From Novosphingobium sp. (GTDB lineage Bacteria > Pseudomonadota > Alphaproteobacteria > Sphingomonadales > Sphingomonadaceae), in the NCBI GenBank assembly GCA_047605225.1, contig JASGGD010000002.1, positions 7,696 through 71,695 on the forward strand: 64,000 nt of DNA, read 5' to 3'. The translations under genes were made by a program, and so were the position numbers. The notes under the pieces are model-generated. The model was given only the letters and a program-made list of their open reading frames with translations, made no database searches and had not been told where the DNA came from. Shown here one piece after another: positions 1 to 64,000 of the stretch. The stretch's first letter is position 1. Each line of letters opens with the position of its first letter.

Positions 1-658
1 AACACAGGTCCGGCCCGGCCTCGATGATCTGGCGGGCGACCGGGAGCGCCGGCATGCCGCCGACGCCATGCTCGAGGAAAACGCCCGGCGCCGCGGCGAA
101 GACGCCGTTGAAGACGCGGCGGTAGAAGCTCACGAGTTCGGCCGGCGGCAAACGGCGAATGCCCATCTTCGCCAGCTGCTCCTCGACCTGGCGGCGCAGG
201 TCCGGACCGAGCGCCACCCGCGTCTTGATTGCGAGAAACAGCCGGAAATCGCGCACCGGGATGCCGTTGAGGGCATCGAGGCCGGCGGTGCCCGCGCGCA
301 GGTAGTCGGCGGTGCGCCGTGCGGACGCCTGGACGAGCGGATCGGGGCGCACCTTGAGGTCGAGAAAGGCATCGAGCGCAGGGTCGATCAGCGGATCGGC
401 GAAGGTGATGAGCTGGAGCACCGTTCCTTCGGGGAAATGGATGTTGAGAAGGCCAAGCAGTGCCTGCTGGACATGGGCGAACATGTAGGCTGCGGGAACG
501 AGTTCCCAGGCCTGCCCCCAACCGTCATCGATGCACAGGAATGCCTCCTCTTCCTCGACCCAGGCGAGCATGGGCAGGAAGTCCGAATAGGCATCGCGGG
601 AAACCGCGGCGCGCAGACGCTGGTAGCTGAGACCACCCCGGGCGGAGCGGGCGCTCAT
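1..658 (-). CDS. traC: F-type conjugative transfer ATPase TraC (VirB4 class), N-terminal part; gene continues past the left edge
   Basis: Not in the ORF track because it is open at the window edge. Hand translation of the reverse strand from ATG 658-656 gives MSARSARGGLSYQRLRAAVSRDAYSDFLPMLAWVEEEEAFLCIDDGWGQAWELVPAAYMF... This is colinear with the remembered N-terminus of F TraC. ATGA overlap with the traV stop; follows traV as in F-like tra operons. Confidence 0.7.
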   Translation of the reverse strand, partial: MSARSARGGLSYQRLRAAVSRDAYSDFLPMLAWVEEEEAFLCIDDGWGQAWELVPAAYMFAHVQQALLGLLNIHFPEGTVLQLITFADPLIDPALDAFLDLKVRPDPLVQASARRTADYLRAGTAGLDALNGIPVRDFRLFLAIKTRVALGPDLRRQVEEQLAKMGIRRLPPAELVSFYRRVFNGVFAAAPGVFLEHGVGGMPALPVARQIIEAGPDLC

Positions 659-1275
659 GGTCTGTGCTCCAGTTCGTGCGAGCCGGGCCGGCTGGCGCCT
701 GTGCCTGCGCCTGTGCCCGCGTCTGGGGCTGCATCTGCGGCCGGCCCGTCGCTGTCGCGCATCGTGCGCAGGACCGGAGGCGCGGGAACGCGTCCCCCGG
801 GTTCGACAAGGTAATCGCCCACCACCCACGCGGGCCTGTCGACGATCGAATAGATGTAGCGCGCCATGTAGAGGCGGTCGGGCCGCTGCTTGTCCGCGTA
901 AGGCAGGATCAGCGTGCGCACCGTATGCGAGGGCTTCAGCATTGGAGAGCTGCGGCTTTCCACCAGCGCTCCGATGTCGGGGTCGCCGGGCTGCCGGACG
1001 GCGGAAGGCTTCGGCTGTCGGACCTTCCGACCAACTTGCGCTGATCCCGTTTTGGGGCCGAGCAGCTTGCGGTCGTTGGTTACTTTGGCGTCCGACTGCG
1101 ATTCCCGGCCGGCCAGCGCATCGGCATAGGCCTGGTCAGGATGGATGCACTGGCCGTGATCGCTGTTCTTGCAGGAGAACTTCTCGCTGTAGGGCGACAT
1201 CACCGAGCCGACAGCCGCGCAGGCGGACAGGCCGAGAAGCGGAAGGGCGGGCAATGCAGAACCTAACCTGACCAT
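655..1275 (-). CDS. traV: TraV-like T4SS outer-membrane lipoprotein
   Basis: ORF 655..1296. The internal ATG at 1275 gives MVRLGSALPALPLLGLSAC (lipobox), followed by paired Cys (CKNSDHGQC) as in TraV. Lies between traB and traC. Confidence 0.7.
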   Translation of the reverse strand: MVRLGSALPALPLLGLSACAAVGSVMSPYSEKFSCKNSDHGQCIHPDQAYADALAGRESQSDAKVTNDRKLLGPKTGSAQVGRKVRQPKPSAVRQPGDPDIGALVESRSSPMLKPSHTVRTLILPYADKQRPDRLYMARYIYSIVDRPAWVVGDYLVEPGGRVPAPPVLRTMRDSDGPAADAAPDAGTGAGTGASRPGSHELEHRP

Positions 1276-1306
1276 GTTCCTGGTTCCTTTCAGCATGATG
1301 CATCGA

Positions 1307-2635
1307 TCAGAATTTGGCGCTCGCGCCGTTTTTGATCTCGAGGGCGATGCCCTCCTGGATCACCACGACGACATCCTTGGCCGCTCCGACCTCGACGATG
1401 GGGCCGGCCTGCCGGGCAAGGTCGAGATAGAAGTCGGTGAGCTTGTCCGAGGACTTCGAAAGCCCTCCGGCGATGCCGGTCCTGGCGGCATCGCCGGCAT
1501 CGAGGGTTCGCACCGAGCCCAGCGCCGATGTCGAGGTGCTGCCGAAGGTGCTTTCCACTGATTGCGAGATGCCGCTGATGGTCCCGGCGATGAAGGCCCG
1601 CGCCAGCGTCGAGCCCGCGCGCGTCACCACTTTGCCCGACAGGCCCTTCTTGCCGTCGGTATCGACGAAGAAGCCCTTCACGGGCTGGTCGACCACCGAA
1701 TGCTCGTCGAAATCGACGCAGGACAGCGAGACGAGCTGAACCTCCACCCGTTCCTTCGCAAGGCTGCCGGTGGCATTGCCGATGACGAAGCAGCCGGCGA
1801 GGTTCGCCTTCACCTCGTTGGGGAGCACGGCAGGTGCCTGTACCCTTGCAATGATCGGCTCGGGATTACTCGTGGCGTCCCGGCTCGCCAGCGCGTCGAT
1901 CCCGGTCAGCAGCCGCGCCTTCATGAAACCAGGTGGTAAATAGATCGTCCGGGTCTTTTTTTTGGATGAGGTGGACGCATCGCCCGAGCCCTGCGGCAGG
2001 ACGACGCTCGTTGCCGAACCGATACCGCCAAGGGTCTTCTCCACCGGCGGCGCGGGCGGCGCCGCGGATGCCCCCGGTCCGGTCGGCGGCGCGGGCAGTC
2101 TGTCGGCGTCCGCCGATATGTCGCCGATCTCGGGCGGATAGGGCAGGGCTGGTACGGTGTCGGAAAGCGCGGGCGGCAGATCGTCGCCACCTCCCTGACC
2201 GCCGGCGGCCGCCTTGCTGCCGGGAAGGACTTTGTTTTCCTCTATGGCAGTGACCCTGTCGCCGAGCAGTTGCTGACCATCGAGCACTTTTTTCAGGTCG
2301 CCGCGCAGCTTCACCTCGAGGCTGTCGCCGCGCAGGCCCGCGCCCATGTTGAGCGAGGCGGCCGGATCCGCGGGTTTCACCGCCTCCTCCCCGCTCGAAG
2401 CGAAGTAGAGTGCAAGACCAAGCGAACCGACCACGCCGGCAACCGCAGCCTGGCGTGCCCGCAGCCGCTGCTTCGCGGACAGCCGTGACCACCATGTCTT
2501 CCAGTCGGGCGAAAGCCCGGGGCGGACGCGATCCGCATCGTCCCGGTACACCGCTGCCTGTTCCTGCAGATGTGCCTGGTACGACGAGCGCTCGCCGGGG
2601 ACGCCCACGCCGTCCATGTCGTCAGGTCCGTTCAT
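1307..2635 (-). CDS. traB: TraB (VirB10-like) T4SS core protein
   Basis: Lower part of ORF 1307..3376. ATG 2635 (MNGPDDMDG...) overlaps the traK stop as ATGA. TM helix AAVAGVVGSLGLALYF, a Pro/Gly-rich linker, and a C-terminal beta-rich domain typical of TraB/VirB10. The upstream 247 codons of the long ORF are Arg-rich out-of-frame overlap with traK. Confidence 0.75.
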   Translation of the reverse strand: MNGPDDMDGVGVPGERSSYQAHLQEQAAVYRDDADRVRPGLSPDWKTWWSRLSAKQRLRARQAAVAGVVGSLGLALYFASSGEEAVKPADPAASLNMGAGLRGDSLEVKLRGDLKKVLDGQQLLGDRVTAIEENKVLPGSKAAAGGQGGGDDLPPALSDTVPALPYPPEIGDISADADRLPAPPTGPGASAAPPAPPVEKTLGGIGSATSVVLPQGSGDASTSSKKKTRTIYLPPGFMKARLLTGIDALASRDATSNPEPIIARVQAPAVLPNEVKANLAGCFVIGNATGSLAKERVEVQLVSLSCVDFDEHSVVDQPVKGFFVDTDGKKGLSGKVVTRAGSTLARAFIAGTISGISQSVESTFGSTSTSALGSVRTLDAGDAARTGIAGGLSKSSDKLTDFYLDLARQAGPIVEVGAAKDVVVVIQEGIALEIKNGASAKF

Positions 2636-3408
2636 CGTCCGGCTCCGCGCCGGACGGCCACGAGGCTGGCGGCCTCGCCGGCTCCGAGACGGATGCGGTC
2701 CAGAGTGACCGCGAAGATGCGCTCGCCCAGCGCGGGATCGACCATCTGACGTTCGTCGAGCACGACAGGCGCGTCCGTCTGCAGCCGATATTGCGAGGCG
2801 GATAGGCCAGTGCCCTCGATGGCGATCCGGCGTTGCTCCGTGATCTGCACGCCGGGCAGGGCCGCGAGGCGTATGCCGCCCATGGCAGGCGCGACTTCGC
2901 TGAAGCTGGCGGGAATGCGATCGGCAAGCAGGGCCATGGTGATCGAGACGGCGCGGTCCTCGTCGGCGAGCGCGGCGAGCAGGTCGGCGTTCGCCTGCGC
3001 GCGTTGCCGGGCGCCGGGCACCAGAAGGATGCTCTGGGCCGGAATCTCGGCGGGCTCGGCGTAGAGCGGGTATGTCGCGCCGTTGCAGGTCACGAAGAAC
3101 TCGGCGGGCTGGGTCACATAAGTTCGTGTGACCTGGCCGGCATCGTCGACCTCGCGCGTCAGGAACTTGATCCATGCATCGGCGCCGCCTTTTTCGACCG
3201 CGAGGCCCTTCTCTGCCGAGAACTTGACGTCCTCGATCTCGCCGCCCTCGCACACGACATGGTTGATGTCGCGATTGGACAGCCGGATGTGGCTCGTCTG
3301 ATCGGGCAGGGCCTGGATCGTCTGGGCCGCTGCCGGCATCGCCAATAGCACCAGCGAGAGCATCAACGGGACGCAAGGGAGGGCACCGCGATCAATGTGT
3401 CTCGGCAT
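2632..3408 (-). CDS. traK: TraK (VirB9/secretin-like) T4SS protein
   Basis: ORF 2632..3570. ATG 3408 gives MPRHIDRGALPCVPLMLSLVLLAMPAAAQ (signal peptide). Order traE-traK-traB matches F-type operons. Confidence 0.7.
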   Translation of the reverse strand: MPRHIDRGALPCVPLMLSLVLLAMPAAAQTIQALPDQTSHIRLSNRDINHVVCEGGEIEDVKFSAEKGLAVEKGGADAWIKFLTREVDDAGQVTRTYVTQPAEFFVTCNGATYPLYAEPAEIPAQSILLVPGARQRAQANADLLAALADEDRAVSITMALLADRIPASFSEVAPAMGGIRLAALPGVQITEQRRIAIEGTGLSASQYRLQTDAPVVLDERQMVDPALGERIFAVTLDRIRLGAGEAASLVAVRRGAGR

Positions 3409-4027
3409 CGAACTGCTCCTCGGAAAGGCGGGTGAGCCAGAAGCGGCCGTTCTCGATGCGGTATCCGATCCGCAAGGTGCCGCGGAACTTGCGGATGACG
3501 CCGCCGATGACGCGGACCTTCTCGACCGGCACGAGGATCTCGTAAGTCGTCCAGCGCACCGGCTGGTCACCCCGGATGTAGGTGGCGATCGACAGCGTCG
3601 GATTGTCGGTCAGCTCGTCGAGCACGGCGTTGAGACTGTCGCGCATGGCAGCGTAGGCCGATGGATGAACCAGTCCCAGCAGCTCCTGGAACTGCCGGTC
3701 GGCGGAATAGGCCGACCAGGTCCCCGACAGCGCGACGATGTTGCGCGTCACCGCGACGAGATAGGCCTCGGACGGCTTGCTGCCCGAGACATAGAGGTCG
3801 CCGGCAGATCCGAAGGGCACGACGATGGTGCGGGCATTCTGGTTGGTCGTGTAGATGACCGTGCCGAGGACGAGCGTGACCCCGAACATTCCGACGACCG
3901 CGACCTTGAGCAGGCGGTTCTCCTCGAAGAGATTCGCCGATCCCTGCAGGTAGCGATGGATGCCGAAACTCGCAGGTCGCCCCAGCAGGGGGTCCGGCCG
4001 CTTCGTCTTGTGTCCGATGAGCCCCAT
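3392..4027 (-). CDS. traE: TraE (VirB5/8-position) T4SS inner-membrane protein
   Basis: ORF 3392..4252. ATG 4027 gives MGLIGHKTKRP...NRLLKVAVVGMFGVTLVLGTVIY (N-terminal TM), the TraE-like size and position between traL and traK. Confidence 0.65.
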   Translation of the reverse strand: MGLIGHKTKRPDPLLGRPASFGIHRYLQGSANLFEENRLLKVAVVGMFGVTLVLGTVIYTTNQNARTIVVPFGSAGDLYVSGSKPSEAYLVAVTRNIVALSGTWSAYSADRQFQELLGLVHPSAYAAMRDSLNAVLDELTDNPTLSIATYIRGDQPVRWTTYEILVPVEKVRVIGGVIRKFRGTLRIGYRIENGRFWLTRLSEEQFDAETH

Positions 4028-4032
4028 GGTGC

Positions 4033-4299
4033 CTACTCGAAGAAGCGGGTCTGTGTCGGACCCGGATAATGCGGAAACGAGATCAGCCCCCAGCGCCAGG
4101 CGAGGTGGGGCAGGTAGCCCCGCGGCTTGGTCCGCTTCCACGGGATGAAAAGGAGAAGGGCGGCGATGAGCGCCCACCCGACAAGTCCGCCCACGATCGC
4201 GGCCACGAATATGCTCGAGGTCGCGAGCAGGAACTCGTCCGATCCGAACCACAGGATCTGGACCGGCCGATGCAGATATTGCGGAAGACGCTCGTCCAT
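4033..4299 (-). CDS. traL: TraL (VirB3-like) T4SS membrane protein
   Basis: 88 aa. LPQYLHRPVQILWF..DEF.. then a hydrophobic hairpin, the usual TraL pattern; lies directly downstream of the pilin gene. Confidence 0.7.
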   Translation of the reverse strand: MDERLPQYLHRPVQILWFGSDEFLLATSSIFVAAIVGGLVGWALIAALLLFIPWKRTKPRGYLPHLAWRWGLISFPHYPGPTQTRFFE

Positions 4300-4431
4300 C
4301 TGCCCTTCTCCTCCTGCTTCATGACACCTTGCGAAGGTGCCGGTTTCCGGGGACCGACCATCGGTCCCCAGCTCGTTGCCCGCGCGGACGGCCCTGGCAG
4401 GTCGGCCAGGAGCGCGGCCGCGAGGGATATT

Positions 4432-4746
4432 TCAGACGACCATCCCGAAGGTCTGGAGGATGGAATCCGCCTTGATGAGGCAGACGGCCGCGACGATGGT
4501 CGGGATGCCGATCATGATGTTTGAGAAGAGGCGCGAGACGCCGAACAGGAAGGCGGCGACACCGCCCACGAAGCCCAGCGGGCCCTTCACGCCCTTGTTT
4601 ACGACGATGTCGTAGATGTCGTAGCCGAGATCGCCCTGGGCCGGCGCCGAGAAGGCGTGGGCCGGACCTGCGATCAGGGCCATCACGCCCAAAGGGAGGC
4701 CGAGGTTCGCCGCCGCGAGGGCACGGCTGCCGATTTTGCGCATCAT
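4432..4746 (-). CDS. traA: F-type propilin TraA
   Basis: Lower part of ORF 4432..4992. MMRKIGSRALAAANLGLPLGVMALIAGPAHA leader, then a roughly 70-aa mature part with two hydrophobic helices. First gene of the traA-L-E-K-B-V-C order. Confidence 0.65.
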   Translation of the reverse strand: MMRKIGSRALAAANLGLPLGVMALIAGPAHAFSAPAQGDLGYDIYDIVVNKGVKGPLGFVGGVAAFLFGVSRLFSNIMIGIPTIVAAVCLIKADSILQTFGMVV

Positions 4747-4942
4747 GGTATTGCTCCTTTGCACTGCGAAGCCGTCCGCACATTCGCCTGCCGGCATCGA
4801 CGATGATCGGTGTCGGCCGGGGCGTCGGTGGACGGCTCCATGAGCCCGTCGCCGCCGGCATCTCGGTTTATTGTCCCGGCCGCGATCGGCCATGGGCCAA
4901 TGCCCTCGCAATCGGTGGGCGGGCCTTCGCGCGTGGGAAAGC

Positions 4943-5851
4943 TTAGCGCGGCGCCTCGCCGCCTGAAGCTTTCGCGAATTTCGGCTTGGCATGCCGGTCG
5001 AGGAAAGCCTCGAGCTCAGCCTGCTGAAACCCGGAGATGAGCTTGCCGTCGGCGATCAGCGTCGGGGTTCCCGAAACGCCGACCCGGGCGACCAGTTCGG
5101 AATCTTCGGCGACCTTGGCGTGTCCGGCCGCGCATTGCCGCAGCGGGGCAGGTGCCTGCCCCGAATAGGTGGCCTTGAAAGCCGCTTCGCGATCGGGCGA
5201 ACACAGGATGTGTTCCGCCTTGGCGGCGGCGGCCGGATGAATGCCGCTGACGAAGAAGATAAGCCGCCTGACGGATTTTCCTTCCATCGCTTTCGCGTTC
5301 CAGAACCGGTCGAGCGCCTGGCAGAAGCCGCAATCGGGATCGGTGAATTCGATCACCGTCGGAGCATCGATGGGACCGATTGCCAGCGCCTTGGCGGGAT
5401 CGATCGCCTTGAGGCGGCGGGCTGTGCCTTGCTCCTGCGCCAGTGCGGTCAGATTGACGCCGTTGCGATCGTAGACCGTGGCAAACAGCAGGTGTTCGCT
5501 TCGCGGCGCAAAATAGATGATCTTTCCCCCGGCGCTGGCCTGATAGATCGGGCCTTCGACCGGCGCCGGGCCGAAATCCTCGAAGCGCAAATTGGTGAAC
5601 GTCTGGTGGAGCTGCTGCTCGGCGCTGGCCTGGGCATCGGCCAGAAGCGTGGCGGGTTCACTGCCGTGCGCGGGGCTGATCGAAACGAGGGCCATCAGCG
5701 CTGCGCCGGTGAGCCCTCCAACTGCAGTGCGCGTTCGGTGCCGCCCGCGTAACTCCACCCTCGATAAGACGGTCCTTGGTATGGCGCACCAGCTTTGTAC
5801 GTCGGCTCGCTTCCCGTGCCTGGGTGCGCAAGGTTGTGCGCTTCTGGTCAT
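4943..5851 (-). CDS. DsbC/TrbB-like periplasmic thiol:disulfide interchange protein
   Basis: ORF 4943..5887. Thioredoxin-fold active site FTDPDCGFCQAL (CxxC) and the signal-like stretch AVGGLTGAALMALVSISPAHG. Start uncertain (ATG 5851 chosen). Confidence 0.6.
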   Translation of the reverse strand: MTRSAQPCAPRHGKRADVQSWCAIPRTVLSRVELRGRHRTRTAVGGLTGAALMALVSISPAHGSEPATLLADAQASAEQQLHQTFTNLRFEDFGPAPVEGPIYQASAGGKIIYFAPRSEHLLFATVYDRNGVNLTALAQEQGTARRLKAIDPAKALAIGPIDAPTVIEFTDPDCGFCQALDRFWNAKAMEGKSVRRLIFFVSGIHPAAAAKAEHILCSPDREAAFKATYSGQAPAPLRQCAAGHAKVAEDSELVARVGVSGTPTLIADGKLISGFQQAELEAFLDRHAKPKFAKASGGEAPR

Positions 5852-6186
5852 CACCAATTCACGATGATTGTGGAACATTGGACCCATGCCTCCTTCTTCC
5901 GCCGCGCCGAGCCGGCGCGACGGTGTTTGTCACGCGGTTCGGGCAGGGAGCGTGGTTATGGGCTGCGCTCGCCGTCACCGTGATGATCGGATGGATGAAG
6001 GATGAAGCGAGGAAATCACCGCCGCAACGAGCAGGGCACTGAGGTACCGTATCGGAAGTACACCGCCGAAATCGGCATCCCAGTGCCGGAAATGGTGCTT
6101 TCTCCGGCTGTTTTCCCCGTCTTGCCTGTGGGAGCGCGGGTCACTGAGGGCTGTTCGGCGGGCGACTCGGGCGAGAGAGCGACGGT

Positions 6187-6609
6187 ATGAGGACTTCCAG
6201 GACCTACAAACTGCAACTCTCGGGGAAGGGGGTGGACGCGTTCCTCGCCTGTCACTGCCGGCTCGCACGCATGACCCGCGAATTCATTCCCTATGGCATG
6301 ACACTCTATGTCGCCATGAACATACTCGATGCCAGCGATCCGGCCGACGTCGCCGCCGAACTGGAATCGCGTAGTTGCGAAGAACTGGGCGGTACCTCGC
6401 GTCGCTTCGTCGGTACGACCTCGCTCCTTGCCGAACTCGTCGAACGTACAGGCAGGCGTCTTGCCGAGAGTGGGCAATACGGGCGGCCGATCGCAACGTG
6501 GCGACTGTACAATGCGGGGCTGAGCCTTTTTCTCAGCCTCGAGATAAGCGAATTGCAGAAGATCTATGCCAGAGCATCCGAGAATCTTAAGGTCAGAGGA
6601 GTGCGATAG
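6187..6609 (+). CDS. hypothetical protein (weak call)
   Basis: 140-aa ORF whose composition looks more protein-like than the overlapping minus ORF 6016..6651. GC-rich third positions by eye; no motif recognised. Confidence 0.3.
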   Translation: MRTSRTYKLQLSGKGVDAFLACHCRLARMTREFIPYGMTLYVAMNILDASDPADVAAELESRSCEELGGTSRRFVGTTSLLAELVERTGRRLAESGQYGRPIATWRLYNAGLSLFLSLEISELQKIYARASENLKVRGVR

Positions 6610-6637
6610 AAAACCTACAGCCGGATAGTCGGTCGGT

Positions 6638-6657
6638 AATACTTTCACCATGAAAGC
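6638..6657. promoter_or_regulatory. 20-bp palindromic operator candidate, copy 1 (AATACTTTCACCATGAAAGC)
   Basis: Exact 20-mer also present at 7899..7918. Core CTTTCA-cca-TGAAAG is an inverted repeat. Lies about 90 bp upstream of the XRE-GntR gene pair. Confidence 0.55.
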
Positions 6658-6745
6658 ATTACTGTTTGACCCAAGGTGTCATCAACAACACTCTTGGGAT
6701 CAGGGCTGCGCGGGAGCTTGAGCCATTGGCAAGGGAGACCTGGTC

Positions 6746-7183
6746 ATGACGCTTCGGGCGATATCCAACGCACGCGATCCTTCCGTGCTTGCGACGATCA
6801 AGCTGATGTCGGGGAGGCGCATCGAAATGAAGCGACGCATCGAGAAGATCACGCAGGAACGCTTTGCCGCCGAGGTCGGCATCGGATCGCGCTGGCTGCG
6901 CGAGATCGAGGCCGGCAATCCCAAGTCGCGGCTCGACGACCATTTTCGCTGCGCCCATGCGCTCGGGCTTTCGACCGGACATCTCGTCATACCTCTGTTG
7001 TTCATGGAACATCAGCGGGTGTTTCCACGCGGGCTGCTCGAAGGGGACCTGTCGGGACTCGAAACCGTCTGCATCGATGCCATAGCCCGGCACAATCTCG
7101 ACCAGCTCTCGCGCCAACTCCTTGCAAGTGACGGCAGGCATGTGGCGGGCGGGGTCACAGACACACCCGAAAGGCACGACTGA
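6746..7183 (+). CDS. XRE-family helix-turn-helix transcriptional regulator
   Basis: 145 aa; ITQERFAAEVGIGSRWLREIEAGNPKSRLDDHFRCAHALGL is a classic HTH_XRE segment. AGGGAG RBS 9 nt upstream of the ATG. Confidence 0.75.
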   Translation: MTLRAISNARDPSVLATIKLMSGRRIEMKRRIEKITQERFAAEVGIGSRWLREIEAGNPKSRLDDHFRCAHALGLSTGHLVIPLLFMEHQRVFPRGLLEGDLSGLETVCIDAIARHNLDQLSRQLLASDGRHVAGGVTDTPERHD

Positions 7184-7186
7184 ACG

Positions 7187-7837
7187 ATGATGTCGCCGGG
7201 CGCCCGCCAGCACGAAAAGGTCTATGCCGAGCTCAAGCAGGATTTGCTGTCGAGGGGCTACACGGCGGGCCGGGACTTGTCGGTGATGGAACTGGCGACT
7301 TGCATCGGAACCAGCGTGTCGCCGGTTCGCGACGCATTGCACCGTCTATATGGCGAAGGTCTGCTGGAGATGGGCGACCGGCGCGGATTTCGCGTCAGGA
7401 AGTGGAGCCCCGAAGCCTTGCGCGATTGCTATACCTGGCACGGCCATCTGATCCGCATGGCGCTCAAGGCCGGTGGCACTGCGAGGCTCGATGGCCTTGC
7501 AGTCGATGGCTGGTCCATCGATTGCGGGGCAATCGATTGTGGGCCGCCCGATCGTATCGTCGCTGCGGCCGAACACATGTTTCTTCGCATCGCGCGTATG
7601 TCGGGATCGGACGAACTCGTCGCCGCCGTCCGTAACGCGGGCGAACGTTTGCGGGCGGTACGATTCGTCGAGGCCGAGCGCTGGCCCGACTGCGGCGAAG
7701 AACTCGCCGCCGCCAATGCATTGGCGGCATCGGGCTCTGTTCGCGCACTTCTCGCGGCACTCTGGAACTATCACCGGCGCCGTATTCGCGCAGCGCGAGT
7801 ACTGTGCGAGGCAATACGACGGTCCACACCGGACTGA
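7187..7837 (+). CDS. GntR-family transcriptional regulator
   Basis: 216 aa; N-terminal winged HTH VYAELKQDLLSRGYTAGRDLSVMELATCIGTSVSPVRDALHRLYGEGLL. Starts 4 nt after the XRE stop, so a likely operon. Confidence 0.8.
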   Translation: MMSPGARQHEKVYAELKQDLLSRGYTAGRDLSVMELATCIGTSVSPVRDALHRLYGEGLLEMGDRRGFRVRKWSPEALRDCYTWHGHLIRMALKAGGTARLDGLAVDGWSIDCGAIDCGPPDRIVAAAEHMFLRIARMSGSDELVAAVRNAGERLRAVRFVEAERWPDCGEELAAANALAASGSVRALLAALWNYHRRRIRAARVLCEAIRRSTPD

Positions 7838-7898
7838 TTTATGACGGTTATGCACCGGGTCACAGCACTCTGCGTTCGTTACAACCTCGCAGCGCATG

Positions 7899-7918
7899 AA
7901 TACTTTCACCATGAAAGC
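7899..7918. promoter_or_regulatory. 20-bp palindromic operator candidate, copy 2 (AATACTTTCACCATGAAAGC)
   Basis: Identical to 6638..6657. Sits 80 bp upstream of the lasso precursor ATG and overlaps a possible TTACAA-N16-TACTTT promoter (7879..7906). Confidence 0.55.
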
Positions 7919-7997
7919 GTATGGGGCTGAATATATCGCCTTCCGGCCATAGCCTTCCTGTCGCCACAAACCGCGTGGCACACAGAAGGAGGCAATT

Positions 7998-8132
7998 ATG
8001 GAACGCGAACATGAAGCCGCCGATGACGGTGTGGTCGAACTGGGCATCGCCAGCGAGGTCACGCATGGTACCGGCCAGCTGCGGATCGACAACCCGCAGG
8101 GCCAGCCGGTATTCGGCATCCTCGACGACTGA
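7998..8132 (+). CDS. lasso peptide precursor (A gene), 44 aa
   Basis: Too short for the supplied ORF track. AAGGAGG at 7986-7992, ATG 7998, TGA 8130-8132. Translation MEREHEAADDGVVELGIASEVTHGTGQLRIDNPQGQPVFGILDD. Thr at -2 before Gly1 (T-H|G) and Asp at core position 8. Lies immediately upstream of the B and C maturation genes. Confidence 0.85.
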   Translation: MEREHEAADDGVVELGIASEVTHGTGQLRIDNPQGQPVFGILDD

Positions 8133-8142
8133 GCGCTGACCG

Positions 8143-8178
8143 GCCTGGCCCGGGCATTGCGTCCGGGCCAGGCTTTTT
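8143..8178 (+). terminator. intrinsic hairpin terminator/attenuator between lasso A and B genes
   Basis: GCCTGGCCCGG (8143-8153) pairs perfectly with CCGGGCCAGGC (8163-8173). The loop is 9 nt, followed by TTTTT (8174-8178). Starts 10 nt after the precursor stop and ends 13 nt before the B-gene ATG. Confidence 0.75.
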
Positions 8179-8191
8179 CGAGGAGCTGACC

Positions 8192-8866
8192 ATGGCCTTC
8201 GTCATCCCTCGAAATAGAGTGGGCCTTTACGACTGTGGGGACCGCATCATCGCCCTCGACATCGATCGCGACCGCTATCTTGAACTGAAACCGGAACTCG
8301 CTGCGCTGGCACGTCGCGGCGCTAGGAGCCTGGATCTGGAGCCATCGCAGACGGACGCATTGATGCAATCCGGACTGTTCGGCGCTTCGGAGCGGCCTTG
8401 TTCCTGGGATTGCGCCGGTGTGACTGGTGCGGAACGGTCCATCGTCGGCAACGAGCATCCATGCGTTCTCGGGGTTCGGTTCGCCGTCCAATACGTCGTT
8501 TCGGCGGCATGGCTGGCCTTCTTCCATTTGAGCGTCGGGCGCTGCAGGCTGCGGACCCTGGTGGACATTGCCAACGCACCTGCGCGGGCCGCAAGTCTGC
8601 GCGAAGAGCCCCATTCTCCGCAGCTGATGACGTGCCTGTCGGCTTTTTGCCGTGCGGCCCTTCTGTTTCCGCGCGCATCCCGGTGCCTGCGCGATGCGCT
8701 GGCGTTGCAGCGTCTGGTGACCCGGTATGCGGTTCGATCGAAAATCGTGTTCGGCGTGCAGACGGACCCCTTTCAGGCGCACTGCTGGGTCCAGCTGGAC
8801 GGGACCGTCCTGGGCCAAAGTCTGGAGACCGTTGCGGGATTTCGCGCGATCCTCGCCCTGCCATGA
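8192..8866 (+). CDS. lasso peptide biosynthesis B protein (fused RRE/PqqD-like N-domain plus transglutaminase-like leader peptidase)
   Basis: 224 aa. C-terminal ..ASRCLRDALALQRLVTRYAVRSKIVFGVQTDPFQAHCWVQLDG.. carries the Cys/His/Asp arrangement of McjB-type proteases. GAGGAG RBS. Confidence 0.85.
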   Translation: MAFVIPRNRVGLYDCGDRIIALDIDRDRYLELKPELAALARRGARSLDLEPSQTDALMQSGLFGASERPCSWDCAGVTGAERSIVGNEHPCVLGVRFAVQYVVSAAWLAFFHLSVGRCRLRTLVDIANAPARAASLREEPHSPQLMTCLSAFCRAALLFPRASRCLRDALALQRLVTRYAVRSKIVFGVQTDPFQAHCWVQLDGTVLGQSLETVAGFRAILALP

Positions 8867-10587
8867 GCAAGTGCCATGAGCACGACGCCATGAATACGAC
8901 ATATTCGATCTCGGTGGAGATCGCGCCCCGGGCGCCTCGCGAGGCGGCGCCGGGTGGGCGCTTCTGCGAGGAATTCTCGCACAGTGCGGACCTGCGCGCC
9001 GAATATCTCTGCCGGGGTAGCCTGGTCGTCATCGGCGACGCGTTTCATCTCGATCGACTGCGGCCCGGGCTTGCATCGGAAGATACCGCAGCGCGGCCTT
9101 TGGACGCATTGAGCACCATTGCGCGCGCATGCTGGGGGCGTTTTGTTGCTGTCGCGAAGGATCCGGAGACGGGGGAGGTTGCCGTTTATCGCGATCCGTC
9201 CGGGATGGTGCCATGCTACTTCGGCCGTTCGCGCTCGCAGGTCGCCATCGCGACCGACGCCGTATCGATATGCAGGCATCTGGTTATGCAGCCTTCGATC
9301 GACTGGGGCGGCATTGCCAATCATCTGCTCGCCCCGGATCGACGGCGGCGCGAGACATGCCTGGCCGGGATCAGGGAAATTCTTCCAGGCGAACTGGTTC
9401 ACATCACCCCGGATGACGCCCGCCATGACCTGCTCTGGAAGCCCGGGCATCATGTGGGAACGAGGCTGAACATCCCTTTCGTCGAAGCCGCTGAGCTTCT
9501 GGAGGGCCATTTTTCGGAAGCGGTCGCCGTGTGGTGCGAGCGATATCCGCGCCCGCTCATCGCGCTGTCGGGTGGTTTCGATTCTTCCGCGATAACCGCG
9601 CTGGCGGCGCGGTGCGGGCCGGTCGGGCTGATCCAGTACTTCGGGAAATCCCCGCAGGCAGATGAGCGCAGCTATGCGCGGGCGGTTGCAAGGCATCTGG
9701 GGCTCGAACTCGATGCGGTCTTTTGCGACCCCGGACAAGTTCAGGTTGACTGGAATCTCTCGGCGGCGCGGCCCCGACCATCGGCCCGGGCGTTTACGCA
9801 AAGCTTCGATAGGCACGCGGCCGACAAAGCCGCAGTACTTGGCGCAACCGCGCATTTCAATGGCGGGGGCGGCGACAATGTTTTCGGGAAATTGCACTCG
9901 GCCTACCCTCTGGCCGATCGCTATCTCCATTCAGGCCTGTCCCGAGATCTGTCCGGCACCGCCGCTGACATATGCCATGCGACAGGAGCATCGTTGCCCG
10001 CAGTGCTTCGGCAGGCGATGGCCGCTGTGCGCACCCCGGATCGTGGCAAATCATGGCCGGATACGGCGGACCTCTTGTCGGCCAGGGCCATCGCGATGCG
10101 CGACGACGAGCCACATCCCTGGATCGCTACGCAAACACCGCTCTGGCCGGGACAAAGGCAGCTCATCAGGAATATCGCTCGCGCGACCGCGGCCACCGAT
10201 CACCTCCACATCGAGGGCGCATTGCCGACGATCTTCCCGATCCTTTCGCAGCCGCTTGTGGAACTGTGCCTCTCCTTGCCTACCTGGGTCTGGCTCACCG
10301 GCGGCCAGGATCGGGCCCTGGCCCGAGCCGCCATGAAACCGTACCTTCCTGCGGACATTCTGGGCCGCAGGCTGAAGGGCGCGTTCGACGGTCTGGTATA
10401 CGAGATCGTCGATCTCCATCGTGCTCGGATATTGGCAGACCTCAGGGATGGAGCCCTGGCCGGCGAGGCGCTTATCGACGTGGATGCGGTCGAGCACGTC
10501 CTCAAGGCCCACGGTGGCAAGGAAGCCGGGATCATTCGCGTCCTTCACCTTCACGAGGTCGAGATGTGGTGCCGTCACTGGTCCTGA
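8863..10587 (+). CDS. lasso peptide cyclase (asparagine synthetase-like C protein)
   Basis: In-frame ATG 8863 within ORF 8398..10587 overlaps the B stop (ATGA). PP-loop motif LIALSGGFDSSAITALA; size 574 aa, typical of McjC homologues. Confidence 0.85.
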   Translation: MSKCHEHDAMNTTYSISVEIAPRAPREAAPGGRFCEEFSHSADLRAEYLCRGSLVVIGDAFHLDRLRPGLASEDTAARPLDALSTIARACWGRFVAVAKDPETGEVAVYRDPSGMVPCYFGRSRSQVAIATDAVSICRHLVMQPSIDWGGIANHLLAPDRRRRETCLAGIREILPGELVHITPDDARHDLLWKPGHHVGTRLNIPFVEAAELLEGHFSEAVAVWCERYPRPLIALSGGFDSSAITALAARCGPVGLIQYFGKSPQADERSYARAVARHLGLELDAVFCDPGQVQVDWNLSAARPRPSARAFTQSFDRHAADKAAVLGATAHFNGGGGDNVFGKLHSAYPLADRYLHSGLSRDLSGTAADICHATGASLPAVLRQAMAAVRTPDRGKSWPDTADLLSARAIAMRDDEPHPWIATQTPLWPGQRQLIRNIARATAATDHLHIEGALPTIFPILSQPLVELCLSLPTWVWLTGGQDRALARAAMKPYLPADILGRRLKGAFDGLVYEIVDLHRARILADLRDGALAGEALIDVDAVEHVLKAHGGKEAGIIRVLHLHEVEMWCRHWS

Positions 10588-12608
10588 AGGTGTTCCTTTA
10601 GCCAGGCGAGGTTACGGCCATAGACGGCCGACCGATGGGCCGGATGAAGCTTCATGTGACCCTCGTCGGGATAGACATACATCTGGATCGGCCAACCTTT
10701 GCGATGAAGGTCGCGATAGGTCGCAAGCCCCATGCGAAACTCGCTCGATGCTGCCTGAACGAGTATCGGAACCTTCCTTGCGTCCGGGGCATCCACGAGC
10801 GAATTCACCCGCCAGAATTCCGGTCCGGCCGCGCGGGTCGCGGGGTAGCCCATCGCAACGTAGAACTCGTCCAGCGCCAGACCGCTGGCCTCCTGCGCGG
10901 GCTCGCTTTCGCAGCATGTGCTGAGAATGGCACCGGAGAACAGGGATGAATTCGCCAGGGCGAAGGTGGCGGTCACGGCCCCGTCGCTCTGCCCGGTAAT
11001 GGCGACCCTGTCGGGGTCGATGATGCCTTCCCGGTTCAGCCGCTCGATGATCGTTTTCAACGATGAGAGGTTGCTCCGGCGGTCGGCGAAGTCCTCGTTG
11101 TTGAGGGCATAGAACTCCGCGTCCGTTCTGGGGTGGCGGCTCAGCCCGTACCAGGGAGGCCTGTTGAAGCTGAGAACGGCGAGCCCTTGCGCGGCCATCG
11201 CCTGGATCGGATATTCGTCGCCGGTGCCCCCTCGCAGGAAGCCTCGCGTTTCGTACTGGACGACCACGAGCGGGAGGCGCGGTCCCGGCGTCCAGCCGGG
11301 CGGCAGCACCAGATCGGCATACGTGTCCAGGCTGTAATCATTCGTCCAGGCAAGCCGCCGAATGCTGCCCAGTTGCAGCGAGGAGAAGGCCGGGTTCGGA
11401 TTGAAGATTTCGCGTCGCTTCCCCGTGCGTGTATCCAGCGCGATGATCGTTCTGGGATGAGCGGACGTTTCCTGCGCGCACAACAGATCGGACCCGGACG
11501 GTGCGCATCCGAACAGCGCGTCCGTCGTTTCGAGCATGCGTTGCGGCGGCGTCGGGCCGACTGCCCAGGAATAGAACTGCGTCAGGCTTCGCGCCACGCC
11601 TGACCGCCGCTGAAAGATGAGGCGTTTCCCGTCTGGCGTCCACCATAGGCCGGTTACATCCCTGCAGGACGCGAAAGGGCAGGTGATTTCTCCGCTCCGT
11701 TGCGATCGGACCCGGACCTCGGTCACGGCATCGAGCGCCGTGCTTTGCGGAACGGCCCAGGCGATGCGCGTTCCGCCGCGAGCCGTCGCTGTCGCCGTGG
11801 CGCCGCTGGGCCATATGCGCGACGTGTGAAGCGCGGTTTCATCCGTTGGCGCCAATGCAAACTCGGCGCCGCTTTCCGCATCGAGCGCGCGATCGACCTT
11901 GGGAATATCCGATCGCGGCATGGGCCTGTCGCTGGACAGCGGCCAGAAGCGCTGGTCGTAGCGATAGCCATGCTCGCCTTCGGCAGCGATGGCCGCCCTC
12001 GCGGCGATCAGGCCCGGCTGACTGGTGTAAAGCAGGCGCCGACCATCGTGCGACCACGCCATTTCCAGAACATCTGCGGCGCTCGTCAGCAAACGGCGGG
12101 TCTGACGGCTCGATCGATCGTAAATCCAGATTTCGGAACGGTCGGCGAACGTCTTGGTGTAGGCGAGCCGTCCTCCATCAGGGGACCAACGAAGTATCGC
12201 GGGCTTGGGTATTCCGAGCGGAAGGTCGGTCATGCCGTATCGGGTCGAGGTGGCGGCAACGATCTCGCCGCCGTCGTCGATCACCCGGGCACGATGTGCC
12301 GCGTCCGTATCGACGAGAACGATCGCGGTGCAGTAGCGATCGTTCGCCACGTCCGCCTGGCGCAGTTGAATAGCGGCCATTGCGGTAGACGGCGACACGC
12401 TGAACGCAGCGGGATCATTCCCCAATCCGACGGCCCCGAAGTCCTGCAACGCGAGAAGATCATCCTTGGTCACCACTCGAGCCCGTTCGGGTGGTGGTGC
12501 GGTCAGAGATAAGGTGCAGGGCGCAGTATGGCCGGGCTGCGCATGCGCGGGAGGAATGGCGCACGCCAACAAGGCGCAGCCGAGAGACGCTATCGGTGAC
12601 AGGTTCAT
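10575..12608 (-). CDS. secreted S9 prolyl-oligopeptidase-family hydrolase, probable lasso peptide isopeptidase
   Basis: 677 aa. Signal peptide MNLSPIASLGCALLACAIPPAHA, beta-propeller-like N-half, C-terminal hydrolase with ITGQSDGAV (GxSxG) and YPDEGH. Locus architecture matches the remembered AtxE2-type isopeptidase clusters. Confidence 0.7.
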   Translation of the reverse strand: MNLSPIASLGCALLACAIPPAHAQPGHTAPCTLSLTAPPPERARVVTKDDLLALQDFGAVGLGNDPAAFSVSPSTAMAAIQLRQADVANDRYCTAIVLVDTDAAHRARVIDDGGEIVAATSTRYGMTDLPLGIPKPAILRWSPDGGRLAYTKTFADRSEIWIYDRSSRQTRRLLTSAADVLEMAWSHDGRRLLYTSQPGLIAARAAIAAEGEHGYRYDQRFWPLSSDRPMPRSDIPKVDRALDAESGAEFALAPTDETALHTSRIWPSGATATATARGGTRIAWAVPQSTALDAVTEVRVRSQRSGEITCPFASCRDVTGLWWTPDGKRLIFQRRSGVARSLTQFYSWAVGPTPPQRMLETTDALFGCAPSGSDLLCAQETSAHPRTIIALDTRTGKRREIFNPNPAFSSLQLGSIRRLAWTNDYSLDTYADLVLPPGWTPGPRLPLVVVQYETRGFLRGGTGDEYPIQAMAAQGLAVLSFNRPPWYGLSRHPRTDAEFYALNNEDFADRRSNLSSLKTIIERLNREGIIDPDRVAITGQSDGAVTATFALANSSLFSGAILSTCCESEPAQEASGLALDEFYVAMGYPATRAAGPEFWRVNSLVDAPDARKVPILVQAASSEFRMGLATYRDLHRKGWPIQMYVYPDEGHMKLHPAHRSAVYGRNLAWLKEHLQDQ

Positions 12609-12659
12609 GAGGGGAGTCCATTCGGGGACGGGAAGCGGCGCTTGCCGCTACCCGCGCGC

Positions 12660-15209
12660 TTACCAGTCTTTGGAGATCGTGAAGCTGACGAAGCGTCCAA
12701 CGGGCGAGGAATTGGTGGAATCGTAGCTCACGTAATAGCTGTATCCACCGCTCGGTGCCGCATAGGCCGGGTGCCGGTCGAAGGCATTCTGCACGCTGGC
12801 TTGTAATCCAAGGCCGCTCAGCAACCCTTCGCCCAGCGGGATCCGGTATCCCGCTGACAAATCCAGTGTGGTCAACGCCGCGACCTGGGCTGCGGGCAAT
12901 TGCCTGTTGTCCGAGAGTCCGGACTGATGACTGACATAGGCACCGATCGTCCACTTCGTGTCCGACCAGGCAACGCTTCCCCGGGCCCGAAAGCGAGGCG
13001 GATTGAATATGGTTCCGGCAAGCGTGATCTTTGCGGAATCTCCGGTGAAATTCTGGCTGGACCAGAGCCATGCGCCGCTCGCCGAGAACGTCAGCGAGGA
13101 TGCGGCCGTCACAGGCAGGCTGTAGTCGACCGCGAGGTCGACGCCTTGGATCGTCTGGTATGCGGCGTTCGTATAGCGGCTGTTGATGATCGCGACGATC
13201 TTGCTGGGATCATCGTCCCCGGCGAAATTGTAGAAGTAGGCAGCGTTCGACAGAACCTCCTCGATTTCGGCGAGCGTGGGCGAATAATCGACGACCGGGT
13301 CATATGCCGGATCGGCGAGCGCGGTGAACATGGCCGCGCCTGACACCGGCTGGATGATGCGGTCGCGATACCCGATATGGAAATAGCTTGCGGAGGCATG
13401 GAAACGGTCGACCGCGCGAGGGTGAAGGTCGATCGTTGCAGACCATGTGTTGGCGCGCTCCGGTTTGAGATCGGTGTTGCCGCCATAGTCGGTGAGGACG
13501 GTCGAACCGGCAGGAAAACGCTCGCCTCCCATATAGCTCGTCGAATCCAGATAGGCGCCGCGTAGCTGGTAACGCTGGTCGAGGGTTGGAGCCTTGAAGG
13601 ACTTGCCCCAACTCAGCTTGAGGTCGAAATCGGGAGAAACCCCGTACACCATCCCGAGCTTCGGCACCGCCACCGACGCCATGCCGGGATAGCGTTCGTA
13701 GCGTAGTGCCGCGCTCAGGATCAGGCGGCTGCCCACCATGGAGCCGTCCTCGGGCAGAACCAGCGGAATCTTGATTTCCGAGAAGGCGTAGGAACTGTCG
13801 ATTGATCCGCCGTAGCGGAAAGACGCGGCCGAAGGGGCATAATCGTAGCTGTTGTAGCGGTAGCCCGCGCCGACCACGACGTCGATCGGATGAGGGCCGA
13901 TCCCGCTGACGGGGCCGGTCACATACCCCTCGGGATTGACGATCCTGTTCTTGTAGTAACCGGTGGACCGGGATGACAGATTGCTTCCGCTGAGCGTCGT
14001 CTGATCGTAGTTCAGCTTGCTCTGGCCATACGTGGCGGACGCATGCGCTTCCCATCGCGATCCAAGGTCCACGCGGACCGAGGGCGTGACCGAATAGGAC
14101 GTGACATCCGGCCGGTTCACATAGGAGACGCCGTAGTCCGTGGCCTGCGATATGTACGAGCGCCGGTTGCTGTATGCAGCGTCGATGTCGAACTCGGTTG
14201 TCGATGAAATTGCCTGACGGGCGCTGGCGACGAGGCTGTCCTGGTTGACACGCGGATAAATCGTCCCGCCATCTGGCATGTAGGCAGTGTAGTCGCGGTC
14301 ACCGGAATGGATCGCGCTGTTGGCCTGGTGGCTGTAGGCGAGCATGGCGCCGCCGCTGTTCCAGGTCTTTCCGGCGACCCCGGTATATTGCTGCAGAAAG
14401 TCGCCGCCATCGGTTGCACCGCCCAGCGTGGCCGTTAGATTGGCACCGTCATAGTCGCGTTTGAGGATGACATTGACGACGCCGCCCACGGCGTCCGATC
14501 CGTAGATCGCCGATGCGCCATCGGCGACGACATCGATCCTTTCGATGCCTGCCAGCGGAATCGCGCCAATGTCGACGGCCTGCACGAAAGACCCATAGGA
14601 CAGGCGATGACCGTTCAGCAGCACCAGAGTGGCATCGCCGCCTAGGCCGCGTAAGTTGGGCGTCGAACTCGCGTCGAGGTTCTGGTTGGCGATGCCATTG
14701 GCTCCGGGCGAGACGCCGGGATTCTGTCCGCCGCTGAAATTCTGGGGCAGGGCGCGGATCGCCTCGCCGAGATCGACTTGCCCCGCGGATCGGATGTCCG
14801 AGGCGTAGAGCCTGGTGGTCGGCGAAGCGCTGTCCGCCGATTTGAGATGCGTTCCCGTCACCACGATTTCATCGGCGTTTCCCGAAGACCTCGTGCCGCT
14901 CAGAGCTCGTATGATGAGCGCGCCGTCGACGATCTCGGCGGTAAGCCGGGTGCCGCGAAGCAATCGGTTCGCGGCCTCTGTCGGAGAGAGGCGCTCCTTC
15001 AGCGCCTTGGCGGATTTTCCGCGCAGGGGATCGGCGGGGGCCGAGAACTCCAGGCCGCTCTGGCGTGCGATCGCCCGCAGCGCTTCGGTCAGCGATTGGG
15101 CGGGCAGGTCGAAATCCACGGCCCGGTCGATCTGAGCCAATACCGGCGTGCCGATTATCAATGCGCACGCGCCAACGCCTGCCAGAAATCCGTAACGAAC
15201 CGTTTGCAT
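12660..15209 (-). CDS. TonB-dependent receptor with N-terminal signalling (STN) domain, FecA-like transducer
   Basis: ORF 12660..15251. ATG 15209 gives MQTVRYGFLAGVGACALIIGTPVLAQ. STN-like FDLPAQSLTEALRAIARQSGLEFS, plug motifs, and a C-terminal ..FTISKDW aromatic terminus. Confidence 0.85.
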   Translation of the reverse strand: MQTVRYGFLAGVGACALIIGTPVLAQIDRAVDFDLPAQSLTEALRAIARQSGLEFSAPADPLRGKSAKALKERLSPTEAANRLLRGTRLTAEIVDGALIIRALSGTRSSGNADEIVVTGTHLKSADSASPTTRLYASDIRSAGQVDLGEAIRALPQNFSGGQNPGVSPGANGIANQNLDASSTPNLRGLGGDATLVLLNGHRLSYGSFVQAVDIGAIPLAGIERIDVVADGASAIYGSDAVGGVVNVILKRDYDGANLTATLGGATDGGDFLQQYTGVAGKTWNSGGAMLAYSHQANSAIHSGDRDYTAYMPDGGTIYPRVNQDSLVASARQAISSTTEFDIDAAYSNRRSYISQATDYGVSYVNRPDVTSYSVTPSVRVDLGSRWEAHASATYGQSKLNYDQTTLSGSNLSSRSTGYYKNRIVNPEGYVTGPVSGIGPHPIDVVVGAGYRYNSYDYAPSAASFRYGGSIDSSYAFSEIKIPLVLPEDGSMVGSRLILSAALRYERYPGMASVAVPKLGMVYGVSPDFDLKLSWGKSFKAPTLDQRYQLRGAYLDSTSYMGGERFPAGSTVLTDYGGNTDLKPERANTWSATIDLHPRAVDRFHASASYFHIGYRDRIIQPVSGAAMFTALADPAYDPVVDYSPTLAEIEEVLSNAAYFYNFAGDDDPSKIVAIINSRYTNAAYQTIQGVDLAVDYSLPVTAASSLTFSASGAWLWSSQNFTGDSAKITLAGTIFNPPRFRARGSVAWSDTKWTIGAYVSHQSGLSDNRQLPAAQVAALTTLDLSAGYRIPLGEGLLSGLGLQASVQNAFDRHPAYAAPSGGYSYYVSYDSTNSSPVGRFVSFTISKDW

Positions 15210-15295
15210 TCTATCCCCCACTGTCCAGTCGGCGCGTCGCGTGACGGCCATGCCAGGCTAGACGGGAGGATTTTCGGAACGAGCAATCCGGACGG

Positions 15296-16315
15296 CTATT
15301 TCTTGAGAATAATCCGATCGGGCTGTTGATCGTCGAGTGTCAGGCCAAGCGAACGGGCGAGATGCCTGGCAACGCTTTGCGAGTTGCGGATATGCAGTTC
15401 CGCACTCACGCGCATTGCGGCGATTTCAGGGGTAGCGGCGACCAGCTTGATGTCCGAATAGAGATTCACCTCCGCCAGGATCGCGGCGACCGTTTCATCA
15501 TCATAGCTTTTCACGCCAGTGACCCATTGTTCGTCGTTGCGCGGAGCGGGCTCGGCAATGGCAGCATTCCCTTGAGAAGTCGCGCCAGGGTAACGTATCC
15601 GCTGGCCGGGCTGAAGCACCTGTTGTGCGCCGTTCGCGACGTTCTTCGCACCCTGACAAGGCGGCGTTACTGCCACATGCCCTTCGTACAGCACCACGTT
15701 CATCTGACATTTGGTACGTCTCTCGACGCTGAACCGGGTGCCCAGAGCCGTGGTAGTGCCTTCATCCGTGGTGACGACGAAGGGACGGGCTTTGTCGTGG
15801 GCGACGGAGAAGACCGCGCGGCCATGATCGAGAGTGATTTCGCGGCGATTGGCGCGCATCGAAACCAGCAACCGGCTGTCGGCATCGAGCGTCACGACGG
15901 AACCATCCGACAATGCTACGCGCCGAACCTCGGTTTTCCCTGTGACCAGGACGAGCCGCATCTTGCCGTCCTCGCCGTCACGCGACGCCACTGGGGTAGC
16001 GGCCCTGAAGCTGCTGACGTTCTGACCCAGGACAATATGCGCGCCCATAAGGACTATCGCTGCGATGGAGGCCGCCATCGCGATCCTTGCCAGCTTTTGC
16101 CGGCGTCGCTGCTTCTGGCGACTGCGCACGTTTCTGGCTGCCGGATCGATATAGTTTGTCAGCGCGGCATCGGCGATTTCGAATTCCCGGCGATGTTCGG
16201 GATCCTCGGCGCACCAACGCATCGCGGCGGCATGCAGCGCTGGGGTTTCCCGGCTTTCCATGACCCACCGCCGGGCCTGCTGCTTGATGGTGAGCGGAGC
16301 ATCGTCTTCGGTCAT
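15296..16315 (-). CDS. FecR-family anti-sigma factor / transmembrane sensor
   Basis: 339 aa. One central TM (IAMAASIAAIVLMGAHIVL) and a FecR-like periplasmic domain. ATGA overlap with the upstream sigma-factor gene. Confidence 0.75.
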   Translation of the reverse strand: MTEDDAPLTIKQQARRWVMESRETPALHAAAMRWCAEDPEHRREFEIADAALTNYIDPAARNVRSRQKQRRRQKLARIAMAASIAAIVLMGAHIVLGQNVSSFRAATPVASRDGEDGKMRLVLVTGKTEVRRVALSDGSVVTLDADSRLLVSMRANRREITLDHGRAVFSVAHDKARPFVVTTDEGTTTALGTRFSVERRTKCQMNVVLYEGHVAVTPPCQGAKNVANGAQQVLQPGQRIRYPGATSQGNAAIAEPAPRNDEQWVTGVKSYDDETVAAILAEVNLYSDIKLVAATPEIAAMRVSAELHIRNSQSVARHLARSLGLTLDDQQPDRIILKK

Positions 16316-16869
16316 CGGCGTTCCATGATGTCCACGAGGTGGTCCAGCGTCTTGAAGACCTTACGTTTCACAGCCCATTCGTTGAGCCCTTTCTGCCGTC
16401 CGATCTCCCGAAAACTATAACCCTCGACGCGGCTGAGCAAAAACAATTCTCGATCGAGCGGATCGAGCCCATCGAGAACTTTTTCACAAAGGGCGATGTC
16501 TGCCCGTGCCGCCAGGATGCGCATCGGATCGATGGTAGTAGAAAGTTCGGCGGCATCGGAAAGGGGGCTTTTGAGGTGGTCCACGCGGGTCGAGGACAGG
16601 TCCGAATGGTCTCGCAGAAGATTGGTTGCGATGCGGCGTAAATAGGCTTGCGGAGAATTCAGCAACATTGCAGCGCCGCTGCGATAGAAGCGAAAAAAGG
16701 TCTCCTGCGCGAGTTCTTCCGCCTCTGCGCTGGAGACGGAATTGCGGTGAAAATAGCGTTTCAACCAACCTCGTTCCTTGAGGTAAAATTTCGCTACCGG
16801 ATCTTGATAAACATCCGGCCGCCGGGAATCCGACTCACTAAGCTTCTCAGAAATGTGCCGATTGTTCAC
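16312..16869 (-). CDS. ECF (FecI-like) RNA polymerase sigma factor
   Basis: ORF 16312..16983 starts at TTG. Preferred GTG 16869 (185 aa) lies downstream of a TATAAT box. Region 2 AEELAQETFFRFYR and region 4 LSRVEGYSFREIGRQKGLNEWAVKRKV. Start uncertain. Confidence 0.75.
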   Translation of the reverse strand: MNNRHISEKLSESDSRRPDVYQDPVAKFYLKERGWLKRYFHRNSVSSAEAEELAQETFFRFYRSGAAMLLNSPQAYLRRIATNLLRDHSDLSSTRVDHLKSPLSDAAELSTTIDPMRILAARADIALCEKVLDGLDPLDRELFLLSRVEGYSFREIGRQKGLNEWAVKRKVFKTLDHLVDIMERR

Positions 16870-16947
16870 GTCGACTGCCTCGCTCGGAGAGGCCGCGATC
16901 AATCGATGGATGCTCGCCGTCAGATTAAAATGACCCCTAATCGTATC

Positions 16948-16977
16948 ATTATAGCCGATATGGGGTGTGCTCAGCAA
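16948..16977 (-). promoter_or_regulatory. sigma70-type promoter candidate for the ECF sigma operon
   Basis: On the minus strand: TTGCTG (16977-16972), an 18-nt spacer, then a perfect TATAAT (16953-16948), in an AT-rich stretch upstream of GTG 16869. Confidence 0.45.
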
Positions 16978-17035
16978 TCGCAAATGGCACGATTAAGGGA
17001 CAGACATATCCGGCTAGGTGTCGCCATCTCTGACC

Positions 17036-17299
17036 ATGGAATTGGTCCGTATCCTTGCCAGGAATGTTAAGCACCACCGAAAACTGCGTGGTATGACTCA
17101 AGAAAGTCTGGCCCTGTCCATTGAGATGAAACGTAGTTACGTTAGCGGGATAGAGTGCGGAAACAGAAATCCAACCGTCAAAGCGCTAGAGAGAATTGCT
17201 GGCGCGCTTGAAATAAAGCCTAGTCAATTGTTTGATGATGCTGAAGATATTTCGTCTGATAATTACAAGGCGATTCCGAGAGGTCGGAGGCGTTTATAA
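17036..17299 (+). CDS. small XRE-family HTH regulator
   Basis: ORF 17018..17299 (GTG); ATG 17036 preferred. LRGMTQESLALSIEMKRSYVSGIECGNRNPTVKALERIAGAL is a canonical HTH_XRE. The gene is visibly AT-richer than its surroundings. Confidence 0.75.
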   Translation: MELVRILARNVKHHRKLRGMTQESLALSIEMKRSYVSGIECGNRNPTVKALERIAGALEIKPSQLFDDAEDISSDNYKAIPRGRRRL

Positions 17300-17560
17300 A
17301 CCTTCTGCAATGACGCCATGCTTATTTGGAAATTTTGTTCAGCGTCGGCAACTGGGACATTTGCGACCGTCCGGAATCAGCAAGGCAGATGCGGTGAGCG
17401 GACATTGGTAGGAGCCTCAGCAGAGGCGATAGGCTGAGCGAGGACTGGAAAACAGAGCGACTGGCGGCTCATGTCGAACGCCGCCGTTCGCTGCGCTAGC
17501 CCGAACGGCCTGAGTTGGTCACAGCCGCCGATATTAGGTGAATTCAAGGGTGTCTCCCGG

Positions 17561-17998
17561 CTAGGCACGGCCAACACACGATCTTAGGGCCTCCAACCCG
17601 CGGATGGTATCGACCAGGCGTTCCAGCCCCTCGGCACTGTCGATACCTCGTGTGCCGGCATTCACGCTCGCAAACAGAATGAGCTTCGCCATCTCTCGAA
17701 AAACGGCTGGCAGCGCCATCTGACTTTCAAGCCGCTTGCACTGGATGACCTCGACCGACCGGCCTTGGTCAGCAGAACGTCGCGCCCGGCATCGGCGCCA
17801 CGGACCATGTGTGCGGCATCGTCCCAGGTCCGCGCGATGCCGTGCGGGCTGGAGCGTTTTGCGAGTGCATAGCTCAGCCGCTCGAACTCCTCGTCCCCCA
17901 AGTGGAAGATAAGCGAAGCTCTCTAGTCCGGCGCTATCGTCGCTCACCGGTTTTACCCTGCTGATTTCGGCGTCTGCGGCGGCGCCCGAGACGATCAT
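17561..17998 (-). pseudogene. decayed and truncated Mrr-like (PD-QxK) restriction-endonuclease-domain gene
   Basis: A sensible protein is obtained only by joining frames. MIVSG..ESFAYLPLG is frame a and GDEEFERLSYALAKR..GADAGRDVLLTKAGRS is frame b. VEVIQCKRLESQ..FREMAKL is back in frame a. Shifts occur at a GGGG run and at GGTCGGTCG. The F-E-x-L .. GxDxGxD .. hhhQxK pattern matches the N-terminus of the 19607..21523 protein. It ends after about 145 codons. Confidence 0.45.
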
Positions 17999-18053
17999 CT
18001 TTGTTTCCCCTGACCTTTTTTAGCTAGGCTCGCCACTTGGCCAAAGTCCATGA

Positions 18054-19610
18054 TCAAACATAATATTTGAAGGGCTGCTTTTCGTGGCCCTTGGCTGACC
18101 CCATTGTGAGGACATCGCCAACCATACGCGCAAACCGTACCGTGACCGGCAAGCCGTCATTAAAGTTGCAGCTGTTATAGTTGATCTTGGTCAGGCCCAT
18201 GATGTCCTCGAGGACCGACCGGATCTCGGGCTTGGCATATTTGCTGCGCATGACAGTGATGTGGAGCGGATTTGGGGTCTCCGGCCCGATATAGGTGTCA
18301 AGCTGGGGCACGTAGCCGGTCGTCCAGAGATAGGCCGTCTGCTGGTCGAGCAGGAGCGCTGTGCCGCGCAGGACCGGATAGTCGCCATCACGGAACAGCT
18401 TGGTTTCGCCGCCCGTCGTCCGAATTCGGACGCCGACCACGTTTGTCTCGTCGGAAGCCGCTGCGCAGAACGCGTTCCACTCCTCGTCATTGAAGTAGGT
18501 CTGCCCGTGAATGAAGAGCTCGCGGGGCGGCTCGCCATAGAGCTCCTGATATGTTTCGAGCACGAGATTGAGGAGCCGCTTCGCCGCGTCGGGCTTCAGG
18601 TGATATTCGTAGTCCCCCGACTTCCATGGACCGTTCGCTCCGCGGAATACGAGGCCGTCGCCTTCGTTCAGGAACATCTGCGCTGCGCAGCAGGCATGTC
18701 CCTCGGGGTCGTGGGGGAGGCTCTTGTAGACCATCCCGATATAGCAGACGCCCGGTCGGATTGTCGCCAGCCGCCACGGCGGCTTAGGCTGCGTCTTGTA
18801 GTAGAGACCCGTGGCGAGGTTCCAGGCAACCGTCGCGGCGTCCTGTGTCTTGCGCAGCGGATAGCCCGCCCTGTTCTTGAAAGCTTCAGGCGCCAGCGTG
18901 GTTTCGCGAACCAGCTGGGTCGGTGCGATGTTTAGGAACTCCGCTTTAATACGCCGATGGAAATCCGGCACGTCAGCGAAGATGTCCTCGTCCTTCTGGT
19001 CGATCACGCCGGCGGCCGCCAGAAGCGGGAGGACCTCCTTTGCTTTCTGGCGCCGCGCGAAATCGCCCGGAGCCATGGTGACCCCACTCCGGCGAGACTC
19101 TGGGCGGCAACGATCATAGATGATTTCGGGTAGCGCAAGCACCCACACATCGACGTCCTGCTCCTCGTTTCGCAGGTGCTTTCGGACCCGCTCGATGAAG
19201 AGCTTTGCAACCTTGTCGACAGCTTCGTGCAGGTTGACGATGCTCGTCGCCTTCTCGATATCCGCCAGCGGGATCGAGAGCGTGCTGATCTCGTCAGGCT
19301 CGAAACTGATCCCGAATGCTTCCTCCAGGCCAGGAAAGTTCGCAAGATGGAGGCGGTCCTGCTTTTCGCCCTTGCCCGGTGGCGGGACGGCGACGACCTG
19401 CTGGATCTTGCGCGCCCAAGAGCGAAAATGGCTGATCCCTTCCGTCGTCCCGACGACGCCGATACGGATATGGCGCGTTTTTTTCGAACGGGCGTGAGGG
19501 CCATAGAGGAAGAGGCCATCCTTGGGATGAGGGCTTCGCTGGCCGAGCGCAAATTCGAGATCAGGCTCGTGGATATGGTCGACAATGAGCGATGTCTCCG
19601 GGAACTTCAT
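18054..19610 (-). CDS. short prokaryotic Argonaute (MID-PIWI only)
   Basis: 518 aa, with no room for N/PAZ domains. PIWI-like blocks (..[19 protein letters not shown].., ..[10 protein letters not shown].., ..[23 protein letters not shown]..). The start codon overlaps the stop of the upstream APAZ-domain gene (ATGA at 19607-19610), as in SPARTA/SPARSA operons. Confidence 0.75.
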
Positions 19611-21523
19611 GCCGGATCCTCCTCATCGGCTTCAGGGCGACCCAGCGTACTCAGGTCAGTTTCTTCATCGTCTCCGCTTTGGGTATCCGGCAGGTCCGTG
19701 CTTATGGGCGACGAGAACAGGATGGGGGCTGCTTCCAGCACGACATCCTCAGACGCCGAAAGGCGAAGGCGTATATAGGCGGATTCTCCCGACAGCAGTT
19801 CGAGGAAGGCGAGCATCCGGCCATACCATTGCTTGTTGCGCCAACCCTTGCAGATCGTGCGCCGCAGCTTATGCATCTTCCGCTTGTCGTCAATTTCGAG
19901 GCCTTCTGTCGTGCCGTTGTCGCCGGCAAACAGGACTCGAGACTTCAGCTTGAAGTGCCAGAAGGGCCAGAAAAACGGAAGCGCAGTGACACCAAACTGC
20001 CAGATATGCCCTTTGGCGCGGTTCCGTAGCATGGAGGATCGCCGGTCACCCTGCTTGCCCCAGGGGATGCGCTGACCGATTGCCGCGACGGCGGTGGAGG
20101 CATGAAAGCCGGATCCGCCAGAGAACTGATACTCGATCAGCCCCTTTTCCCGGCAGAAGGCGAACCAGGCCTGTTTCATCATCACGTTGATTAAATTCTG
20201 GGCCGGCTGCTTCTCGAGACGCAGCTTGCGATCCCCCTCCTGAACAAGCCTATCCAACGCGATGCTGCGCTTCAGCTTAAAACGACCGACCGACGCGAAG
20301 GCCTCGGCGATTGCGTCTTCGCTCTCGAATGTCAGGATGCCGCGTCCTTGTACGGCGACTGGAAAAGGGTAGTTTGCCGCAAAGCGCTTCATTCGGTCGA
20401 GATCGACCACACCGGATGGCTCGTAAAAGTGGATGGCATCCGGCGCCTCGACGATCCGCAGCCAGTTGGATGTGAGCCGCTCCGGTTCATTCTTGAGCGG
20501 GATGGCGCCCCTGCGGCGAAAAATCTCCCAATTGGGGTCGATCGTGGCTGTATCGGTGCGCCGGGGAGCGCGCTGTCGTTTGAGCGTGTCGAGAAGAGTG
20601 CTCAGGCCCTCGCCCCAGCCGCGCACGAAATCGACGGCGATCGCGTCGCCGAGTCCTTTGATCTTGCGGCCCTGCTCGAGCTTGAGCTGGATGATGAAGC
20701 GGTTGTCGTCGATCGCCTTGGCAACGTCGAGTGCGATGTCGATGTCGTCCTGCATGGCCTGATCATCGGCGGTTGTATTACGGCACACGAGAAGGACTTT
20801 CGCCGCCCGGTGTTCGAGGGCGCGACTGACCTCTCGCCGCCAGCGATCGCCCGGTTGCAAAGTCAGGATGTCGGCAAAAACCAGATAGCCTTCTGCTTCC
20901 AGTTTCGGCGCAAGCCAAAGAGCGAATTCATCGTCCGATGGCGACGCCTTCAGGATGAAGAGAATGTCGCGGGCCGGCGGCTCGGCATCGGGGCTGGCAA
21001 CCGCCGGCAAAAGCCGAGCGAGTGCCGGCGGGACCGGCGCGGGTTTGGGCATGGCGTCGGAGACGGCCTGCGTGACGATGGATTTGAGGACCGCACTATC
21101 CTGTGCCCATAGCGCCTGATGCGCGATGACGATGGCTGGGAACTTGCGGAGCAGGCTGTTGAGGTCGCCCTGACCGAAGATGTCCCCGGTGCTGTGCAGC
21201 CACGGTCCGATCGCGCCTGCCAGGTCAGCCTTGTTCTTTGGGGTGAGAGTAGCCGATGTCGTCAGGATGTATCGACTGGGCTCCAGAGCATCGATGCTAG
21301 CGCGCTCCGTCTTCATCTTCGACAGGAGTTTGGCGGATCCGGAGCGCAGATACTGCTTCGCCTGGAGAATGATTGCGCCATCCGCAGTGGCATGCCGCCC
21401 GTCCATCCCGTCGTCAGGTCCTTCAGGGAAGGCTTCGAACCGAAGCCCCAGTTCAGCACCGATCAGATCGCGGCAAAGATCCTCAAATTGCGAATGGGAT
21501 AGGTTGGCGAAATCATAATCCAT
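19607..21523 (-). CDS. Mrr-like nuclease / TIR / APAZ three-domain partner of short pAgo
   Basis: ORF 19607..21559 (TTG); ATG 21523 preferred. The N-terminus [32 protein letters not shown] is the Mrr-type D..QxK motif. The middle [43 protein letters not shown] aligns by hand to the remembered MapSPARTA TIR. The C-terminal blocks [55 protein letters not shown] and an acidic tail match APAZ. Confidence 0.8.
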
Positions 21524-21761
21524 CAAAGCTGTTTGTGGGATGCGTCGCACGCGGGTCAAGATCGCCTTGCGCGATTTTCAGATCTATCGAGCGATAGAGA
21601 ATTACGCAGCATGCCATCCGTGACATCTTGCCCGGAGAAAACTGGTAAAATGTTTCCGTTGCCATCGGCAGAGAGGGATCGAACCAGGTATTGAAAGGCT
21701 GTTCGGAAGAGACAGCCGTGGTAGCTCGGTTACTCACGTCACCGAGAATCAATTTCCTTCG

Positions 21762-23429
21762 ATGCCCCACCATATCTTCTTCTCCTGGCAGAGTGACACC
21801 GACAGCCGGATCGGCCGAGGCCTCATTCAATGGGCTCTCGATCGCGCTATCAGGGCGGTCAACGCAGACGCCGATGTCGACCCCGCCGATCGCGATCTGC
21901 GAGCCGATCGTGACACCGCCAATGTCCCTGGCATGCCACCCATTACTGATACGATTTTCGGCAAGATCGATCGCGCCGTCGCGTTCCTGTCCGACCTGAC
22001 TCACGTTGCGACCCGGGCCAATGGAGAGCGGTCACCCAATCCGAACGTCCTGCTTGAGCATGGCTGGGCGCTCAAGTCTCGCGGGTGGGGCAGCATCATC
22101 GGTGTCATGAACACCGCAATGGGGCATCCGGACGAGCATCCGCTTCCGTTTGATCTGCGGCACTTTCGCCGGCCGATCCTCTATCATTGCCCAGCAGATG
22201 CTGAGGATGAAGAGCGGCAGACGTCTCGTCTCGAGTTGCAGAAAAACCTGGAAGCGGCGCTTCGCGCGATCCTGGATGATGAGGTGCTTCGAGCTGCGCG
22301 CGTCCCGGCAGCACCCGCCGAACCCCATCCCCATGACGTCGCGCTGCTTCAGCGATACCGCCAGCAGCTCCCCGAGCGCCTCCGCCAATTTCTCCGGGAG
22401 CATAATTTCGGCACCCCCTATCCGCGGCGCGCGCTCGATCCGGTGGAGGAGATTGCCGCGACTTGGGCGGGCGCAGAATATGATTTCGAGGACGAGGTGT
22501 TGCAGGCCGCCGCGGTGGCGCTGCGCGTGGAGGCCCGATCGCTCATGGAACTTGTCTACGAGCGAATCCACATCATGCCCGCGAACGACAGGCTCGTCTG
22601 GGCGAAGACCGACTATGATGCTGCTCACGGAACCCAACAGGCGACGCTCGATGCGATAAAGGAGCTCAACACGAGGTCGGATCGTCTGATCGCCTCGATC
22701 GATGCTTTCGAGAAAGCGGGGCGCGCGCGTGTCAGGGTTGCGCTCGCGGCGCCGGCTGCGCCTCAGGTTGATCGACGTTGGGAAGCGGCCAGCACCACCA
22801 TCTCCGAGCTGGCCGCCGACCGCATGCGCGGCGGATTGCCGGGGATTATATCGACGCCCAGCATGACCCTTCGGATAGTACCCCTTGCGGCGATGGACAG
22901 GCCGGCTCTCGTTCCCAAGCGTGTCCAGGCGGCTACGGTTCACTTCCCGCCTCACATTGAGGCGCGTGTTTATTCAGACACCGACGAACGCCAGTGGTGG
23001 AGCTATGGTTTGCCGCTGAGGCAGACAGCCAACAATCCTGAGACAAGGTGGCTGACGCGGCTCGTCCGGCCGGGCGCAATCGAATATGAGGCGACGATCG
23101 GCGACAGGATCGACAACGATCCGGAAATCGTTGTTGATGGCCGTGACCTTGAAGCCGCGATCGTCACGCATCTGGAGCGCTTGACGCGTATAGCTGAGGC
23201 GGTCGGTCTCGGCGGACCAGGGTTGGTGGCCATCTCTTTTCGCGGCATCGAAGACGTCCAGTTGGCAAGAGTGCGGCCGGGTGGCCGGAAAATCCGAAAG
23301 CCCGAGCTTTTCCTGCCGGAATTGAGAGCCGAAGATCTCGGCGCGCCGATCCAGCCGCAGTTGCGCGACCAGTTCAATGTCCTGTGGCAGGCGTCAGGCT
23401 GGGCCGACGGCTCACCCTCTTTCGACTGA
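21762..23429 (+). CDS. TIR-like / nucleoside 2-deoxyribosyltransferase-like N-domain protein with unknown C-terminal region (candidate defence gene)
   Basis: 555 aa. N-terminus HIFFSWQSDTDS.. then ..AVAFLSDLT.......NPNVLLEHGWAL..GSIIGVMN....PFDL. This is the Rossmannoid pattern I associate with TIR-like/NDT-like (COG4271-type) domains. Transcribed divergently from the pAgo operon. Confidence 0.55.
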   Translation: MPHHIFFSWQSDTDSRIGRGLIQWALDRAIRAVNADADVDPADRDLRADRDTANVPGMPPITDTIFGKIDRAVAFLSDLTHVATRANGERSPNPNVLLEHGWALKSRGWGSIIGVMNTAMGHPDEHPLPFDLRHFRRPILYHCPADAEDEERQTSRLELQKNLEAALRAILDDEVLRAARVPAAPAEPHPHDVALLQRYRQQLPERLRQFLREHNFGTPYPRRALDPVEEIAATWAGAEYDFEDEVLQAAAVALRVEARSLMELVYERIHIMPANDRLVWAKTDYDAAHGTQQATLDAIKELNTRSDRLIASIDAFEKAGRARVRVALAAPAAPQVDRRWEAASTTISELAADRMRGGLPGIISTPSMTLRIVPLAAMDRPALVPKRVQAATVHFPPHIEARVYSDTDERQWWSYGLPLRQTANNPETRWLTRLVRPGAIEYEATIGDRIDNDPEIVVDGRDLEAAIVTHLERLTRIAEAVGLGGPGLVAISFRGIEDVQLARVRPGGRKIRKPELFLPELRAEDLGAPIQPQLRDQFNVLWQASGWADGSPSFD

Positions 23430-25062
23430 CGGGATCGACGTGGAGCTCAAGCCCCCACCACCTCAAACCGGAGATGCCGGCCTCACCGCGTTCCGCTCGT
23501 CAGCGAAACTGTACGAGGACACGCTACGAACCAGATTTTCCCGCGAATTTTATCGTCAGGATCTCGCACGGTGGCAGAAGCTCTATGCGACGCTTTCCGG
23601 TAAGAGAGAGCCTTGCTCTGCCGCAGCCGGGCATTTTGCGAAGCTTTCACGCCTGTGCGGTGAGTTGCTGTCGGAATATGGCCCAGAGGCACCGCCCAAG
23701 CGTCGGCAGCCGAAAGCGGTCAACTTGCTGCCGCTGTCTTACCCGGACTTTTCAGACGACATTACGCACCGGATCCATTTTCTGGAGGGCCCTGGGATCA
23801 GGCGGCAGCGCGGGGTGGAGCTGGCGGGTTATGCTCCGGCGGTGTCAAGGCAGACATCGGGTCGGGGCCGCATCCTGATCTCGGTGGGTGTACGCCGGGA
23901 TCAGGTTCGCCTCTTCGAGCGGCTAGTCGAGGCTGTCGGGGAGCTCGCCCAGGGCGACTATGAAGCCGCCGGCTTCGACATTGGCTACGTGATGCGTCCG
24001 CCGGACATTCCGCAGGGCCAGTCCTGGACTGCCAATCCGCTCGATCCCGCCCTCCCGATAGCGCGCATATGGGCCGATAATCATCATTCGCGAGGCTATA
24101 GCCGCCAGGCTCGGCTCTTGGGTGACCAGTGGAGCGGCGTCGACGGCAAAGGGCTTCCTGACGATCTGCCTGACTTGTCGGAAGGTCCTTGGGACCCCGA
24201 TCCATTGTGGCAGCGGGTGCTGGACCTCACCGAAGCCGATCGGTTGGTCGAGGCCATGGAGCTCGTCGCGGCGGTCCCGGGCAAGGACCGCGAGCCGCTT
24301 TATGACGAAGTGATCTACCTCCGCTTTCTCACGGCCACGAAGCTGCAAGCTCAGGACCTACGCCTGTTGGCGCGCAAGCATGCCGAGACATCACTGATCG
24401 CAGGCCGGCTGCTCGAGGAGTTTGAAGGGTTCATCGGTCATCTCCAGGCCGAATTTGATCTCAACCCGCCTGCGCTTCACGAGATGACCCGTCTTCGGCC
24501 GGATTTCGGCTCGACCATGCTGCCGCCAATGCCGCCAGCCTCGGATTGGGCTGCTTATCGCCGCTACAAGGCGCAGTTCGTCAATCCGAGCGGCCAGAGG
24601 GGGCGCATCTTCTCGATCAATATCGGCGTCGCCGACACCGGCGCTTCCGCATTCTTCGCGGATGCCATGGTCGCGGCCGAAGAAGCCTTTCGTCGCGCGC
24701 GATCGATACCCGAGATCGGCCGTGGCTGGGTCTCGGAGGTCGCGCTCCTCGATCTTGTTCGCACGATCTGGCCGTCAGCGATCCACCAATGGCGACCGGC
24801 GTTCCTCGGGATGCAGTCCATCGACATCCACATCCCCGAACTGCGGCTGGCGATTGAATATCAGGGGCAGCAGCATTATGAGCCGGTCGCGCTGTTCGGA
24901 GGGCAGGAAGGCTTTGAGCTTACCCGATCGCGCGATGAGAAAAAGCGCATGCTCCTGGAGCGCCACGGGGTGCGGTTGCTCGAATGGCGCTACGATATCG
25001 CGATCACGCGAGCCGAACTGTTGGCCCAGCTCACGGCATTGGGCGTTGTAATTCCCGACTAG
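23377..25062 (+). CDS. hypothetical protein with C-terminal Vsr/DUF559-like PD-(D/E)xK nuclease domain
   Basis: 561-aa ORF; an alternative in-frame GTG at 23440 lies just after the upstream stop. C-terminus ..GWVSEVALLDLVRTIWP..FLGMQSIDIHIPELRLAIEYQGQQHYEPV..RDEKKRMLLERHGVRLLEW matches the D..(E)YxG..H endonuclease fold of Vsr/DUF559-type domains. Confidence 0.6.
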   Translation: MSCGRRQAGPTAHPLSTDGIDVELKPPPPQTGDAGLTAFRSSAKLYEDTLRTRFSREFYRQDLARWQKLYATLSGKREPCSAAAGHFAKLSRLCGELLSEYGPEAPPKRRQPKAVNLLPLSYPDFSDDITHRIHFLEGPGIRRQRGVELAGYAPAVSRQTSGRGRILISVGVRRDQVRLFERLVEAVGELAQGDYEAAGFDIGYVMRPPDIPQGQSWTANPLDPALPIARIWADNHHSRGYSRQARLLGDQWSGVDGKGLPDDLPDLSEGPWDPDPLWQRVLDLTEADRLVEAMELVAAVPGKDREPLYDEVIYLRFLTATKLQAQDLRLLARKHAETSLIAGRLLEEFEGFIGHLQAEFDLNPPALHEMTRLRPDFGSTMLPPMPPASDWAAYRRYKAQFVNPSGQRGRIFSINIGVADTGASAFFADAMVAAEEAFRRARSIPEIGRGWVSEVALLDLVRTIWPSAIHQWRPAFLGMQSIDIHIPELRLAIEYQGQQHYEPVALFGGQEGFELTRSRDEKKRMLLERHGVRLLEWRYDIAITRAELLAQLTALGVVIPD

Positions 25063-25192
25063 ACGGCCAACGACTTCTGCCGCGGACCCGAGCGTGTCGG
25101 CGAGCGACGTCTTGCGTGTGATGCCCAAGGGCAGCCTCAGCGTGACGCAGATCTATCCGCCACCCGAGGTTCAGCCCGCATTGATCTGATTC

Positions 25193-28087
25193 CTAGCGGC
25201 CGTGGCAGCGTTTGTATTTCTGCCCTGAGCCGCACGGGCAGCGTTCGTTTCGCCCGACCTTCTTGCGCGGTTCTATGGATGGTCTCACACCGCTCCGCTG
25301 GTCAAAAAGTGCCTGGAGTGGGGCGGGTATATCGACGCGGCGCTGAGGTGGGCCACCATAGCGTCGGACATTCTCGATGATCTGCTTCTGATCCTGGAAT
25401 GCCGCACGGTGCCCGGGAGCCATCGCCTCCTCATAAGGGCCAAGGCGCCGCACCTCATTCGCCGCCGCCTGATGATCGCCGCAATAGGCGAGAACCACCG
25501 CGTAGAGCGCCCGGAGCTCGAGCACATCGGACGTAAGGCCGATCGCCTGGATCACCGGGAAAATGTTGCGCTCGATCGTATAGCGGGCGGACTCGAAATC
25601 ATTCACCCACACAAACTCATCGACCAGGTCCATGCCGACGCGCACAAAGGATGAGTATGCCTGTGCGAGTTCGTAAAATTTCATCGCGTGGATGCGCGCC
25701 ATGGTGGAGCGCTGGCTCTTCCGACCGGCCGCCTGGGCGAGAAGGTCGAGCGTGTCGGCGAGATGTTTCAGCTGGTCGGTATTATCGCGTCCTTTGGGCA
25801 AAAGGGGCCGGAGCTGGGGAGGGTTGCGGCCCATGACGTCGTCAGGCGTCAGGCCAAGGGCATCATAATATTCTTCGACCAACTCAACCGCTTCGTCGAT
25901 CGCCGTCGCGTTGTCGCCCAGCTTGAAAAAGGCAAGCGCGCGGTTGTACCGGAAGACGCGCATATGTTCTGCCTTAGCTGGCAGCCGCTCTTTGACGAGG
26001 CCTAGCATCTCGTCGACCCCCGCGGCGTCCCCGACCATCGACTTGAGCAGCATGCGCTTCATGCCCCAGGCAAGCCATTCGTCCTCGCCAAGTTCATGGT
26101 TGTCGAGAAGCGCCTTCATCGCGTCGATGCGCGTCTCACCTACCTCGGTTTGCCCGGTTCGCAGGTCATTGAACACGAGGCCATCGAGCGCCCAGAGCCG
26201 GACTTCAGCCTCAGCCGCCTCGTCAGCGGCAATCGCATGAAGATAAGGCTCGATTTCAGGCCAGACGCCCATCTCGTGGAAGAGCTCGTCGGTTGCGAAC
26301 TGGACAAGGATCATCGCGTCGCCCAGCTGCCCGAAAAGGCGAATAAGCAGGTTGAGCTTCCCAATGCTCCAGTCCTCACGGATAGAGCGCATTATGATGC
26401 CGCGCAGGACCTCCCGAGCCTTTTTCTCAAGATCAGGTCCGCGTGAGGTGAGCTCCGCTCTACCAAGCATCCGCACTGCATCATGTATCTTGAGGCCCGT
26501 CATGCCGAACAGTTCGAGCGCTCCGGTCGAGGGCAGGGCGTGCAGGCGCGCAGCCGCTCGCTTCATGTCGAGATCGCAAGCGTCCTGCAGCAGCTTGATT
26601 GCTTCATCCTTTGAAAGTGAAACATCGGCGACACTCAGCACGGCCACGCTTTCCCGCACTTCGGTAGGGAGGCCTTCAAAGGCCCTCCGCAGGATGATCT
26701 CCTGCGCCGTCTCGACGATGTGGGTCTGCGCCTCCACATCTACGCAGAAGCCTTCAATCGATCCGCCATAATCACGCGCGGCGACAGTGCCTGCGTTCAG
26801 GACATAGAAGGGTAGGCCGCCGGTCAGACGTGAAAGGCGCTGGCAGTCTGCAAAGTCCGCGACGCAGCCCGCATCATGGGTTGCTGCGGCAATCGTGTCC
26901 TCATCCCACCCGCTCAGCGCCTCGGCCTGGATACTGAGCCGCGCCTCGAGCGCGGCAACATCCGGGTCCGGCTGGCAAAGGAGGAGCAGACGCAGGTTCG
27001 GCGCGCGACTGACGATCGCCTCGATGTCTGTCGCCGGTATCCGGTGGGCATTGTCGATGACAACATCGGCATGCAGGCCCTCTCTTCCGAGCGTGACGCT
27101 CAGGGTTCCCAACATGTCGAGGCCACTTGCGCCGGGCAGCAGAATTTCGCCGAGCTTGCCGGTCGAGCGGCCGTACATTTTCCCCGCGACCTCGCGCGCC
27201 ACGGCAGAGGCAAGCGCGGGGCCGGGCATCTCGACGACGTCGATGTAGGTGACGGGCAGGGGAGCATGTTGCGCCGCTTCCGCAACCCATGCCGTCTTTC
27301 CGGCGCCCGAAAGCCCCGCGATAATCCGGACAGGCTGTTCTGTCAGCAACGCTGGCTCGTTGATCTGCGCGCGATAGACCGAAGGGGGCGTAGGCAGCTC
27401 CTGCATCTGCACGATCAGCTGCTCGAAGAGCTCTGGTAGCTCAGCCGATGAAAAGCTGTGATCTGACCGTGGTGGAGATCCGGCCGATGCCAACATCACC
27501 TGACTGGCGAGTTTCCATGTCAGTGTTTCCGGCCGGAGCAGGGCGAACGGAAGCTCACCCGCGAGCTCAGAGCATTTCGCGACCGCATCGGAGAGATCGC
27601 GCGGGGGGCAGGGCAGGCACGTTTCCTTTGGCTCAGGACCGTCCGGCCAGTGCAATGCTACATCCTTCGGCCAGTCGGCGGATCCGAGCTGCTTCTCCAA
27701 CGGACCGTTCGGAGCAGCATTCGAGGCGATGACGAAACTCGCAGCACCAGCGCGATCACCGTTGACGTGCTTAGCCCGGATCTCGCTGAACCGTTCCAGT
27801 GCTCCGGAAATGTCACCTGCGGCAAGCTTTCCGACACGCGTCTTGACCTGAACATATATCCGCCGGTCCGGCAGGACGATCTCAACATCCTCATCGCCTT
27901 CAACGATGACTTGTTGGACGCCGGCAGCCCCGGCCAGGAGCAGGGACATCGCGCCATAGAGGTGCTGATAGAGGAAGCCGCGATGAACGGCTTCGATCCG
28001 GATCAACTGCTTTTCGTCGATGACCGCGAGGGTATCAACGGGAGAAACTTCGCCGCTGGAATTCGCGGCCTCTGCGTCTTCGGCCAA
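25193..28087 (-). CDS. STAND-type P-loop NTPase with N-terminal Cap4/DUF4297-like nuclease domain, helical-repeat C-region and terminal SEC-C motif (Avs-like candidate)
   Basis: 964 aa with a TTG start after GAGG. N-domain HRGFLYQHLY..VIVEGDEDVEIVL..IYVQVKTR (E/D..QxK). Walker A IIAGLSGAGKTAW and Walker B ADVVIDNAH. Long alpha-helical C-half, ending ..RNERCPCGSGQKYKRCHGR (SEC-C zinc motif). Confidence 0.7.
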   Translation of the reverse strand: MAEDAEAANSSGEVSPVDTLAVIDEKQLIRIEAVHRGFLYQHLYGAMSLLLAGAAGVQQVIVEGDEDVEIVLPDRRIYVQVKTRVGKLAAGDISGALERFSEIRAKHVNGDRAGAASFVIASNAAPNGPLEKQLGSADWPKDVALHWPDGPEPKETCLPCPPRDLSDAVAKCSELAGELPFALLRPETLTWKLASQVMLASAGSPPRSDHSFSSAELPELFEQLIVQMQELPTPPSVYRAQINEPALLTEQPVRIIAGLSGAGKTAWVAEAAQHAPLPVTYIDVVEMPGPALASAVAREVAGKMYGRSTGKLGEILLPGASGLDMLGTLSVTLGREGLHADVVIDNAHRIPATDIEAIVSRAPNLRLLLLCQPDPDVAALEARLSIQAEALSGWDEDTIAAATHDAGCVADFADCQRLSRLTGGLPFYVLNAGTVAARDYGGSIEGFCVDVEAQTHIVETAQEIILRRAFEGLPTEVRESVAVLSVADVSLSKDEAIKLLQDACDLDMKRAAARLHALPSTGALELFGMTGLKIHDAVRMLGRAELTSRGPDLEKKAREVLRGIIMRSIREDWSIGKLNLLIRLFGQLGDAMILVQFATDELFHEMGVWPEIEPYLHAIAADEAAEAEVRLWALDGLVFNDLRTGQTEVGETRIDAMKALLDNHELGEDEWLAWGMKRMLLKSMVGDAAGVDEMLGLVKERLPAKAEHMRVFRYNRALAFFKLGDNATAIDEAVELVEEYYDALGLTPDDVMGRNPPQLRPLLPKGRDNTDQLKHLADTLDLLAQAAGRKSQRSTMARIHAMKFYELAQAYSSFVRVGMDLVDEFVWVNDFESARYTIERNIFPVIQAIGLTSDVLELRALYAVVLAYCGDHQAAANEVRRLGPYEEAMAPGHRAAFQDQKQIIENVRRYGGPPQRRVDIPAPLQALFDQRSGVRPSIEPRKKVGRNERCPCGSGQKYKRCHGR

Positions 28088-28320
28088 GCGAACCTCGCGA
28101 TCGAACAGATGGTCTTTGGAGAGTAGCCTAAGATACCGTCCCTGTCACGACCGTGTGGCAATGTAACGGCTCAGTTCCATTTTCTAACTCCTTATTTTCG
28201 CAGAGATAATTGATCCCGCTCGGATCATCGCAACGGCAATCGGTTCGGCGCGCTTTTGACGAGCGCTGCCCTTAAAAGCCCCCTCGTCATGCCTACTTCC
28301 CATCCCAAAGGAGAAACGGC

Positions 28321-28629
28321 GTGAGTGGGATTGGATCGAGAGTAGCGCCGGAGTTAATCGCCTGCATTCGGGAAGCCCGGCATCCGACCATCCACGAGCT
28401 CGGCCGGCTCGCTGAGCGCATTCGATCCGAGATCTACGGCGCGGCGTCGGCCTTCGCCTGGGCTGGTGCGAGAGACGAACGCTATAAGCGCCAGATGAGC
28501 ATGCGCTTTGTACAGGCAGCACTTTCCAGCAGCATGATAGTCTTTGCCGCGCCGACCCCATCGCCGATGCCGACCATTGAGCAGGCTGTCGTGCTTTGCC
28601 AATGTCCAGGTCGACCTGCCCTAGACTGA
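28321..28629 (+). CDS. hypothetical small protein (102 aa)
   Basis: GTG start preceded by AAAGGAGA 6 nt upstream, in an AT-rich divergent intergenic region. Possibly the first gene of the 28321-32650 plus-strand set. No motif recognised. Confidence 0.4.
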   Translation: MSGIGSRVAPELIACIREARHPTIHELGRLAERIRSEIYGAASAFAWAGARDERYKRQMSMRFVQAALSSSMIVFAAPTPSPMPTIEQAVVLCQCPGRPALD

Positions 28630-28711
28630 TATCTTGCGATAGCCTTCACCGCGCACAAATCCCTCGGCTACAAGCGCAACGTTCTCCGTCGCTGACACGA
28701 AAAGGATTGCC

Positions 28712-29764
28712 ATGACCTATAATCTGCCGGCCCTGGGGGGGCTCGCCATCGGGCGCAGCACAGGTTTCGGTCATGACGAGATACCCGCAGCCGTACGTCA
28801 AGCACGCGTTGAAGCCGATCTCCTGTACCGGGTCGCCTCGGCGTATCGCCGGCTGGGATATGTAGTCCATCAGGGGGTGGTGCTCGGCGGTATTCAGGTC
28901 GATCTCGTGATCGAGAACGGCCCGAAGAAAACCCCCGTCGAGATTTCCGGCGAGGCGGGTTCCGGTCAGATCGACAAACTTCGCCGCGACGTTCTTCGCC
29001 TGGCGGCTTTGCGTGGAAGCGACGCTTGGACCGACACGCCGGTCATCATCGTCACTGGCTTCGCAACGCCGGTCACCGCCCATTGGGCGCAACATCAGAC
29101 CGAGGTCCGGATCATCAGGCTCGATGAGCTCGAGGCGGAGGCGGATGCACAGGCGCCACCAAGCCCGGACTTTGCGACCCTGTCCGCCGAAGACCTTGAG
29201 CAGCAGCGCGCGCAGGCTCGCCTCGCGGAACGGGAGACCCTGATCGCACGACTGCGCGCGCACGATGAAGAGGCAGGTCTGCTCACTCCCACAGACTATG
29301 AGAGACTTTGCAAGCAAGTCTTCAGCTTCCTGTTCGATCCCAGCCTGTTCGGCTTCGAGTCACAGACAGGGACGAGCGATGGCGCGAACCGCTACGACTT
29401 CATCTGCCGCATCGGAACGGACCGCGCGTTCTGGAATGCGCTGAAAACCGACTTCCGCACCCGCGCGATCCTCTTCGAGTGCAAGAATTACACGGATCCA
29501 ATCACGGCTGATCAGATCTACTCGACCGAGCGTTATCTCTTCTCGAGCGCGCTGCGCACGGTTTGCTTCCTCATCGCCCGCAAAGGCGGAGACGATAGCT
29601 GTCAGCGCGCAGCCCAAGGGGCTATGCGGGAAAGCGGCAAGCTGATCCTCGTCCTCTCCAATCTGGACCTGATCGAAATGCTTGAATTCGGTGACGACAT
29701 CGACAGCGCGGAAAACCACCTCGACGAGCGTATCTGGCGCTTTATCATCAGCCTGCCACGCTGA
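28712..29764 (+). CDS. restriction-endonuclease-like protein with two PD-(D/E)xK-type modules
   Basis: 350 aa with an AAGGA RBS. Module 1 ..YRRLGYVV...GIQVDLVIENGPKKTPVEIS... Module 2 YERLCKQVFSFLF......NRYDFICRI......AILFECKNYTDPITADQIY (Mrr_cat-like D..ExK). Confidence 0.65.
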   Translation: MTYNLPALGGLAIGRSTGFGHDEIPAAVRQARVEADLLYRVASAYRRLGYVVHQGVVLGGIQVDLVIENGPKKTPVEISGEAGSGQIDKLRRDVLRLAALRGSDAWTDTPVIIVTGFATPVTAHWAQHQTEVRIIRLDELEAEADAQAPPSPDFATLSAEDLEQQRAQARLAERETLIARLRAHDEEAGLLTPTDYERLCKQVFSFLFDPSLFGFESQTGTSDGANRYDFICRIGTDRAFWNALKTDFRTRAILFECKNYTDPITADQIYSTERYLFSSALRTVCFLIARKGGDDSCQRAAQGAMRESGKLILVLSNLDLIEMLEFGDDIDSAENHLDERIWRFIISLPR

Positions 29765-29983
29765 CGCTGGTAGTCCCTACGCTGCAATCGTAGTGCAGAT
29801 ATCCCGCTGGGTCACGGGTTTCGCCGCGCTTCGTCGAGATCATTATAAGGTCCGTACCAGTTAATCGCGATCATCAGGTGTTTCGCGGTCATGCCTTTTC
29901 TCCTATCGCTTTCCTACAGGCTTTGAAGCCGAGGTGAAGAATCAACCCGGACCATTTCGGTCTGTGGCGGGTCTGGGGGATCG

Positions 29984-32650
29984 ATGGGGAAGCTTACCGA
30001 CTGGTGCGCGCAACAGCCCGCATGGGCCATTGACGCCCTGCAACGGGCTGCCGTCGCGGTGACGAGGCCCCCCGAAGACGTGACGGCGCTTATCGACAGG
30101 ATTGGTGCTGCGCACGGCCTGGGCGATGCGGGCGAGCATCCCTGCAGCGTCTTTGCCGAGGCTAGCCTCCGCAGCCCGGTCGATACTCCCGACGACGTCG
30201 TCCTGCGGTCGATCGGACCTGTCATGGGCCTTGACCGTCTCGCGTGCGACCAGATGCTGGCGTTCGCCCATGAGGGCGTCACCATCGTCTTCGGCGACAA
30301 TGGCTCGGGCAAGAGCGGCTACACCCGCGCTCTTCGAAAACTCTGCAACGCCCGGCTCGACGCCGTGCTACAAGGTAATGTCTTCGCGGAAGGCGCCGAA
30401 GCGCCAAAGGCGATTTCCTACAGCTATCATCGCGGCACCGGCGCGCCCAATACGGAAACATGGGCCGACGGGCAGGACAAGCCTGCAGTGCTGCGCGGCG
30501 TAACGCTGCTCGATACCGACAACCTGCGCGTCTATGTCGATGGCAAGAACGAGATCCTGTACCTCCCGCCCGAGGTTGCGTGTATCGGACGGCTCGCGGA
30601 CATGTATCAGGCAGCTGCAACGCATTTCCGGGATCTCATCGCGTCGGCGACCATCCGGCTGAACCGACCTTTCGGCGGGCAGTATCAGCCCGGCACTACG
30701 GCACACGCCCTGATCGGGCGGCTACAGGTCGCGACCGCACACCGCGATCTTCCCGACGCAGCGGCCATCGACGCCGCTGCCGCCTGGTCAGCAGAGACCG
30801 AGGCCGAACTGAACACGCTCAATGCGCAACTCATTCAGGGACCGATCGCCATAGCCGCGCGCTGCGAGCGGATCGCAGTCGCCTGCAATGCCGCCGCAAG
30901 CGACCTCGAACGTGCCGCAGCCCCGCTCGACCATCTCGTGGTCGGGCTCGACTGGCCATTGGTCGTCACCAAGCAGCGGAAGAGCCATGCAGCGGAATCG
31001 CTAGCCGCTGAACAGCTTGGCGGCCAGCCGATCGCGGCGACCGGATCCGATGTCTGGAAGTCGCTTTATCAGCTCGCGCGTCAGTTCGCCGCGGAAGCCA
31101 GCGTCTGCCACCCGTCAGAGGCTTTCGATATTGGAGATCCTTGCCCGCTCTGTCAGCAGCCCCTCGGACAGGATGCGGTGGATCGCCTGACGGCTTTCGA
31201 TGCCTTTGTCGCAGGCCGGGCCACGCAGGAGGCGGCCGATGCCGCGTCAGCCGTCTCCAGCCGACTGACGATATTGCGGGAGCTGACCTTCCGCCCGGAC
31301 GCTGAGCTCACGACCTTACTTGCAGAAGCCGCCGCCGAGAATGAGGGCGGTGCAACGCTGGTTCAGGCCGCAATCGGCTATCACCGGATGTTGGCCGCTC
31401 GCCGCGATGCGGTCGTTCTCCAACTCACCAGCGAACAACGCAGCGATTTCGCCCCGCTTGCACCGTCACCCGCGATCCAGCTGCGGGCGTGGGCGGCCCG
31501 CCTCACAGAACATGCGACGACCTTACGATCGAGCGACCACGATTCGGCAAAGATATCAGCCCGCGTAGCTGAGCTGACGGCACAGCGTCAGATGCATGGG
31601 CAACGCGCAGAAATCCTAGCCAGACGCCTCGAACTCTACACGCTTCACGCCTGGAAAGCCTGCGAAGCTGCGCTCAATACGGCCCCCTTGTCGCGGCTGA
31701 TGTCTACATTGCGCAAGGAGCTCACCACGCCGGCGCTGGAGGCGCGCATTCTGGCCGAGATCCAAGCCCTCGCGCTTCAGCACATCCCACTGAAATTCGC
31801 CGACAAAAGCGATCGCGGGGCGAGCATGTTTGAGGTCGAGCTGCACACCGACAGAAAGGCCAAAAAGGCGCGTGTTCTCAGCGAGGGCGAGCAGCGCGCG
31901 CTCAGTCTGGCATGCTTCCTCGCCGAGTCGCATGTTGCCGGAAAGCGCTCAGCGATCATTCTCGATGATCCGGTGACGAGCCTAGATCACGGTCGCGTCC
32001 GCCGAGTGGCACGACGGCTGGTCGACGAGGCGGCCACTGGCCGACAGGTCATTATCTTCACCCACAATCTTGTCTTCTACCACGAGATAATGCTCGCCTG
32101 CGTCGACCGCGACACGGTGGTAAGTGCCCTGCCCTGCCTGATCCAGCAGGGACCGACCGGCGAATTTGGTATGGTAACGGTCGGCGACGAACCTTGGGTT
32201 GCCCGCAAAGTCAAGGATCGCGAGACGAGCCTGCGCAAGATGCTCGACGGAATTTCCGACACGCTGCCGACCAGTGATCCGGGCTATCGCCAGTCGTGCA
32301 CGTCCTTTTACGCCGCCCTGCGCGAAACATGGGAACGCGCCGTCGAGGAAATCGTCCTGAACGATGTTGTCCGTCGGTTCGGATCAGATGTCGGCACGCT
32401 ACGGCTCGGCGGCGTTGAGGTCAGCGACGACGACTACATGATCGTCTATCGCGCGATGAAGCGCGCTTCGGAGCATTCGGGACACGATCAGGCCGCAGGC
32501 CGCCAAATCGAGACACCGGACAAAGCGCAGATGCAGGCGGACCTTATGGAACTTATCGGATTCAGGACCAGCAAAGCCAAGGCAAACAGGTACGCGGAGG
32601 ACCGCCGTAAGGCAATAGCGGCACGGCCACCCAAACCAGCCTTCGGCTAA
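29984..32650 (+). CDS. AAA_13-family ABC-type ATPase with coiled-coil insert and CxxC hook (PrrC/RloC-like candidate)
   Basis: 888 aa. Walker A FGDNGSGKSGYTRAL, signature LSEGEQRALSLACFLAE, Walker B AIILDDPVTSLD. A roughly 500-aa helical insert contains DPCPLCQQPL. The C-terminal region has LRETWERAVEE ... ASEHSGHD, reminiscent of the R/E/H arrangement of anticodon nucleases. Confidence 0.65.
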   Translation: MGKLTDWCAQQPAWAIDALQRAAVAVTRPPEDVTALIDRIGAAHGLGDAGEHPCSVFAEASLRSPVDTPDDVVLRSIGPVMGLDRLACDQMLAFAHEGVTIVFGDNGSGKSGYTRALRKLCNARLDAVLQGNVFAEGAEAPKAISYSYHRGTGAPNTETWADGQDKPAVLRGVTLLDTDNLRVYVDGKNEILYLPPEVACIGRLADMYQAAATHFRDLIASATIRLNRPFGGQYQPGTTAHALIGRLQVATAHRDLPDAAAIDAAAAWSAETEAELNTLNAQLIQGPIAIAARCERIAVACNAAASDLERAAAPLDHLVVGLDWPLVVTKQRKSHAAESLAAEQLGGQPIAATGSDVWKSLYQLARQFAAEASVCHPSEAFDIGDPCPLCQQPLGQDAVDRLTAFDAFVAGRATQEAADAASAVSSRLTILRELTFRPDAELTTLLAEAAAENEGGATLVQAAIGYHRMLAARRDAVVLQLTSEQRSDFAPLAPSPAIQLRAWAARLTEHATTLRSSDHDSAKISARVAELTAQRQMHGQRAEILARRLELYTLHAWKACEAALNTAPLSRLMSTLRKELTTPALEARILAEIQALALQHIPLKFADKSDRGASMFEVELHTDRKAKKARVLSEGEQRALSLACFLAESHVAGKRSAIILDDPVTSLDHGRVRRVARRLVDEAATGRQVIIFTHNLVFYHEIMLACVDRDTVVSALPCLIQQGPTGEFGMVTVGDEPWVARKVKDRETSLRKMLDGISDTLPTSDPGYRQSCTSFYAALRETWERAVEEIVLNDVVRRFGSDVGTLRLGGVEVSDDDYMIVYRAMKRASEHSGHDQAAGRQIETPDKAQMQADLMELIGFRTSKAKANRYAEDRRKAIAARPPKPAFG

Positions 32651-32845
32651 GCGCCACAGCGACACTCGTCAGAATCGGCTTGCGCGGGCTGCAGTAGCCA
32701 CCTGCGTCCAGGTCGTTTGGAAATTGTCCTCATCGCCATAATATGGTCGGGCACCGACTGCCCCTGCCAACCCTTGACTTGGTCGAGGAGCAAACTGATC
32801 TAGGGCTTTGCAAACGGCCGGTTCTGGACGACAGCCGCCGAGAAT

Positions 32846-32920
32846 GCGGACCTTCCGCACCTGAGGAGGTAAAATCGGCGGCTGAACGGCGACAAAGGGT
32901 CGGGCGCAGAAGGGCCTCCA
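32846..32920. repeat. 75-nt imperfect direct repeat, copy 1
   Basis: GCGGACCTTCCGCACCTGAGGAGGTAAAATCGGCGGCTGAACGGCGACAAAGGGTCGGGCGCAGAAGGGCCTCCA aligns without gaps to 34640..34714, at roughly three quarters identity by eye. Shared blocks: GCGGACCTTCC, CACCTG, GGCGACAAAGGGTCG. Confidence 0.7.
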
Positions 32921-33024
32921 CTAGTCCACGGTGGGAATGCCTGCCAGGCGCCCGTTCCACTCATCTCTCCATGCCAAGTCTTAATCGCCGTTGCCCCCCG
33001 CGAGCCAGCGGACGAAGACGGCGG

Positions 33025-34458
33025 ATGGCCAGATCAAACACACTCAACACCACCAACCTTGCCGCACTCGGCGCCGAGAGACTCGCGGCGCTGTTGATCG
33101 AACTCGCACAGGGTGACGCAGCGATGAAGCGGCGCCTGCGCCTTGAACTGGCAAGCCAGGGCGGCGGCGGAGACGTAGCCGCCGAAGTACGCAAGCGGCT
33201 AGTCGCGATCGCCCGCGCGCGCGGTTTCGTCGACTGGCGCAAGATCCGTCCGCTGGCACAGGACCTCGAGACCCAGCGGGCAGCCATCATGGCGCATGTG
33301 GCGCCAGGCGCGCCGTCCGAAGCGTTCGACTTGCTCTGGCGCATGCTCGAAATGGCCCCGTCGATCTACGAGCGATGTGATGATAGCAATGGCATCGTGA
33401 ACGGCGTTCTCAATGAGGCCCTGTTGAACCTTGGCGAAGTGGCCGTGCCATCCGGTTTCAGTGCTGACCGGTTGGCCGAGCGCGTCTTCGCCGGCACATG
33501 CGCTAACGACTATGGCCAGTTCGACGATCTGATCTCTCTGATGGCGCCGGCGCTCGGGCAGTCTGGACTTGCCATCCTAAAAGCGAAATTCGAGGCCTTG
33601 GCCAAAAGACCACCTGTTGCGACGAAGAGCGAGACCCGCACGATCATCGGCTACGGTTCGCAAGGACCGGTCTACGAAGACGACTACAAGGCACGCAATC
33701 ACACGCGTCTCGTCAAGCGCACGCTCGCTGAAATCGCCGATGCTTCGGGCGACGTCGATGGGTTCGTCGCACTGCAGTCCGATGACGAGCGGACGAACCC
33801 GGCGATTGCCGCGCAGATCGCGCAAAGGCTGCTCGATGCCGGACGCGCAAACGAGGCATTGGCAGCCCTTGACCAGGCCCCCGCCGAGATGCGCGACGGC
33901 GGTCGCTGGCCTGACTGGCAGAAGGTTCGGATCGATGCGCTCGAAGCTGCGGGACGATCCGAAACGGCACAGCGCGAGCGGTGGGAAGTGTTCGAGCGCA
34001 CGCTCAATGCCGAGTACCTGAAGGCCTACATCAAGCAACTGCCCGACTTCGACGACATGGAAGCCGAGGAGCGCGCGCTGGCCCATGCGCGCGCGTTTCC
34101 CAGTTTCCATCAGGCATTAGCATTCCTTGTCGAGTGGCCGGCGCTCGATGCTGCTGCCGAATTGATCCTCGCGCGGCCCGATGAAATCGACGGAGACCAC
34201 TACTGGCTACTCACTCCAGCGGCTGAGGTGCTCGAGCCCAAGCATCCGCTTGCAGCGATCCTGCTGCTGCGCGCTATGATCGACTTCGCGCTCGATAGGG
34301 CTCGCACCAAGCGCTACCCCCACATCGCCCGCCACTTGCAGACCTGCGCTTATCTTGCCGGCAAGATCGATGCGTTCGGCGACCATGCCGACCACGAGGC
34401 GTACGCGGGATCACTCAAGGCGAGGCATGGAAGGAAAAGTGGGTTTTGGAACAGTTGA
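33025..34458 (+). CDS. conserved hypothetical protein (remembered as DUF6880-like)
   Basis: ATG 33025 within ORF 32743..34458. N-terminus MARSNTLNTTNLAALGAERLAALLIELAQGDAAMKRRLRLELAS matches a family I recall as widespread in Alphaproteobacteria. The upstream 94 codons of the ORF look non-coding. Confidence 0.6.
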   Translation: MARSNTLNTTNLAALGAERLAALLIELAQGDAAMKRRLRLELASQGGGGDVAAEVRKRLVAIARARGFVDWRKIRPLAQDLETQRAAIMAHVAPGAPSEAFDLLWRMLEMAPSIYERCDDSNGIVNGVLNEALLNLGEVAVPSGFSADRLAERVFAGTCANDYGQFDDLISLMAPALGQSGLAILKAKFEALAKRPPVATKSETRTIIGYGSQGPVYEDDYKARNHTRLVKRTLAEIADASGDVDGFVALQSDDERTNPAIAAQIAQRLLDAGRANEALAALDQAPAEMRDGGRWPDWQKVRIDALEAAGRSETAQRERWEVFERTLNAEYLKAYIKQLPDFDDMEAEERALAHARAFPSFHQALAFLVEWPALDAAAELILARPDEIDGDHYWLLTPAAEVLEPKHPLAAILLLRAMIDFALDRARTKRYPHIARHLQTCAYLAGKIDAFGDHADHEAYAGSLKARHGRKSGFWNS

Positions 34459-34639
34459 GCGAGGAGGGATTGTGCAAGCGCTGCGAATACCGCGATCCGA
34501 TGAGCTTGACTCATCGGGTCTTGGTTAAGCCCGTGCGGCGCTTGAGAAAATCCAAGGCGTCATGCGTCAGCCGCTCAGCACCTTGGTATAAGTCATTGGT
34601 TTAGCGGGATCGGATAGACTGATTTCAAAAAGCGGGAAA

Positions 34640-34714
34640 GCGGACCTTCCACACCTGGAAAGCGAAAACCGCCCCTTGAATGGCGACAAAGGGTCGACGG
34701 CGGAAAAGCCTTCA
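34640..34714. repeat. 75-nt imperfect direct repeat, copy 2
   Basis: GCGGACCTTCCACACCTGGAAAGCGAAAACCGCCCCTTGAATGGCGACAAAGGGTCGACGGCGGAAAAGCCTTCA. Same orientation as 32846..32920; together they bracket the 33025..34458 gene. Confidence 0.7.
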
Positions 34715-34766
34715 TATGCCCGCTAACGAAATGAAGGCCCGGCGCCAGACAAGCCGTTCCAGGGGG

Positions 34767-35057
34767 TTACTCGATAGCTCCGGGATTCGACCGCGCTTCG
34801 TGCTTATCCGGCAGATCGTCAGGAAACTTGCCGGCCGTCGCCGCCCCTGCAGGCCCGCGTTCGGGCCGCTCGTGGGTAGGATCGGGTGCGCCCGGCTCAT
34901 CGATGCCGGTGGTCACTGGCGCTGGACTACCGTGCCCCTGGCCGGCGATCGTGCCGCTGGTATCGCCGGGGGCTACCTTATGTTGAGCCTTGCGGTTGGT
35001 TCGCTCGCCGGCACCTGTTTCATCAGGGTTGTCGGTTGTCTTGGGTGTCGAAGGCAT
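34767..35057 (-). CDS. small hydrophilic, probably disordered protein (stress-protein-like)
   Basis: 96 aa, Gly/Pro/Asp/Thr-rich. AAAGGA RBS 6 nt before the ATG; GC-rich third positions. Lies downstream of the SDR gene on the same strand. Confidence 0.45.
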   Translation of the reverse strand: MPSTPKTTDNPDETGAGERTNRKAQHKVAPGDTSGTIAGQGHGSPAPVTTGIDEPGAPDPTHERPERGPAGAATAGKFPDDLPDKHEARSNPGAIE

Positions 35058-35264
35058 GGTTTTTCCTTTCAGTGCATTCTCACGAAAGCAGTGCGCGAAG
35101 GCGAAGCAGGTTTCGCGGTCGATGCGCGAAGGTCCATTGAGCCATCTCTCGGCTGTTCAACAGCGAATCGCCCTCGGATGATTCTGTACCCAGTTGCCAG
35201 GCGGTGCTCGATTAGGCGTCTGCGGGCTTCGTCCTGCAATGTCTCGCGCGCCGCACGAAGCGCT

Positions 35265-36116
35265 TTAGCCGTTCACAGTGATCCCTCCGTTTGGATGGAG
35301 CACCTGCCCGGACATGTAGCTGGAATCCTCACAGGCGAGGAACAGGAAGGCCGGCGCAACTTCATTGGGCTGGCCCGGCCGACCCATGGGCGTGCTCTCA
35401 CCGAAATGCTCCAGCTTTTCAGGCTTCGCGCCGCCGCATGGATTGAGCGGGGTCCAGATCGGTCCCGGCGCGACCGCATTCACGCGAATGCCATCTCCGA
35501 CCAGATTTTCCGACAATGACCGTGTAAAGGCCGTAATCGCGCCCTTGGTCGAGCTATAGTCGAGCAGATCCTTGCTGCCTTGGTACATGGTGACGCTCGT
35601 GCAATTGACGATGGCCGCGCCCGGCTTGAGGTGTGGACGCGCGGCCTGCGTCAGGAAGAACATGCCAAAGATATTCGTCTGGAAGGTTCGGCGCAGCTGT
35701 TCCTCCGTTATGTGTGTGATTTCGTCATCGGGATGCTGCTCGCCGGCGTTGTTCACGAGAATGTCGATCCTGCCGAATGCATCGAGCGTCTTGCTCACGA
35801 TCTCATCGTTGAAATCTTTGTCCCCGATATCGCCGCGGATGGTGATCGCCTTGCGGCCCTCGGCCTCGACGATCCGCTTCGTTTCGGCGGCATCGTCATC
35901 CTCAAGCAGATAGACGATGGCGATGTCACAGCCTTCACGGGCATAAAGCGCTGCTACGGCGCGTCCGATGCCACTGTCGGCGCCGGTGATGATCGCAACC
36001 TTGTCCTTGAGACGCTCTGAACCTTTGTAGCGCGGCTGCCACTCGGGCTTGGGCTCGAGTTTGCTTTCATGCCCGGGAAGCGCATCTTCGTGGATCATCT
36101 GGACGGTATCGGTCAT
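35265..36116 (-). CDS. SDR-family oxidoreductase (YghA/YhdF general-stress type)
   Basis: ATG 36116 within ORF 35265..36260, with an AAGGAG RBS. KVAIITGADSGIGRA (TGxxxGIG), the NNAG motif, and Y..K in YSSTKGA. Paralogue of 47048..47941. Confidence 0.85.
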   Translation of the reverse strand: MTDTVQMIHEDALPGHESKLEPKPEWQPRYKGSERLKDKVAIITGADSGIGRAVAALYAREGCDIAIVYLLEDDDAAETKRIVEAEGRKAITIRGDIGDKDFNDEIVSKTLDAFGRIDILVNNAGEQHPDDEITHITEEQLRRTFQTNIFGMFFLTQAARPHLKPGAAIVNCTSVTMYQGSKDLLDYSSTKGAITAFTRSLSENLVGDGIRVNAVAPGPIWTPLNPCGGAKPEKLEHFGESTPMGRPGQPNEVAPAFLFLACEDSSYMSGQVLHPNGGITVNG

Positions 36117-36137
36117 TGCGGCATCTCCTTTGAAGGC

Positions 36138-36164
36138 AGAACCCTTTTCCCGCCGATGAGTTCT
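36138..36164. promoter_or_regulatory. palindromic AGAAC-N17-GTTCT element, possible bidirectional EcfG-type promoter
   Basis: AGAAC (36138-36142) and GTTCT (36160-36164) read as a GAAC-N17-GTT half-match on both strands. It sits between the divergent SDR (start 36116) and flavodoxin-like (start 36223) genes. Confidence 0.3.
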
Positions 36165-36222
36165 CCTGTCTGTGAACGGATGATCGCACACCTGCGGCAG
36201 CCGACACCAAAGGAGACGATCG

Positions 36223-36831
36223 ATGCCGCTCAAGGCCCTGGCTCTCAACTGTACGCTCAAGAGCGACGCGAACGAGGCAAGCTCAACTGACGCAATGATC
36301 GCGGTGCTGAAGCACGCATTTTCCGACCGTCAGGTCACGATTACCGAGACGGTGCGGGTGGCAGCGCTCGATATCAAAGCCGGAGTGACATCGGACGAAG
36401 GGGCCGGCGATGCCTGGCCTGCGCTGCGCGAGAAAATACTCGCGCACGACATCCTCATCTTCGGCGGCCCGATCTGGATGGGGCAGATTTCCAGTGTCGC
36501 CAAGCGTGTGCTCGAACGGATGGATGCGTTTCTCTCGGAGACAGACGACCAGGGCCGCATGCCCAGCTATGGGAAAGTCGCGGTGGCGGCGATCGTTGGC
36601 AACGAGGACGGCGCGCATTTTTCATCGGCCCAGCTTTTCCAGGCCCTGAACGACGTAGGCTGGACCATTCCAGCAGTTGCGGCATGCTACTGGGTCGGAG
36701 AGGCTATGGGCTCCACGAATTTCAAGGATTTGGTGACGACGCCGGACAAGGTTACGGAGGCAGCAAAGATGGTGGCTGGTAACGCCGCGCATCTGGCCGG
36801 CTTGCTGCAGGCAAACCCCTATCCCGGCTGA
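36223..36831 (+). CDS. flavodoxin-like fold NAD(P)H-dependent FMN reductase
   Basis: 202 aa; LALNCTLK...ILIFGGPIWMGQISSVAKRVLERMD...VAAIVGNEDGAH is typical of the NADPH-dependent FMN reductase / flavodoxin_2 fold. Confidence 0.75.
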   Translation: MPLKALALNCTLKSDANEASSTDAMIAVLKHAFSDRQVTITETVRVAALDIKAGVTSDEGAGDAWPALREKILAHDILIFGGPIWMGQISSVAKRVLERMDAFLSETDDQGRMPSYGKVAVAAIVGNEDGAHFSSAQLFQALNDVGWTIPAVAACYWVGEAMGSTNFKDLVTTPDKVTEAAKMVAGNAAHLAGLLQANPYPG

Positions 36832-36855
36832 GTCAAGATTCTCGCTCTGATCGGC

Positions 36856-37500
36856 ATGCAGGGAGAAAGCTTCGTGAAAGATACAGGATGGATTGCCGCA
36901 GCGGAGTTCGTCCGGCATCCGTCAATGGTCGGATCGGCTTTTCCCGCAAGCGCCAGAATGGTGCGTCGCATGCTGGCCCCGTTGGACTGGTCCAACATCC
37001 AGGTCCTCGTTGAATATGGACCGGGCAGCGGCAGGTTCACCTTCGAGATGCTCAAGCGCATGCGTCCTGATGCGCAGCTGATCGCAATCGAAACGAGTCA
37101 AGCGTTCGCTGCCAAGCTGCGTGTGAAGTGCGACGATCCTCGCCTGGTAGTGGTCGAAGGATCAGCGAGGGATGTCCGCCGCCATATCGGTGCGGAAACT
37201 TGTGCAAGAGCTGACTGCATTCTCACCGGTCTGCCATTCTCGACGCTGGGCGAAACAGAGGCAGACATTATCATGCAAGAGACCGCGCTGGCGCTGAAGC
37301 CGACTGGTGTTCTTGCGGCATACCAGATGCGCACTGCTATCCGCCGCCACATCGATTGCAATTTCGCTCAGGTGCGGAAAGGCTTCGAATGGTGCAACAT
37401 ACCGCCCTGTCACCTTTATTGGGCGGCCAGTCCTCTGAAAGGCTCAAAAACAGGCACGAGCTTCGATCCGGCAAGGAACAGTCCAGAGCGCGTCTCCTGA
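36856..37500 (+). CDS. class I SAM-dependent methyltransferase
   Basis: 214 aa; motif I VLVEYGPGSGRFT, as in the small phospholipid/rRNA methyltransferase-like family. Confidence 0.7.
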   Translation: MQGESFVKDTGWIAAAEFVRHPSMVGSAFPASARMVRRMLAPLDWSNIQVLVEYGPGSGRFTFEMLKRMRPDAQLIAIETSQAFAAKLRVKCDDPRLVVVEGSARDVRRHIGAETCARADCILTGLPFSTLGETEADIIMQETALALKPTGVLAAYQMRTAIRRHIDCNFAQVRKGFEWCNIPPCHLYWAASPLKGSKTGTSFDPARNSPERVS

Positions 37501-37528
37501 CAATGCGGCGAACCGATCGACACAGATC

Positions 37529-37553
37529 GGGACGATTTGGGTACTGCCGCGTT
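37529..37553 (+). promoter_or_regulatory. EcfG-type (general stress) promoter candidate
   Basis: GGGAC-N16-CGTT (GGGACgatttgggtactgccgCGTT). One mismatch to GGAAC-N16/17-CGTT; -10 is 40 nt upstream of ATG 37593. Confidence 0.5.
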
Positions 37554-37592
37554 CAAAGTATGGGCGGGGGGCAACCGACAAGGAGATAGATC

Positions 37593-37889
37593 ATGCCTCG
37601 CGGAGACAAGTCGAGCTACACCGACAAGCAGAAGCGCAAGGCCGAGCATATCGAAGAGGGCTATGAGGACCGCGGTGTCGGCAAGGAGGAAGCAGAGAGG
37701 CGCGCCTGGGCGACGGTCAACAAGGAATCCGGGGGAGGAAAGAAATCTGGCTCTGGCCGCGGTAAGAAGGAAAACCACGAGAGTTCGCGCAAAGGCGGCC
37801 GCAAGGGCGGATCGAGCCAGAGCGCGGAAAAGCGCTCGGCTGCCGCAAAAAAGGGCTGGGAAACTCGCCGACGCAAGAGAAATACCTGA
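37593..37889 (+). CDS. small basic hydrophilic protein, paralogue of 57132..57425
   Basis: 98 aa MPRGDKSSYTDKQKRKAEHIEEGYE..RAWATVNKESGGGKKSGSGRG..KGWETRRR. AAGGAG RBS. A second copy at 57132 is about three quarters identical at nucleotide level by eye. Confidence 0.75.
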   Translation: MPRGDKSSYTDKQKRKAEHIEEGYEDRGVGKEEAERRAWATVNKESGGGKKSGSGRGKKENHESSRKGGRKGGSSQSAEKRSAAAKKGWETRRRKRNT

Positions 37890-37999
37890 TGTCCATTCAC
37901 AAGATGATGGTGCTGCACACCGATTTGAGTGGTGTGCATGACATGGAGAGTGTCCTGGTCATGAACTGCGCATCTTCACGATCTTCGGGATAGCGGCTT

Positions 38000-38608
38000 A
38001 TGACGGAATGGATCACCGCTATTGTCGAAAAATTGGGATACTGGGCCATCGCGCTGCTCATGCTGCTCGAGAATGTCTTTCCCCCCATACCCTCCGAGGT
38101 CATCATGCCGTTGGCCGGCTACACGGCGGCCGAGGGCGGTCTCAATCTCGGGCTTGTCATCCTCGCCGGTACGATCGGCACGGTGGTAGGGGCCGCTTTC
38201 TGGTGGTGGTTGGCAAGCCGGTACGGCGAGCGGAGACTGAAGACCTTGGCGGACCGCCATGGCCGCTGGCTCACGTTGTCAGTGGGCGACATAGACCGCA
38301 TCGACGACTGGTTCGATCGCCATCGATCGTGGGCAATTCCTTTTGCTCATGTGATTCCGGGCTTGCGCACTCTGATCTCGATCCCGGCAGGCATGTTCGG
38401 CACCCGCTTCGCCCGCTTCATCATCCTGACCACCCTGGGATCTGCGGTGTGGAACAGTCTTCTGGCCGGAGCCGGATACGTTCTGGGCAAGCAGTTCCCG
38501 GCCGTCGATCGGTACCTTGGGCCTGCTGGCCTGGGGATCATGGCGGCAGTCCTGGTGTATTATCTCTATCGCGTCATCACGTTCCAGCCGAGTACGAAGG
38601 ATGCTTGA
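38000..38608 (+). CDS. DedA-family inner-membrane protein
   Basis: 202 aa; LGYWAIALLMLLENVFPPIPSEVIMPLAGY is the DedA/SNARE-associated signature; multiple TM helices. Confidence 0.8.
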   Translation: MTEWITAIVEKLGYWAIALLMLLENVFPPIPSEVIMPLAGYTAAEGGLNLGLVILAGTIGTVVGAAFWWWLASRYGERRLKTLADRHGRWLTLSVGDIDRIDDWFDRHRSWAIPFAHVIPGLRTLISIPAGMFGTRFARFIILTTLGSAVWNSLLAGAGYVLGKQFPAVDRYLGPAGLGIMAAVLVYYLYRVITFQPSTKDA

Positions 38609-39128
38609 AGACGATCTGCCCACGACTCTGATGAGGCTCGGTCTTGCGACGGTTCTGGGCCTCGCGCTGGGCTTCGAACGCGAGCGCCGCGGCCACGATG
38701 CGGGTTTACGCACGCATGGACTTGTCGCGCTGAGTTCGGGGATGCTGACCTTGTCGGCGCTGGAACTCGTCGAGCACCACGCCGAGGGCGATCCCGTTCG
38801 CGTCATACAGGGGCTTGCGCAGGCGATTGGCTTTATCGCCGGTGGCCTCATTTTTGTGCGCGGCAAAGATGTGCGCAATATGACAACCGCGGCAAGCCTG
38901 TGGATGGCTGCGGCCGTGGGAATCACCGCAGGGGCCGGTCAGTATATCCTCGTCCTGGCTGGCACGGCGCTCGCTCTCCTGCTGCTTATCGCTGCTTCCC
39001 TTGTCGAACGCTGGTTTCCAGCGAAGGAAGATACCCCCGACAGTCAGCAAACGACGCAAATGCCAAACCGCCGCGGTGCTGCCGTTCCGCCTTCCTCGAG
39101 CGATCAGCCGAACGGAAACGACGCGTAG
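38601..39128 (+). CDS. MgtC/SapB-family membrane protein
   Basis: ATG 38601 within ORF 38517..39128 overlaps the DedA stop. LMRLGLATVLGLALGFERERRGHDAGLRTH is the MgtC N-terminal signature. Confidence 0.8.
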   Translation: MLEDDLPTTLMRLGLATVLGLALGFERERRGHDAGLRTHGLVALSSGMLTLSALELVEHHAEGDPVRVIQGLAQAIGFIAGGLIFVRGKDVRNMTTAASLWMAAAVGITAGAGQYILVLAGTALALLLLIAASLVERWFPAKEDTPDSQQTTQMPNRRGAAVPPSSSDQPNGNDA

Positions 39129-39248
39129 CAGGGAAGGGCGCGCTGCAAGCAATGATGAGACTGCGCCGCGTGAGCGGCCAAATCGCAACCATGCACAGCA
39201 CGCCTCATTCTGGTAAAGTTGTTAAGTCTGGTGCTGTAAGATCGTTTG

Positions 39249-40463
39249 ATGGAGAGACGATCCCCATCCCCTCGCGCCCGTCCGCAGGCGACGGTTTTTG
39301 GACAGGCGGCATACGAACTGCTGCCGGATGCCGTCTATCGCGACCTTCTTGCACCGCTCTTCGCGATGGCGACCCCAATCCTGGGATTTGGCATTCTCTA
39401 CGCCGTCGTGGGAACACTGGTCCTGGTGAGCTGGCACAGCGGGTCGGTTCTTGCGCTGGTCCTGTGCTCCAGCATCGTGACCGCCGTTCGCCTTGTGATC
39501 ATTCGCGCATATCACCGAGCAGGGGGCCTGTCTCAGGACATCCCTGCGCTGCGGCGGTGGGAGAGGCGATACACATGGGCAACATGTGCCTGTGCCAGCC
39601 TGATAGCGAGCCTCAATCTGGTGGCGCTCGCAGCGCCCCATCCCCTCGTCCATCTGGCCACCGTCAGCCTGATCTTCACCTTTGGCGCCGGGATCGTATC
39701 GCGCAATGCGGGCCGGCCCAGGCTCTGCTTGCTTGGTCAGACGATCACGGTTGTCCCGGTGTCATTGGGAATGTTCGCGCACGCGATGCGGATCGATGCT
39801 CAGACCGTCACCGGGCAGTTTTTCATACTTGAGGCCATTCTGCTTCTCGTCGTGGCCGCGATGAGCATCGAATCCGTCCGGCATCTCTATCACTCCACGC
39901 TCGAGCATCTGACGACTAAGCATGACCTTGGAAACCTCGCGCGATACGATCCACTCACCGGCCTTGCCAACCGGTTGCTGGTGCGTGAAGCGTTTTTCAA
40001 ACAGGCGCAATCGTGCCGGATCGATCAGCAGATCGCCATTCACTATCTCGATCTCGACGGCTTCAAGGCTATCAACGACCAGTTCGGGCATCCGGTCGGA
40101 GACAGGCTGCTGATCGAGGTCGCCGCGCGACTGGGCGCTGCGGTGCGAGGCGATGACGTCGTCGGCCGCCTGGGTGGCGACGAATTCGTGGTCCTTCAAC
40201 CCGGAGTCTTGCATGCGGACCAGGCGGAGCTTCTTGCGCGCCGGATTATCCGCCAACTTTCCGAGAGCTACCGTATCCACGATACGGAGATGGAGATTTC
40301 CGCCAGCGTCGGGATTTCACTTGCGCCGGTTCATGGTCTCGACCTCGACCGGCTTCTGCAATGTGCCGATGCCGCGCTGTACCGTTCCAAGAGGAAGGGC
40401 AAAGCGCAGGTTCATTTCTGTGAGGATCCAGCGCCTTCCAGCAGGGGCAGAGCAGTCGCGTAG
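39249..40463 (+). CDS. membrane-anchored diguanylate cyclase (GGDEF)
   Basis: ORF 39246 (TTG) with ATG at 39249. Five or six N-terminal TM helices, then YDPLTGLANR ... GGDEFVVL ... SVGISL. Confidence 0.8.
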   Translation: MERRSPSPRARPQATVFGQAAYELLPDAVYRDLLAPLFAMATPILGFGILYAVVGTLVLVSWHSGSVLALVLCSSIVTAVRLVIIRAYHRAGGLSQDIPALRRWERRYTWATCACASLIASLNLVALAAPHPLVHLATVSLIFTFGAGIVSRNAGRPRLCLLGQTITVVPVSLGMFAHAMRIDAQTVTGQFFILEAILLLVVAAMSIESVRHLYHSTLEHLTTKHDLGNLARYDPLTGLANRLLVREAFFKQAQSCRIDQQIAIHYLDLDGFKAINDQFGHPVGDRLLIEVAARLGAAVRGDDVVGRLGGDEFVVLQPGVLHADQAELLARRIIRQLSESYRIHDTEMEISASVGISLAPVHGLDLDRLLQCADAALYRSKRKGKAQVHFCEDPAPSSRGRAVA

Positions 40464-40624
40464 ATTTTGAAGTTAAATGGCGCGCATTGGTCGAAAAGCC
40501 GAATCTTGCAGTTCGCAGAAACGATCTACGTATTTTTGCCCACTTTTTGAAATTCTGCGATCTCAAATTATTCTGCGGCGATAAGGCACTTTTTGAGCGG
40601 GGAGACGTTGATGGCACGCCATCA

Positions 40625-43600
40625 ATGCCGAACCTCGTCCCGACAGTCCTTCCTGAAAGCTTACAATTGCCTCTTATCGATACGCCGGACCAGCCTTCGG
40701 CACAGCGGCTTTTCTCCGGCGCCGGTGAAGTCCGCTCAATAGGTCGGAATCTGGATTGGGCACAAACGCCCCTGGGATCAGTTGCGAGCTGGCCGCCGAG
40801 CTTGTGCTCAATGGTACGGACTTTGCTGTCCTCACAATATCCGATGGTTCTGACGTGGGGCCGCGAACTCACCCAGATTTATAACGATGCCTATTCTAAG
40901 CTGATTGGGGACAGACATCCTGCCGGCCTAGGCGCCGACATTCGCATAACGCTTGCAGAGGCGTGGGGGACGCTCGGCCCGATGATCGAGCGTGTGATGG
41001 CGACGGGCGATGCGAACTGGACACCGGCTTTACCCCTCGAGATGCATCGCTCTGGATATAGGGAAGAGGCCTATTTTTCGGTGAGCCACGCTCCGGCGGA
41101 GAATGACAACGGGGTAATCACCGGGATGCTTGCGGTGTGCTCGGAGGTGACTGAGCAGATAGTGGGGGAGCGCCGTCTGAAGCTGCTTCGTGAACTCGCG
41201 GCCAGGGCAGCCAGCGCGGTACAGACGAGGCAGGCCGCGCTCGATGTCATGGGCGCACTTGCTGATGATCCGCTCGACATACCTTATGCTGCGCTGCTGC
41301 TGCGTACCGCAACTGGTCATGAGGTTGCCGCATCCTTCGGTCTTCCGGCCGATATTCTGCGCCAGATGGAAGACGATGGCGATCCTTGGGGGTTATCCTT
41401 TGCATTGAATGGCTCAAGTTTCGTCATTGACGCGGCCGACACCCACGTATCCACGCTTGGCGGCACCTACCTTGACCCTGTAGTCTCAGCCATTTGCCTG
41501 CCTGTGCTGGGTGAGCAGAATGCGATCGATGGTTTTCTTGTGTGCGCAATTTCACCTAATCGGGCGCTCGACGAACCTTACCGGTCATTCTTAAAGCTGG
41601 TAGGTGGGCAGGTCTCCGTTGCGATGCGCAATGCCCGGGCTCGTGAGCATGAGCAGCACCGTGCGGCAGAAATGGCCGAACTCGATCGGGCCAAGACGGC
41701 GTTCTTCTCCAACGTCTCGCACGAATTTCGCACTCCTCTCACGCTGATACTCGGACCTCTCGAGGAAGCGCTGAACGATGAGCCCGATACCATGCCGGCG
41801 CATCGCGACGGTCTCGAGCTTGCACACCGCAATGCGCTGCGCATGCTGCGTCTCGTTAACACCCTGCTCGATTTCTCCCGAGTGGAGGCGAGCCGGATGG
41901 CAGCAGCGCCCGAGCCTGTTGATCTGGCTGCGCTTACGGTTGACCTGGCCTCGAATTTTCGGGCGGCGATCGAAAAGGCCGGTCTCGATTTTCGTGTCAA
42001 GGCGCGGCCGCTGTCGCGGCACGCCCGTGTCGATCGCGAGATGTACGAGAAGATCGTGCTCAACCTCGTTTCCAACGCTTTCAAGTTCACCCATGAAGGG
42101 TCGATCGAGGTCCGTCTAAGTGAGACGGACAATGCTGCCGTACTGAGGGTCAGTGACACCGGCGCTGGCATTGCACCCCACGAACTTGATAACGTGTTTG
42201 TTCGATTTCATCGCATTGCCGGGCAAAAATCGCGCAGCCACGAAGGCTCAGGCATCGGCCTAGCACTGGTCAAGCAGCTGGTCGAACTCCAGAGCGGATC
42301 CATCGTGGCTGAGAGCGCGGGTGAAGGGCGCGGGGCAGCATTCACGGTCACGCTTCCTCTTGCGCAGCCGGGAACGGGCTCCGCTCCGGTCGGCACAGCT
42401 GAACTTGAAACAAACTCCGTTCGCGCGAGCGCTTACGTCGAGGAGGCTTTGCGGTGGCTCCCTGAGGAGTCACTCCCGTTGTACGGGGCCGCGCCACAGC
42501 GTCCACGGATCCTGCTGGCCGATGACAACGCCGACATGCGCGCCTACGTGCGACGCCTGTTGGCACCGGATTTCAACGTCACAGTTGCCGCTGACGGCCT
42601 TCAGGCTCTGGCTTCGGCACGCGGGACGCGGCCGGATCTTGTGCTGTCCGATATCATGATGCCGCACTTGGATGGATTCGGGCTCCTTCGCGCGCTCCGG
42701 GACGATCCAGCAACGCAAACCATCCCCGTCATTTTCCTCTCCGCCAAGGCTGGTGAGGACGCGCGGATCGAAAGCCTCGAGGCAGGCGCAGATGATCATC
42801 TTGTGAAACCCTTCAGCGCCCTCGAACTGCGCGCGCGTATCGGCGGGGCACTCGACCTTGACGAACTTCGCGGCGAAAAGGCGGCCCGCGAGCGGGTTTC
42901 CCGGGCGCGCGAGCAAACCGACCTTGCGCAGGCTGCGCAGTGGCGCAGCGAACAGCACCTTCAGGCGCTCACTGACGCCCTGCCTGTGCTGATCTCGCAT
43001 CTTGATCGCGACTTGCGCTATCGATTTGTAAACCGCGCGTATGAAGGCTGGCTGGGCCGCCCGATCGATGAAATACTTGGAGCCCGCGTTGAGGACATGA
43101 TCGGCTCGGAAGCGCTTGGCCACGTTCAAAAGCACATTGACGCCGCGCTGGCCGGTGCGCAGGTTCAATTCGAAACCTTCATGCCGTATGATAGGATCAG
43201 TCCACGACATGTTCGCGTGGATTATATTCCGCAGCGCGGGCCCGATGGCGTGATCGAAGGCTTTTACGGGCTTGTTCAGGATATAACCGAGCGCAAGCTC
43301 GCCGAGCGCCATCGCGAACTGCTGGTCGACGAATTGAACCACCGCGTGAAGAATACACTTGCCGTAGTTCAGTCGATAGCAGCGCAATCCTTCAAGGGGG
43401 ATCGTGAGCCAGCAGAAGCGCGCATGGCATTCGAGGGGCGCCTCCTCGCGCTGTCCGATGCCCATAATCTGCTCACGCGGGAGAGCTGGGATTACGCGAT
43501 GCTGGCGGATGTGATCGGCAATGCGATCCGACCTTTTGGTGAGGGCCGTTTCGATGTCGCAGGACCCGCGATCGCCCTCGAACCAAAGACCGCGGTGAGT

Positions 43601-43915
43601 ATCGCCCTTGCCCTTCACGAGCTTTGTACCAACGCCGCCAAGTACGGCGCTCTATCAACGGCGAAGGGACGCGTGAGCGCGTCGTGGTCTCTGGACGACG
43701 GGCCGGATCCCAGGTTCCATCTGGCTTGGGAGGAGCACGATGGTCCGCCGGTGGCCCCGAGATCGAGACAGGGATTCGGCTCGCGGCTCATCGAGCGTGG
43801 CCTCGCAGCCGAGCTTGGTGGCACTGCGGACATGTCCTTCGCGCCAGACGGCTTGAAATGCTTCATCACAGCGCCGCTGGCCAACTTGGGAGGCCACAAT
43901 GTCTCTCGCGGGTAA
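40625..43915 (+). CDS. hybrid sensor kinase: GAF-like sensor, HisKA-HATPase_c, receiver, PAS, then a second HWE/HisKA_2-type kinase module
   Basis: ORF 40487..43915; ATG 40625 preferred because the upstream part is AT-rich. H-box FFSNVSHEFRTPL and G-box GSGIGLALVKQLV. REC RILLADDNADMR..DLVLSDIMMP..DHLVKPF. PAS, then LNHRVKNTLAVVQSI ... HELCTNAAKYGA (HWE type). Confidence 0.8.
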   Translation: MPNLVPTVLPESLQLPLIDTPDQPSAQRLFSGAGEVRSIGRNLDWAQTPLGSVASWPPSLCSMVRTLLSSQYPMVLTWGRELTQIYNDAYSKLIGDRHPAGLGADIRITLAEAWGTLGPMIERVMATGDANWTPALPLEMHRSGYREEAYFSVSHAPAENDNGVITGMLAVCSEVTEQIVGERRLKLLRELAARAASAVQTRQAALDVMGALADDPLDIPYAALLLRTATGHEVAASFGLPADILRQMEDDGDPWGLSFALNGSSFVIDAADTHVSTLGGTYLDPVVSAICLPVLGEQNAIDGFLVCAISPNRALDEPYRSFLKLVGGQVSVAMRNARAREHEQHRAAEMAELDRAKTAFFSNVSHEFRTPLTLILGPLEEALNDEPDTMPAHRDGLELAHRNALRMLRLVNTLLDFSRVEASRMAAAPEPVDLAALTVDLASNFRAAIEKAGLDFRVKARPLSRHARVDREMYEKIVLNLVSNAFKFTHEGSIEVRLSETDNAAVLRVSDTGAGIAPHELDNVFVRFHRIAGQKSRSHEGSGIGLALVKQLVELQSGSIVAESAGEGRGAAFTVTLPLAQPGTGSAPVGTAELETNSVRASAYVEEALRWLPEESLPLYGAAPQRPRILLADDNADMRAYVRRLLAPDFNVTVAADGLQALASARGTRPDLVLSDIMMPHLDGFGLLRALRDDPATQTIPVIFLSAKAGEDARIESLEAGADDHLVKPFSALELRARIGGALDLDELRGEKAARERVSRAREQTDLAQAAQWRSEQHLQALTDALPVLISHLDRDLRYRFVNRAYEGWLGRPIDEILGARVEDMIGSEALGHVQKHIDAALAGAQVQFETFMPYDRISPRHVRVDYIPQRGPDGVIEGFYGLVQDITERKLAERHRELLVDELNHRVKNTLAVVQSIAAQSFKGDREPAEARMAFEGRLLALSDAHNLLTRESWDYAMLADVIGNAIRPFGEGRFDVAGPAIALEPKTAVSIALALHELCTNAAKYGALSTAKGRVSASWSLDDGPDPRFHLAWEEHDGPPVAPRSRQGFGSRLIERGLAAELGGTADMSFAPDGLKCFITAPLANLGGHNVSRG

Positions 43916-44285
43916 GCGCGTGTTGGTCGTGGAAGACGAGATGCTCGTAGCCATGAATATCGAAGACACGCTAACCGAACTGGGCGCAATCGTCGTCGGC
44001 CCTGCCATGCGCCTGGATACCGCGCTGGATTTGGCCGGACGAGAAAACTTCGACCTCGCCATGCTGGATGTGAATATCCACGGCGGACGGTCCTACCCGG
44101 TTGCCACCTTGCTGAAATCGCGCGGCGTGCCCTTCATATTCGCCACGGGGTATGGCCACGCGACCGATGCGGACGAATTCAGCGACATCGCCACGTTGGC
44201 AAAGCCCTTTCGTGCCACAGAGGTTGAACTGGCCCTCTGCAACGCTCTTCACTCATCGTCGAAACCTCCAGCTTCGTCGTCATAA
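43899..44285 (+). CDS. single-domain response regulator of the PFxFATGY (FAT GUY, SdrG-like) family
   Basis: 128 aa. KRVLVVEDEMLVA..DLAMLDVNI..GVPFIFATGYG contains an exact PFxFATGY motif. GGGAGG RBS; overlaps the kinase stop by 17 nt. Confidence 0.85.
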   Translation: MSLAGKRVLVVEDEMLVAMNIEDTLTELGAIVVGPAMRLDTALDLAGRENFDLAMLDVNIHGGRSYPVATLLKSRGVPFIFATGYGHATDADEFSDIATLAKPFRATEVELALCNALHSSSKPPASSS

Positions 44286-44329
44286 CAGCCTGATGGGCGT
44301 CGGCGCGGGAGGCGGCTTTTCGATAGTGT

Positions 44330-44355
44330 GGAACGTGCGCGCCTCCTGCAAGTTG
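44330..44355 (+). promoter_or_regulatory. EcfG-type promoter candidate
   Basis: GGAAC-N17-GTTG (GGAACgtgcgcgcctcctgcaaGTTG). The -10 lies only about 8 nt before ATG 44363, so the transcript would be leaderless, or the match is fortuitous. Confidence 0.35.
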
Positions 44356-44362
44356 GATCAGC

Positions 44363-44728
44363 ATGAAAACGACATCGACGCTCATGGCGGCCGCAGCGCT
44401 GGCCTGTACGATCGCGGCTTGTGATGGTCCGAAGGAGAAGGCGGGTGCCGCAGAGGATGAAGCCGCTGCCAACGCTTCGGGCATACCTTATGAGGGAAAC
44501 GGGCCCGCCGAGCGCGCTGGCCGCGCTGCGGACCGCGTAGATCGTGCCGCCGCGAAGGCGCGTGATTCTCAGGCGGATGCGCTGAATGATCAGGGACACG
44601 CTATCGAAGCACAGGCAGATGCGGAGGCCGACAAGCTGGAGCAACAAGCCCAGGCAATTCGCGATGCCGCCAAAGCGAAGGCCAGAGAACTGGGTCGGCA
44701 AGCGGAGAGGCTAAAACAGACGTCCTGA
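44363..44728 (+). CDS. small Ala/Glu-rich lipoprotein
   Basis: 121 aa; MKTTSTLMAAAALACTIAAC lipobox, followed by a helical, charged, low-complexity body. Confidence 0.65.
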   Translation: MKTTSTLMAAAALACTIAACDGPKEKAGAAEDEAAANASGIPYEGNGPAERAGRAADRVDRAAAKARDSQADALNDQGHAIEAQADAEADKLEQQAQAIRDAAKAKARELGRQAERLKQTS

Positions 44729-44832
44729 TCGGGTCGAGAGGCGCGGATCAATCCCGTAAGCGCCCAAACCAAAGGCTTCGATCGATCTAACCGTTCAAGC
44801 CAGATTGGCGCGTTACCTAAAGTTTTTGCCCA

Positions 44833-46665
44833 CTATTGGACTGCGGGGAGCACCCGTTTGAGATCGACGCTGAAACGCGCCTGCACGCCTTCGGGAAGAT
44901 ATTCGATCAGCGCATCCCGGCTACCGCAGATACCCAATGAGATAAGCCGCGATCCAAACCCCTTTTGCGCAGGTTGCTCCACCAATGGGCCGCCCCGTTC
45001 CTGCCAGAGAAATTGAAAGCGGTGGTCATCAATATGCCAACTGACCACCACCTGACCTGCTTCCTGTGACAATGCCCCATATTTCACGGCGTTGGTCGCC
45101 AGTTCGTGAACGATTAGGGACAGCGACATCGCGGCTTCGGCGCTGACCTGCATATCGGTTCCACACAGCGCGATCCTGCCGCTGTCGGCGCCCAGCCACA
45201 AGATGCGCTGAAGGAGCTTTGACATGTGCGTGGCGCTCCAGCTCGTCTGGAGGAGACTGTCGTTCGCCTGACCGAGCGCGACGATCCGGCTCAGGAGCGT
45301 TTCCCGCACATCGGGATCGATGTCTCGCAGGGTCTGGGCAGCAAGTGACTGAACCATGGTGAAGCTGTTCTTCACACGGTGAGACATCTCCCGCATCAGC
45401 AACTGCTTTTGCTGCTCTGCGGCCTTGCGCGCCGTCACGTCGATCGATGTCCCTGAAAATCGATAGGGCTGGCCGGACGCATCGACCACCATCCGACCCT
45501 TGCATTCGACCCAGCGGATCTGTTCATCGGGGATGGCGAGCCGATAATCTACGAGGAAATCGGCCCCATGCTCGAACACCGCCCGAATGCTGGCACGCAG
45601 CGCGGGGAGATCTTCGGCGACGACATACCTTTGATATTGTTCTTCAGTGAGACCGGCGGTGCATCCATCGACATCAAGGCCATAAAGCCGCGCAAAATTG
45701 GCATCGCCGTGGATGCGATCAGAAGACACCATCCAGTCCCAAAGACCCACAGAGCCGGAAGCCGTGAGTGCCATCTGCAGGCGCTCATCTTGCAGGGCCA
45801 TACGATCCTGGAGCACACGCGACTGGGTTTTGTCGCGCAAAACCTTTACGAAGCCGATGATGACGTCATCCGCATCCTTGAGCGGCATCATCTCTCCGCT
45901 CGCCCAGAATCTATCTCCGCTCTTGCGCATGTGCCAGCGCTCATCGGCCCCTCGGCCATTGGCAAGAGCCTGCCTCATCTCATGGCTTGGTACTGCGGCG
46001 GCGCGGTCCTCTGGTGTGAAAAAGACCGAGAGATCGCGACCAACAATTTCCTCGGCTGTCCATTCGAGAATATTGGCGGCACCGGCATTCCAGTCGGTGA
46101 TGGCCCCTGTGCGATCCATGACGATGATGGCGTAATCGATGGCGCTGTCGAATATCGATTGAAAGCGCAGCGCGGCGTTAGCGAGCTCGTTCTTGACCTC
46201 TCGCTCCTGACTGGCGATCTTACGCAATTCCAATTGGCTCATGACTTGCGTCGCCAGCATCTGCAAGGTGAACCGTTGCAGCTCGCTCAGCCCTTCAGGA
46301 CGTTTCTGAGTATCTAATATGCATAGCGTACCGATCGCGAGACCTGCCTGATTTTTAAGCAATGCGCCGGCATAGAATCGGATTCCGCCCGCCGCGTTGA
46401 CCAGGGGATTGGCCGCGAAGCGGCTGTCTCTCGTCGCATCGCGGATTTCCAGGAAATCCTCCTCCAGAATCGCGTGAGCGCAAAACGAAGTGTCGAGCGG
46501 CGTTTCTCGAACGCCAAGACCCACTTCAGCCTTGAACCATTGGCGATCATCTCCAACAAGATTGACGACTGCGATCGGCGCCGCGCAAATCGCAGCGGCC
46601 AGTTTCACAACATCATCGAACTGCTTTTCGCGCGGGGTATCGAGAATGTCATATTCGGCAAGCAC
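44833..46665 (-). CDS. GAF-PAS-PAS HWE-family histidine kinase
   Basis: ORF 44833..47028, but there is no Met after the first for over 120 codons and that region looks non-coding. GTG 46665 (..LAEYDILDTPREKQFD..) is a minimal start; the true start is uncertain. GAF, two PAS, then MSHRVKNSFTMVQSL ... HELATNAVKYGA. Confidence 0.75.
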   Translation of the reverse strand: MLAEYDILDTPREKQFDDVVKLAAAICAAPIAVVNLVGDDRQWFKAEVGLGVRETPLDTSFCAHAILEEDFLEIRDATRDSRFAANPLVNAAGGIRFYAGALLKNQAGLAIGTLCILDTQKRPEGLSELQRFTLQMLATQVMSQLELRKIASQEREVKNELANAALRFQSIFDSAIDYAIIVMDRTGAITDWNAGAANILEWTAEEIVGRDLSVFFTPEDRAAAVPSHEMRQALANGRGADERWHMRKSGDRFWASGEMMPLKDADDVIIGFVKVLRDKTQSRVLQDRMALQDERLQMALTASGSVGLWDWMVSSDRIHGDANFARLYGLDVDGCTAGLTEEQYQRYVVAEDLPALRASIRAVFEHGADFLVDYRLAIPDEQIRWVECKGRMVVDASGQPYRFSGTSIDVTARKAAEQQKQLLMREMSHRVKNSFTMVQSLAAQTLRDIDPDVRETLLSRIVALGQANDSLLQTSWSATHMSKLLQRILWLGADSGRIALCGTDMQVSAEAAMSLSLIVHELATNAVKYGALSQEAGQVVVSWHIDDHRFQFLWQERGGPLVEQPAQKGFGSRLISLGICGSRDALIEYLPEGVQARFSVDLKRVLPAVQ

Positions 46666-47047
46666 AGAACTGCGGCCCGGTGAATGAACGCTAGAAAAAC
46701 ATAACCTTTCGTTCTGTGTGTCGCTCAAATCGCGGCTCCCTGCGCAAGACCGATGCGTCAGCTGCGGACGATCTATAGCCGCAGCTGCAGCACTATCGCC
46801 ACTTATAAAACGGGGCCAGCCATGATTAGCAATCGCTGGTCGGCCGAGGTACTTTCCACGCGAAAGTTGGGTTCCTCCGCACAATTTTTGACACCCCGCA
46901 TGATGATCAAGCCGCAGCCGAGGAAAAGACCGGCTCGATGCATCGCATGCGGCGAGCTTTCCCCGCCACGCATGTGAAGGCGCTGCTGGAGTACAACTTA
47001 TACTGCCGCCGACGAGCAACACCCACAATTCATCGAGCGTCAGGGTT

Positions 47048-47941
47048 TCAGGCGATACCAGCGCCGCCGGTCACGCCGAATACTTCCCCGGTAATGTAGC
47101 TGCCTTCCTGCGAAGCGAGCAGGACGTAAACCGGTGCGATCTCCACGGGCTGACCGGGGCGACCGAAACGACTGTGCTCGCCGAAATGGGCAACCTTTTC
47201 CTGAGGCTGTCCGCCGCTTGCCTGAAGCACGGTCCAAAAAGGTCCAGGCGCTACCACATTGGCTCTTATTCCCTTTTCCATCAGCTGCTTCGCCAACGCT
47301 TTGGTGTAGGCAACAATGCCTGCCTTGGTGGTCGCATAGTCAAGCAGGATGTCCGATGGCTCATAGGCCTGCACCGAGGCCGTGGTGATGACCGAGGCGC
47401 CGACCGGTAGATGGGGCACCGCCGCCTGCGTGATCCAGTGCAGCGCGTAGAGATTGGTCTTGATAGTCTTGTCAAAATCTTCAGACGTGACTTCGCCAAC
47501 ATTCTCACGCCACTGCTGACGCCCGGCATTAATGACAAGAATGTTGATCCCTCCAAGACCCTTCACCGCGTCCTCGACGAGCTGACGGCTCCAGGCCTCA
47601 TCGCTTACGTCGCCGGGCAGCGCTACGGCCTTGCGGCCTTCCTCCTCGATCAGGGCGAGAACTTCGCGCGCGTCTTCCTCCTCGCTCGGCAGATAGTCGA
47701 TAGCGACGTCCGCGCCCTCGCGCGCAAAGGCGATCGCAGCCGCACGGCCGATCCCGGAATCGCCACCAGTGACAAGCGCTTTGCGACCCTTGAGCTTGCC
47801 CGCGCCGCTGTAACTTTCCTCGCCGTGATCAGGTCGAGGCTCCAGCTTGCCTGCGATCCCTGGACGCGGCTGTGGCTGCTTGGGAAAGGGAGGCTTGGGG
47901 TACTGGGTGCGGGGGTCCTGCATCGTCAGCCGGTCGGGCAT
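47048..47941 (-). CDS. SDR-family oxidoreductase (YghA type), paralogue of 35265..36116
   Basis: 297 aa. [27 protein letters not shown]. The same N-terminal ..[20 protein letters not shown]-type extension as the other copy. Confidence 0.85.
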
Positions 47942-47991
47942 GATCGCTCCTTGGGTTTATGGGAAGCTGCGGGCGGGCGGGGCAAGGTTCG

Positions 47992-48558
47992 TCAGAGAGC
48001 GTTGGCCATGTTGAGGTGAGCGGTAACTGTGGGGACCAATTCGGTTGCGAATGTCTTGAGCGATGCCTGATCGCCACCCGCTGCGTAACCTTTGAGCGTA
48101 TCCAGCGTGGCCTGGTGAGCGCTGACCTGAACCTTGGCATAGGCGTCATCGAACGCGGCGCCTGTTTTACTCCGGAGGTCGGCAAGCTGTGCATCCTGAG
48201 CCGCGGTCATGCGCGGGGCCGGGGTGATCGGCGGAGTGGCCGCCGCCGCAGCTGCGGTCAGCTTCTTGGTAGATTCGGTATGGGCCTTGACCATTTGCTC
48301 GGCAAACCTCTTCACCTTGGCGGACTGGGCCTTTTCGGCTGCTAGCTTCGATGTCTCGATCTCGAACATGTCGCTTGCAGCCGCGATGTCGGCAAAGACC
48401 TGCGCCGGGCCTTCTGCCGAAGTCGCCCCGGTCTCGCTCATGGCATTTGCAGCCGGCGTGGAGGTCATTTCGGTGACAGGCCCAGCGTCCTTCTTGTTGC
48501 AGGCGCTGAGGCTGAGAACGGCCAGGGATGCTGCCATGAGCGCGTTGTGCTTGATCAC
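47992..48558 (-). CDS. DUF4142-like periplasmic lipoprotein
   Basis: ORF 47992..48633. GTG 48558 after GGAG gives MIKHNALMAASLAVLSLSAC (lipobox). Repeated ..FEIETSKLAAEKAQSAKVKRFAEQMVKAHT.. / ..AYAKVQVSAHQATLD.. four-helix pattern of DUF4142. Confidence 0.7.
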   Translation of the reverse strand: MIKHNALMAASLAVLSLSACNKKDAGPVTEMTSTPAANAMSETGATSAEGPAQVFADIAAASDMFEIETSKLAAEKAQSAKVKRFAEQMVKAHTESTKKLTAAAAAATPPITPAPRMTAAQDAQLADLRSKTGAAFDDAYAKVQVSAHQATLDTLKGYAAGGDQASLKTFATELVPTVTAHLNMANAL

Positions 48559-48597
48559 GATCTTTGCTCCGCGTTGAGTGGTGGGGAATGAGGGCTG

Positions 48598-48623
48598 AAC
48601 GATCGGCAGCACGAAGCTGTTCC
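48598..48623 (-). promoter_or_regulatory. EcfG-type (general stress) promoter, perfect match
   Basis: The minus strand reads GGAACagcttcgtgctgccgatCGTT (GGAAC-N17-CGTT). The -10 is 40 nt upstream of the GTG 48558 start of the DUF4142-SDR pair. Confidence 0.65.
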
Positions 48624-48701
48624 GCTCAACCATCGACGTGCTGACGCGTTTGAGGGTCTCACTATCGCGTTATCACCCCTGCTATCGTCGAGGAGAGGAT
48701 C

Positions 48702-49142
48702 ATGAGCATCTTCGGAAATATCCTGAACAAGGTCTTCCACCACGGGACCGAGAAGAAGACCGACCCTGCAGCCAATGTAAGCGCGCGCAAATCTAATCCG
48801 ACACCTTCGCCGACGCCCCCTCAGGCAGCGCCTACAGCCCCGGCGTCTTCACCGGCTGCCCCCGTTGCGCCGGCGCAACCTTCCGTGGACGTCGGCGCGG
48901 TGCTTGAAGCCATGGCATCGATGAAGGCGGACCATGGTGGCAATTACCGCACGTCTATTGTCGATCTTCTCAAGCTGCTCGATCTCGATTCAAGTCTCGC
49001 CGCGCGCAAGGAACTTGGTGAGGAGCTCGGGGTCCACGCGGGGGCGGACGGCACGGCGGAACAGAACATCGCGCTTCATCGTGCGGTCATGGACAAGCTC
49101 GCCAGCAACGGGGGCATCGTGTCGGATAGTTTGCGCGGTTGA
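48702..49142 (+). CDS. DUF3597-like protein
   Basis: 146 aa. MSIFGNILNKVF.., a Pro/Ala-rich linker, and C-terminal ..YRTSIVDLLKLLDLDSSLAARKELGEELG.., as I remember for DUF3597. Confidence 0.7.
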   Translation: MSIFGNILNKVFHHGTEKKTDPAANVSARKSNPTPSPTPPQAAPTAPASSPAAPVAPAQPSVDVGAVLEAMASMKADHGGNYRTSIVDLLKLLDLDSSLAARKELGEELGVHAGADGTAEQNIALHRAVMDKLASNGGIVSDSLRG

Positions 49143-49361
49143 ATACGGCCAGACGGAGCGGCGGTGATCTTATGCGCCGCCGCCTTCACTGACCCTGCTG
49201 GAGGCACTGGATAATCATCATCGATTTCGAACCTTTCCAGTCCCGCCGGGCCCATCGCCCAACATCAGCCGAGCCGCGCGTCATGCGCGCCTATTTTTAG
49301 ATTTTTTCACGCCGCGTAGAAGAAGTATTGGACGGCGTTCTTGACGCTGCCGCTGCTGCCC

Positions 49362-49398
49362 TTCAAAAACTACGAAGCTTCATCGAACTGAAGCTTCG
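49362..49398 (-). terminator. rho-independent terminator candidate for the monooxygenase gene
   Basis: CGAAGCTTC (49373-49381) / GAAGCTTCG (49390-49398) form a 9-bp stem with an 8-nt loop. On the minus strand this is followed by GTAGTTTTTG, 30 nt after the stop at 49428. Confidence 0.5.
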
Positions 49399-49427
49399 CG
49401 CACCATCAGGCAGTATGATCACCGGTG

Positions 49428-50612
49428 TCAGTCGTACCGTGAAAGATCGACCGCAACCCCGTCACCTCCAAACAGCTTGACCGCAGCGTTGCGGGCGGGC
49501 GGAAGGCTCGCCAGGCCAAGCGTACCATGCAGCAACCTGATGCCAAGCCTGGTTTTCGGATGCATGAGCCGCGGCGCGATTTTCGGAATTCCCTGGCCAT
49601 CTTCGACCATGGGCCGCATCTGCTCCTCGTAGGCGCTGAACGCCTCCGCAACCGTAGCGCTGCGGGCAAGTTCCTCGGCAAGCACATAGGCGCCTGTCAC
49701 GGCCAGCGTCGTGCCAACGCCTGCCAGCGGCGTAGCGCACCATGCCGCGTCACCGGTGAGGACGACGCGGCCTTTCGACCAGCGCGGCATCCGCACCTGT
49801 CGAAGCACATCGAAGTAGAAGTCGTCGGTGTAGTCCATGGCGGCCAGTACGCGTGGCGCCTCCCAGCCTGCGTCCGAGAAGCGATCACGCACGAATGCCT
49901 TCTGCCGATCGCTGTCCCACTCCTGTTCGCCGCCCGGTTCCTTCGAAAGGCACAGCATCGCACGCGTCGTCCCCTGATTGTCGGGACGCAGCGAAACGCT
50001 GCGCTTGCCCGGGGCGTTGAACCAGCGCCACATCTGGTCGTCGTCTGCCGTTCGCGGGATGGTGAAGTAAGCTATTATCATGTCCATCCAGCGCGGATCG
50101 TTCTCGTCCGGAAAAATGATATCGCGGGTGGTCGAACCGACCCCTTCTGCGATGATCACGGCATCGTATCGTGCGATAGTGCCACTCGCGAAGGTAACCG
50201 CTGCCGCCTGCTCTTCTTCAACGATCGCGACGATGTGGTCATCATAGCGAAACGCCACTTCGTTTCCGGTTGCGTCGTGGAGAACCCTGGCGAGGTCGCC
50301 GCGCAGGATTTCCATCTCGGCTGTCGGGCCATCGCCGTCGATTTCATCGGCATCGAACCTGGCAGCTTCGCTTCCGTCCTCGTTGACCCAGACCGTCCCT
50401 TGCTCGCCGGTTCCACAGTCGAGTGCAGCCTGTTCAATCCCGAGGCGGCGCAGGACTTCGCGGCCGACACCGCGGACATCGACGTTCTGGCCGCCGTCGC
50501 GGAACGACGGTGCCCGCTCGACCACCGTGACATCGGCGCCGTGACGGCCAAGCAGTGCTGCGACGGTGTTCCCGGCGATGCTGGCGCCGGTGACCAGGAT
50601 TTTTCGTGTCAT
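49428..50612 (-). CDS. FAD-dependent monooxygenase
   Basis: ORF 49428..50645; ATG 50612 lies 7 nt after GAGGAG. KILVTGASIAGNTVAALLGRHGADVTVVE is a dinucleotide-binding motif; GDAAWC is a late FAD motif. Confidence 0.8.
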   Translation of the reverse strand: MTRKILVTGASIAGNTVAALLGRHGADVTVVERAPSFRDGGQNVDVRGVGREVLRRLGIEQAALDCGTGEQGTVWVNEDGSEAARFDADEIDGDGPTAEMEILRGDLARVLHDATGNEVAFRYDDHIVAIVEEEQAAAVTFASGTIARYDAVIIAEGVGSTTRDIIFPDENDPRWMDMIIAYFTIPRTADDDQMWRWFNAPGKRSVSLRPDNQGTTRAMLCLSKEPGGEQEWDSDRQKAFVRDRFSDAGWEAPRVLAAMDYTDDFYFDVLRQVRMPRWSKGRVVLTGDAAWCATPLAGVGTTLAVTGAYVLAEELARSATVAEAFSAYEEQMRPMVEDGQGIPKIAPRLMHPKTRLGIRLLHGTLGLASLPPARNAAVKLFGGDGVAVDLSRYD

Positions 50613-50836
50613 GCCCATGCTCCTCGCCGAAATGAAGCCAGCCATCGTGCCGATGTTCCCGCTCGGAGCCGGAACCGTTGCTGACGCACAGGCTTTGCCG
50701 TTTTGATACTACCGCAGAAGACTGATGCTCGTGATTATGGGCAATGCCGTGCATTCCTCACAGGTGCAGACCTGCCAAGCCAGGGTAGCCGGGTTGTACT
50801 TTCCCGATCATCGAGGCGCGGGCTTGAGAGCGACAG

Positions 50837-51643
50837 ATGAAGATTGCCACTTACAATGTGAACGGCGTCAACGGGCGGCTCCCTGTGCTGCTGCAATGGC
50901 TGAAGCTCGCTGAGCCGGATATCGTGTGTTTGCAGGAATTGAAGGCGCCTGACGACCGCTTCCCGGAAGCAGCGATCCGCGAGCTCGGCTATGATGCCAT
51001 ATGGCAGGGACAAAAGAGCTGGAACGGTGTCGCGATCCTGAGCCGGATCGGAGAAATCCATGAAACACGCCGGGGATTGCCCGGCGAGAAAGACGATAGC
51101 CAGAGCCGATATATCGAAGCAGCCGTGGGGGGCGTGCTGATCGCCGGACTTTATCTCCCCAATGGCAATCCGCGCCCCGGACCCAGGTTCGATTACAAGC
51201 TCCGCTGGCTCGACCGGCTGCACGATCACCTCGCCGGAATGATCGGACTGGATGCACCGGTAGTCATAGCCGGTGACTTCAACGTCATACCGACAGATCT
51301 TGATGTCTATGCGCCCGATCGCTGGCGCGACGACGCGCTGTTTGCACCGGAAGTAAGAGCTGCCTACGCGCGCCTTTTCGAGCAGGGGTGGCTTGACGCC
51401 CTTCGCCACCTTCAGCCACACGAGCGCATCTATACTTTCTGGAAATATTGGCGCGGCTCGTTCGAGCGTAACGCTGGACTGCGTATCGATCATCTGCTGC
51501 TCAACGGACCGGTGGCCGCGCGATTGACCGGCTGCGAGGTCGATCGTCGTCCGCGTCGGTGGGAGAAGACCAGCGATCATGCGCCGGTCTGGATCGAACT
51601 CGCAGAAAAGCCTCTGAAACGCGGAAAGAAGATGACCAGATGA
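50837..51643 (+). CDS. xthA: exodeoxyribonuclease III
   Basis: 268 aa. MKIATYNVNGVNGRL..DIVCLQELK...WNGVAILSR...GDFNV...SDHAPVW are canonical EEP/ExoIII motifs. Confidence 0.9.
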   Translation: MKIATYNVNGVNGRLPVLLQWLKLAEPDIVCLQELKAPDDRFPEAAIRELGYDAIWQGQKSWNGVAILSRIGEIHETRRGLPGEKDDSQSRYIEAAVGGVLIAGLYLPNGNPRPGPRFDYKLRWLDRLHDHLAGMIGLDAPVVIAGDFNVIPTDLDVYAPDRWRDDALFAPEVRAAYARLFEQGWLDALRHLQPHERIYTFWKYWRGSFERNAGLRIDHLLLNGPVAARLTGCEVDRRPRRWEKTSDHAPVWIELAEKPLKRGKKMTR

Positions 51644-52101
51644 CAACCGATCGCTTCCATTTCAAAGCAAATGGCTGGGTGCCTAATAATCCCCGCCTCC
51701 CGGTATTAATCTGGAGAGCCGCGGTTGCGGGCGTAGGCGAAACACTTGCCGAAGAATTTGAACGTCTTTTCGCAGAGCGCGGTTGGCGGCCCGACTGGCG
51801 TGACGGGGTCTTTGGCTACCATCATTATCATTCGACCGCGCACGAGGCGCTCGGCGTTTTTTCGGGACGCGCTACGCTCGAATTAGGAGGCCCTGGCGGC
51901 GCGCGAGTCCCATTGGCGCCTGGGGATGCGCTGATGCTCCCTGCAGGAACCGGCCATCGCTGCATGAATGCGAGCGAGGATTTTCAGGTCGTGGGTGCTT
52001 ATCCTGACGGCCAGGACTGGGACATCTGCCGCGAAGCACCGGACCAAATGGCCATGGAGCGCATGCGTAGTCTGCCGGACCCGCCGCATAACCCCGTTTA
52101 G
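51640..52101 (+). CDS. cupin-domain protein
   Basis: ATG 51640 within ORF 51559..52101 overlaps the xthA stop (ATGA). YHHYHSTAHE...GDALMLPAGTGH is the two-motif cupin pattern. Confidence 0.7.
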   Translation: MTTDRFHFKANGWVPNNPRLPVLIWRAAVAGVGETLAEEFERLFAERGWRPDWRDGVFGYHHYHSTAHEALGVFSGRATLELGGPGGARVPLAPGDALMLPAGTGHRCMNASEDFQVVGAYPDGQDWDICREAPDQMAMERMRSLPDPPHNPV

Positions 52102-52131
52102 GATGCGAAGCCATGCCGGTGCCGCGACTGT

Positions 52132-52359
52132 TCACCCGCGACCAAGCTGCTCCTTGAGCGCATCAATCCGCTTCGATGCCTCAGCCTTGGTTATGTCCTG
52201 CGGGGGCAAGTCTTCGCCGGCCTCCTCGCTGAGTGTCGCGAGGTAAGATGCCTGCGCTCCAGTCATCGGCTCATCTCCGGAAACCCAGCTGTCCGGGTTC
52301 TTTTCGGCGTTCGACGCCGGGTGCTCATCAAGCTTCGGATTGTGCATCTGCTCCGTCAT
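52132..52359 (-). CDS. DUF3072-like small protein
   Basis: 75 aa. ..SGDEPMTGAQASYLATLSEEAGEDLP..LTKAEASKRIDALK.. matches my memory of DUF3072. Confidence 0.7.
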   Translation of the reverse strand: MTEQMHNPKLDEHPASNAEKNPDSWVSGDEPMTGAQASYLATLSEEAGEDLPPQDITKAEASKRIDALKEQLGRG

Positions 52360-52391
52360 AGGACATCCCTTGTTCTATATTCGTTCTTTTC

Positions 52392-52417
52392 AACGCCAAT
52401 TGTTCTGATCAGGTTCC
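52392..52417 (-). promoter_or_regulatory. EcfG-type (general stress) promoter, perfect match
   Basis: The minus strand reads GGAACctgatcagaacaattggCGTT (GGAAC-N17-CGTT). The -10 is 33 nt upstream of ATG 52359. Confidence 0.65.
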
Positions 52418-52596
52418 CGAGGGTCGAGACAGGTAAAAGTCGTTGTTTCGGCACCGGCGACGTGTGGGCTTCGTCCTTCGCTGCGGACCCAAGCTGTCAT
52501 AATCACGCGGGTTCTTGCTCTGACGCTTATACGCTGCTTGCTTCAGCAAACCGGCCCAATCCCGTTCTCGCGCCGGAAGCAAAGCGATGAGCGGAG

Positions 52597-52622
52597 TGAA
52601 CCATCACGCACTCGTAAGGTTA
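52597..52622 (+). promoter_or_regulatory. EcfG-like promoter candidate (weaker)
   Basis: TGAAC-N17-GTTA (tGAACcatcacgcactcgtaagGTTa), 36 nt upstream of ATG 52658. Confidence 0.35.
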
Positions 52623-52657
52623 GGGGAGCAGGCGATCTACACCAAGGAGCGTTTTGA

Positions 52658-53476
52658 ATGGCCTTTATCGAAGCAAAAGACGGCACCAGCCTTCACGTGA
52701 AGGACATGGGGCAAGGCAAGGCCGTGGTTCTCATTCATGGCTGGCCATTGACCGGAGACATGTTCGAGTACCAGACCCTGGCTCTTCTGGAAGCAGGGTA
52801 CCGGGTTATCACCTATGATCGGCGCGGATTTGGACAGTCCGGGCACGGTGCTTCCGGCTACGATTACGATACTTTCGCCGACGATCTCGCAGTGGTTCTT
52901 GACGAACTCGCCCTCGACAATGCCACCCTGGTCGGTTTCTCGATGGGCGGCGGCGAAATCGCGCGGTATCTGTCGCGTCATGGCACGGCCCGGATCGCAA
53001 GAGTGGTCCTGGTGAGCAGTGTAGTGCCCTGTCTGCTCAAGGGCGCCGATAATCCTGAGGGCGTTGAAGAGAGCGTTTTCGAAACTATGAAGGCGCAGAT
53101 CCGGGAAGACCGGTTCGCCTTTCTGCAGGACTTTGCAAAGCAGTTCTATGGGGTCGGGTTCATCTCCAGTCCTGTCAGCCAGGGTATCCTCGACTGGAAC
53201 TTCCTGCTGGGCGCGATGGCGAGCCCGAAGGCTACTGTCGATTGCATCGACGCATTCGGAAAGACCGATTTTCGCCCTGACCTTGCGTCCTTCACTGTTC
53301 CCACCCTCATTATCCATGGCACCGCTGACAAGACGGTTCCCATCGATCCTTCCGGCAAGGCTGCGGCGGCGGGTATCCCGAGCGCCGAGTTCATCGAATA
53401 CGATGGCGAACCGCACGGTCTGTTCGCAACGGCACCTACAAGGCTGAATGAAGACCTTATCAGGTTCATCGGCTGA
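52658..53476 (+). CDS. alpha/beta hydrolase (non-haem haloperoxidase/arylesterase type)
   Basis: 272 aa. VVLIHGWPL..., nucleophile elbow GFSMGGGE, HG..D late motif. AAGGAG RBS. Confidence 0.8.
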   Translation: MAFIEAKDGTSLHVKDMGQGKAVVLIHGWPLTGDMFEYQTLALLEAGYRVITYDRRGFGQSGHGASGYDYDTFADDLAVVLDELALDNATLVGFSMGGGEIARYLSRHGTARIARVVLVSSVVPCLLKGADNPEGVEESVFETMKAQIREDRFAFLQDFAKQFYGVGFISSPVSQGILDWNFLLGAMASPKATVDCIDAFGKTDFRPDLASFTVPTLIIHGTADKTVPIDPSGKAAAAGIPSAEFIEYDGEPHGLFATAPTRLNEDLIRFIG

Positions 53477-53742
53477 CGGGTCTGGGCCGGGCCGCGACTA
53501 CGTGACCCGGCCCGACGCAGAAGCCGACCCAGATCATACATCTGAGTAGGGTTTCGGTCCGTGCATTCAGCCGCAGGCTCCTCATTTCTGGCAGGTAGCC
53601 ACAATAGCCTAAATTCACACGGGCGGTCCTACCCGTGCAAGGCTTCGTCCTGCCGCCTGCTTATCGTCGGAACGAAGATCGATGCCGACGCTTGGACTGC
53701 CATGCCCCAACTCATCCCCGAGCAGCAAAGAACGGCCCAGGC

Positions 53743-54501
53743 ATGAAACACCTTGCCGAGCACTTCTGGAATTTCCGCGGCTCGTTCAAAGTCGCGAAGG
53801 TTTTCGACGTAGGGACGCACATGTCGCTGGTTCGCAAGGCCGACGGTCGTTTCATCTTGATCGATAGCTATGCGGTGTCGGGTGACGACCGCGAAGCCTT
53901 GATGAGCCTCACGGACAAAGGCTTTGCGATCGACACCATTATCAACGTGCACCCGTTTCATACCGTGCATTGCACAGCTGCGCATGAATTGGCACCGCAT
54001 GCGCGCCTGTTCGGAACCCGGCGCCATCGGAGTCAGGCGCCGGAGTTGCCGTGGGAAGATGAAGTCATAGAAGACCCGTCGACCCAGGCGCGGTTCGACG
54101 ATCTGGACTTCTCCGTACCGGTGGGTCTCGATCTGGTGACCGCCGACGACAGCGTCCATGCCTCTTCGGTTCTCGTGCGGCACCGTGACAGCGGAATTGT
54201 CCACGTCGACGATACCCTGATGGTCCTCGAAGCCCCCGGCATGCTGGGACATATCCTGCCACAGTCGCGCCTGCGCTTTCATCCGATGCTCGCCAAGGCG
54301 CTACAGCAGCGCTCAACGGCTGCCGACGATTTCGCGGCATGGGCCCAGGCCTTGGCGCGCGAATGGGCTACGACACGCACCGTCTGCGCTGCGCACTCAG
54401 CGGTGCGACAACTTGAACCCGGCGGATGGCATTCGGAGCTGATGCATGCGCTTTCAGCCATCCGCAAGACACTCGACCATCACCGTGCGCAGCACGGCTA
54501 A
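53743..54501 (+). CDS. hypothetical protein, DUF4336-like (possible MBL-fold)
   Basis: ATG 53743 within ORF 53635..54501. HFWNFRGSF....GTHMSLVRKADGRFILIDSY....IDTIINVHPFHTVH resembles the DUF4336 pattern from memory. Confidence 0.5.
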   Translation: MKHLAEHFWNFRGSFKVAKVFDVGTHMSLVRKADGRFILIDSYAVSGDDREALMSLTDKGFAIDTIINVHPFHTVHCTAAHELAPHARLFGTRRHRSQAPELPWEDEVIEDPSTQARFDDLDFSVPVGLDLVTADDSVHASSVLVRHRDSGIVHVDDTLMVLEAPGMLGHILPQSRLRFHPMLAKALQQRSTAADDFAAWAQALAREWATTRTVCAAHSAVRQLEPGGWHSELMHALSAIRKTLDHHRAQHG

Positions 54502-54541
54502 TGTGTTCCCTCATCCTCCCCTTACCGAAAGAATCCAAACC

Positions 54542-55930
54542 ATGAGCGACACGCAAATCCAAACGATCAATCCGCTGACCGAGGATGTCATCGCGACGTA
54601 TACACTTATGTCAGACGAGGAAGCTGCGGCGACCGTCTCGGCGTGTCACGAGGCGTTTCTCGAATGGCGTCTGTGCAGTCTTGAAGATCGGGCCAAGGTT
54701 ATCGCCGGCATTGGGCAGGCACTGCGCGATGCCAAGGAGGAGTTCGCGGCACTGATGACCCGCGAGGTCGGCAAGCTGATCGGTGACAGCCGCAGCGAAG
54801 TCGATCTCGTCGCTGCGATCTGCGACTATACTGCTAGGCAGGGCCCCACGGTCCTCGCCGACGAGGAGCGATCCGTCGAAGGCGCGACAGCTTATGTCGC
54901 TCATGCCCCTATCGGCGTCGTCTACGGCATCCAGCCCTGGAATTTTCCTGCCTATCAGGCGGTGCGCTATTCGATTGCCAGCCTGATGGCGGGTAACGGG
55001 GTGCTGCTGAAGCATGCCGAAAGCTGTACCGGCAGCGGTCTTTTCCTGCGCGATCTCTATGAGCGTGCGGGTCTGCCAAAGGGCCTGTTCGGTGTGCTGC
55101 TGATCTCTCACGAGCAGTCCGACACGGTGATCGAAAACGATCTCGTGCGCGCTGTCACCCTGACCGGCAGCGATAAGGCAGGGCGAGCGGTCGCCGCCAA
55201 GGCCGGCGCACTCGTCAAGAAGACCGTATTGGAGCTGGGATCGAACGACGCATACCTCGTCCTCGACGATGCAGACATCGACCTCGCCGTCGAGACATGC
55301 GTCGCCGGACGCATCTACAACAACGGCCAGACTTGCGTGAACGCCAAGCGGTTCATCGTTACCGACAGGAACCATGATGCCTTCGTAGAGGCTTACGTTG
55401 AGAAGTTCCGCGCCATTGCCATGGGCGATCCCACCGCCGAAAAGACCGCGCTTGGCCCGCTTGTCAGCAAGGCCCAGCGCGGCAAGCTGCACGAACAGGT
55501 CGAGGAGAGCGTGGCCAGGGGCGCGCGCGTGCTCGTGGGTGGTCAGGTTCCGGATCGAACCGGGTGGTTCTACCCCGCGACCGTCTTGGTCGACGTGGCA
55601 CCCGGGCAGCCTGCCTACGACGACGAATTGTTCGGTCCTGCCGCTTCGATCATTCGTGCCAAGGATGACGAGGACGCCATGCGGATCGCCAATGACAGCC
55701 GTTACGGCCTTGGCGGGGGCATCTTCAGCCGCGATGTCGAGCGTGCCCGGGAACTGGCTGCAAAGCACTTCGACACCGGCATGGTCTTCATCAACACCTT
55801 CGACGTCGCCTCTCCCGATCTCCCGTTCGGCGGGGTCAAGACATCCGGCTACGGCCGCGAGCACGGCCCTGAAGGGCTCAAGGAATTCGTGAACGTCAAG
55901 TCCATCAAGATCGGCAATAGCGCAAAGTGA
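54542..55930 (+). CDS. NAD(P)-dependent aldehyde (succinate-semialdehyde-type) dehydrogenase
   Basis: ATG 54542 within ORF 54446..55930. VLELGSNDA (catalytic Glu region), NNGQTCVNAKR (catalytic Cys), EELFGP. Confidence 0.85.
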   Translation: MSDTQIQTINPLTEDVIATYTLMSDEEAAATVSACHEAFLEWRLCSLEDRAKVIAGIGQALRDAKEEFAALMTREVGKLIGDSRSEVDLVAAICDYTARQGPTVLADEERSVEGATAYVAHAPIGVVYGIQPWNFPAYQAVRYSIASLMAGNGVLLKHAESCTGSGLFLRDLYERAGLPKGLFGVLLISHEQSDTVIENDLVRAVTLTGSDKAGRAVAAKAGALVKKTVLELGSNDAYLVLDDADIDLAVETCVAGRIYNNGQTCVNAKRFIVTDRNHDAFVEAYVEKFRAIAMGDPTAEKTALGPLVSKAQRGKLHEQVEESVARGARVLVGGQVPDRTGWFYPATVLVDVAPGQPAYDDELFGPAASIIRAKDDEDAMRIANDSRYGLGGGIFSRDVERARELAAKHFDTGMVFINTFDVASPDLPFGGVKTSGYGREHGPEGLKEFVNVKSIKIGNSAK

Positions 55931-55938
55931 GGGACATC

Positions 55939-57036
55939 ATGACCAGACATTCCAATCTGTTCGAACCATTGCGGCTCGGCGCGTTCGAGTTGCCCAACCG
56001 CGTCCTCATGGCACCGCTGACGCGCAGCCGGGCCCATGCGGACGGGACGCCCGGGGAGTTGGCCGTCACATATTATCGTCAGCGTGCTTCGGCGGGGCTC
56101 ATCATTTCCGAGGCGACCCAGATTTCGCCAATGGGTAAGGGGTACATAGACACGCCCGGCATCCACAACGCAGCCCATGTCGAAGGATGGAAACCCATCA
56201 TCGAGGCAGTCCATGCCGCTGGCGGGCGGATCTTCTGTCAGCTGTGGCATGTCGGGCGGATCAGCCACACATCCCTTCTGCCGGGCGGCGCGCAGCCGGT
56301 TTCCGCCAGCGCGGTCCGCGCCAAGGCCCAGACCTTCACAGCCGATGGCCTTACCGACACCTCCGAGCCGGTCGCGCTGGATGCCGACGGGATCGCAGCC
56401 ACCCTCGATGATTACGAGACTGCGGCGCGCTATGCCAAAGCGGCGGGGTTCGATGGCGTTGAAGTGCACTCAGCCAATGGCTACCTGCTCGACCAATTTC
56501 TGCAGGACGGCACCAACCAGCGCGAAGACAACTATGGCGGCTCGATCGAGAACCGCCAGCGTCTCCTGCGCGACGTGATGGAGCGCGTCCTTTCCGTGTT
56601 CCCTGCCGACCGCGTCGGAGTGCGGCTCTCCCCGCTTGGACAGGCGAACGACATGAGCGACAGCAACCCTGAAGCCACCTTCTCTTCCGCGTATAGCATG
56701 CTGACCGGTAACGGATTCGCCTATCTGCACGCGATCGAGCAGTTTACCGGGCAGGACACCGACGAGGATCAGCGCGCGCTACTGAAGCGACTGCGAACCC
56801 TCTATGACGGGGTCTACATCGGCAATGGCGATTACGATGCCGACCGCGCGAGCGCGGCGATTGCCGCACAAGAAGCTGATGCCATAAGTTTCGGACGGCC
56901 GTTTCTTGCCAACCCGGACCTTCCCGAGCGTTTGCGCATCGGAGCGGACCTGAACGCACCTGACAAGGATACGTTTTACGGAGGCGGTGCGGTGGGATAC
57001 ATCGACTACCCCGCGCTTTGCCCCACGTTAAGCTGA
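55939..57036 (+). CDS. Old Yellow Enzyme-family alkene reductase (NemA-like)
   Basis: LFEPLRLGAFELPNRVLMAPLTRSRA, ..QLWHVGR.., GFDGVEVHSANGYLLDQFL. Confidence 0.85.
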   Translation: MTRHSNLFEPLRLGAFELPNRVLMAPLTRSRAHADGTPGELAVTYYRQRASAGLIISEATQISPMGKGYIDTPGIHNAAHVEGWKPIIEAVHAAGGRIFCQLWHVGRISHTSLLPGGAQPVSASAVRAKAQTFTADGLTDTSEPVALDADGIAATLDDYETAARYAKAAGFDGVEVHSANGYLLDQFLQDGTNQREDNYGGSIENRQRLLRDVMERVLSVFPADRVGVRLSPLGQANDMSDSNPEATFSSAYSMLTGNGFAYLHAIEQFTGQDTDEDQRALLKRLRTLYDGVYIGNGDYDADRASAAIAAQEADAISFGRPFLANPDLPERLRIGADLNAPDKDTFYGGGAVGYIDYPALCPTLS

Positions 57037-57131
57037 TGGCCTGAACATGCTGGGCGGCAATAACGTAGCGTTGTTCATTAGGACCGGCTCTCCACGGTCG
57101 CTGTCCGTTGCCAAATATAAGGAGGATGACC

Positions 57132-57425
57132 ATGCCCAGAGGTGATAAGAGCAGCTACACTGACAAGCAGAAGCGCCGGGCCGAGCATATCGAAGAAAGC
57201 TACGAAAAGCGCGGCACTCCTAAGAAAGAAGCTGAAAGCCGGGCCTGGGCGACCGTCAACAAGGAAAGCGGCGGCGGCAAGAAGTCCGGCTCCGGTCGAG
57301 GCAAGCCGGAAAATCGCAGCGCATCTTCTCGCGGCGGCAAGGCTCACAAGTCAGGCTCTTCAGAGCAGCGATCGGCTGCCGCCCGCAAGGGCTGGGAGAC
57401 CCGGCGCCGCAACGGCAACGCATGA
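57132..57425 (+). CDS. small basic hydrophilic protein, paralogue of 37593..37889
   Basis: ATG 57132 after AAGGAGG. MPRGDKSSYTDKQKRRAEHIEESYEKRG..RAWATVNKESGGGKKSGSGRG..KGWETRRRNG. Confidence 0.75.
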   Translation: MPRGDKSSYTDKQKRRAEHIEESYEKRGTPKKEAESRAWATVNKESGGGKKSGSGRGKPENRSASSRGGKAHKSGSSEQRSAAARKGWETRRRNGNA

Positions 57426-57443
57426 CCGTCTCCTTTGTAGAAC

Positions 57444-58007
57444 GTGATGTTGCCCGGGGTGCCTGTGGTTGAAAAACACGACCTGCCGGTACACCGGGCA
57501 CGTGCCTTTCTCGAACCCGGCCCGATCTTGCTGGTGACATCGTGTCACGACGGCGAGCGCAATGTGATGACCATGGGCTGGCATATGGTGCTGGAATTCA
57601 CGCCCTCCCTTGTCGGCTGCATGATCGCTGCCGGAAATCACAGTTTCGAGCTGATCAGACGTAGCGGACAATGCGTCCTGAACCTGCCGACGCTCGATAT
57701 GCTCGACACTGTCGTCGCAATCGGCAATTGTTCGGGCCGCGACAAAGACAAGTTTGCCGGGTTCAGACTTGATACGCAGCCCGCCGGAGAGGTCGATGCG
57801 CCTTTGCTCACCGCATGTCATGCAAACTTTGAATGTCAGTTGGCAGACGACCGGATGGTTGAGGATTACAATCTCTTTGTCTTCGAGATCGTGAAGGCGC
57901 ACGTCGCGCCTCGGCCCAAGCATCCCAGAACACTCCATTACACCGGGGACGGCGTGTTCGTTGTCGCGGGCAAGACAGTGAGGCGACGTAGTGACTTTCG
58001 GCCGTGA
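57444..58007 (+). CDS. flavin reductase-like FMN-binding domain protein
   Basis: 187 aa. PGPILLVTSCHDGERNVMTMGW...FELIRRSGQCVLNLPT is the flavin_reduct fold pattern. Confidence 0.75.
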   Translation: MMLPGVPVVEKHDLPVHRARAFLEPGPILLVTSCHDGERNVMTMGWHMVLEFTPSLVGCMIAAGNHSFELIRRSGQCVLNLPTLDMLDTVVAIGNCSGRDKDKFAGFRLDTQPAGEVDAPLLTACHANFECQLADDRMVEDYNLFVFEIVKAHVAPRPKHPRTLHYTGDGVFVVAGKTVRRRSDFRP

Positions 58008-58525
58008 CTGCTTGGCAACGGCCGCTAGGAGCCCCAGCACTTCTTCCGGAAAGATTGCGTTCGCGCAGGCGCCTCCGTGTAAGCGCCCGTTGAACACCCA
58101 CCGCATCGGGGGAGCCATTCAGTTGGATCGCGCAAACCGCAGGCTCCAGAGAAAGTGTCGGTGTTAGCTTATTGAACGGCAGAAATATCCATCTTATTCA
58201 ACCAAACCGTCCGTCAACTCACGACAAGTCCGAGGCATCCAGAATGGGAAAGCTGCCGTTCCGCAACCGGGGATCGAAAATTCAAGGCTGAACGACCGAC
58301 AAGGGTCGCTTTCGTCGGTTGCGCAACGCCGGGATTGGGAAAGAATACCTGTCCGCAAGCACAATCGCCCACGGCAATTTTGGTGTAACGCGCTGGCTTG
58401 GTCTGGATACTTTTTCAAGACGTTAGGCCTTAGATACTCGCCAATCAGCCACTTCTGGAAAACGCGCTTGACCCACGATGGGATGTTTGGTGCCACCTCG
58501 ACACGGCGGCACCGCCACCACGCAC

Positions 58526-59113
58526 TCAGGGATGCAGATCGCGCAACCGGCCGCCCACAGCCCCAGCCACGCTGGCTATAAAGGCTCCGACTACGAGCGA
58601 TAGCCCGGTAAAGCCAGCAAGGGTCGCTGCTGCCTTCCTTATCGCATCAGTGGCTTCGCGGGTGGTCTCAACATCGACTGGGGGGGGTGCAGGGCTGGCG
58701 AGCGTCCCTGCTAGGACAGCGATGATGGCGAGAAAGACCGTTGCAGTCGCCCATGTGAGAAATCCGTGCGCAGTGTCCCGGAAAAACACCTCGTCGGTGT
58801 GTAAACCGTGCCAGCGGGTACGCAATCGACCGGCAAGATAGCCACCACTCAATGACGCTAGCCACTGGGTCACGATCAGCCAGATACCCGTCCCGATCGC
58901 AAATGTAGACGCCTTGGCGCCCACGCCAGGCCAGGGCGACACTGACCCCAGTCCAAACGCGGATCCCAGAACCATGAGAACCAGAGTGACGGAGATGGCG
59001 GCAATTACACCCCCCAGTACTGCACTCCATGAAATTACCGATGCTGGCGCGGCGGGAGGTGCGCCGTCTGGGTAAAGCACCGGATCGACGTGTGGATATG
59101 CGGGCCCAACCAT
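58526..59113 (-). CDS. integral membrane protein, unknown function
   Basis: ORF 58526..59173. ATG 59113 chosen because it follows the stop of a micro-ORF (TGATCATG). Four or five TM helices. Confidence 0.55.
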   Translation of the reverse strand: MVGPAYPHVDPVLYPDGAPPAAPASVISWSAVLGGVIAAISVTLVLMVLGSAFGLGSVSPWPGVGAKASTFAIGTGIWLIVTQWLASLSGGYLAGRLRTRWHGLHTDEVFFRDTAHGFLTWATATVFLAIIAVLAGTLASPAPPPVDVETTREATDAIRKAAATLAGFTGLSLVVGAFIASVAGAVGGRLRDLHP

Positions 59114-59115
59114 GA

Positions 59116-59193
59116 TCAGTGCCAGAACAGAAGGAGGAGGAGGATTATCGGCAGCGGAATGCCGAGCAGCCACAGAACAATTCCCTTACCCAT
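59116..59193 (-). CDS. 25-aa hydrophobic micro-protein
   Basis: Not in the ORF track. MGKGIVLWLLGIPLPIILLLLLFWH then TGA. Abuts the next gene start and resembles small membrane peptides I recall from alphaproteobacterial stress loci. Confidence 0.4.
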   Translation of the reverse strand: MGKGIVLWLLGIPLPIILLLLLFWH

Positions 59194-59233
59194 GATCGCC
59201 TCTCCAAACACAACAACTCTGTTACAAATCAGA

Positions 59234-59258
59234 AACAAAGATGATTGGACGGAGTTCC
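59234..59258 (-). promoter_or_regulatory. EcfG-type promoter candidate
   Basis: The minus strand reads GGAACtccgtccaatcatcttTGTT (GGAAC-N16-TGTT), about 40 nt upstream of the micro-ORF ATG 59193. Confidence 0.45.
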
Positions 59259-59351
59259 CTACCATTGATCGTATTCGCGATCCGAGCCGTATTGCTCAGC
59301 AAAATCTTAGGGCCGCTATTGTTTTCAATCTGGTGTGATGAAGGTCAATCA

Positions 59352-60290
59352 ATGCTGCGATCGTTCCCAAAACCCGAGAGTGGCACCAGTGGCGTCTGGA
59401 TCGACCTCCTGTCGCCTAACTCCGATGAGCGCGCCATCGCCGAAAGGCGGTGTGGCTTGAAATTACCAGCCCGCGAAGCGTTGAGCGAAATCCAGGCATC
59501 GAGCCGGCTGCGGGCCGAAGGCAATGTGCTCTATATGAGCGCACCTCTGATTTCGGGTACGGGCACCAGCGAGTGGCGTAGTGCGCCAACGGGCTTCATC
59601 CTGACCCCCGATACCTTGATCACGGTGCGCTATGATGATCTGGCGCCGTTCGATGCGGTCAGTGAAAACCTCGCGCCCGAAAAGGCTGTAAGCCCGGCAA
59701 GTGTGCTGGCAACGCTGATCGAGGAGATTGTCGGCCGGGCCGCTGATCATCTGGAACAGGCGTCGGAGGTGGTATCCAAAGCATCGCAATTGCTTTTCTT
59801 TGAAGAAGATGAGCGGCCCGGACTCAACCGCGAAACCCGAAAGATCCGTTTGATGATGCGAGACATCGGCCAGGCAAGCGATCAGGCATCACGTGTGCGC
59901 TATGCGTTTCTTAGCCTCGGCCGGATGGTCAGCTTCATACTGGATCGTTGCACGCCAAAACTTGATCAGCCCATGCATGAGCGGTTTGATGCGATCCGGC
60001 ACGACATCAACTCTCTGGACGAGTTCGAGACAAGTCTCGAGGGACGCATTCAGTTGCTTCAGGACGCCGCCGCCGCGTTCTTAAGCATTGAGCAGAACGA
60101 TGTCGTGAAGGTGCTGACAGTCGCTTCGGTCGTTGGCGTTCCACCCGTTCTTGTCGTCGGTATCTACGGCATGAATTTCAGAAAGATGCCGGAACTGGGC
60201 TGGGAGCTGGGCTATCCCTATGCGCTCATCCTGTGCCTTGTATCGGGTCTGTTGCCCTATCTCTGGTTCAAGTGGCGCGACTGGATTTAG
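59352..60290 (+). CDS. corA: CorA-family magnesium/cobalt transporter
   Basis: ATG 59352 within ORF 59241..60290. C-terminal YGMNFRKMPE (GMN motif) between two TM helices. Confidence 0.85.
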   Translation: MLRSFPKPESGTSGVWIDLLSPNSDERAIAERRCGLKLPAREALSEIQASSRLRAEGNVLYMSAPLISGTGTSEWRSAPTGFILTPDTLITVRYDDLAPFDAVSENLAPEKAVSPASVLATLIEEIVGRAADHLEQASEVVSKASQLLFFEEDERPGLNRETRKIRLMMRDIGQASDQASRVRYAFLSLGRMVSFILDRCTPKLDQPMHERFDAIRHDINSLDEFETSLEGRIQLLQDAAAAFLSIEQNDVVKVLTVASVVGVPPVLVVGIYGMNFRKMPELGWELGYPYALILCLVSGLLPYLWFKWRDWI

Positions 60291-60419
60291 CCGATGTAGG
60301 CGAAATCTCTAGTGTCCTTCATTTGGCCATGAAAGTTCCCCGGCCGAAATCTTGAGCATTGGTACTCGGTTTGAATTGCAACGGTTTCAAAGGGGCCTTT
60401 ACATGCGAGGTGGAGAGCG

Positions 60420-61202
60420 ATGAACATAGACCTGAAGGGCAAGCGCGTTCTGGTGACCGGTGGTAATTCCGGGCTCGGTGCGGCCATCGCCAAGGCCTTT
60501 GCTGCCGAAGGCGCCTGTGTCGCGATCAATTACCTCGTCAATCCTGAAGAGACCGATACGCTGGTGAAGCAGTTTGTGACGGCTGGCGGCAAAGCGCTGG
60601 GATTGATGGCTGACATCAGTGACCCCGCAACGGTAGAGACGATGTTCGAGGCGATCGACGAGGCGTGGGGCGGGATCGACATTCTCGTCAACAATGCCGG
60701 GATCGACGGCCATGCCGTATTGGGTTGGGAAGCCGATCCCGATGCCTGGGGCAAGGTCATCGACATCAATCTCAAGGGGGCTTTTCTTTGCGCCCGCGCT
60801 GCACTGAAGCGCATGGTGCCGCAGAAGTCCGGCGTCGTGCTCAACACGTCCAGCGTTCACGAGGTGATCGCCTGGACCGGCTACAGCGCCTACACGGCGA
60901 GCAAGGCCGGCGTGTCGATGATGTCGAAATCACTGGCGCAGGAGGCTGCTCCCCATGGCGTGCGTGTGCTGTGCATCGCGCCCGGCGCGATCCGCACGCC
61001 CATCAACAAGGTGGTGTGGAGCGATCCGGAAACCTACAAGGACCTCCTCACCAAGATCCCTCTCGGCCGTATCGGGGAGGCGGAAGACATCGCCAACATG
61101 GCCGTCGTCCTTGCGTCCGACGTTGCCGCCTACATCACCGGCACAACCATATTCGTCGATGGCGGGATGACCGATTACCCCTCTTTCGCGCATGGTGGGT
61201 GA
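60420..61202 (+). CDS. SDR-family oxidoreductase (glucose 1-dehydrogenase-like)
   Basis: 260 aa. VLVTGGNSGLGAAIA, NNAG, YTASKAG, PGAIRTPIN. Confidence 0.85.
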   Translation: MNIDLKGKRVLVTGGNSGLGAAIAKAFAAEGACVAINYLVNPEETDTLVKQFVTAGGKALGLMADISDPATVETMFEAIDEAWGGIDILVNNAGIDGHAVLGWEADPDAWGKVIDINLKGAFLCARAALKRMVPQKSGVVLNTSSVHEVIAWTGYSAYTASKAGVSMMSKSLAQEAAPHGVRVLCIAPGAIRTPINKVVWSDPETYKDLLTKIPLGRIGEAEDIANMAVVLASDVAAYITGTTIFVDGGMTDYPSFAHGG

Positions 61203-61206
61203 CGGC

Positions 61207-63027
61207 ATGGCAAACCGCATCGAGGACTACGGCCTGATCGGGAACATGCTGTCGGCTGCCCTTGTCGGCATCGACGGGTCCATCGACTGGCTCTGCCTGC
61301 CGCGCTTCGACGCACCGGCCTGCTTTGCAGCCCTGCTCGGCACGCCGGAGAACGGGCGGTGGAAGATCGCGCCCACGGATACCACTACGAGGACAACCCG
61401 GCGGTATCTGCCAGATACCGGGATCATCGAGACCCGGTTCGAGACCGCGACCGGGGTAGTGACCCTGACAGACTTCATGCCGATCAGCGAAATGGAAAAC
61501 CACGTCGACGTGATCCGCATCGTGACGGGCATCTGCGGTTCGGTGGAGATGGACATGGAGTTCATCCTGCGCTTCGAGAACGGCCAGGCGATCCCCTGGG
61601 TGACTCGCAAGGACTACGGCATCAGCGCCGTCGCCGGGCCCAATGCGGTCGAGTTGCATACCAGCCTCGCGCTCGAAAACCGCGGCATGCGCACGGCAAC
61701 CCGGTTTACAGTGGCGGAAGGGGAGAGCGTCCCGCTCACCCTGTCCTATCACCCCTCAAACAAGCCCCCGCATTTCATCACCGACCGTCACGAGGCGCTC
61801 GACCGGACTGCGACGTGGTGGCGCGAATGGGTGAAGCGCGGCAGTGTTAATGACATGCCCGAAGAATGGCGTGATCCAGTGGTCCGTTCGCTCATCACCC
61901 TGAAGATGCTGACCTACAAGCCCACCGGAGGCATCGTGGCGGCGCCCACCACGTCCCTGCCCGAGGCCATCGGCGGCCCGCGCAACTGGGACTACCGGTA
62001 TTGCTGGCTGCGCGATTCAGCGCTGACGCTCTACGCGCTGCTCAATGCCGGATATCGCGAGGAGGCCGAGGCATGGCGGCAGTGGTTGCTGCGGGCAGTG
62101 GCAGGCGCCCCCGAGCAGCTTCAGATCATGTACGGTCTTGGCGGCGAGCGCTGGCTACCCGAGTTCGAGATCCCATGGCTGCAGGGCTTCGAAGGCAGCA
62201 CGCCCGTAAGGGTGGGCAATGGCGCGGCTGACCAGATGCAGCTCGATGTCTATGGCGAGTTGATCGACACCCTTCATACTGCCCGCGATGCCGAATTGCA
62301 GCCACAGGACGAAGCGTGGCGTTTGCAGAAGGTGCTGCTCGATCATGTCGAGGAAGTCTGGGAGACGCCCGATCGCGGGATCTGGGAAGTGCGCGGCCCG
62401 GCGAGAGCTTTCACCCATTCGCGGATGATGTGCTGGGTGGCATTCGATCGCGCGATCGAAACTGCCGAAAGGTTCGAACTTGAGGGGCCGGTCGATCGCT
62501 GGCGCGAAGTGCGGCAAGCGATCCATGACCAGATCTGCACTCAGGGCTTCGACACCGAACTGAACAGCTTCGTCCAGTATTATGGCGGGAAGACCCTGGA
62601 CGCGAGCCTGCTGCTCATGGCGCAGTTCGGCTTCCTGCCCGCCAGCGACCCGCGGGTGCAGGGCACGATCGCGGCGGTGGAGCGCGAGCTGCTGCAGGGC
62701 GGCTTTGTCCAGCGCTATTCCACCGACAGCGCCGATGATGGCGTCGGCGGCAGGGAAGGCGCATTTCTCGCCTGCAGCTTCTGGCTCGTCGACGCTTATG
62801 TGCTCTCGGACAGGCTGGAAGATGCCCGCAATCTTTTCGGGAGACTGAACGGACTCGCCAACGATCTGGGGCTGCTGGCCGAGGAATACGATGCGCAGGA
62901 CAATCGCCTTCTCGGTAACTTCCCGCAGGCGTTCTCGCACATCGGCCTCGTGAACTCCGCTCACAACCTGGTAATGAAAAAGGGGCCTGCGGCTCAGCGC
63001 GCCGACAGGTGTGCTCCGCGATCTTAG
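61207..63027 (+). CDS. glycoside hydrolase family 15 (glucoamylase/trehalase-like)
   Basis: MANRIEDYGLIGNMLSAALVGIDGSIDWLCLPRFD, ..NWDYRYCWLRDSA.., ..EEYD...GNFPQAFSH are typical GH15 blocks. Confidence 0.85.
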   Translation: MANRIEDYGLIGNMLSAALVGIDGSIDWLCLPRFDAPACFAALLGTPENGRWKIAPTDTTTRTTRRYLPDTGIIETRFETATGVVTLTDFMPISEMENHVDVIRIVTGICGSVEMDMEFILRFENGQAIPWVTRKDYGISAVAGPNAVELHTSLALENRGMRTATRFTVAEGESVPLTLSYHPSNKPPHFITDRHEALDRTATWWREWVKRGSVNDMPEEWRDPVVRSLITLKMLTYKPTGGIVAAPTTSLPEAIGGPRNWDYRYCWLRDSALTLYALLNAGYREEAEAWRQWLLRAVAGAPEQLQIMYGLGGERWLPEFEIPWLQGFEGSTPVRVGNGAADQMQLDVYGELIDTLHTARDAELQPQDEAWRLQKVLLDHVEEVWETPDRGIWEVRGPARAFTHSRMMCWVAFDRAIETAERFELEGPVDRWREVRQAIHDQICTQGFDTELNSFVQYYGGKTLDASLLLMAQFGFLPASDPRVQGTIAAVERELLQGGFVQRYSTDSADDGVGGREGAFLACSFWLVDAYVLSDRLEDARNLFGRLNGLANDLGLLAEEYDAQDNRLLGNFPQAFSHIGLVNSAHNLVMKKGPAAQRADRCAPRS

Positions 63028-63060
63028 AGGAAACCATCAACCAGTGGGTGTCGTAAGCCG

Positions 63061-63243
63061 GTGTCCGTGCTGACGCACGACTATGCCCGGCTGAGCACCC
63101 GGCTGGCGCTTCGACTGCTTGCGCTGACGGCGGTGAGACCCAACGAGCTTCGCGGCGCACTGTGGGCGGAATTCCACGACCTCAATGGCGATGAGCCCCT
63201 TTTGCGAATTCCCGCCTCGTGCATGAAAGCGATCAATTTCTGA
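63061..63243 (+). pseudogene. tyrosine-recombinase (phage integrase family) gene fragment
   Basis: The 60-codon ORF ..LALRLLALTAVRPNELRGALWAEFHDLNGDEPLLRIPASCMK.. corresponds only to the start of the catalytic domain (R of R-H-R-Y). The N-terminal domains and the remaining catalytic residues are absent. Confidence 0.55.
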
Positions 63244-64000
63244 TCGGCGGAATGAAGCTCACTTGCGCGAGCCGCCAGGCGCGGTCCCTTTCCCCGGGCC
63301 AATAATGGCGAGGGTGCCTGTGCTCGGCAGGCGGATGCACCCCATGCACCTCTGCCCGGATCAATCGGCCCGTCTCTCTAAGGCGGATGGTGGCAGCAGG
63401 AAATTCTTCGAGAAGACGTTTTTCCAGTTCAAGCGCGTCGTCGGAAAGCTGGGGGCTCGACAGAGCTCGAGGCGACCCATCGACCAGCTCGGCGGTTGAG
63501 GAACGCAAGGCCTTTACCCCATCGCTGATGACATCGAGCGCGATTATGCCAGCCGCGACGGAGTCCGCCCACCACCATCCCAGCCCCAGTCCGATGATCC
63601 CAGCGAGGCCTGCTGCGCCCGTCAGCCAGTTGGCCTTGTTCATCAGCGCGTCGGTATGCAAGAGCTTGTCGTTGAGCTTTTCGGCGAGAGGCAGTTCCTT
63701 GCGCCCGATCAACATGGGCGGGATAAGGGAATAGAGCTGTGCGGCAATCATCAGCCAGCCCAGCCAGAAATCCTGTCCGAAAACGACGATCGAACCAACA
63801 GATGCATGCTCGGCGCTGACCAGAGCGATAGCGGCGTTGTAAAGAAGCAGTAATCCGACGGCGGAAAGCGCGACTGCGGCGACAAAGAACCCGAGTCCGT
63901 TCACGCGTTCGAATCCGAAGGGAAATTTTTTCGAGCGGCGACCCTTCAGTTCCATATGCGCCGCGATGAGAAACATGATCGGCGGGACGACACCAAGTGT
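63233..64000 (-). CDS. cation diffusion facilitator-like transporter, C-terminal part (gene continues past the right edge)
   Basis: ORF 63233..63976 and upstream. Multiple TM helices with FPFGFERV.. and a cytoplasmic C-domain (..RLRETGRLIRAEVH..) typical of cation-efflux proteins. Confidence 0.55.
   Translation of the reverse strand, partial: TLGVVPPIMFLIAAHMELKGRRSKKFPFGFERVNGLGFFVAAVALSAVGLLLLYNAAIALVSAEHASVGSIVVFGQDFWLGWLMIAAQLYSLIPPMLIGRKELPLAEKLNDKLLHTDALMNKANWLTGAAGLAGIIGLGLGWWWADSVAAGIIALDVISDGVKALRSSTAELVDGSPRALSSPQLSDDALELEKRLLEEFPAATIRLRETGRLIRAEVHGVHPPAEHRHPRHYWPGERDRAWRLAQVSFIPPIRN

What the first reader, a model, noticed from the sequence alone, without database searches (positions are those of the whole stretch)
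7998..8132. Unlisted 44-codon gene encodes a predicted new lasso peptide (core GTGQLRIDNPQGQPVFGILDD)
A strong RBS and ATG give MEREHEAADDGVVELGIASEVTH|GTGQLRIDNPQGQPVFGILDD directly upstream of B and C maturation genes. Thr sits at -2 and Gly at position 1. Asp8 is positioned for an 8-residue macrolactam. The 13-residue tail has bulky Gln13/Phe16 as plug candidates. From memory, syanodin I (GISGGTVDAPAGQGLAGILDD) shares about 10 of 21 positions, including the GILDD end. This would therefore be a related but different compound. My hand-calculated neutral monoisotopic mass for the dehydrated 21-mer is about 2221.11 Da ([M+2H]2+ near 1111.56); recompute before use.
Basis: partly seen in the sequence, partly recalled or inferred. 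Interest (0 to 1): 0.75.

Follow-up and report, generated by a model that had tools for sequence, protein, structure and literature searches.

The report
Uncharacterised syanodin-like lasso peptide gene
The 44-codon gene is real and encodes the precursor of an uncharacterised lasso peptide of the known syanodin/benenodin family, inside a textbook "isopeptidase-type" gene cluster of a Novosphingobium strain, so it is a new member of a well-known kind and not a surprise.

Summary
Window 7998-8132 (+) encodes MEREHEAADDGVVELGIASEVTH|GTGQLRIDNPQGQPVFGILDD behind an AAGGAGG ribosome-binding site. It scores above the curated cut-offs of Pfam PF24178 (subterisin) and NCBIfam NF033522 (benenodin family).

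It sits in the canonical alphaproteobacterial isopeptidase-type lasso cluster: GntR regulator, precursor A, a hairpin, protease B, cyclase C, then on the opposite strand an AtxE2-family isopeptidase, a TonB-dependent receptor, FecR and an ECF sigma factor.

Thr-2, Gly1 and Asp8 are present. Across 15 relatives plus the recalled syanodin core, G1, D8, P10, G17 and L19 never vary, which supports a Gly1-Asp8 eight-residue ring.

The dehydrated 21-mer is 2221.1127 Da ([M+2H]2+ 1111.5637). The recalled syanodin I core is found exactly in Sphingobium yanoikuyae genomes and shares 10 of 21 positions.

This core appears in no searchable paper or PDB chain, and the nearest other cores match 18/21. However, the identical precursor is already in NCBI nr (N. 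resinovorum CP128491.1), and 43 cores of this 21-mer subfamily are public.

Verdict: a new member of a known kind, of modest interest. One oddity: the A gene is 100% identical in DNA between strains whose flanking genes differ at 28-41% of synonymous sites.

The parts
7187..7837 (+). GntR-family transcriptional regulator directly upstream of the precursor gene
   Evidence: Pfam GntR PF00392, E 3e-15. A GntR gene before the precursor is part of the constant architecture of isopeptidase-type clusters (review PMC9266682).
7904..7936 (+). Upstream sequence blocks (TTTCACCATGAAAGC and GCTGAATATAT) conserved across divergent clusters; candidate promoter or operator
   Evidence: These blocks are invariant in the 4-locus alignment A3, although the precursors are only 55-59% identical. 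The sigma-70 consensus scan found no promoter, so their function is inferred.
7962..7980 (+). Inverted repeat CGCCAC-N7-GTGGCA just upstream of the ribosome-binding site; candidate operator or 5'-UTR hairpin
   Evidence: The arms are conserved in L001, L009 and L010 (CGCCAC...GTGGCG). Its function is inferred.
7986..7992 (+). Ribosome-binding site AAGGAGG, 5 nt before the ATG
   Evidence: Read directly from the sequence. Conserved in L001-L010.
7998..8066 (+). Leader peptide MEREHEAADDGVVELGIASEVTH (23 aa) with the ELG-x-AS-xx-T motif and Thr at -2
   Evidence: Translation. L15, G16, A18, S19 and T22 are nearly invariant in alignment A2.
8067..8132 (+). Core peptide GTGQLRIDNPQGQPVFGILDD (21 aa) plus stop codon; predicted Gly1-Asp8 macrolactam
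   Evidence: Translation. G1, D8, P10, G17 and L19 are invariant in A2. Asp8 is the only acidic residue at positions 7-9. Mass is 2221.1127 Da.
8142..8178 (+). GC-rich 14-bp stem-loop followed by a short U run, between A and B (terminator or attenuator-like)
   Evidence: RNA fold -34 to -37 kcal/mol, z about -2.9. L009 and L010 carry equally strong hairpins of different sequence at the same place (z -3.6 and -3.8). Removing such a hairpin was used to raise astexin-1 yield (table in PMC7549694).
8192..8866 (+). Lasso B protein: N-terminal leader-binding (RRE-like) domain fused to a transglutaminase-like Cys protease
   Evidence: Pfam Transglut_core3, E 5e-20; NCBIfam lasso_biosyn_B2, 71 bits against a cut-off of 33. 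Cys165 and His197 are invariant in A4. The AF2 model has pLDDT 86.9. Its N-terminal part resembles TbiB1 bound to leader (5v1u, prob 0.98) and lasso B1 (6jx3, prob 0.92), but no hit reaches E<=0.001.
8863..10587 (+). Lasso C protein: Asn-synthetase-like, ATP-dependent macrolactam cyclase (alternative start at 8890)
   Evidence: Pfam Asn_synthase, E 1.5e-27. PP-loop SGGFDS at residues 236-241. The nearest PDB chain is beta-lactam synthetase 1jgt. The ATGA overlap with the B stop is visible in the sequence. N. resinovorum's gene call starts 9 codons later.
10575..12608 (-). AtxE2-family lasso peptide isopeptidase (S9 serine hydrolase with an N-terminal hydrophobic extension)
   Evidence: NCBIfam NF033523 equivalog, 694 bits against a cut-off of 400. 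PDB AtxE2 5txc, E 3.8e-103. GQSDG motif with Ser541.
12660..15251 (-). TonB-dependent receptor with an N-terminal STN signalling extension
   Evidence: Pfam Plug and TonB_dep_Rec_b-barrel; the STN match (25.2 bits) is below the Pfam cut-off of 28.4.
15296..16315 (-). FecR-type anti-sigma factor
   Evidence: Pfam FecR, E 1.5e-21, and DUF4880.
16312..16983 (-). ECF (FecI-like) sigma factor; the true start is probably downstream of the TTG given by the ORF list
   Evidence: Pfam Sigma70_r2 and Sigma70_r4_2. The equivalent ORF in L009 is 187 aa.

Best explanation
The gene at 7998-8132 is the precursor gene (A) of a class II lasso peptide of the syanodin-like subfamily, which has a 21-residue core with G1, D8, P10 and a G-I-L-D-D end. 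The host is a Novosphingobium strain close to N. resinovorum. Shown here: the ORF, its ribosome-binding site, its family membership, and an intact gene set comprising GntR, A, a hairpin, B and C, with an isopeptidase, a TonB receptor, FecR and an ECF sigma factor on the opposite strand. Inferred from established knowledge of lasso biosynthesis: the N-terminal domain of B binds the leader through the ELG-x-AS-xx-T motif. The Cys165/His197 protease domain of B then cuts after His(-1), using Thr(-2) as the recognition residue. C adenylates the Asp8 side chain and joins it to the Gly1 amine around the pre-folded tail. The product would be a threaded peptide with an 8-residue ring and a 13-residue loop plus tail, of 2221.11 Da. 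The hairpin after A probably sets a high ratio of A transcript to B and C transcript. There is no ABC exporter. As proposed for this clade, the peptide would be sensed or imported by the cognate TonB-dependent transducer, which signals through FecR and the ECF sigma factor, and then linearised by the isopeptidase. The biological role of this whole clade is still unknown.
For: ORF and translation. HMM scores above curated cut-offs: PF24178 at 35.8 against 27, and NF033522 at 40.3 against 33. B2 domain, Asn-synthase cyclase, AtxE2 equivalog at 694 bits, TonB receptor, FecR, ECF sigma and GntR. This architecture matches the 'almost constant' layout described for all isopeptidase clusters (PMC9266682; PMC11006600). 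G1, D8, P10, G17 and L19 are invariant and T(-2) is nearly invariant across 16 aligned sequences. 76 of 82 unique cores in the wider set carry an acidic residue at position 8. Catalytic residues are present: B Cys165 and His197, the C PP-loop, and the isopeptidase GQSDG motif. The B model's N-terminus resembles lasso B1 proteins bound to leader. The A-B hairpin is conserved in structure but not in sequence. The same precursor occurs on 19 contigs in the same gene context.
Against: No expression or chemical data exist. Threading, plug residues and thermal stability cannot be predicted here. Sequence HMMs do not detect the RRE domain of B, and the fold matches are weak (E 0.07-0.24). C scores well below the curated cut-offs of the specific lasso-cyclase NCBIfam models, reaching only the general Asn_synthase Pfam. 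C-terminal trimming, reported to my knowledge for some relatives expressed in E. coli, could change the observed mass. No exporter is present, so the site of action is unknown.
Confidence: 0.9

Rival explanations
1. The cluster is genuine, but the mature product differs from the predicted 21-mer. It could be C-terminally truncated, lacking one or both Asp residues, or it could accumulate only as an unthreaded branched-cyclic peptide.
For: The characterised relative syanodin I is listed as neither heat-stable nor carboxypeptidase-Y-resistant (table in PMC7549694). From my own knowledge, truncated forms are known for astexin-type peptides made in E. coli. The tail is rich in small residues (G, P, N).
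Against: The G-I-L-D-D end is strongly conserved, with 28 of 82 unique cores ending exactly in GILDD, which argues that it is part of the functional molecule. The syanodin I core, as I recall it, runs to the last residue of its precursor (P0103). This tail carries bulkier residues (Q11, Q13, F16) than syanodin's.
Confidence: 0.2
2. The ORF is a conserved but silent or decaying remnant, and no peptide is made in the native host.
For: B and GntR are diverging quickly between strains (82-83% amino-acid identity). The B/C junction differs between strains: 224 and 574 aa in the window against 229 and 565 aa in N. resinovorum. No sigma-70-like promoter was found.
Against: All reading frames are intact with catalytic residues present. 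dN/dS is 0.12-0.29 for all cluster genes, which indicates purifying selection. The A gene, its ribosome-binding site and the upstream blocks are perfectly or highly conserved.
Confidence: 0.07
3. The ORF is a chance reading frame in GC-rich DNA and not a gene.
For: Many short ORFs overlap this region on both strands.
Against: The ORF gives family HMM hits above curated thresholds. It has a canonical ribosome-binding site. Homologues lie at the same position in more than 90 sequence clusters. Synteny with B, C and the isopeptidase is kept in L001-L010.
Confidence: 0.01

Closest known systems
Syanodin I (Sphingobium yanoikuyae XLDN2-5; Hegemann et al. 2013, core sequence from my own knowledge, found exactly in S. 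yanoikuyae precursor P0103)
   Same: Both have a 21-residue core with Gly1, Asp8, Pro10, Gly12-Gln13 and the G-I-L-D-D end. The leaders share the ELG-xx-S-xx-T motif, and the precursors are the same length (44 aa). Both belong to the same HMM family, and the S. yanoikuyae B protein is a 41%-identical homologue.
   Different: Only 10 of 21 core positions are identical. The ring interior is TGQLRI here and ISGGTV in syanodin I. The tail here carries Gln11 and Phe16, where syanodin has Ala11 and Ala16. It is a different compound.
Predicted, uncharacterised precursor of Sphingobium sp. SYK-6 (WP_269453875.1, P0003) and metagenomic P0005
   Same: 80-89% identical over the 44-aa precursor, with 18/21 core identity and the same RIDNPQGQP centre.
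   Different: Core positions 2, 15 and 18 (SYK-6) or 2, 15 and 20 (P0005) differ. The SYK-6 B protein is only 49% identical. Neither peptide has been characterised.
Benenodin-1 (NCBIfam NF033522) and subterisin (Pfam PF24178), the namesakes of the precursor families
   Same: The precursor scores above the curated cut-off of both models. All come from isopeptidase-type alphaproteobacterial clusters (PMC9266682).
   Different: The match is at family level only. From my own knowledge their cores (benenodin-1 19 aa, subterisin 17 aa) differ in length and sequence. I did not align them here.
Astexin-2/-3 cluster with the AtxE2 isopeptidase (Asticcacaulis excentricus)
   Same: The cluster layout is the same: GntR, A, B and C facing an isopeptidase, a TonB receptor and a sigma/anti-sigma pair, with no ABC exporter. 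The isopeptidase aligns to the AtxE2 structure 5txc at E 3.8e-103.
   Different: The core peptide is unrelated. From my own knowledge the astexins have 9-residue rings, whereas an 8-residue ring is predicted here. Isopeptidases cut only their cognate peptides.
Sphingocin cluster of Sphingomonas sp. BPH (PMC11006600)
   Same: It is another sphingomonad cluster of A, B and C with a divergent isopeptidase and TonB receptor, and it has a benenodin-family precursor. It is the only report linking such a cluster to a phenotype: loss of phenanthrene use after Tn5 insertion in B.
   Different: Its core is different (GPGFINNDGVGGKLPFAGLSDD, 22 aa). No such phenotype has been tested for this locus.

Membership tests
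Lasso peptide precursor, benenodin/subterisin family (NF033522 / PF24178) | Score above the curated cut-off of the family HMMs | tested here: met
   NF033522 scores 40.3 bits against a cut-off of 33, and PF24178 scores 35.8 bits against 27. Both matches are full length.
Lasso peptide precursor, benenodin/subterisin family (NF033522 / PF24178) | Thr at the penultimate leader position and Gly at core position 1 | tested here: met
   The junction reads ...EVTH|GTG.... T(-2) is nearly invariant and G1 is invariant in A2.
Lasso peptide precursor, benenodin/subterisin family (NF033522 / PF24178) | Asp or Glu at core position 7, 8 or 9 to accept the isopeptide bond | tested here: met
   Asp8 is the only acidic residue in the 7-9 range. 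D8 is invariant in A2. All 82 unique cores in the wider set have an acidic residue at 7-9, and 76 of them have one at position 8.
Lasso peptide precursor, benenodin/subterisin family (NF033522 / PF24178) | Macrolactam actually formed and tail threaded through the ring | not testable with these tools
   This needs MS/MS, carboxypeptidase, thermal or isopeptidase assays, or NMR.
Minimal lasso biosynthetic gene cluster | Leader peptidase B with a transglutaminase-like Cys protease domain | tested here: met
   lasso_biosyn_B2 scores 71 bits against a cut-off of 33, and Transglut_core3 gives E 5e-20. Cys165 and His197 are invariant.
Minimal lasso biosynthetic gene cluster | Leader-binding RRE (PqqD-like, B1) domain | tested here: inconclusive
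   Pfam and NCBIfam give no hit on residues 1-100. The AF2 model (pLDDT 86.9) shows a beta-sheet plus helices. Foldseek finds TbiB1 with leader (prob 0.98, TMt 0.44, E 0.07) and lasso B1 6jx3 (prob 0.92, TMt 0.48, E 0.24). The LDxDRDRY motif is conserved.
Minimal lasso biosynthetic gene cluster | Asn-synthetase-like ATP-dependent cyclase C | tested here: met
   Asn_synthase scores 97.6 bits against a cut-off of 21. The SGGFDS PP-loop is present. The specific macrolactam-cyclase NCBIfam models match only below their cut-offs: 113 against 300, and 55 against 525.
Isopeptidase-type (AtxE2-clade) lasso cluster | AtxE2-family isopeptidase adjacent to the cluster | tested here: met
   NF033523 equivalog at 694 bits against a cut-off of 400. 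AtxE2 5txc at E 3.8e-103. GQSDG nucleophile motif present.
Isopeptidase-type (AtxE2-clade) lasso cluster | GntR gene before A; TonB-dependent receptor and a sigma/anti-sigma pair after the isopeptidase; no ABC exporter | tested here: met
   Searches identify these genes. No ABC-transporter gene lies between 7187 and 16983. The layout is as described in PMC9266682.
Isopeptidase-type (AtxE2-clade) lasso cluster | The isopeptidase linearises only the threaded cognate peptide | not testable with these tools
   This needs an enzyme assay.
Identity with the published compound syanodin I | Same core sequence | tested here: not met
   10 of 21 positions are identical. This is a relative of syanodin I, not the same compound.

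The most novel reading that the evidence does not exclude
The peptide is not an antibiotic. It is a self-made ligand of a cell-surface signalling loop carried as cargo on a conjugative element. In this reading the threaded peptide is recognised by the cognate TonB-dependent transducer, which activates the ECF sigma factor through FecR. The peptide is then imported and destroyed by the isopeptidase. The perfect DNA-level conservation of the A gene amid fast-diverging neighbours would reflect selection on, or recombinational exchange of, the ligand 'allele'. This locus and its syntenic variants in N. resinovorum Shazo N and N. barchaimii LL02 would then form a natural allelic series for testing the long-unknown function of isopeptidase-clade lasso peptides.
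Probability: 0.25. Interest if true: 0.6.

Novelty: new member of a known kind. Interest (0 to 1): 0.3.

Why it matters
The locus adds one more predicted, chemically uncharacterised core to a family of lasso peptides whose biological role is still described as enigmatic (PMC9266682). Its practical value is as a heterologous-expression target. The core is a close analogue of syanodin I with bulkier tail residues, so it could help study what sets thermal stability and isopeptidase recognition. The setting next to an F-type transfer module, with syntenic but strongly diverged precursors in related strains, could also help study how these clusters diversify. None of this would surprise a specialist.

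Tried and rejected
- **Literature.** Full-text searches for the core, for sub-strings of it, for the syanodin core and for 'GILDD' with 'lasso peptide' found nothing relevant. Searches for 'lasso peptide' with SYK-6 or with Novosphingobium found only incidental mentions. The primary papers were not held in the library: Chekan 2016, Maksimov 2015, Zong 2017, the 2025 syanodin I unthreading paper and Barrett & Mitchell 2024.
- **Solved structures.** The core matches no PDB chain, and B has no sequence-level PDB relative.
- **Plasmids.** The plasmid collection has no near match to 7000-12700.
- **Genome scan.** The genome-contig scan returned only two distant syntenic loci and not the source genome. 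I therefore inferred the organism from cluster members named N. resinovorum and Novosphingobium sp. HR1a.
- **Regulatory and RNA scans.** The promoter/terminator scan found no sigma-70 promoter. It also missed the A-B hairpin, because its U run has only four U's after the stem. Rfam gave no hit anywhere in the window.
- **RRE domain of B.** It could not be shown by HMMs.
- **Second precursor.** A six-frame motif search found none in the window.
- **52-aa precursor versions** (MWRQKEAN-MERE...). I rejected these as upstream start-codon artefacts, because the extension is a read-through of the ribosome-binding-site region.

Full report
**Observation.** Window 7998-8132 (+) is an ATG-initiated 44-codon ORF. 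It translates to MEREHEAADDGVVELGIASEVTHGTGQLRIDNPQGQPVFGILDD. AAGGAGG lies at 7986-7992, five bases before the ATG. The ORF is followed by a 224-aa gene (8192-8866). A 574-aa gene follows, whose ATG at 8863 overlaps the preceding stop as ATGA.

**More than chance.** The region is GC-rich and full of overlapping short ORFs, so an ORF alone means little. This one, however, scores above the curated cut-offs of two independent precursor families. Pfam PF24178 'lasso peptide subterisin' gives 35.8 bits against a cut-off of 27. NCBIfam NF033522 'benenodin family lasso peptide' gives 40.3 bits against a cut-off of 33. Both matches run over the full length. A word-indexed search of 5.8 billion proteins found the identical protein and three close clusters. 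An exhaustive profile search of 1.84 billion representatives found nine further short precursors, plus five long proteins matched only in short stretches. A profile search with 15 family members plus the recalled syanodin core found 94 sequence clusters, all carrying PF24178.

**The cluster.**
- Upstream lies a GntR regulator (7187-7837).
- The 224-aa protein is a lasso B protein. It hits Transglut_core3 at E 5e-20 and NCBIfam lasso_biosyn_B2 at 71 bits against a cut-off of 33.
- The 574-aa protein is an Asn-synthetase-like enzyme. Asn_synthase scores 97.6 bits, the SGGFDS PP-loop is present, and the closest solved relative is beta-lactam synthetase.
- On the opposite strand, converging on C, is a 677-aa AtxE2-family lasso isopeptidase. 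The NF033523 equivalog scores 694 bits against a cut-off of 400. The AtxE2 structure 5txc aligns at E 3.8e-103, and the GQSDG nucleophile motif is present.
- Next come a TonB-dependent receptor with Plug, barrel and a sub-threshold STN extension, then a FecR anti-sigma factor, then an ECF sigma factor.

A review states that all isopeptidase-containing clusters share exactly this 'almost constant' layout. It has GntR before the precursor, and a TonB-dependent transporter plus a sigma/anti-sigma pair after the isopeptidase, usually with no ABC exporter (PMC9266682). The sphingocin cluster paper describes the same arrangement (PMC11006600). No ABC exporter lies between 7187 and 16983. A six-frame motif search found only one precursor in the window.

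**Anatomy of the peptide.** An alignment of 15 precursors plus the syanodin core (A2) shows nearly invariant leader residues L, G, A, S and T(-2). In the core, G1, D8, P10, G17 and L19 are invariant. In a wider set of 82 unique cores, 63 have an acidic residue only at position 8 within the 7-9 range that lasso rings allow. 53 of the 82 cores are 21 residues long, and 28 end in GILDD. In the window's core, Asp8 is the only acidic residue in that range. A Gly1-Asp8 eight-residue ring with a 13-residue loop and tail is therefore the only reasonable prediction. The dehydrated 21-mer has a monoisotopic mass of 2221.1127 Da, with [M+2H]2+ at 1111.5637. This confirms the hand calculation.

**The maturation enzymes look functional.** In an alignment of 17 B homologues, Cys165 and His197 are invariant, as is an N-terminal LDxxxDRY motif. 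HMMs do not detect an RRE domain in residues 1-100. An AlphaFold model from that alignment (pLDDT 86.9) shows an N-terminal beta-sheet followed by helices. Foldseek against the PDB returns lasso B1 proteins bound to their leaders among the top hits: TbiB1 5v1u at probability 0.98, and 6jx3 at probability 0.92 with TM 0.48 on the target. Transglutaminase-like cysteine proteases also appear. No hit reaches E 0.001. I count the RRE as likely but not demonstrated. All cluster genes show dN/dS of 0.12-0.29 against the N. resinovorum copy, which is purifying selection and not decay.

**Regulatory features.** A 14-bp GC-rich stem-loop (8142-8174) followed by a short U run lies between A and B. It folds at -34 to -37 kcal/mol with z about -2.9. 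The syntenic loci L009 and L010 have equally strong hairpins of different sequence at the same place (z -3.6 and -3.8). The structure is therefore conserved and the sequence is not. Such hairpins are known in lasso clusters, and removing one was used to raise astexin-1 yield (table in PMC7549694). The likely role is partial termination that keeps the A transcript in excess over B and C, which is an inference. Upstream of A, three elements are conserved among loci whose precursors are only 55-59% identical: the blocks TTTCACCATGAAAGC and GCTGAATATAT, and an inverted repeat CGCCAC-N7-GTGGC(G/A). They are candidate promoter or operator elements. The sigma-70 scan found nothing.

**Origin.** The identical precursor is encoded on 19 contigs. 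These include NCBI CP128491.1 (GCA_030369695.1, 2.25 Mb) and several SRA-derived assemblies, always in the same gene context. Members of the TonB-receptor cluster are named Novosphingobium resinovorum and Novosphingobium sp. HR1a. The window's own record is a 78,252-bp NCBI contig. The window is about 92% identical in DNA to CP128491.1 over 16 kb, so it comes from a related but distinct strain. Its B protein is unique in the database, with the nearest relative at 83% identity.

**Comparison with known compounds.** It does occur exactly in precursors annotated from Sphingobium yanoikuyae (P0103 and others), which corroborates the recollection. It shares 10 of 21 positions with the window's core: G1, D8, P10, G12, Q13 and the last five residues. 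Syanodin I is listed as produced in E. coli at 5.2 mg/L, and as neither heat-stable nor carboxypeptidase-resistant (PMC7549694). The nearest sequences overall are uncharacterised. These are Sphingobium sp. SYK-6 WP_269453875.1 and a metagenomic variant, both at 18/21. No paper in the library and no PDB chain contains this core. The peptide is thus a new, uncharacterised member of a known subfamily. At least 43 distinct 21-residue cores with D8 and P10 are already in public data, and NCBI's pipeline names many of them 'benenodin family lasso peptide'.

**Function.** The biosynthetic steps follow from established knowledge of lasso B and C enzymes. The steps are leader binding, cleavage after His(-1), adenylation of Asp8, and ring closure around the tail. 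The downstream half of the cluster suggests the model proposed for this clade, in which the peptide is recognised or imported by the TonB-dependent transducer and linearised by the isopeptidase. Published proposals include siderophore-like cargo delivery and control of peptide concentration, but the role is still called enigmatic. One transposon study links a related cluster to phenanthrene use in a sphingomonad. Nothing here tests function.

**An unexplained detail.** Between the window and CP128491.1, the stretch 7997-8139 does not differ at a single base. That stretch covers the whole A gene. The flanking genes differ at 41% (GntR), 28% (B) and 32-33% (two upstream ORFs) of synonymous sites. 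With 31 synonymous sites in A, the chance of no change is about 4e-5 even at the lowest flanking rate. Either a short recombination tract has homogenised A, or its nucleotide sequence is itself under selection. I could not decide between these.

**Verdict.** The finding is a routine genome-mining hit in a well-described family, so interest is modest.

Noticed in passing
window 7997-8139, compared with L001 (CP128491.1) and L002-L008: The whole A gene is 100% identical in DNA between strains. The flanking genes differ at 28-41% of synonymous sites (GntR pS 0.41, B pS 0.28) and are 82-83% identical in protein. With 31 synonymous sites and no change, P is about 4e-5 or lower. The cause could be a recombination patch or selection on the nucleotide sequence.
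   Followed up: partly
window 1-5900, and L009/L010 at 1962-7643: The lasso cluster lies directly beside an F-type conjugative transfer module (TraC, TraV, TraK, TraE, TraL, TrbI-like, DsbC). The same tra genes, at 78-84% DNA identity, flank syntenic lasso clusters in N. resinovorum Shazo N and N. barchaimii LL02. Their precursors are only 59% and 55% identical. The cluster therefore looks like variable cargo of a conserved mobile element or megareplicon.
   Followed up: partly
window 18054-21559 (-): A short prokaryotic Argonaute defence operon. The ORF at 18054-19610 hits PADLOC pAgo class I at 718 bits. The ORF at 19607-21559 hits TIR-APAZ at 1107 bits (943 bits on the REase-TIR-APAZ model), with Pfam TIR_2 and a sub-significance Mrr_cat match. 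It resembles a SPARTA-type system with an added Mrr-like nuclease domain.
   Followed up: partly
window 25193-34458: More defence-island-like genes. These are a 964-aa protein with a C-terminal SEC-C motif and a weak LmuA-like N-terminus (25193-28087, -), a PDC-S06 candidate defence ATPase at 480 bits (29984-32650, +), and a DUF6880 protein (32743-34458, +).
   Followed up: no
not in the window: proteins P0054-P0060 and P0063: ORFs of 72-79 aa that carry two complete leader-plus-core units in one reading frame, for example ...ELGVASVETH|GTPRGEGEFLGHD-VALGIASEETQ|GIPVGTDEFFGMNADNGISDR. They could be tandem-fused lasso precursors, or adjacent precursor genes that have lost the stop codon between them.
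   Followed up: no
window 8863-8892, and L001 8884-8895: The B/C junction differs between strains. In the window, B is 224 aa and C can start at an ATGA overlap (8863). In N. resinovorum, B is 5 aa longer and C is called from the downstream Met that corresponds to window 8890. The true start of C is therefore uncertain.
   Followed up: partly
window 12540-12608 (-), N-terminus of the isopeptidase: The isopeptidase ORF has a 45-residue extension before the family model begins. It contains a hydrophobic stretch ending in AHA-Q (MNLSPIASLGCALLACAIPPAHAQ), which looks like a secretion signal and would place the enzyme in the periplasm. No signal-peptide predictor was available to test this.
   Followed up: no
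window 40487-47028: Two large HWE-type histidine kinases, both with PAS domains. One of them (40487-43915, +) is a hybrid protein that also carries GAF, HisKA and receiver domains, followed by a second HWE kinase module.
   Followed up: no

What the first reader, a model, noticed from the sequence alone, without database searches (positions are those of the whole stretch)
18054..21523. Short pAgo operon whose APAZ partner carries both an Mrr-type nuclease and a TIR domain
This is the strongest candidate for an uncharacterised system. The 518-aa MID-PIWI Argonaute is ATGA-coupled to a 638-aa protein. The TIR and APAZ parts of that protein align block by block with the SPARTA TIR-APAZ sequence as I remember it. 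It also has an extra N-terminal domain of about 185 aa with an intact Mrr-like D..QAK motif ([25 protein letters not shown]). Characterised short-pAgo systems use a single effector type: SIR2 or TIR NADases, or DREN/other nucleases. Mrr-containing APAZ architectures have, to my recollection, been noted only in bioinformatic surveys. A dual or switched effector (NAD+ depletion and/or DNA cleavage on guide-dependent target recognition) would be new biochemistry.
Basis: partly seen in the sequence, partly recalled or inferred. Interest (0 to 1): 0.85.

Follow-up and report, generated by a model that had tools for sequence, protein, structure and literature searches.

The report
Argonaute defence pair with added nuclease
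This is a two-gene bacterial Argonaute defence system of an already catalogued but untested type, in which a DNA-cutting domain has been added and the usual NAD-destroying site has lost its key residue, so it probably kills by cutting DNA rather than by draining NAD+.

Summary
A 638-aa Mrr–TIR–APAZ gene (19607-21523, minus strand) overlaps by ATGA a 518-aa short pAgo gene (18054-19610). Both are clear SPARTA relatives: E 1e-33 and 1e-110 to solved structures, and Foldseek E 1e-25.

The architecture is not new. Koopal et al. 2022 name "Mrr-TIR-APAZ" as a SPARTA subclade, and PADLOC holds a model called REase-TIR-PNTD. I found no functional study of it.

Comparative analysis adds one point. The TIR catalytic Glu (MapSPARTA E77) is present in almost all Mrr-less TIR-APAZ proteins, including the closest ones. 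It is absent in 155 of 155 Mrr-fused homologs (147 Asp, as in the window; 8 Asn). In the same sequences the Mrr motif (E14, D37, D41, Q54-x-K56) is invariant. A separately derived Cap4-nuclease–TIR–APAZ family also often lacks the Glu. The Mrr module recurs at 50-62% identity at the N-terminus of STAND/Avs-like defence proteins. The TIR domain is the most conserved part of the protein.

Best reading (about 0.45): guide-dependent target binding drives SPARTA-like oligomerisation through a TIR that mainly acts as a scaffold, and this activates the Mrr nuclease. A dual NADase-plus-nuclease output (about 0.3) is not excluded. It is a new variant of a known kind, of moderate interest.

The parts
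18054..19610 (-). Short pAgo (MID-PIWI), 518 aa
   Evidence: phmmer E 1e-110 to BabSPARTA Ago 8qlo_B, full length. PADLOC pAgo_I PDLC02378, 718 bits. 77-93% identical to the pAgo downstream of Mrr-TIR-APAZ genes in other genomes.
18795..18959 (-). MID 5'-phosphate pocket residues H218, K222 (HRRIK, 18945-18959), Q232 (18915-18917) and K272 (18795-18797)
   Evidence: These residues align with identical residues of BabAgo (FHdqlK / PTQ / YK). Positions verified. Their assignment as the HK-type pocket rests on established knowledge of pAgo MID domains.
19607..19610 (-). ATGA stop/start overlap that couples the two genes
   Evidence: Sequence read directly. The homolog in L017 has the same 4-bp overlap.
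19618..19624 (-). GAGGAGG Shine-Dalgarno sequence for the pAgo gene, inside the 3' end of the partner gene
   Evidence: Sequence read directly.
19607..21523 (-). Mrr-TIR-APAZ partner gene, 638 aa plus stop
   Evidence: PADLOC PDLC02400, 1108 bits over the full length, and PDLC02416 'Aga_REase-TIR-PNTD1-PNTD2', 943 bits. Pfam Mrr_cat and TIR_2.
21119..21523 (-). Mrr-type PD-(D/E)xK nuclease domain (aa 1-135). Motif residues: E14 (21482-21484), DDGMD 37-41 (21401-21415), QAK 54-56 (21356-21364)
   Evidence: Pfam Mrr_cat above the gathering score. E14, D37, D41, Q54 and K56 are present in every Mrr-fused sequence that covers these positions (E14 119/119, the others 121/121; all 35). The AF2 domain model has pLDDT 82 and alpha-beta-beta-beta-alpha-beta order. 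The best Foldseek hits are PD-(D/E)xK nucleases, but they are weak (E 0.013-0.1).
20969..21118 (-). Poorly conserved helical/disordered linker (aa 136-185)
   Evidence: Mean pairwise identity is 0.53, against 0.71-0.80 for the other domains. pLDDT is 53-73.
20564..20968 (-). TIR domain (aa 186-320)
   Evidence: Pfam TIR_2, E 5e-14. Aligns to SPARTA TIR. It is the most conserved domain in the family, at 0.80 mean identity.
20744..20749 (-). D259-D260, where D260 occupies the position of the SPARTA catalytic Glu (MapTIR-APAZ E77)
   Evidence: HMMER and MAFFT alignments agree. The nearest Mrr-less relatives read EEIDIA where the window reads DDIDIA. Asp in 121/121 close homologs. Asn in the P0121 lineage.
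19724..20563 (-). APAZ (N-L1-L2-like) domain (aa 321-600)
   Evidence: Aligned to SPARTA APAZ. Foldseek also matches SPARSA, SPARDA and SPARHA APAZ chains and AfAgo-N.
19610..19723 (-). Acidic C-terminal tail (aa 601-638; ...[26 protein letters not shown])
   Evidence: Sequence read directly. E620, E621, D623 and T626-P630 are invariant. An acidic tail autoinhibits SPARTA by occupying the nucleic-acid cleft (PMC10899771).

Best explanation
A SPARTA-derived short-pAgo abortive-infection/anti-plasmid module whose lethal output has moved, wholly or mainly, from the TIR NADase to an N-terminally fused Mrr-type PD-(D/E)xK nuclease. Proposed steps: (1) The pAgo and the APAZ part of the partner form a heterodimer. 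It loads a 5'-phosphorylated small RNA guide in the HK-type MID pocket, and the acidic C-terminal tail of the partner blocks the nucleic-acid cleft. This step is inferred from homology to SPARTA. (2) Pairing of the guide with invader ssDNA displaces the tail and triggers pAgo-pAgo and TIR-TIR association into a higher-order assembly, as in SPARTA tetramers. This step is inferred; the strong conservation of the TIR domain fits it. (3) The assembly brings the flexibly tethered Mrr domains together. They become active as an oligomer and degrade DNA non-specifically, which kills or arrests the cell or destroys the plasmid. This step is inferred from the invariant catalytic motif and from use of the same module as the N-terminal effector of STAND/Avs-like proteins. 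(4) The TIR has Asp (Asn in a sister lineage) in place of the catalytic Glu, so it contributes little or no NAD+ hydrolysis and serves mainly as the assembly and licensing scaffold. This step is inferred.
For: Homology to SPARTA in both subunits. Conserved MID pocket residues and acidic tail. The partner-then-pAgo pair is conserved as a mobile two-gene unit across Sphingomonadales and Hyphomicrobiales, and its neighbours vary. The catalytic Glu, which is essential in MapSPARTA because E77A abolishes NADase activity and toxicity, is Glu in nearly all of about 70 Mrr-less TIR-APAZ cluster representatives, including the closest relatives P0122, P0124, P0127 and P0129. It is Asp in 147 and Asn in 8 of 155 Mrr-fused proteins, and never Glu. 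The Mrr residues E14, D37, D41, Q54 and K56 are invariant in the same set. The Mrr-fused clade is nested among Glu-bearing relatives (86% and 96% bootstrap), so Glu is ancestral. An independently derived Cap4_nuclease-TIR-APAZ family, also paired with a SPARTA-type pAgo, carries Q, D, V or N at the same site in most members. Only 9 of 137 TIR positions are fixed differently from the Glu-bearing sister group, and they include the EE pair and the 'FIS' Ser. The Mrr module recurs at 50-62% identity at the N-terminus of nSTAND3/PDC-S73, Avs2-like, nSTAND5 and TPR-PIN proteins. The TIR domain is the most conserved domain, as expected for a multi-interface scaffold. Degenerate TIRs acting as scaffold partners have a precedent in plant sensor NLRs such as RRS1.
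Against: There are no experimental data. Asp keeps a carboxylate and is invariant across 147 sequences, so some residual or altered catalysis is possible. I found no published measurement of a Glu-to-Asp change in a TIR NADase. The expectation of a large activity loss rests on my recollection of analogous enzymes (CD38 E226D, diphtheria toxin E148D). The strong TIR conservation is equally compatible with a still-active enzyme. The nuclease-fold assignment rests on a modest Pfam score and weak Foldseek hits (best E 0.013), and a profile search found no solved relative. Some Cap4-fused members keep Glu, so nuclease fusion does not force Glu loss. Oligomerisation was not modelled because no multimer prediction was available.
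Confidence: 0.45

Rival explanations
1. True dual effector. The Asp-bearing TIR still hydrolyses NAD+, perhaps more slowly or with altered products, and the Mrr nuclease is also activated by the same guide-dependent assembly. Cells suffer both NAD+ depletion and DNA damage.
For: Asp keeps the carboxylate and is invariant in 147 sequences. The TIR is the most conserved domain. The other proposed pocket residues (W228, S/T194, R229) match those of Glu-bearing sister proteins. The Mrr motif is invariant.
Against: None of the 155 Mrr-fused proteins has Glu, whereas Glu is almost universal elsewhere. A well-supported sister lineage with the same architecture and an intact Mrr motif has Asn, which cannot act as the catalytic carboxylate. 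The Cap4-fused family shows relaxed constraint at the same site.
Confidence: 0.3
2. Canonical SPARTA output. The TIR NADase is the only effector. The Mrr-like domain is a non-catalytic or regulatory add-on, for example a DNA-binding, modification-sensing or localisation domain.
For: The body of the system is clearly SPARTA. Mrr-family domains in type IV restriction enzymes work with DNA-recognition functions (established knowledge). The Foldseek support for a nuclease fold is weak.
Against: All five PD-(D/E)xK motif residues are invariant in 155 sequences, which is not expected for a purely binding domain. The catalytic Glu of the supposed sole effector is missing. In STAND proteins the same module sits in the N-terminal effector position.
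Confidence: 0.1
3. The Mrr domain is a processing nuclease rather than a suicide effector. It either generates guides or ssDNA substrates from invader DNA, or cleaves the recognised target DNA locally. That would give targeted interference without cell death.
For: It is an active-looking nuclease tethered by a flexible ~50-aa linker close to the guide-target duplex. Guide biogenesis for short pAgos is not fully understood (general knowledge).
Against: No evidence supports this specifically. Characterised nuclease-type short pAgo systems (SPARDA, SPARHA) act through collateral, non-specific cleavage after oligomerisation. The module's other hosts are STAND-type abortive-infection proteins.
Confidence: 0.08

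Closest known systems
SPARTA (short pAgo + TIR-APAZ; MapSPARTA, CrtSPARTA, BabSPARTA; clade S2A)
   Same: Two-gene operon with TIR-APAZ upstream of a ~510-aa MID-PIWI pAgo. Both proteins are homologous over their full length (E 1e-33 and 1e-110; Foldseek E 1e-25). They share the HK-type MID pocket and the acidic C-terminal tail.
   Different: The window protein has an extra 135-aa Mrr nuclease domain and a ~50-aa linker at the N-terminus. The catalytic Glu (E77) is Asp. Other proposed pocket and interface residues also differ: W46 is Arg, Y105 is Ile, and the segment holding R114 is deleted. The W46/Y105-type differences are shared with Glu-bearing proteobacterial relatives.
Mrr-TIR-APAZ subclade of SPARTA, as catalogued by Koopal et al. 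2022 (PMC9097488) and by PADLOC model PDLC02416
   Same: The domain architecture and the operon partner are identical, and the window pair is a member.
   Different: Nothing differs in architecture. The catalogue entries carry no functional data, and in the passages I read they do not mention loss of the catalytic Glu.
Nuclease-type short pAgo systems: SPARDA (DREN-APAZ), SPARHA (HNH-APAZ), and Mrr-APAZ of Kordia jejudonensis ('SPARMA'); clade S2B
   Same: A short pAgo controls a nuclease effector fused N-terminally to APAZ. Target recognition induces oligomerisation and collateral nuclease activity. This is the proposed working analogy.
   Different: Those systems have no TIR between the nuclease and APAZ, and they assemble as filaments through Ago and effector contacts. 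Their pAgos are more distant (E 1e-35 to 1e-47, against 1e-110 for SPARTA Agos). The S2B Mrr-like effectors are annotated as SMEK-type, not Pfam Mrr_cat.
STAND/Avs-type defence NTPases with N-terminal Mrr-like nuclease effectors (PADLOC PDC-S73, Avs2-like, nSTAND3/5)
   Same: They carry the same N-terminal ~155-aa Mrr module at 50-62% identity.
   Different: Their sensor is a STAND NTPase that recognises phage proteins, not a guide-loaded Argonaute.
Catalytically degenerate TIR domains that act as scaffolds or regulators (plant sensor NLR RRS1 paired with RPS4)
   Same: The TIR keeps its fold and interfaces but lacks the catalytic Glu.
   Different: That is a eukaryotic paired-NLR context, where the output is still the NADase of the partner TIR and not a nuclease.

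Membership tests
Short pAgo system, clade S2A (SPARTA sensu lato) | pAgo of ~500 aa with MID and PIWI domains only | tested here: met
   518 aa. Full-length alignment to SPARTA Agos of 507 aa at E 1e-110. PADLOC pAgo_I.
Short pAgo system, clade S2A (SPARTA sensu lato) | PIWI lacks the DEDX catalytic tetrad | not tested
   Inferred only from close homology to inactive SPARTA Agos and from the statement in PMC9097488 that all short pAgos lack DEDX. No explicit alignment to an active Ago was made.
Short pAgo system, clade S2A (SPARTA sensu lato) | APAZ-domain partner encoded immediately upstream in the same operon | tested here: met
   ATGA overlap. The pair is conserved in 13 intact loci and in L017.
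Short pAgo system, clade S2A (SPARTA sensu lato) | TIR domain fused N-terminally to APAZ | tested here: met
   Pfam TIR_2, E 5e-14. Aligned to 8fex_A. Foldseek E 1e-25.
Short pAgo system, clade S2A (SPARTA sensu lato) | Catalytic Glu of the TIR NADase (MapTIR-APAZ E77) | tested here: not met
   D260 occupies this position. Asp or Asn in 155/155 Mrr-fused homologs.
Short pAgo system, clade S2A (SPARTA sensu lato) | Conserved MID 5'-phosphate pocket and acidic autoinhibitory C-terminal tail | tested here: met
   H218, K222, Q232 and K272 align with identical BabAgo residues. The tail DDEETD...EADEEDPA has invariant acidic positions.
Short pAgo system, clade S2A (SPARTA sensu lato) | Guide-RNA/target-ssDNA-dependent tetramerisation and NAD+ depletion | not testable with these tools
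   Needs biochemistry. No multimer prediction was available.
Mrr-TIR-APAZ subclade (Koopal et al. 2022; PADLOC PDLC02416) | Mrr (IPR007560 / PF04471) domain fused N-terminally to TIR-APAZ, in an operon with a short pAgo | tested here: met
   Mrr_cat 23.4 bits against a cutoff of 21. 40/41 relatives match. PDLC02416 scores 943 bits. Definition taken.
Mrr-type PD-(D/E)xK nuclease (Pfam Mrr_cat) | Catalytic D...(E/Q)xK motif, plus an upstream Glu on helix 1 | tested here: met
   E14, D41-x12-Q54-A-K56, invariant in 155 sequences. The correspondence to E. coli Mrr D203/Q217/K219 is from memory.
Mrr-type PD-(D/E)xK nuclease (Pfam Mrr_cat) | Restriction-endonuclease-like alpha-beta-beta-beta-alpha-beta fold | tested here: inconclusive
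   The AF2 domain model (pLDDT 82) has the expected element order. The top Foldseek hits are PD-(D/E)xK nucleases (Can2, XisH, NucS, MUS81), but only at E 0.013-0.1 and TM 0.32-0.40. The profile search found no PDB relative.
Mrr-type PD-(D/E)xK nuclease (Pfam Mrr_cat) | Metal-dependent DNA cleavage | not testable with these tools
   Needs an enzyme assay.
Nuclease-type short pAgo systems of clade S2B (SPARDA/SPARHA/SPARMA) | Nuclease effector fused directly to APAZ (no TIR), and a pAgo of the S2B lineage | tested here: not met
   A TIR lies between the Mrr domain and APAZ. The pAgo is much closer to SPARTA Agos (E 1e-110) than to SPARHA/SPARDA Agos (E 1e-35 to 1e-47).

The most novel reading that the evidence does not exclude
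In this subclade the TIR domain has stopped being an enzyme and survives only as a target-triggered assembly platform that licenses a captured Mrr nuclease. The same effector takeover happened independently with a Cap4 nuclease. That would make nuclease-TIR-APAZ systems natural intermediates showing how short-pAgo immune modules swap outputs, and an example of a prokaryotic TIR used purely as a scaffold. A more radical sub-case, which I consider unlikely, is that the Asp-TIR has acquired a different chemistry that cooperates with the nuclease.
Probability: 0.4. Interest if true: 0.65.

Novelty: new variant of a known kind. Interest (0 to 1): 0.5.

Why it matters
Short pAgo systems are being developed as programmable nucleic-acid detectors, and they serve as models for how one sensor can drive different suicide effectors. 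If the model holds, the Mrr-TIR-APAZ subclade would show an effector replacement caught in the act. A TIR NADase would have been turned into an assembly scaffold for a nuclease that was borrowed from STAND/Avs proteins. That would give a direct test of whether TIR oligomerisation alone can activate an unrelated effector. It would also provide an RNA-guided, DNA-triggered DNase built on the well-understood SPARTA chassis. If both activities are present instead, it would be the first dual-output short pAgo system. Either outcome can be tested with a handful of point mutants.

Tried and rejected
(1) A profile search with the N-domain alignment against PDB sequences returned only noise (E about 1), so no solved relative supports the fold. 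(2) Foldseek on the N-domain model gave only weak hits. I treat these as consistent with a PD-(D/E)xK fold, not as proof. (3) I considered the ~650-aa TIR-APAZ proteins that keep the Glu as a possible 'nuclease-fused but Glu-retaining' control. Their N-domain is unrelated to the Mrr module (hhalign probability 0.4%) and has no Pfam match; my by-eye guess of DUF488 was not supported. They are therefore uninformative for this question. (4) A search for published Glu-to-Asp data in TIR NADases found nothing. (5) Promoter and terminator scans around the operon gave no more sites than chance. (6) I asked whether the neighbouring genes (555-aa, 561-aa and 964-aa ORFs, and the HTH gene) belong to the system. 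They are absent from 15 related loci, apart from one weak HTH match and one AAA-ATPase match, so I reject them as components. (7) tblastn of the Mrr module against the window found no second copy. The frameshifted PD-(D/E)xK remnant at 17561-17998 is unrelated at BLAST level. (9) Literature searches for functional work on Mrr-TIR-APAZ or Cap4-TIR-APAZ found none. The library lacks most subscription-journal papers, so absence is not proof.
Full report
OBSERVATION. One is a 518-aa ORF at 18054-19610. The other is a 638-aa ORF from the ATG at 21523 to the stop at 19607-19609. They overlap by ATGA, and a GAGGAGG sits 7 nt upstream of the downstream ATG. Homologs are 636-644 aa and begin MxYDF, which supports the ATG at 21523 over the upstream TTG at 21559.

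Pfam finds Mrr_cat at residues 6-95 (E 6.8e-5, 23.4 bits against a gathering score of 21) and TIR_2 at 194-311 (E 5e-14) in the upstream protein. 40 of 41 relatives also match Mrr_cat. Residues 185-634 align with the solved MapSPARTA TIR-APAZ at E 1.3e-33. An AF2 model of the whole protein matches SPARTA TIR-APAZ chains at Foldseek E 1e-25. The downstream protein aligns end to end with SPARTA short pAgos at E 1e-110.

IS THE ARCHITECTURE NEW? No. PADLOC-DB (2023) already holds a model named 'Aga_REase-TIR-PNTD1-PNTD2', which scores 943 bits on this protein. A second model matches it from end to end at 1108 bits. Koopal et al. 2022 (PMC9097488) define clade S2A as '(Mrr-)TIR-APAZ and pAgo'. [quoted passage not shown] Later papers repeat this classification.

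The family is common. At least 120 clusters (at 90% identity) of full-length proteins are 63-97% identical to the window protein. They come from Sphingopyxis, Sphingomonas, Novosphingobium, Bradyrhizobium, Mesorhizobium, Aminobacter, Tistrella and many metagenomes. I found no paper that tests this architecture. A November 2025 paper still summarises S2A simply as 'TIR domains'.

WHAT THE COMPARISON ADDS. MapSPARTA needs E77 of the TIR domain, because E77A abolishes both NADase activity and toxicity. In the HMMER alignment to MapTIR-APAZ, E77 falls on D260 of the window protein. I aligned the TIR regions of 82 TIR-APAZ cluster representatives taken from an exhaustive search of 1.84 billion proteins. 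Glu occupies this column in nearly all proteins that lack a nuclease domain. That includes the closest Mrr-less relatives of the window protein: P0122 (56% identical, 'LEEIDIA' against the window's 'QDDIDIA'), P0124, P0127 and P0129.

The Mrr-fused proteins never have Glu. Asp is present in 121 of 121 sequences in the window's own group. In the second set of 35 sequences (which includes the window protein), 8 have Asn and the rest Asp. The 8 with Asn are the Qipengyuania/Parasphingorhabdus lineage around P0121 plus P0348. Over the 155 distinct Mrr-fused sequences the tally is 147 Asp, 8 Asn and 0 Glu. In these sequences the Mrr residues E14, D37, D41, Q54 and K56 do not vary.

The P0121 gene is followed, with a 4-bp overlap, by a 518-aa pAgo that is 77% identical to the window's. 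The Asn lineage is therefore a bona fide pAgo system.

A neighbour-joining tree of the TIR-APAZ region recovers the Mrr-fused proteins as one clade (86% bootstrap). That clade is nested within a group that also contains Glu-bearing, Mrr-less proteins (96% bootstrap). Glu is therefore the ancestral state, and its loss coincides with the gain of the Mrr domain.

A SECOND, INDEPENDENT CASE. The representative search also found P0270, a 745-aa Cap4_nuclease-TIR-APAZ protein (Pfam E 5e-20 and 3e-17). Its family comprises about 15 clusters down to 39% identity. These genes are followed by an overlapping 505-aa ORF that is 41% identical to the window pAgo (E 7e-127). In this family the catalytic column reads Q in eight members, E in three, V in two, D in one and N in one. 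The Cap4-fused clade has 100% bootstrap support. It lies in a different part of the tree, next to canonical MapSPARTA-type proteins, and never groups with the Mrr-fused clade (0 of 100 replicates). A nuclease domain has therefore been added in front of TIR-APAZ twice, and both times the constraint on the TIR catalytic Glu was lifted.

THE MRR MODULE. The first ~155 residues recur at 50-62% identity at the N-terminus of many otherwise unrelated proteins of 364-1341 aa. These carry nSTAND3 or nSTAND5 NTPase domains, HEAT/TPR repeats, a TPR-GreAB-C-PIN domain or an FGE-sulfatase domain. PADLOC classes them as PDC-S73 or finds Avs2-like NTPase cores. In STAND/Avs proteins the N-terminal position is the effector position.

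A domain-only AF2 model (pLDDT 82) has the alpha-beta-beta-beta-alpha-beta order of a PD-(D/E)xK core. E14 lies on helix 1, D41 next to the first long strand, and Q54-A-K56 on the following strand. The top Foldseek hits are PD-(D/E)xK nucleases (the Can2 nuclease domain, XisH, NucS, MUS81, EcoO109I). They are weak, however, at E 0.013-0.1, and a sequence profile finds no solved relative. I therefore treat the nuclease assignment as well supported by motif and family evidence, and only weakly supported by structural comparison.

IS THE TIR DECAYING? No. Within the Mrr-fused family the TIR domain is the most conserved segment, at 0.80 mean pairwise identity. The Mrr core is at 0.71, APAZ at 0.72 and the linker at 0.53. 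Only 9 of 137 TIR positions are fixed differently from the Glu-bearing sister group. They include both residues of the 'EE' pair (now DD or DN) and the Ser of the beta-A 'FIS' motif (now L or I). The domain is clearly under selection. This fits a scaffold that must keep several interfaces (TIR-MID and TIR-TIR), as seen in the SPARTA tetramer. It also fits an enzyme that is still active. This is the main uncertainty.

MECHANISM. I consider the following sequence most likely (confidence about 0.45).
- The pAgo and the APAZ part of the partner form a heterodimer that binds a 5'-phosphorylated RNA guide. The pocket residues H218, K222, Q232 and K272 are conserved.
- The acidic tail of the partner guards the nucleic-acid cleft, as it does in SPARTA.
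- Pairing with invader ssDNA triggers pAgo-pAgo and TIR-TIR assembly.
- The assembly brings together the Mrr domains, which hang on a flexible ~50-aa linker. This activates non-specific DNA cleavage.
- The TIR contributes little or no NAD+ hydrolysis.

Only the homology and conservation statements are shown here. Every mechanistic step is inferred. The chief rival is a true dual output, in which the Asp-TIR keeps some activity (confidence about 0.3). Less likely readings are a canonical NADase-only system with a non-catalytic Mrr domain (about 0.1) and an Mrr domain used for guide or target processing (about 0.08).

CONTEXT. The pair behaves as a self-contained mobile unit. In 13 intact loci from other genomes the partner is always followed directly by the pAgo, but the flanking genes differ. 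Some copies are decayed: an insertion of about 1 kb in the pAgo of Sphingomonas faeni (L004), and frameshifts in L014 and L015.

In the window the pair lies in a lower-GC stretch (0.57-0.60) that looks like a defence island. It includes a Cro/C1-type HTH gene, two unannotated ORFs of 555 and 561 aa, a 964-aa protein with weak Cap4/LmuA-like, AAA and SEC-C matches, an 888-aa AAA_13 ATPase and a DUF6880 protein. None of these travels with the pair. Promoter and terminator scans were uninformative.

VERDICT. The claim of a previously unrecognised architecture is not correct. The system remains functionally untested. The absence of the catalytic Glu, together with an invariant Mrr motif and a parallel Cap4 case, gives a concrete and testable prediction of an effector switch. 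I rate it as a new variant of a known kind, with interest 0.5.

Noticed in passing
window 17561-17998 (- strand): Just downstream of the pAgo lies a frameshifted remnant of another PD-(D/E)xK gene. One frame reads LGDEEFERLSYALAKR...GADAGRDVLLTKAGRS and the next reads VEVIQCKRLESQMALPAVFREMAKLILFA. This is an Mrr-like FE...D...QCK pattern split by a frameshift. It has no BLAST similarity to the partner's Mrr module and no Pfam or PADLOC hit as called.
   Followed up: partly
L019 4001-7754 (and P0270-P0284): A Cap4_nuclease-TIR-APAZ family of about 745 aa is paired with an overlapping 505-aa SPARTA-type pAgo. Its TIR catalytic position is Q, D, V or N in most members. I found no paper mentioning this architecture.
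   Followed up: partly
proteins P0191, P0194, P0208, P0225, P0232, P0233, P0239, P0254, P0256, P0263, P0269 (not in the window): A group of ~650-aa TIR-APAZ proteins carries a conserved ~180-aa N-terminal domain with motifs such as 'DLRxxPRFD' and 'GPxxFLVD'. It has no Pfam match and is unrelated to the Mrr module. These proteins keep the catalytic Glu.
   Followed up: partly
window 25193-28087 (- strand): A 964-aa protein has a weak N-terminal Cap4_nuclease/LmuA-like match, an AAA_22 P-loop region and a C-terminal SEC-C zinc motif. It is possibly another stand-alone defence protein.
   Followed up: no
window 21762-25062 (+ strand): Two ORFs of 555 and 561 aa overlap by 53 nt and are transcribed divergently from the pAgo operon. 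Neither has a significant Pfam or PADLOC match. By eye, the C-terminus of the 561-aa ORF (LAIEYQGQQHY...RDEKKRMLLERHGVRLLEWRY) resembles a DUF559/Vsr-like endonuclease motif. Neither ORF is found next to the pAgo pair in other genomes.
   Followed up: partly
window 28712-34458 (+ strand): Further island genes: a 350-aa ORF with a weak REase_MTES_1575 match, an 888-aa AAA_13/AAA_21 ABC-type ATPase, and a 571-aa DUF6880 protein (E 7e-181). A 37%-identical homolog of the ATPase lies about 5.5 kb upstream of the pAgo pair in a Hyphomicrobium MAG (L007).
   Followed up: no
L004 9920-12526; L014 8001-9545; L015 8001-11473: Several genomic copies of the Mrr-TIR-APAZ/pAgo pair are inactivated. In Sphingomonas faeni the pAgo is split by an insertion of about 1 kb. 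The genes are frameshifted or truncated in Chenggangzhangella methanolivorans and Bradyrhizobium murdochi. This suggests the system is costly or frequently lost.
   Followed up: no
protein P0123 (550 aa, not in the window): A TIR-APAZ relative (46% identical) has an ~83-aa N-terminal extension of unknown type and Leu at the TIR catalytic position. It groups with the Mrr-fused clade and its Mrr-less relatives.
   Followed up: no
window 17018-17299 (+ strand); L014 7542-7820: A Cro/C1-type HTH gene that resembles R-M 'control proteins' lies near the pair. A 37%-identical HTH gene sits immediately upstream of the decayed pair in L014. This may be coincidence or an occasional regulator.
   Followed up: no
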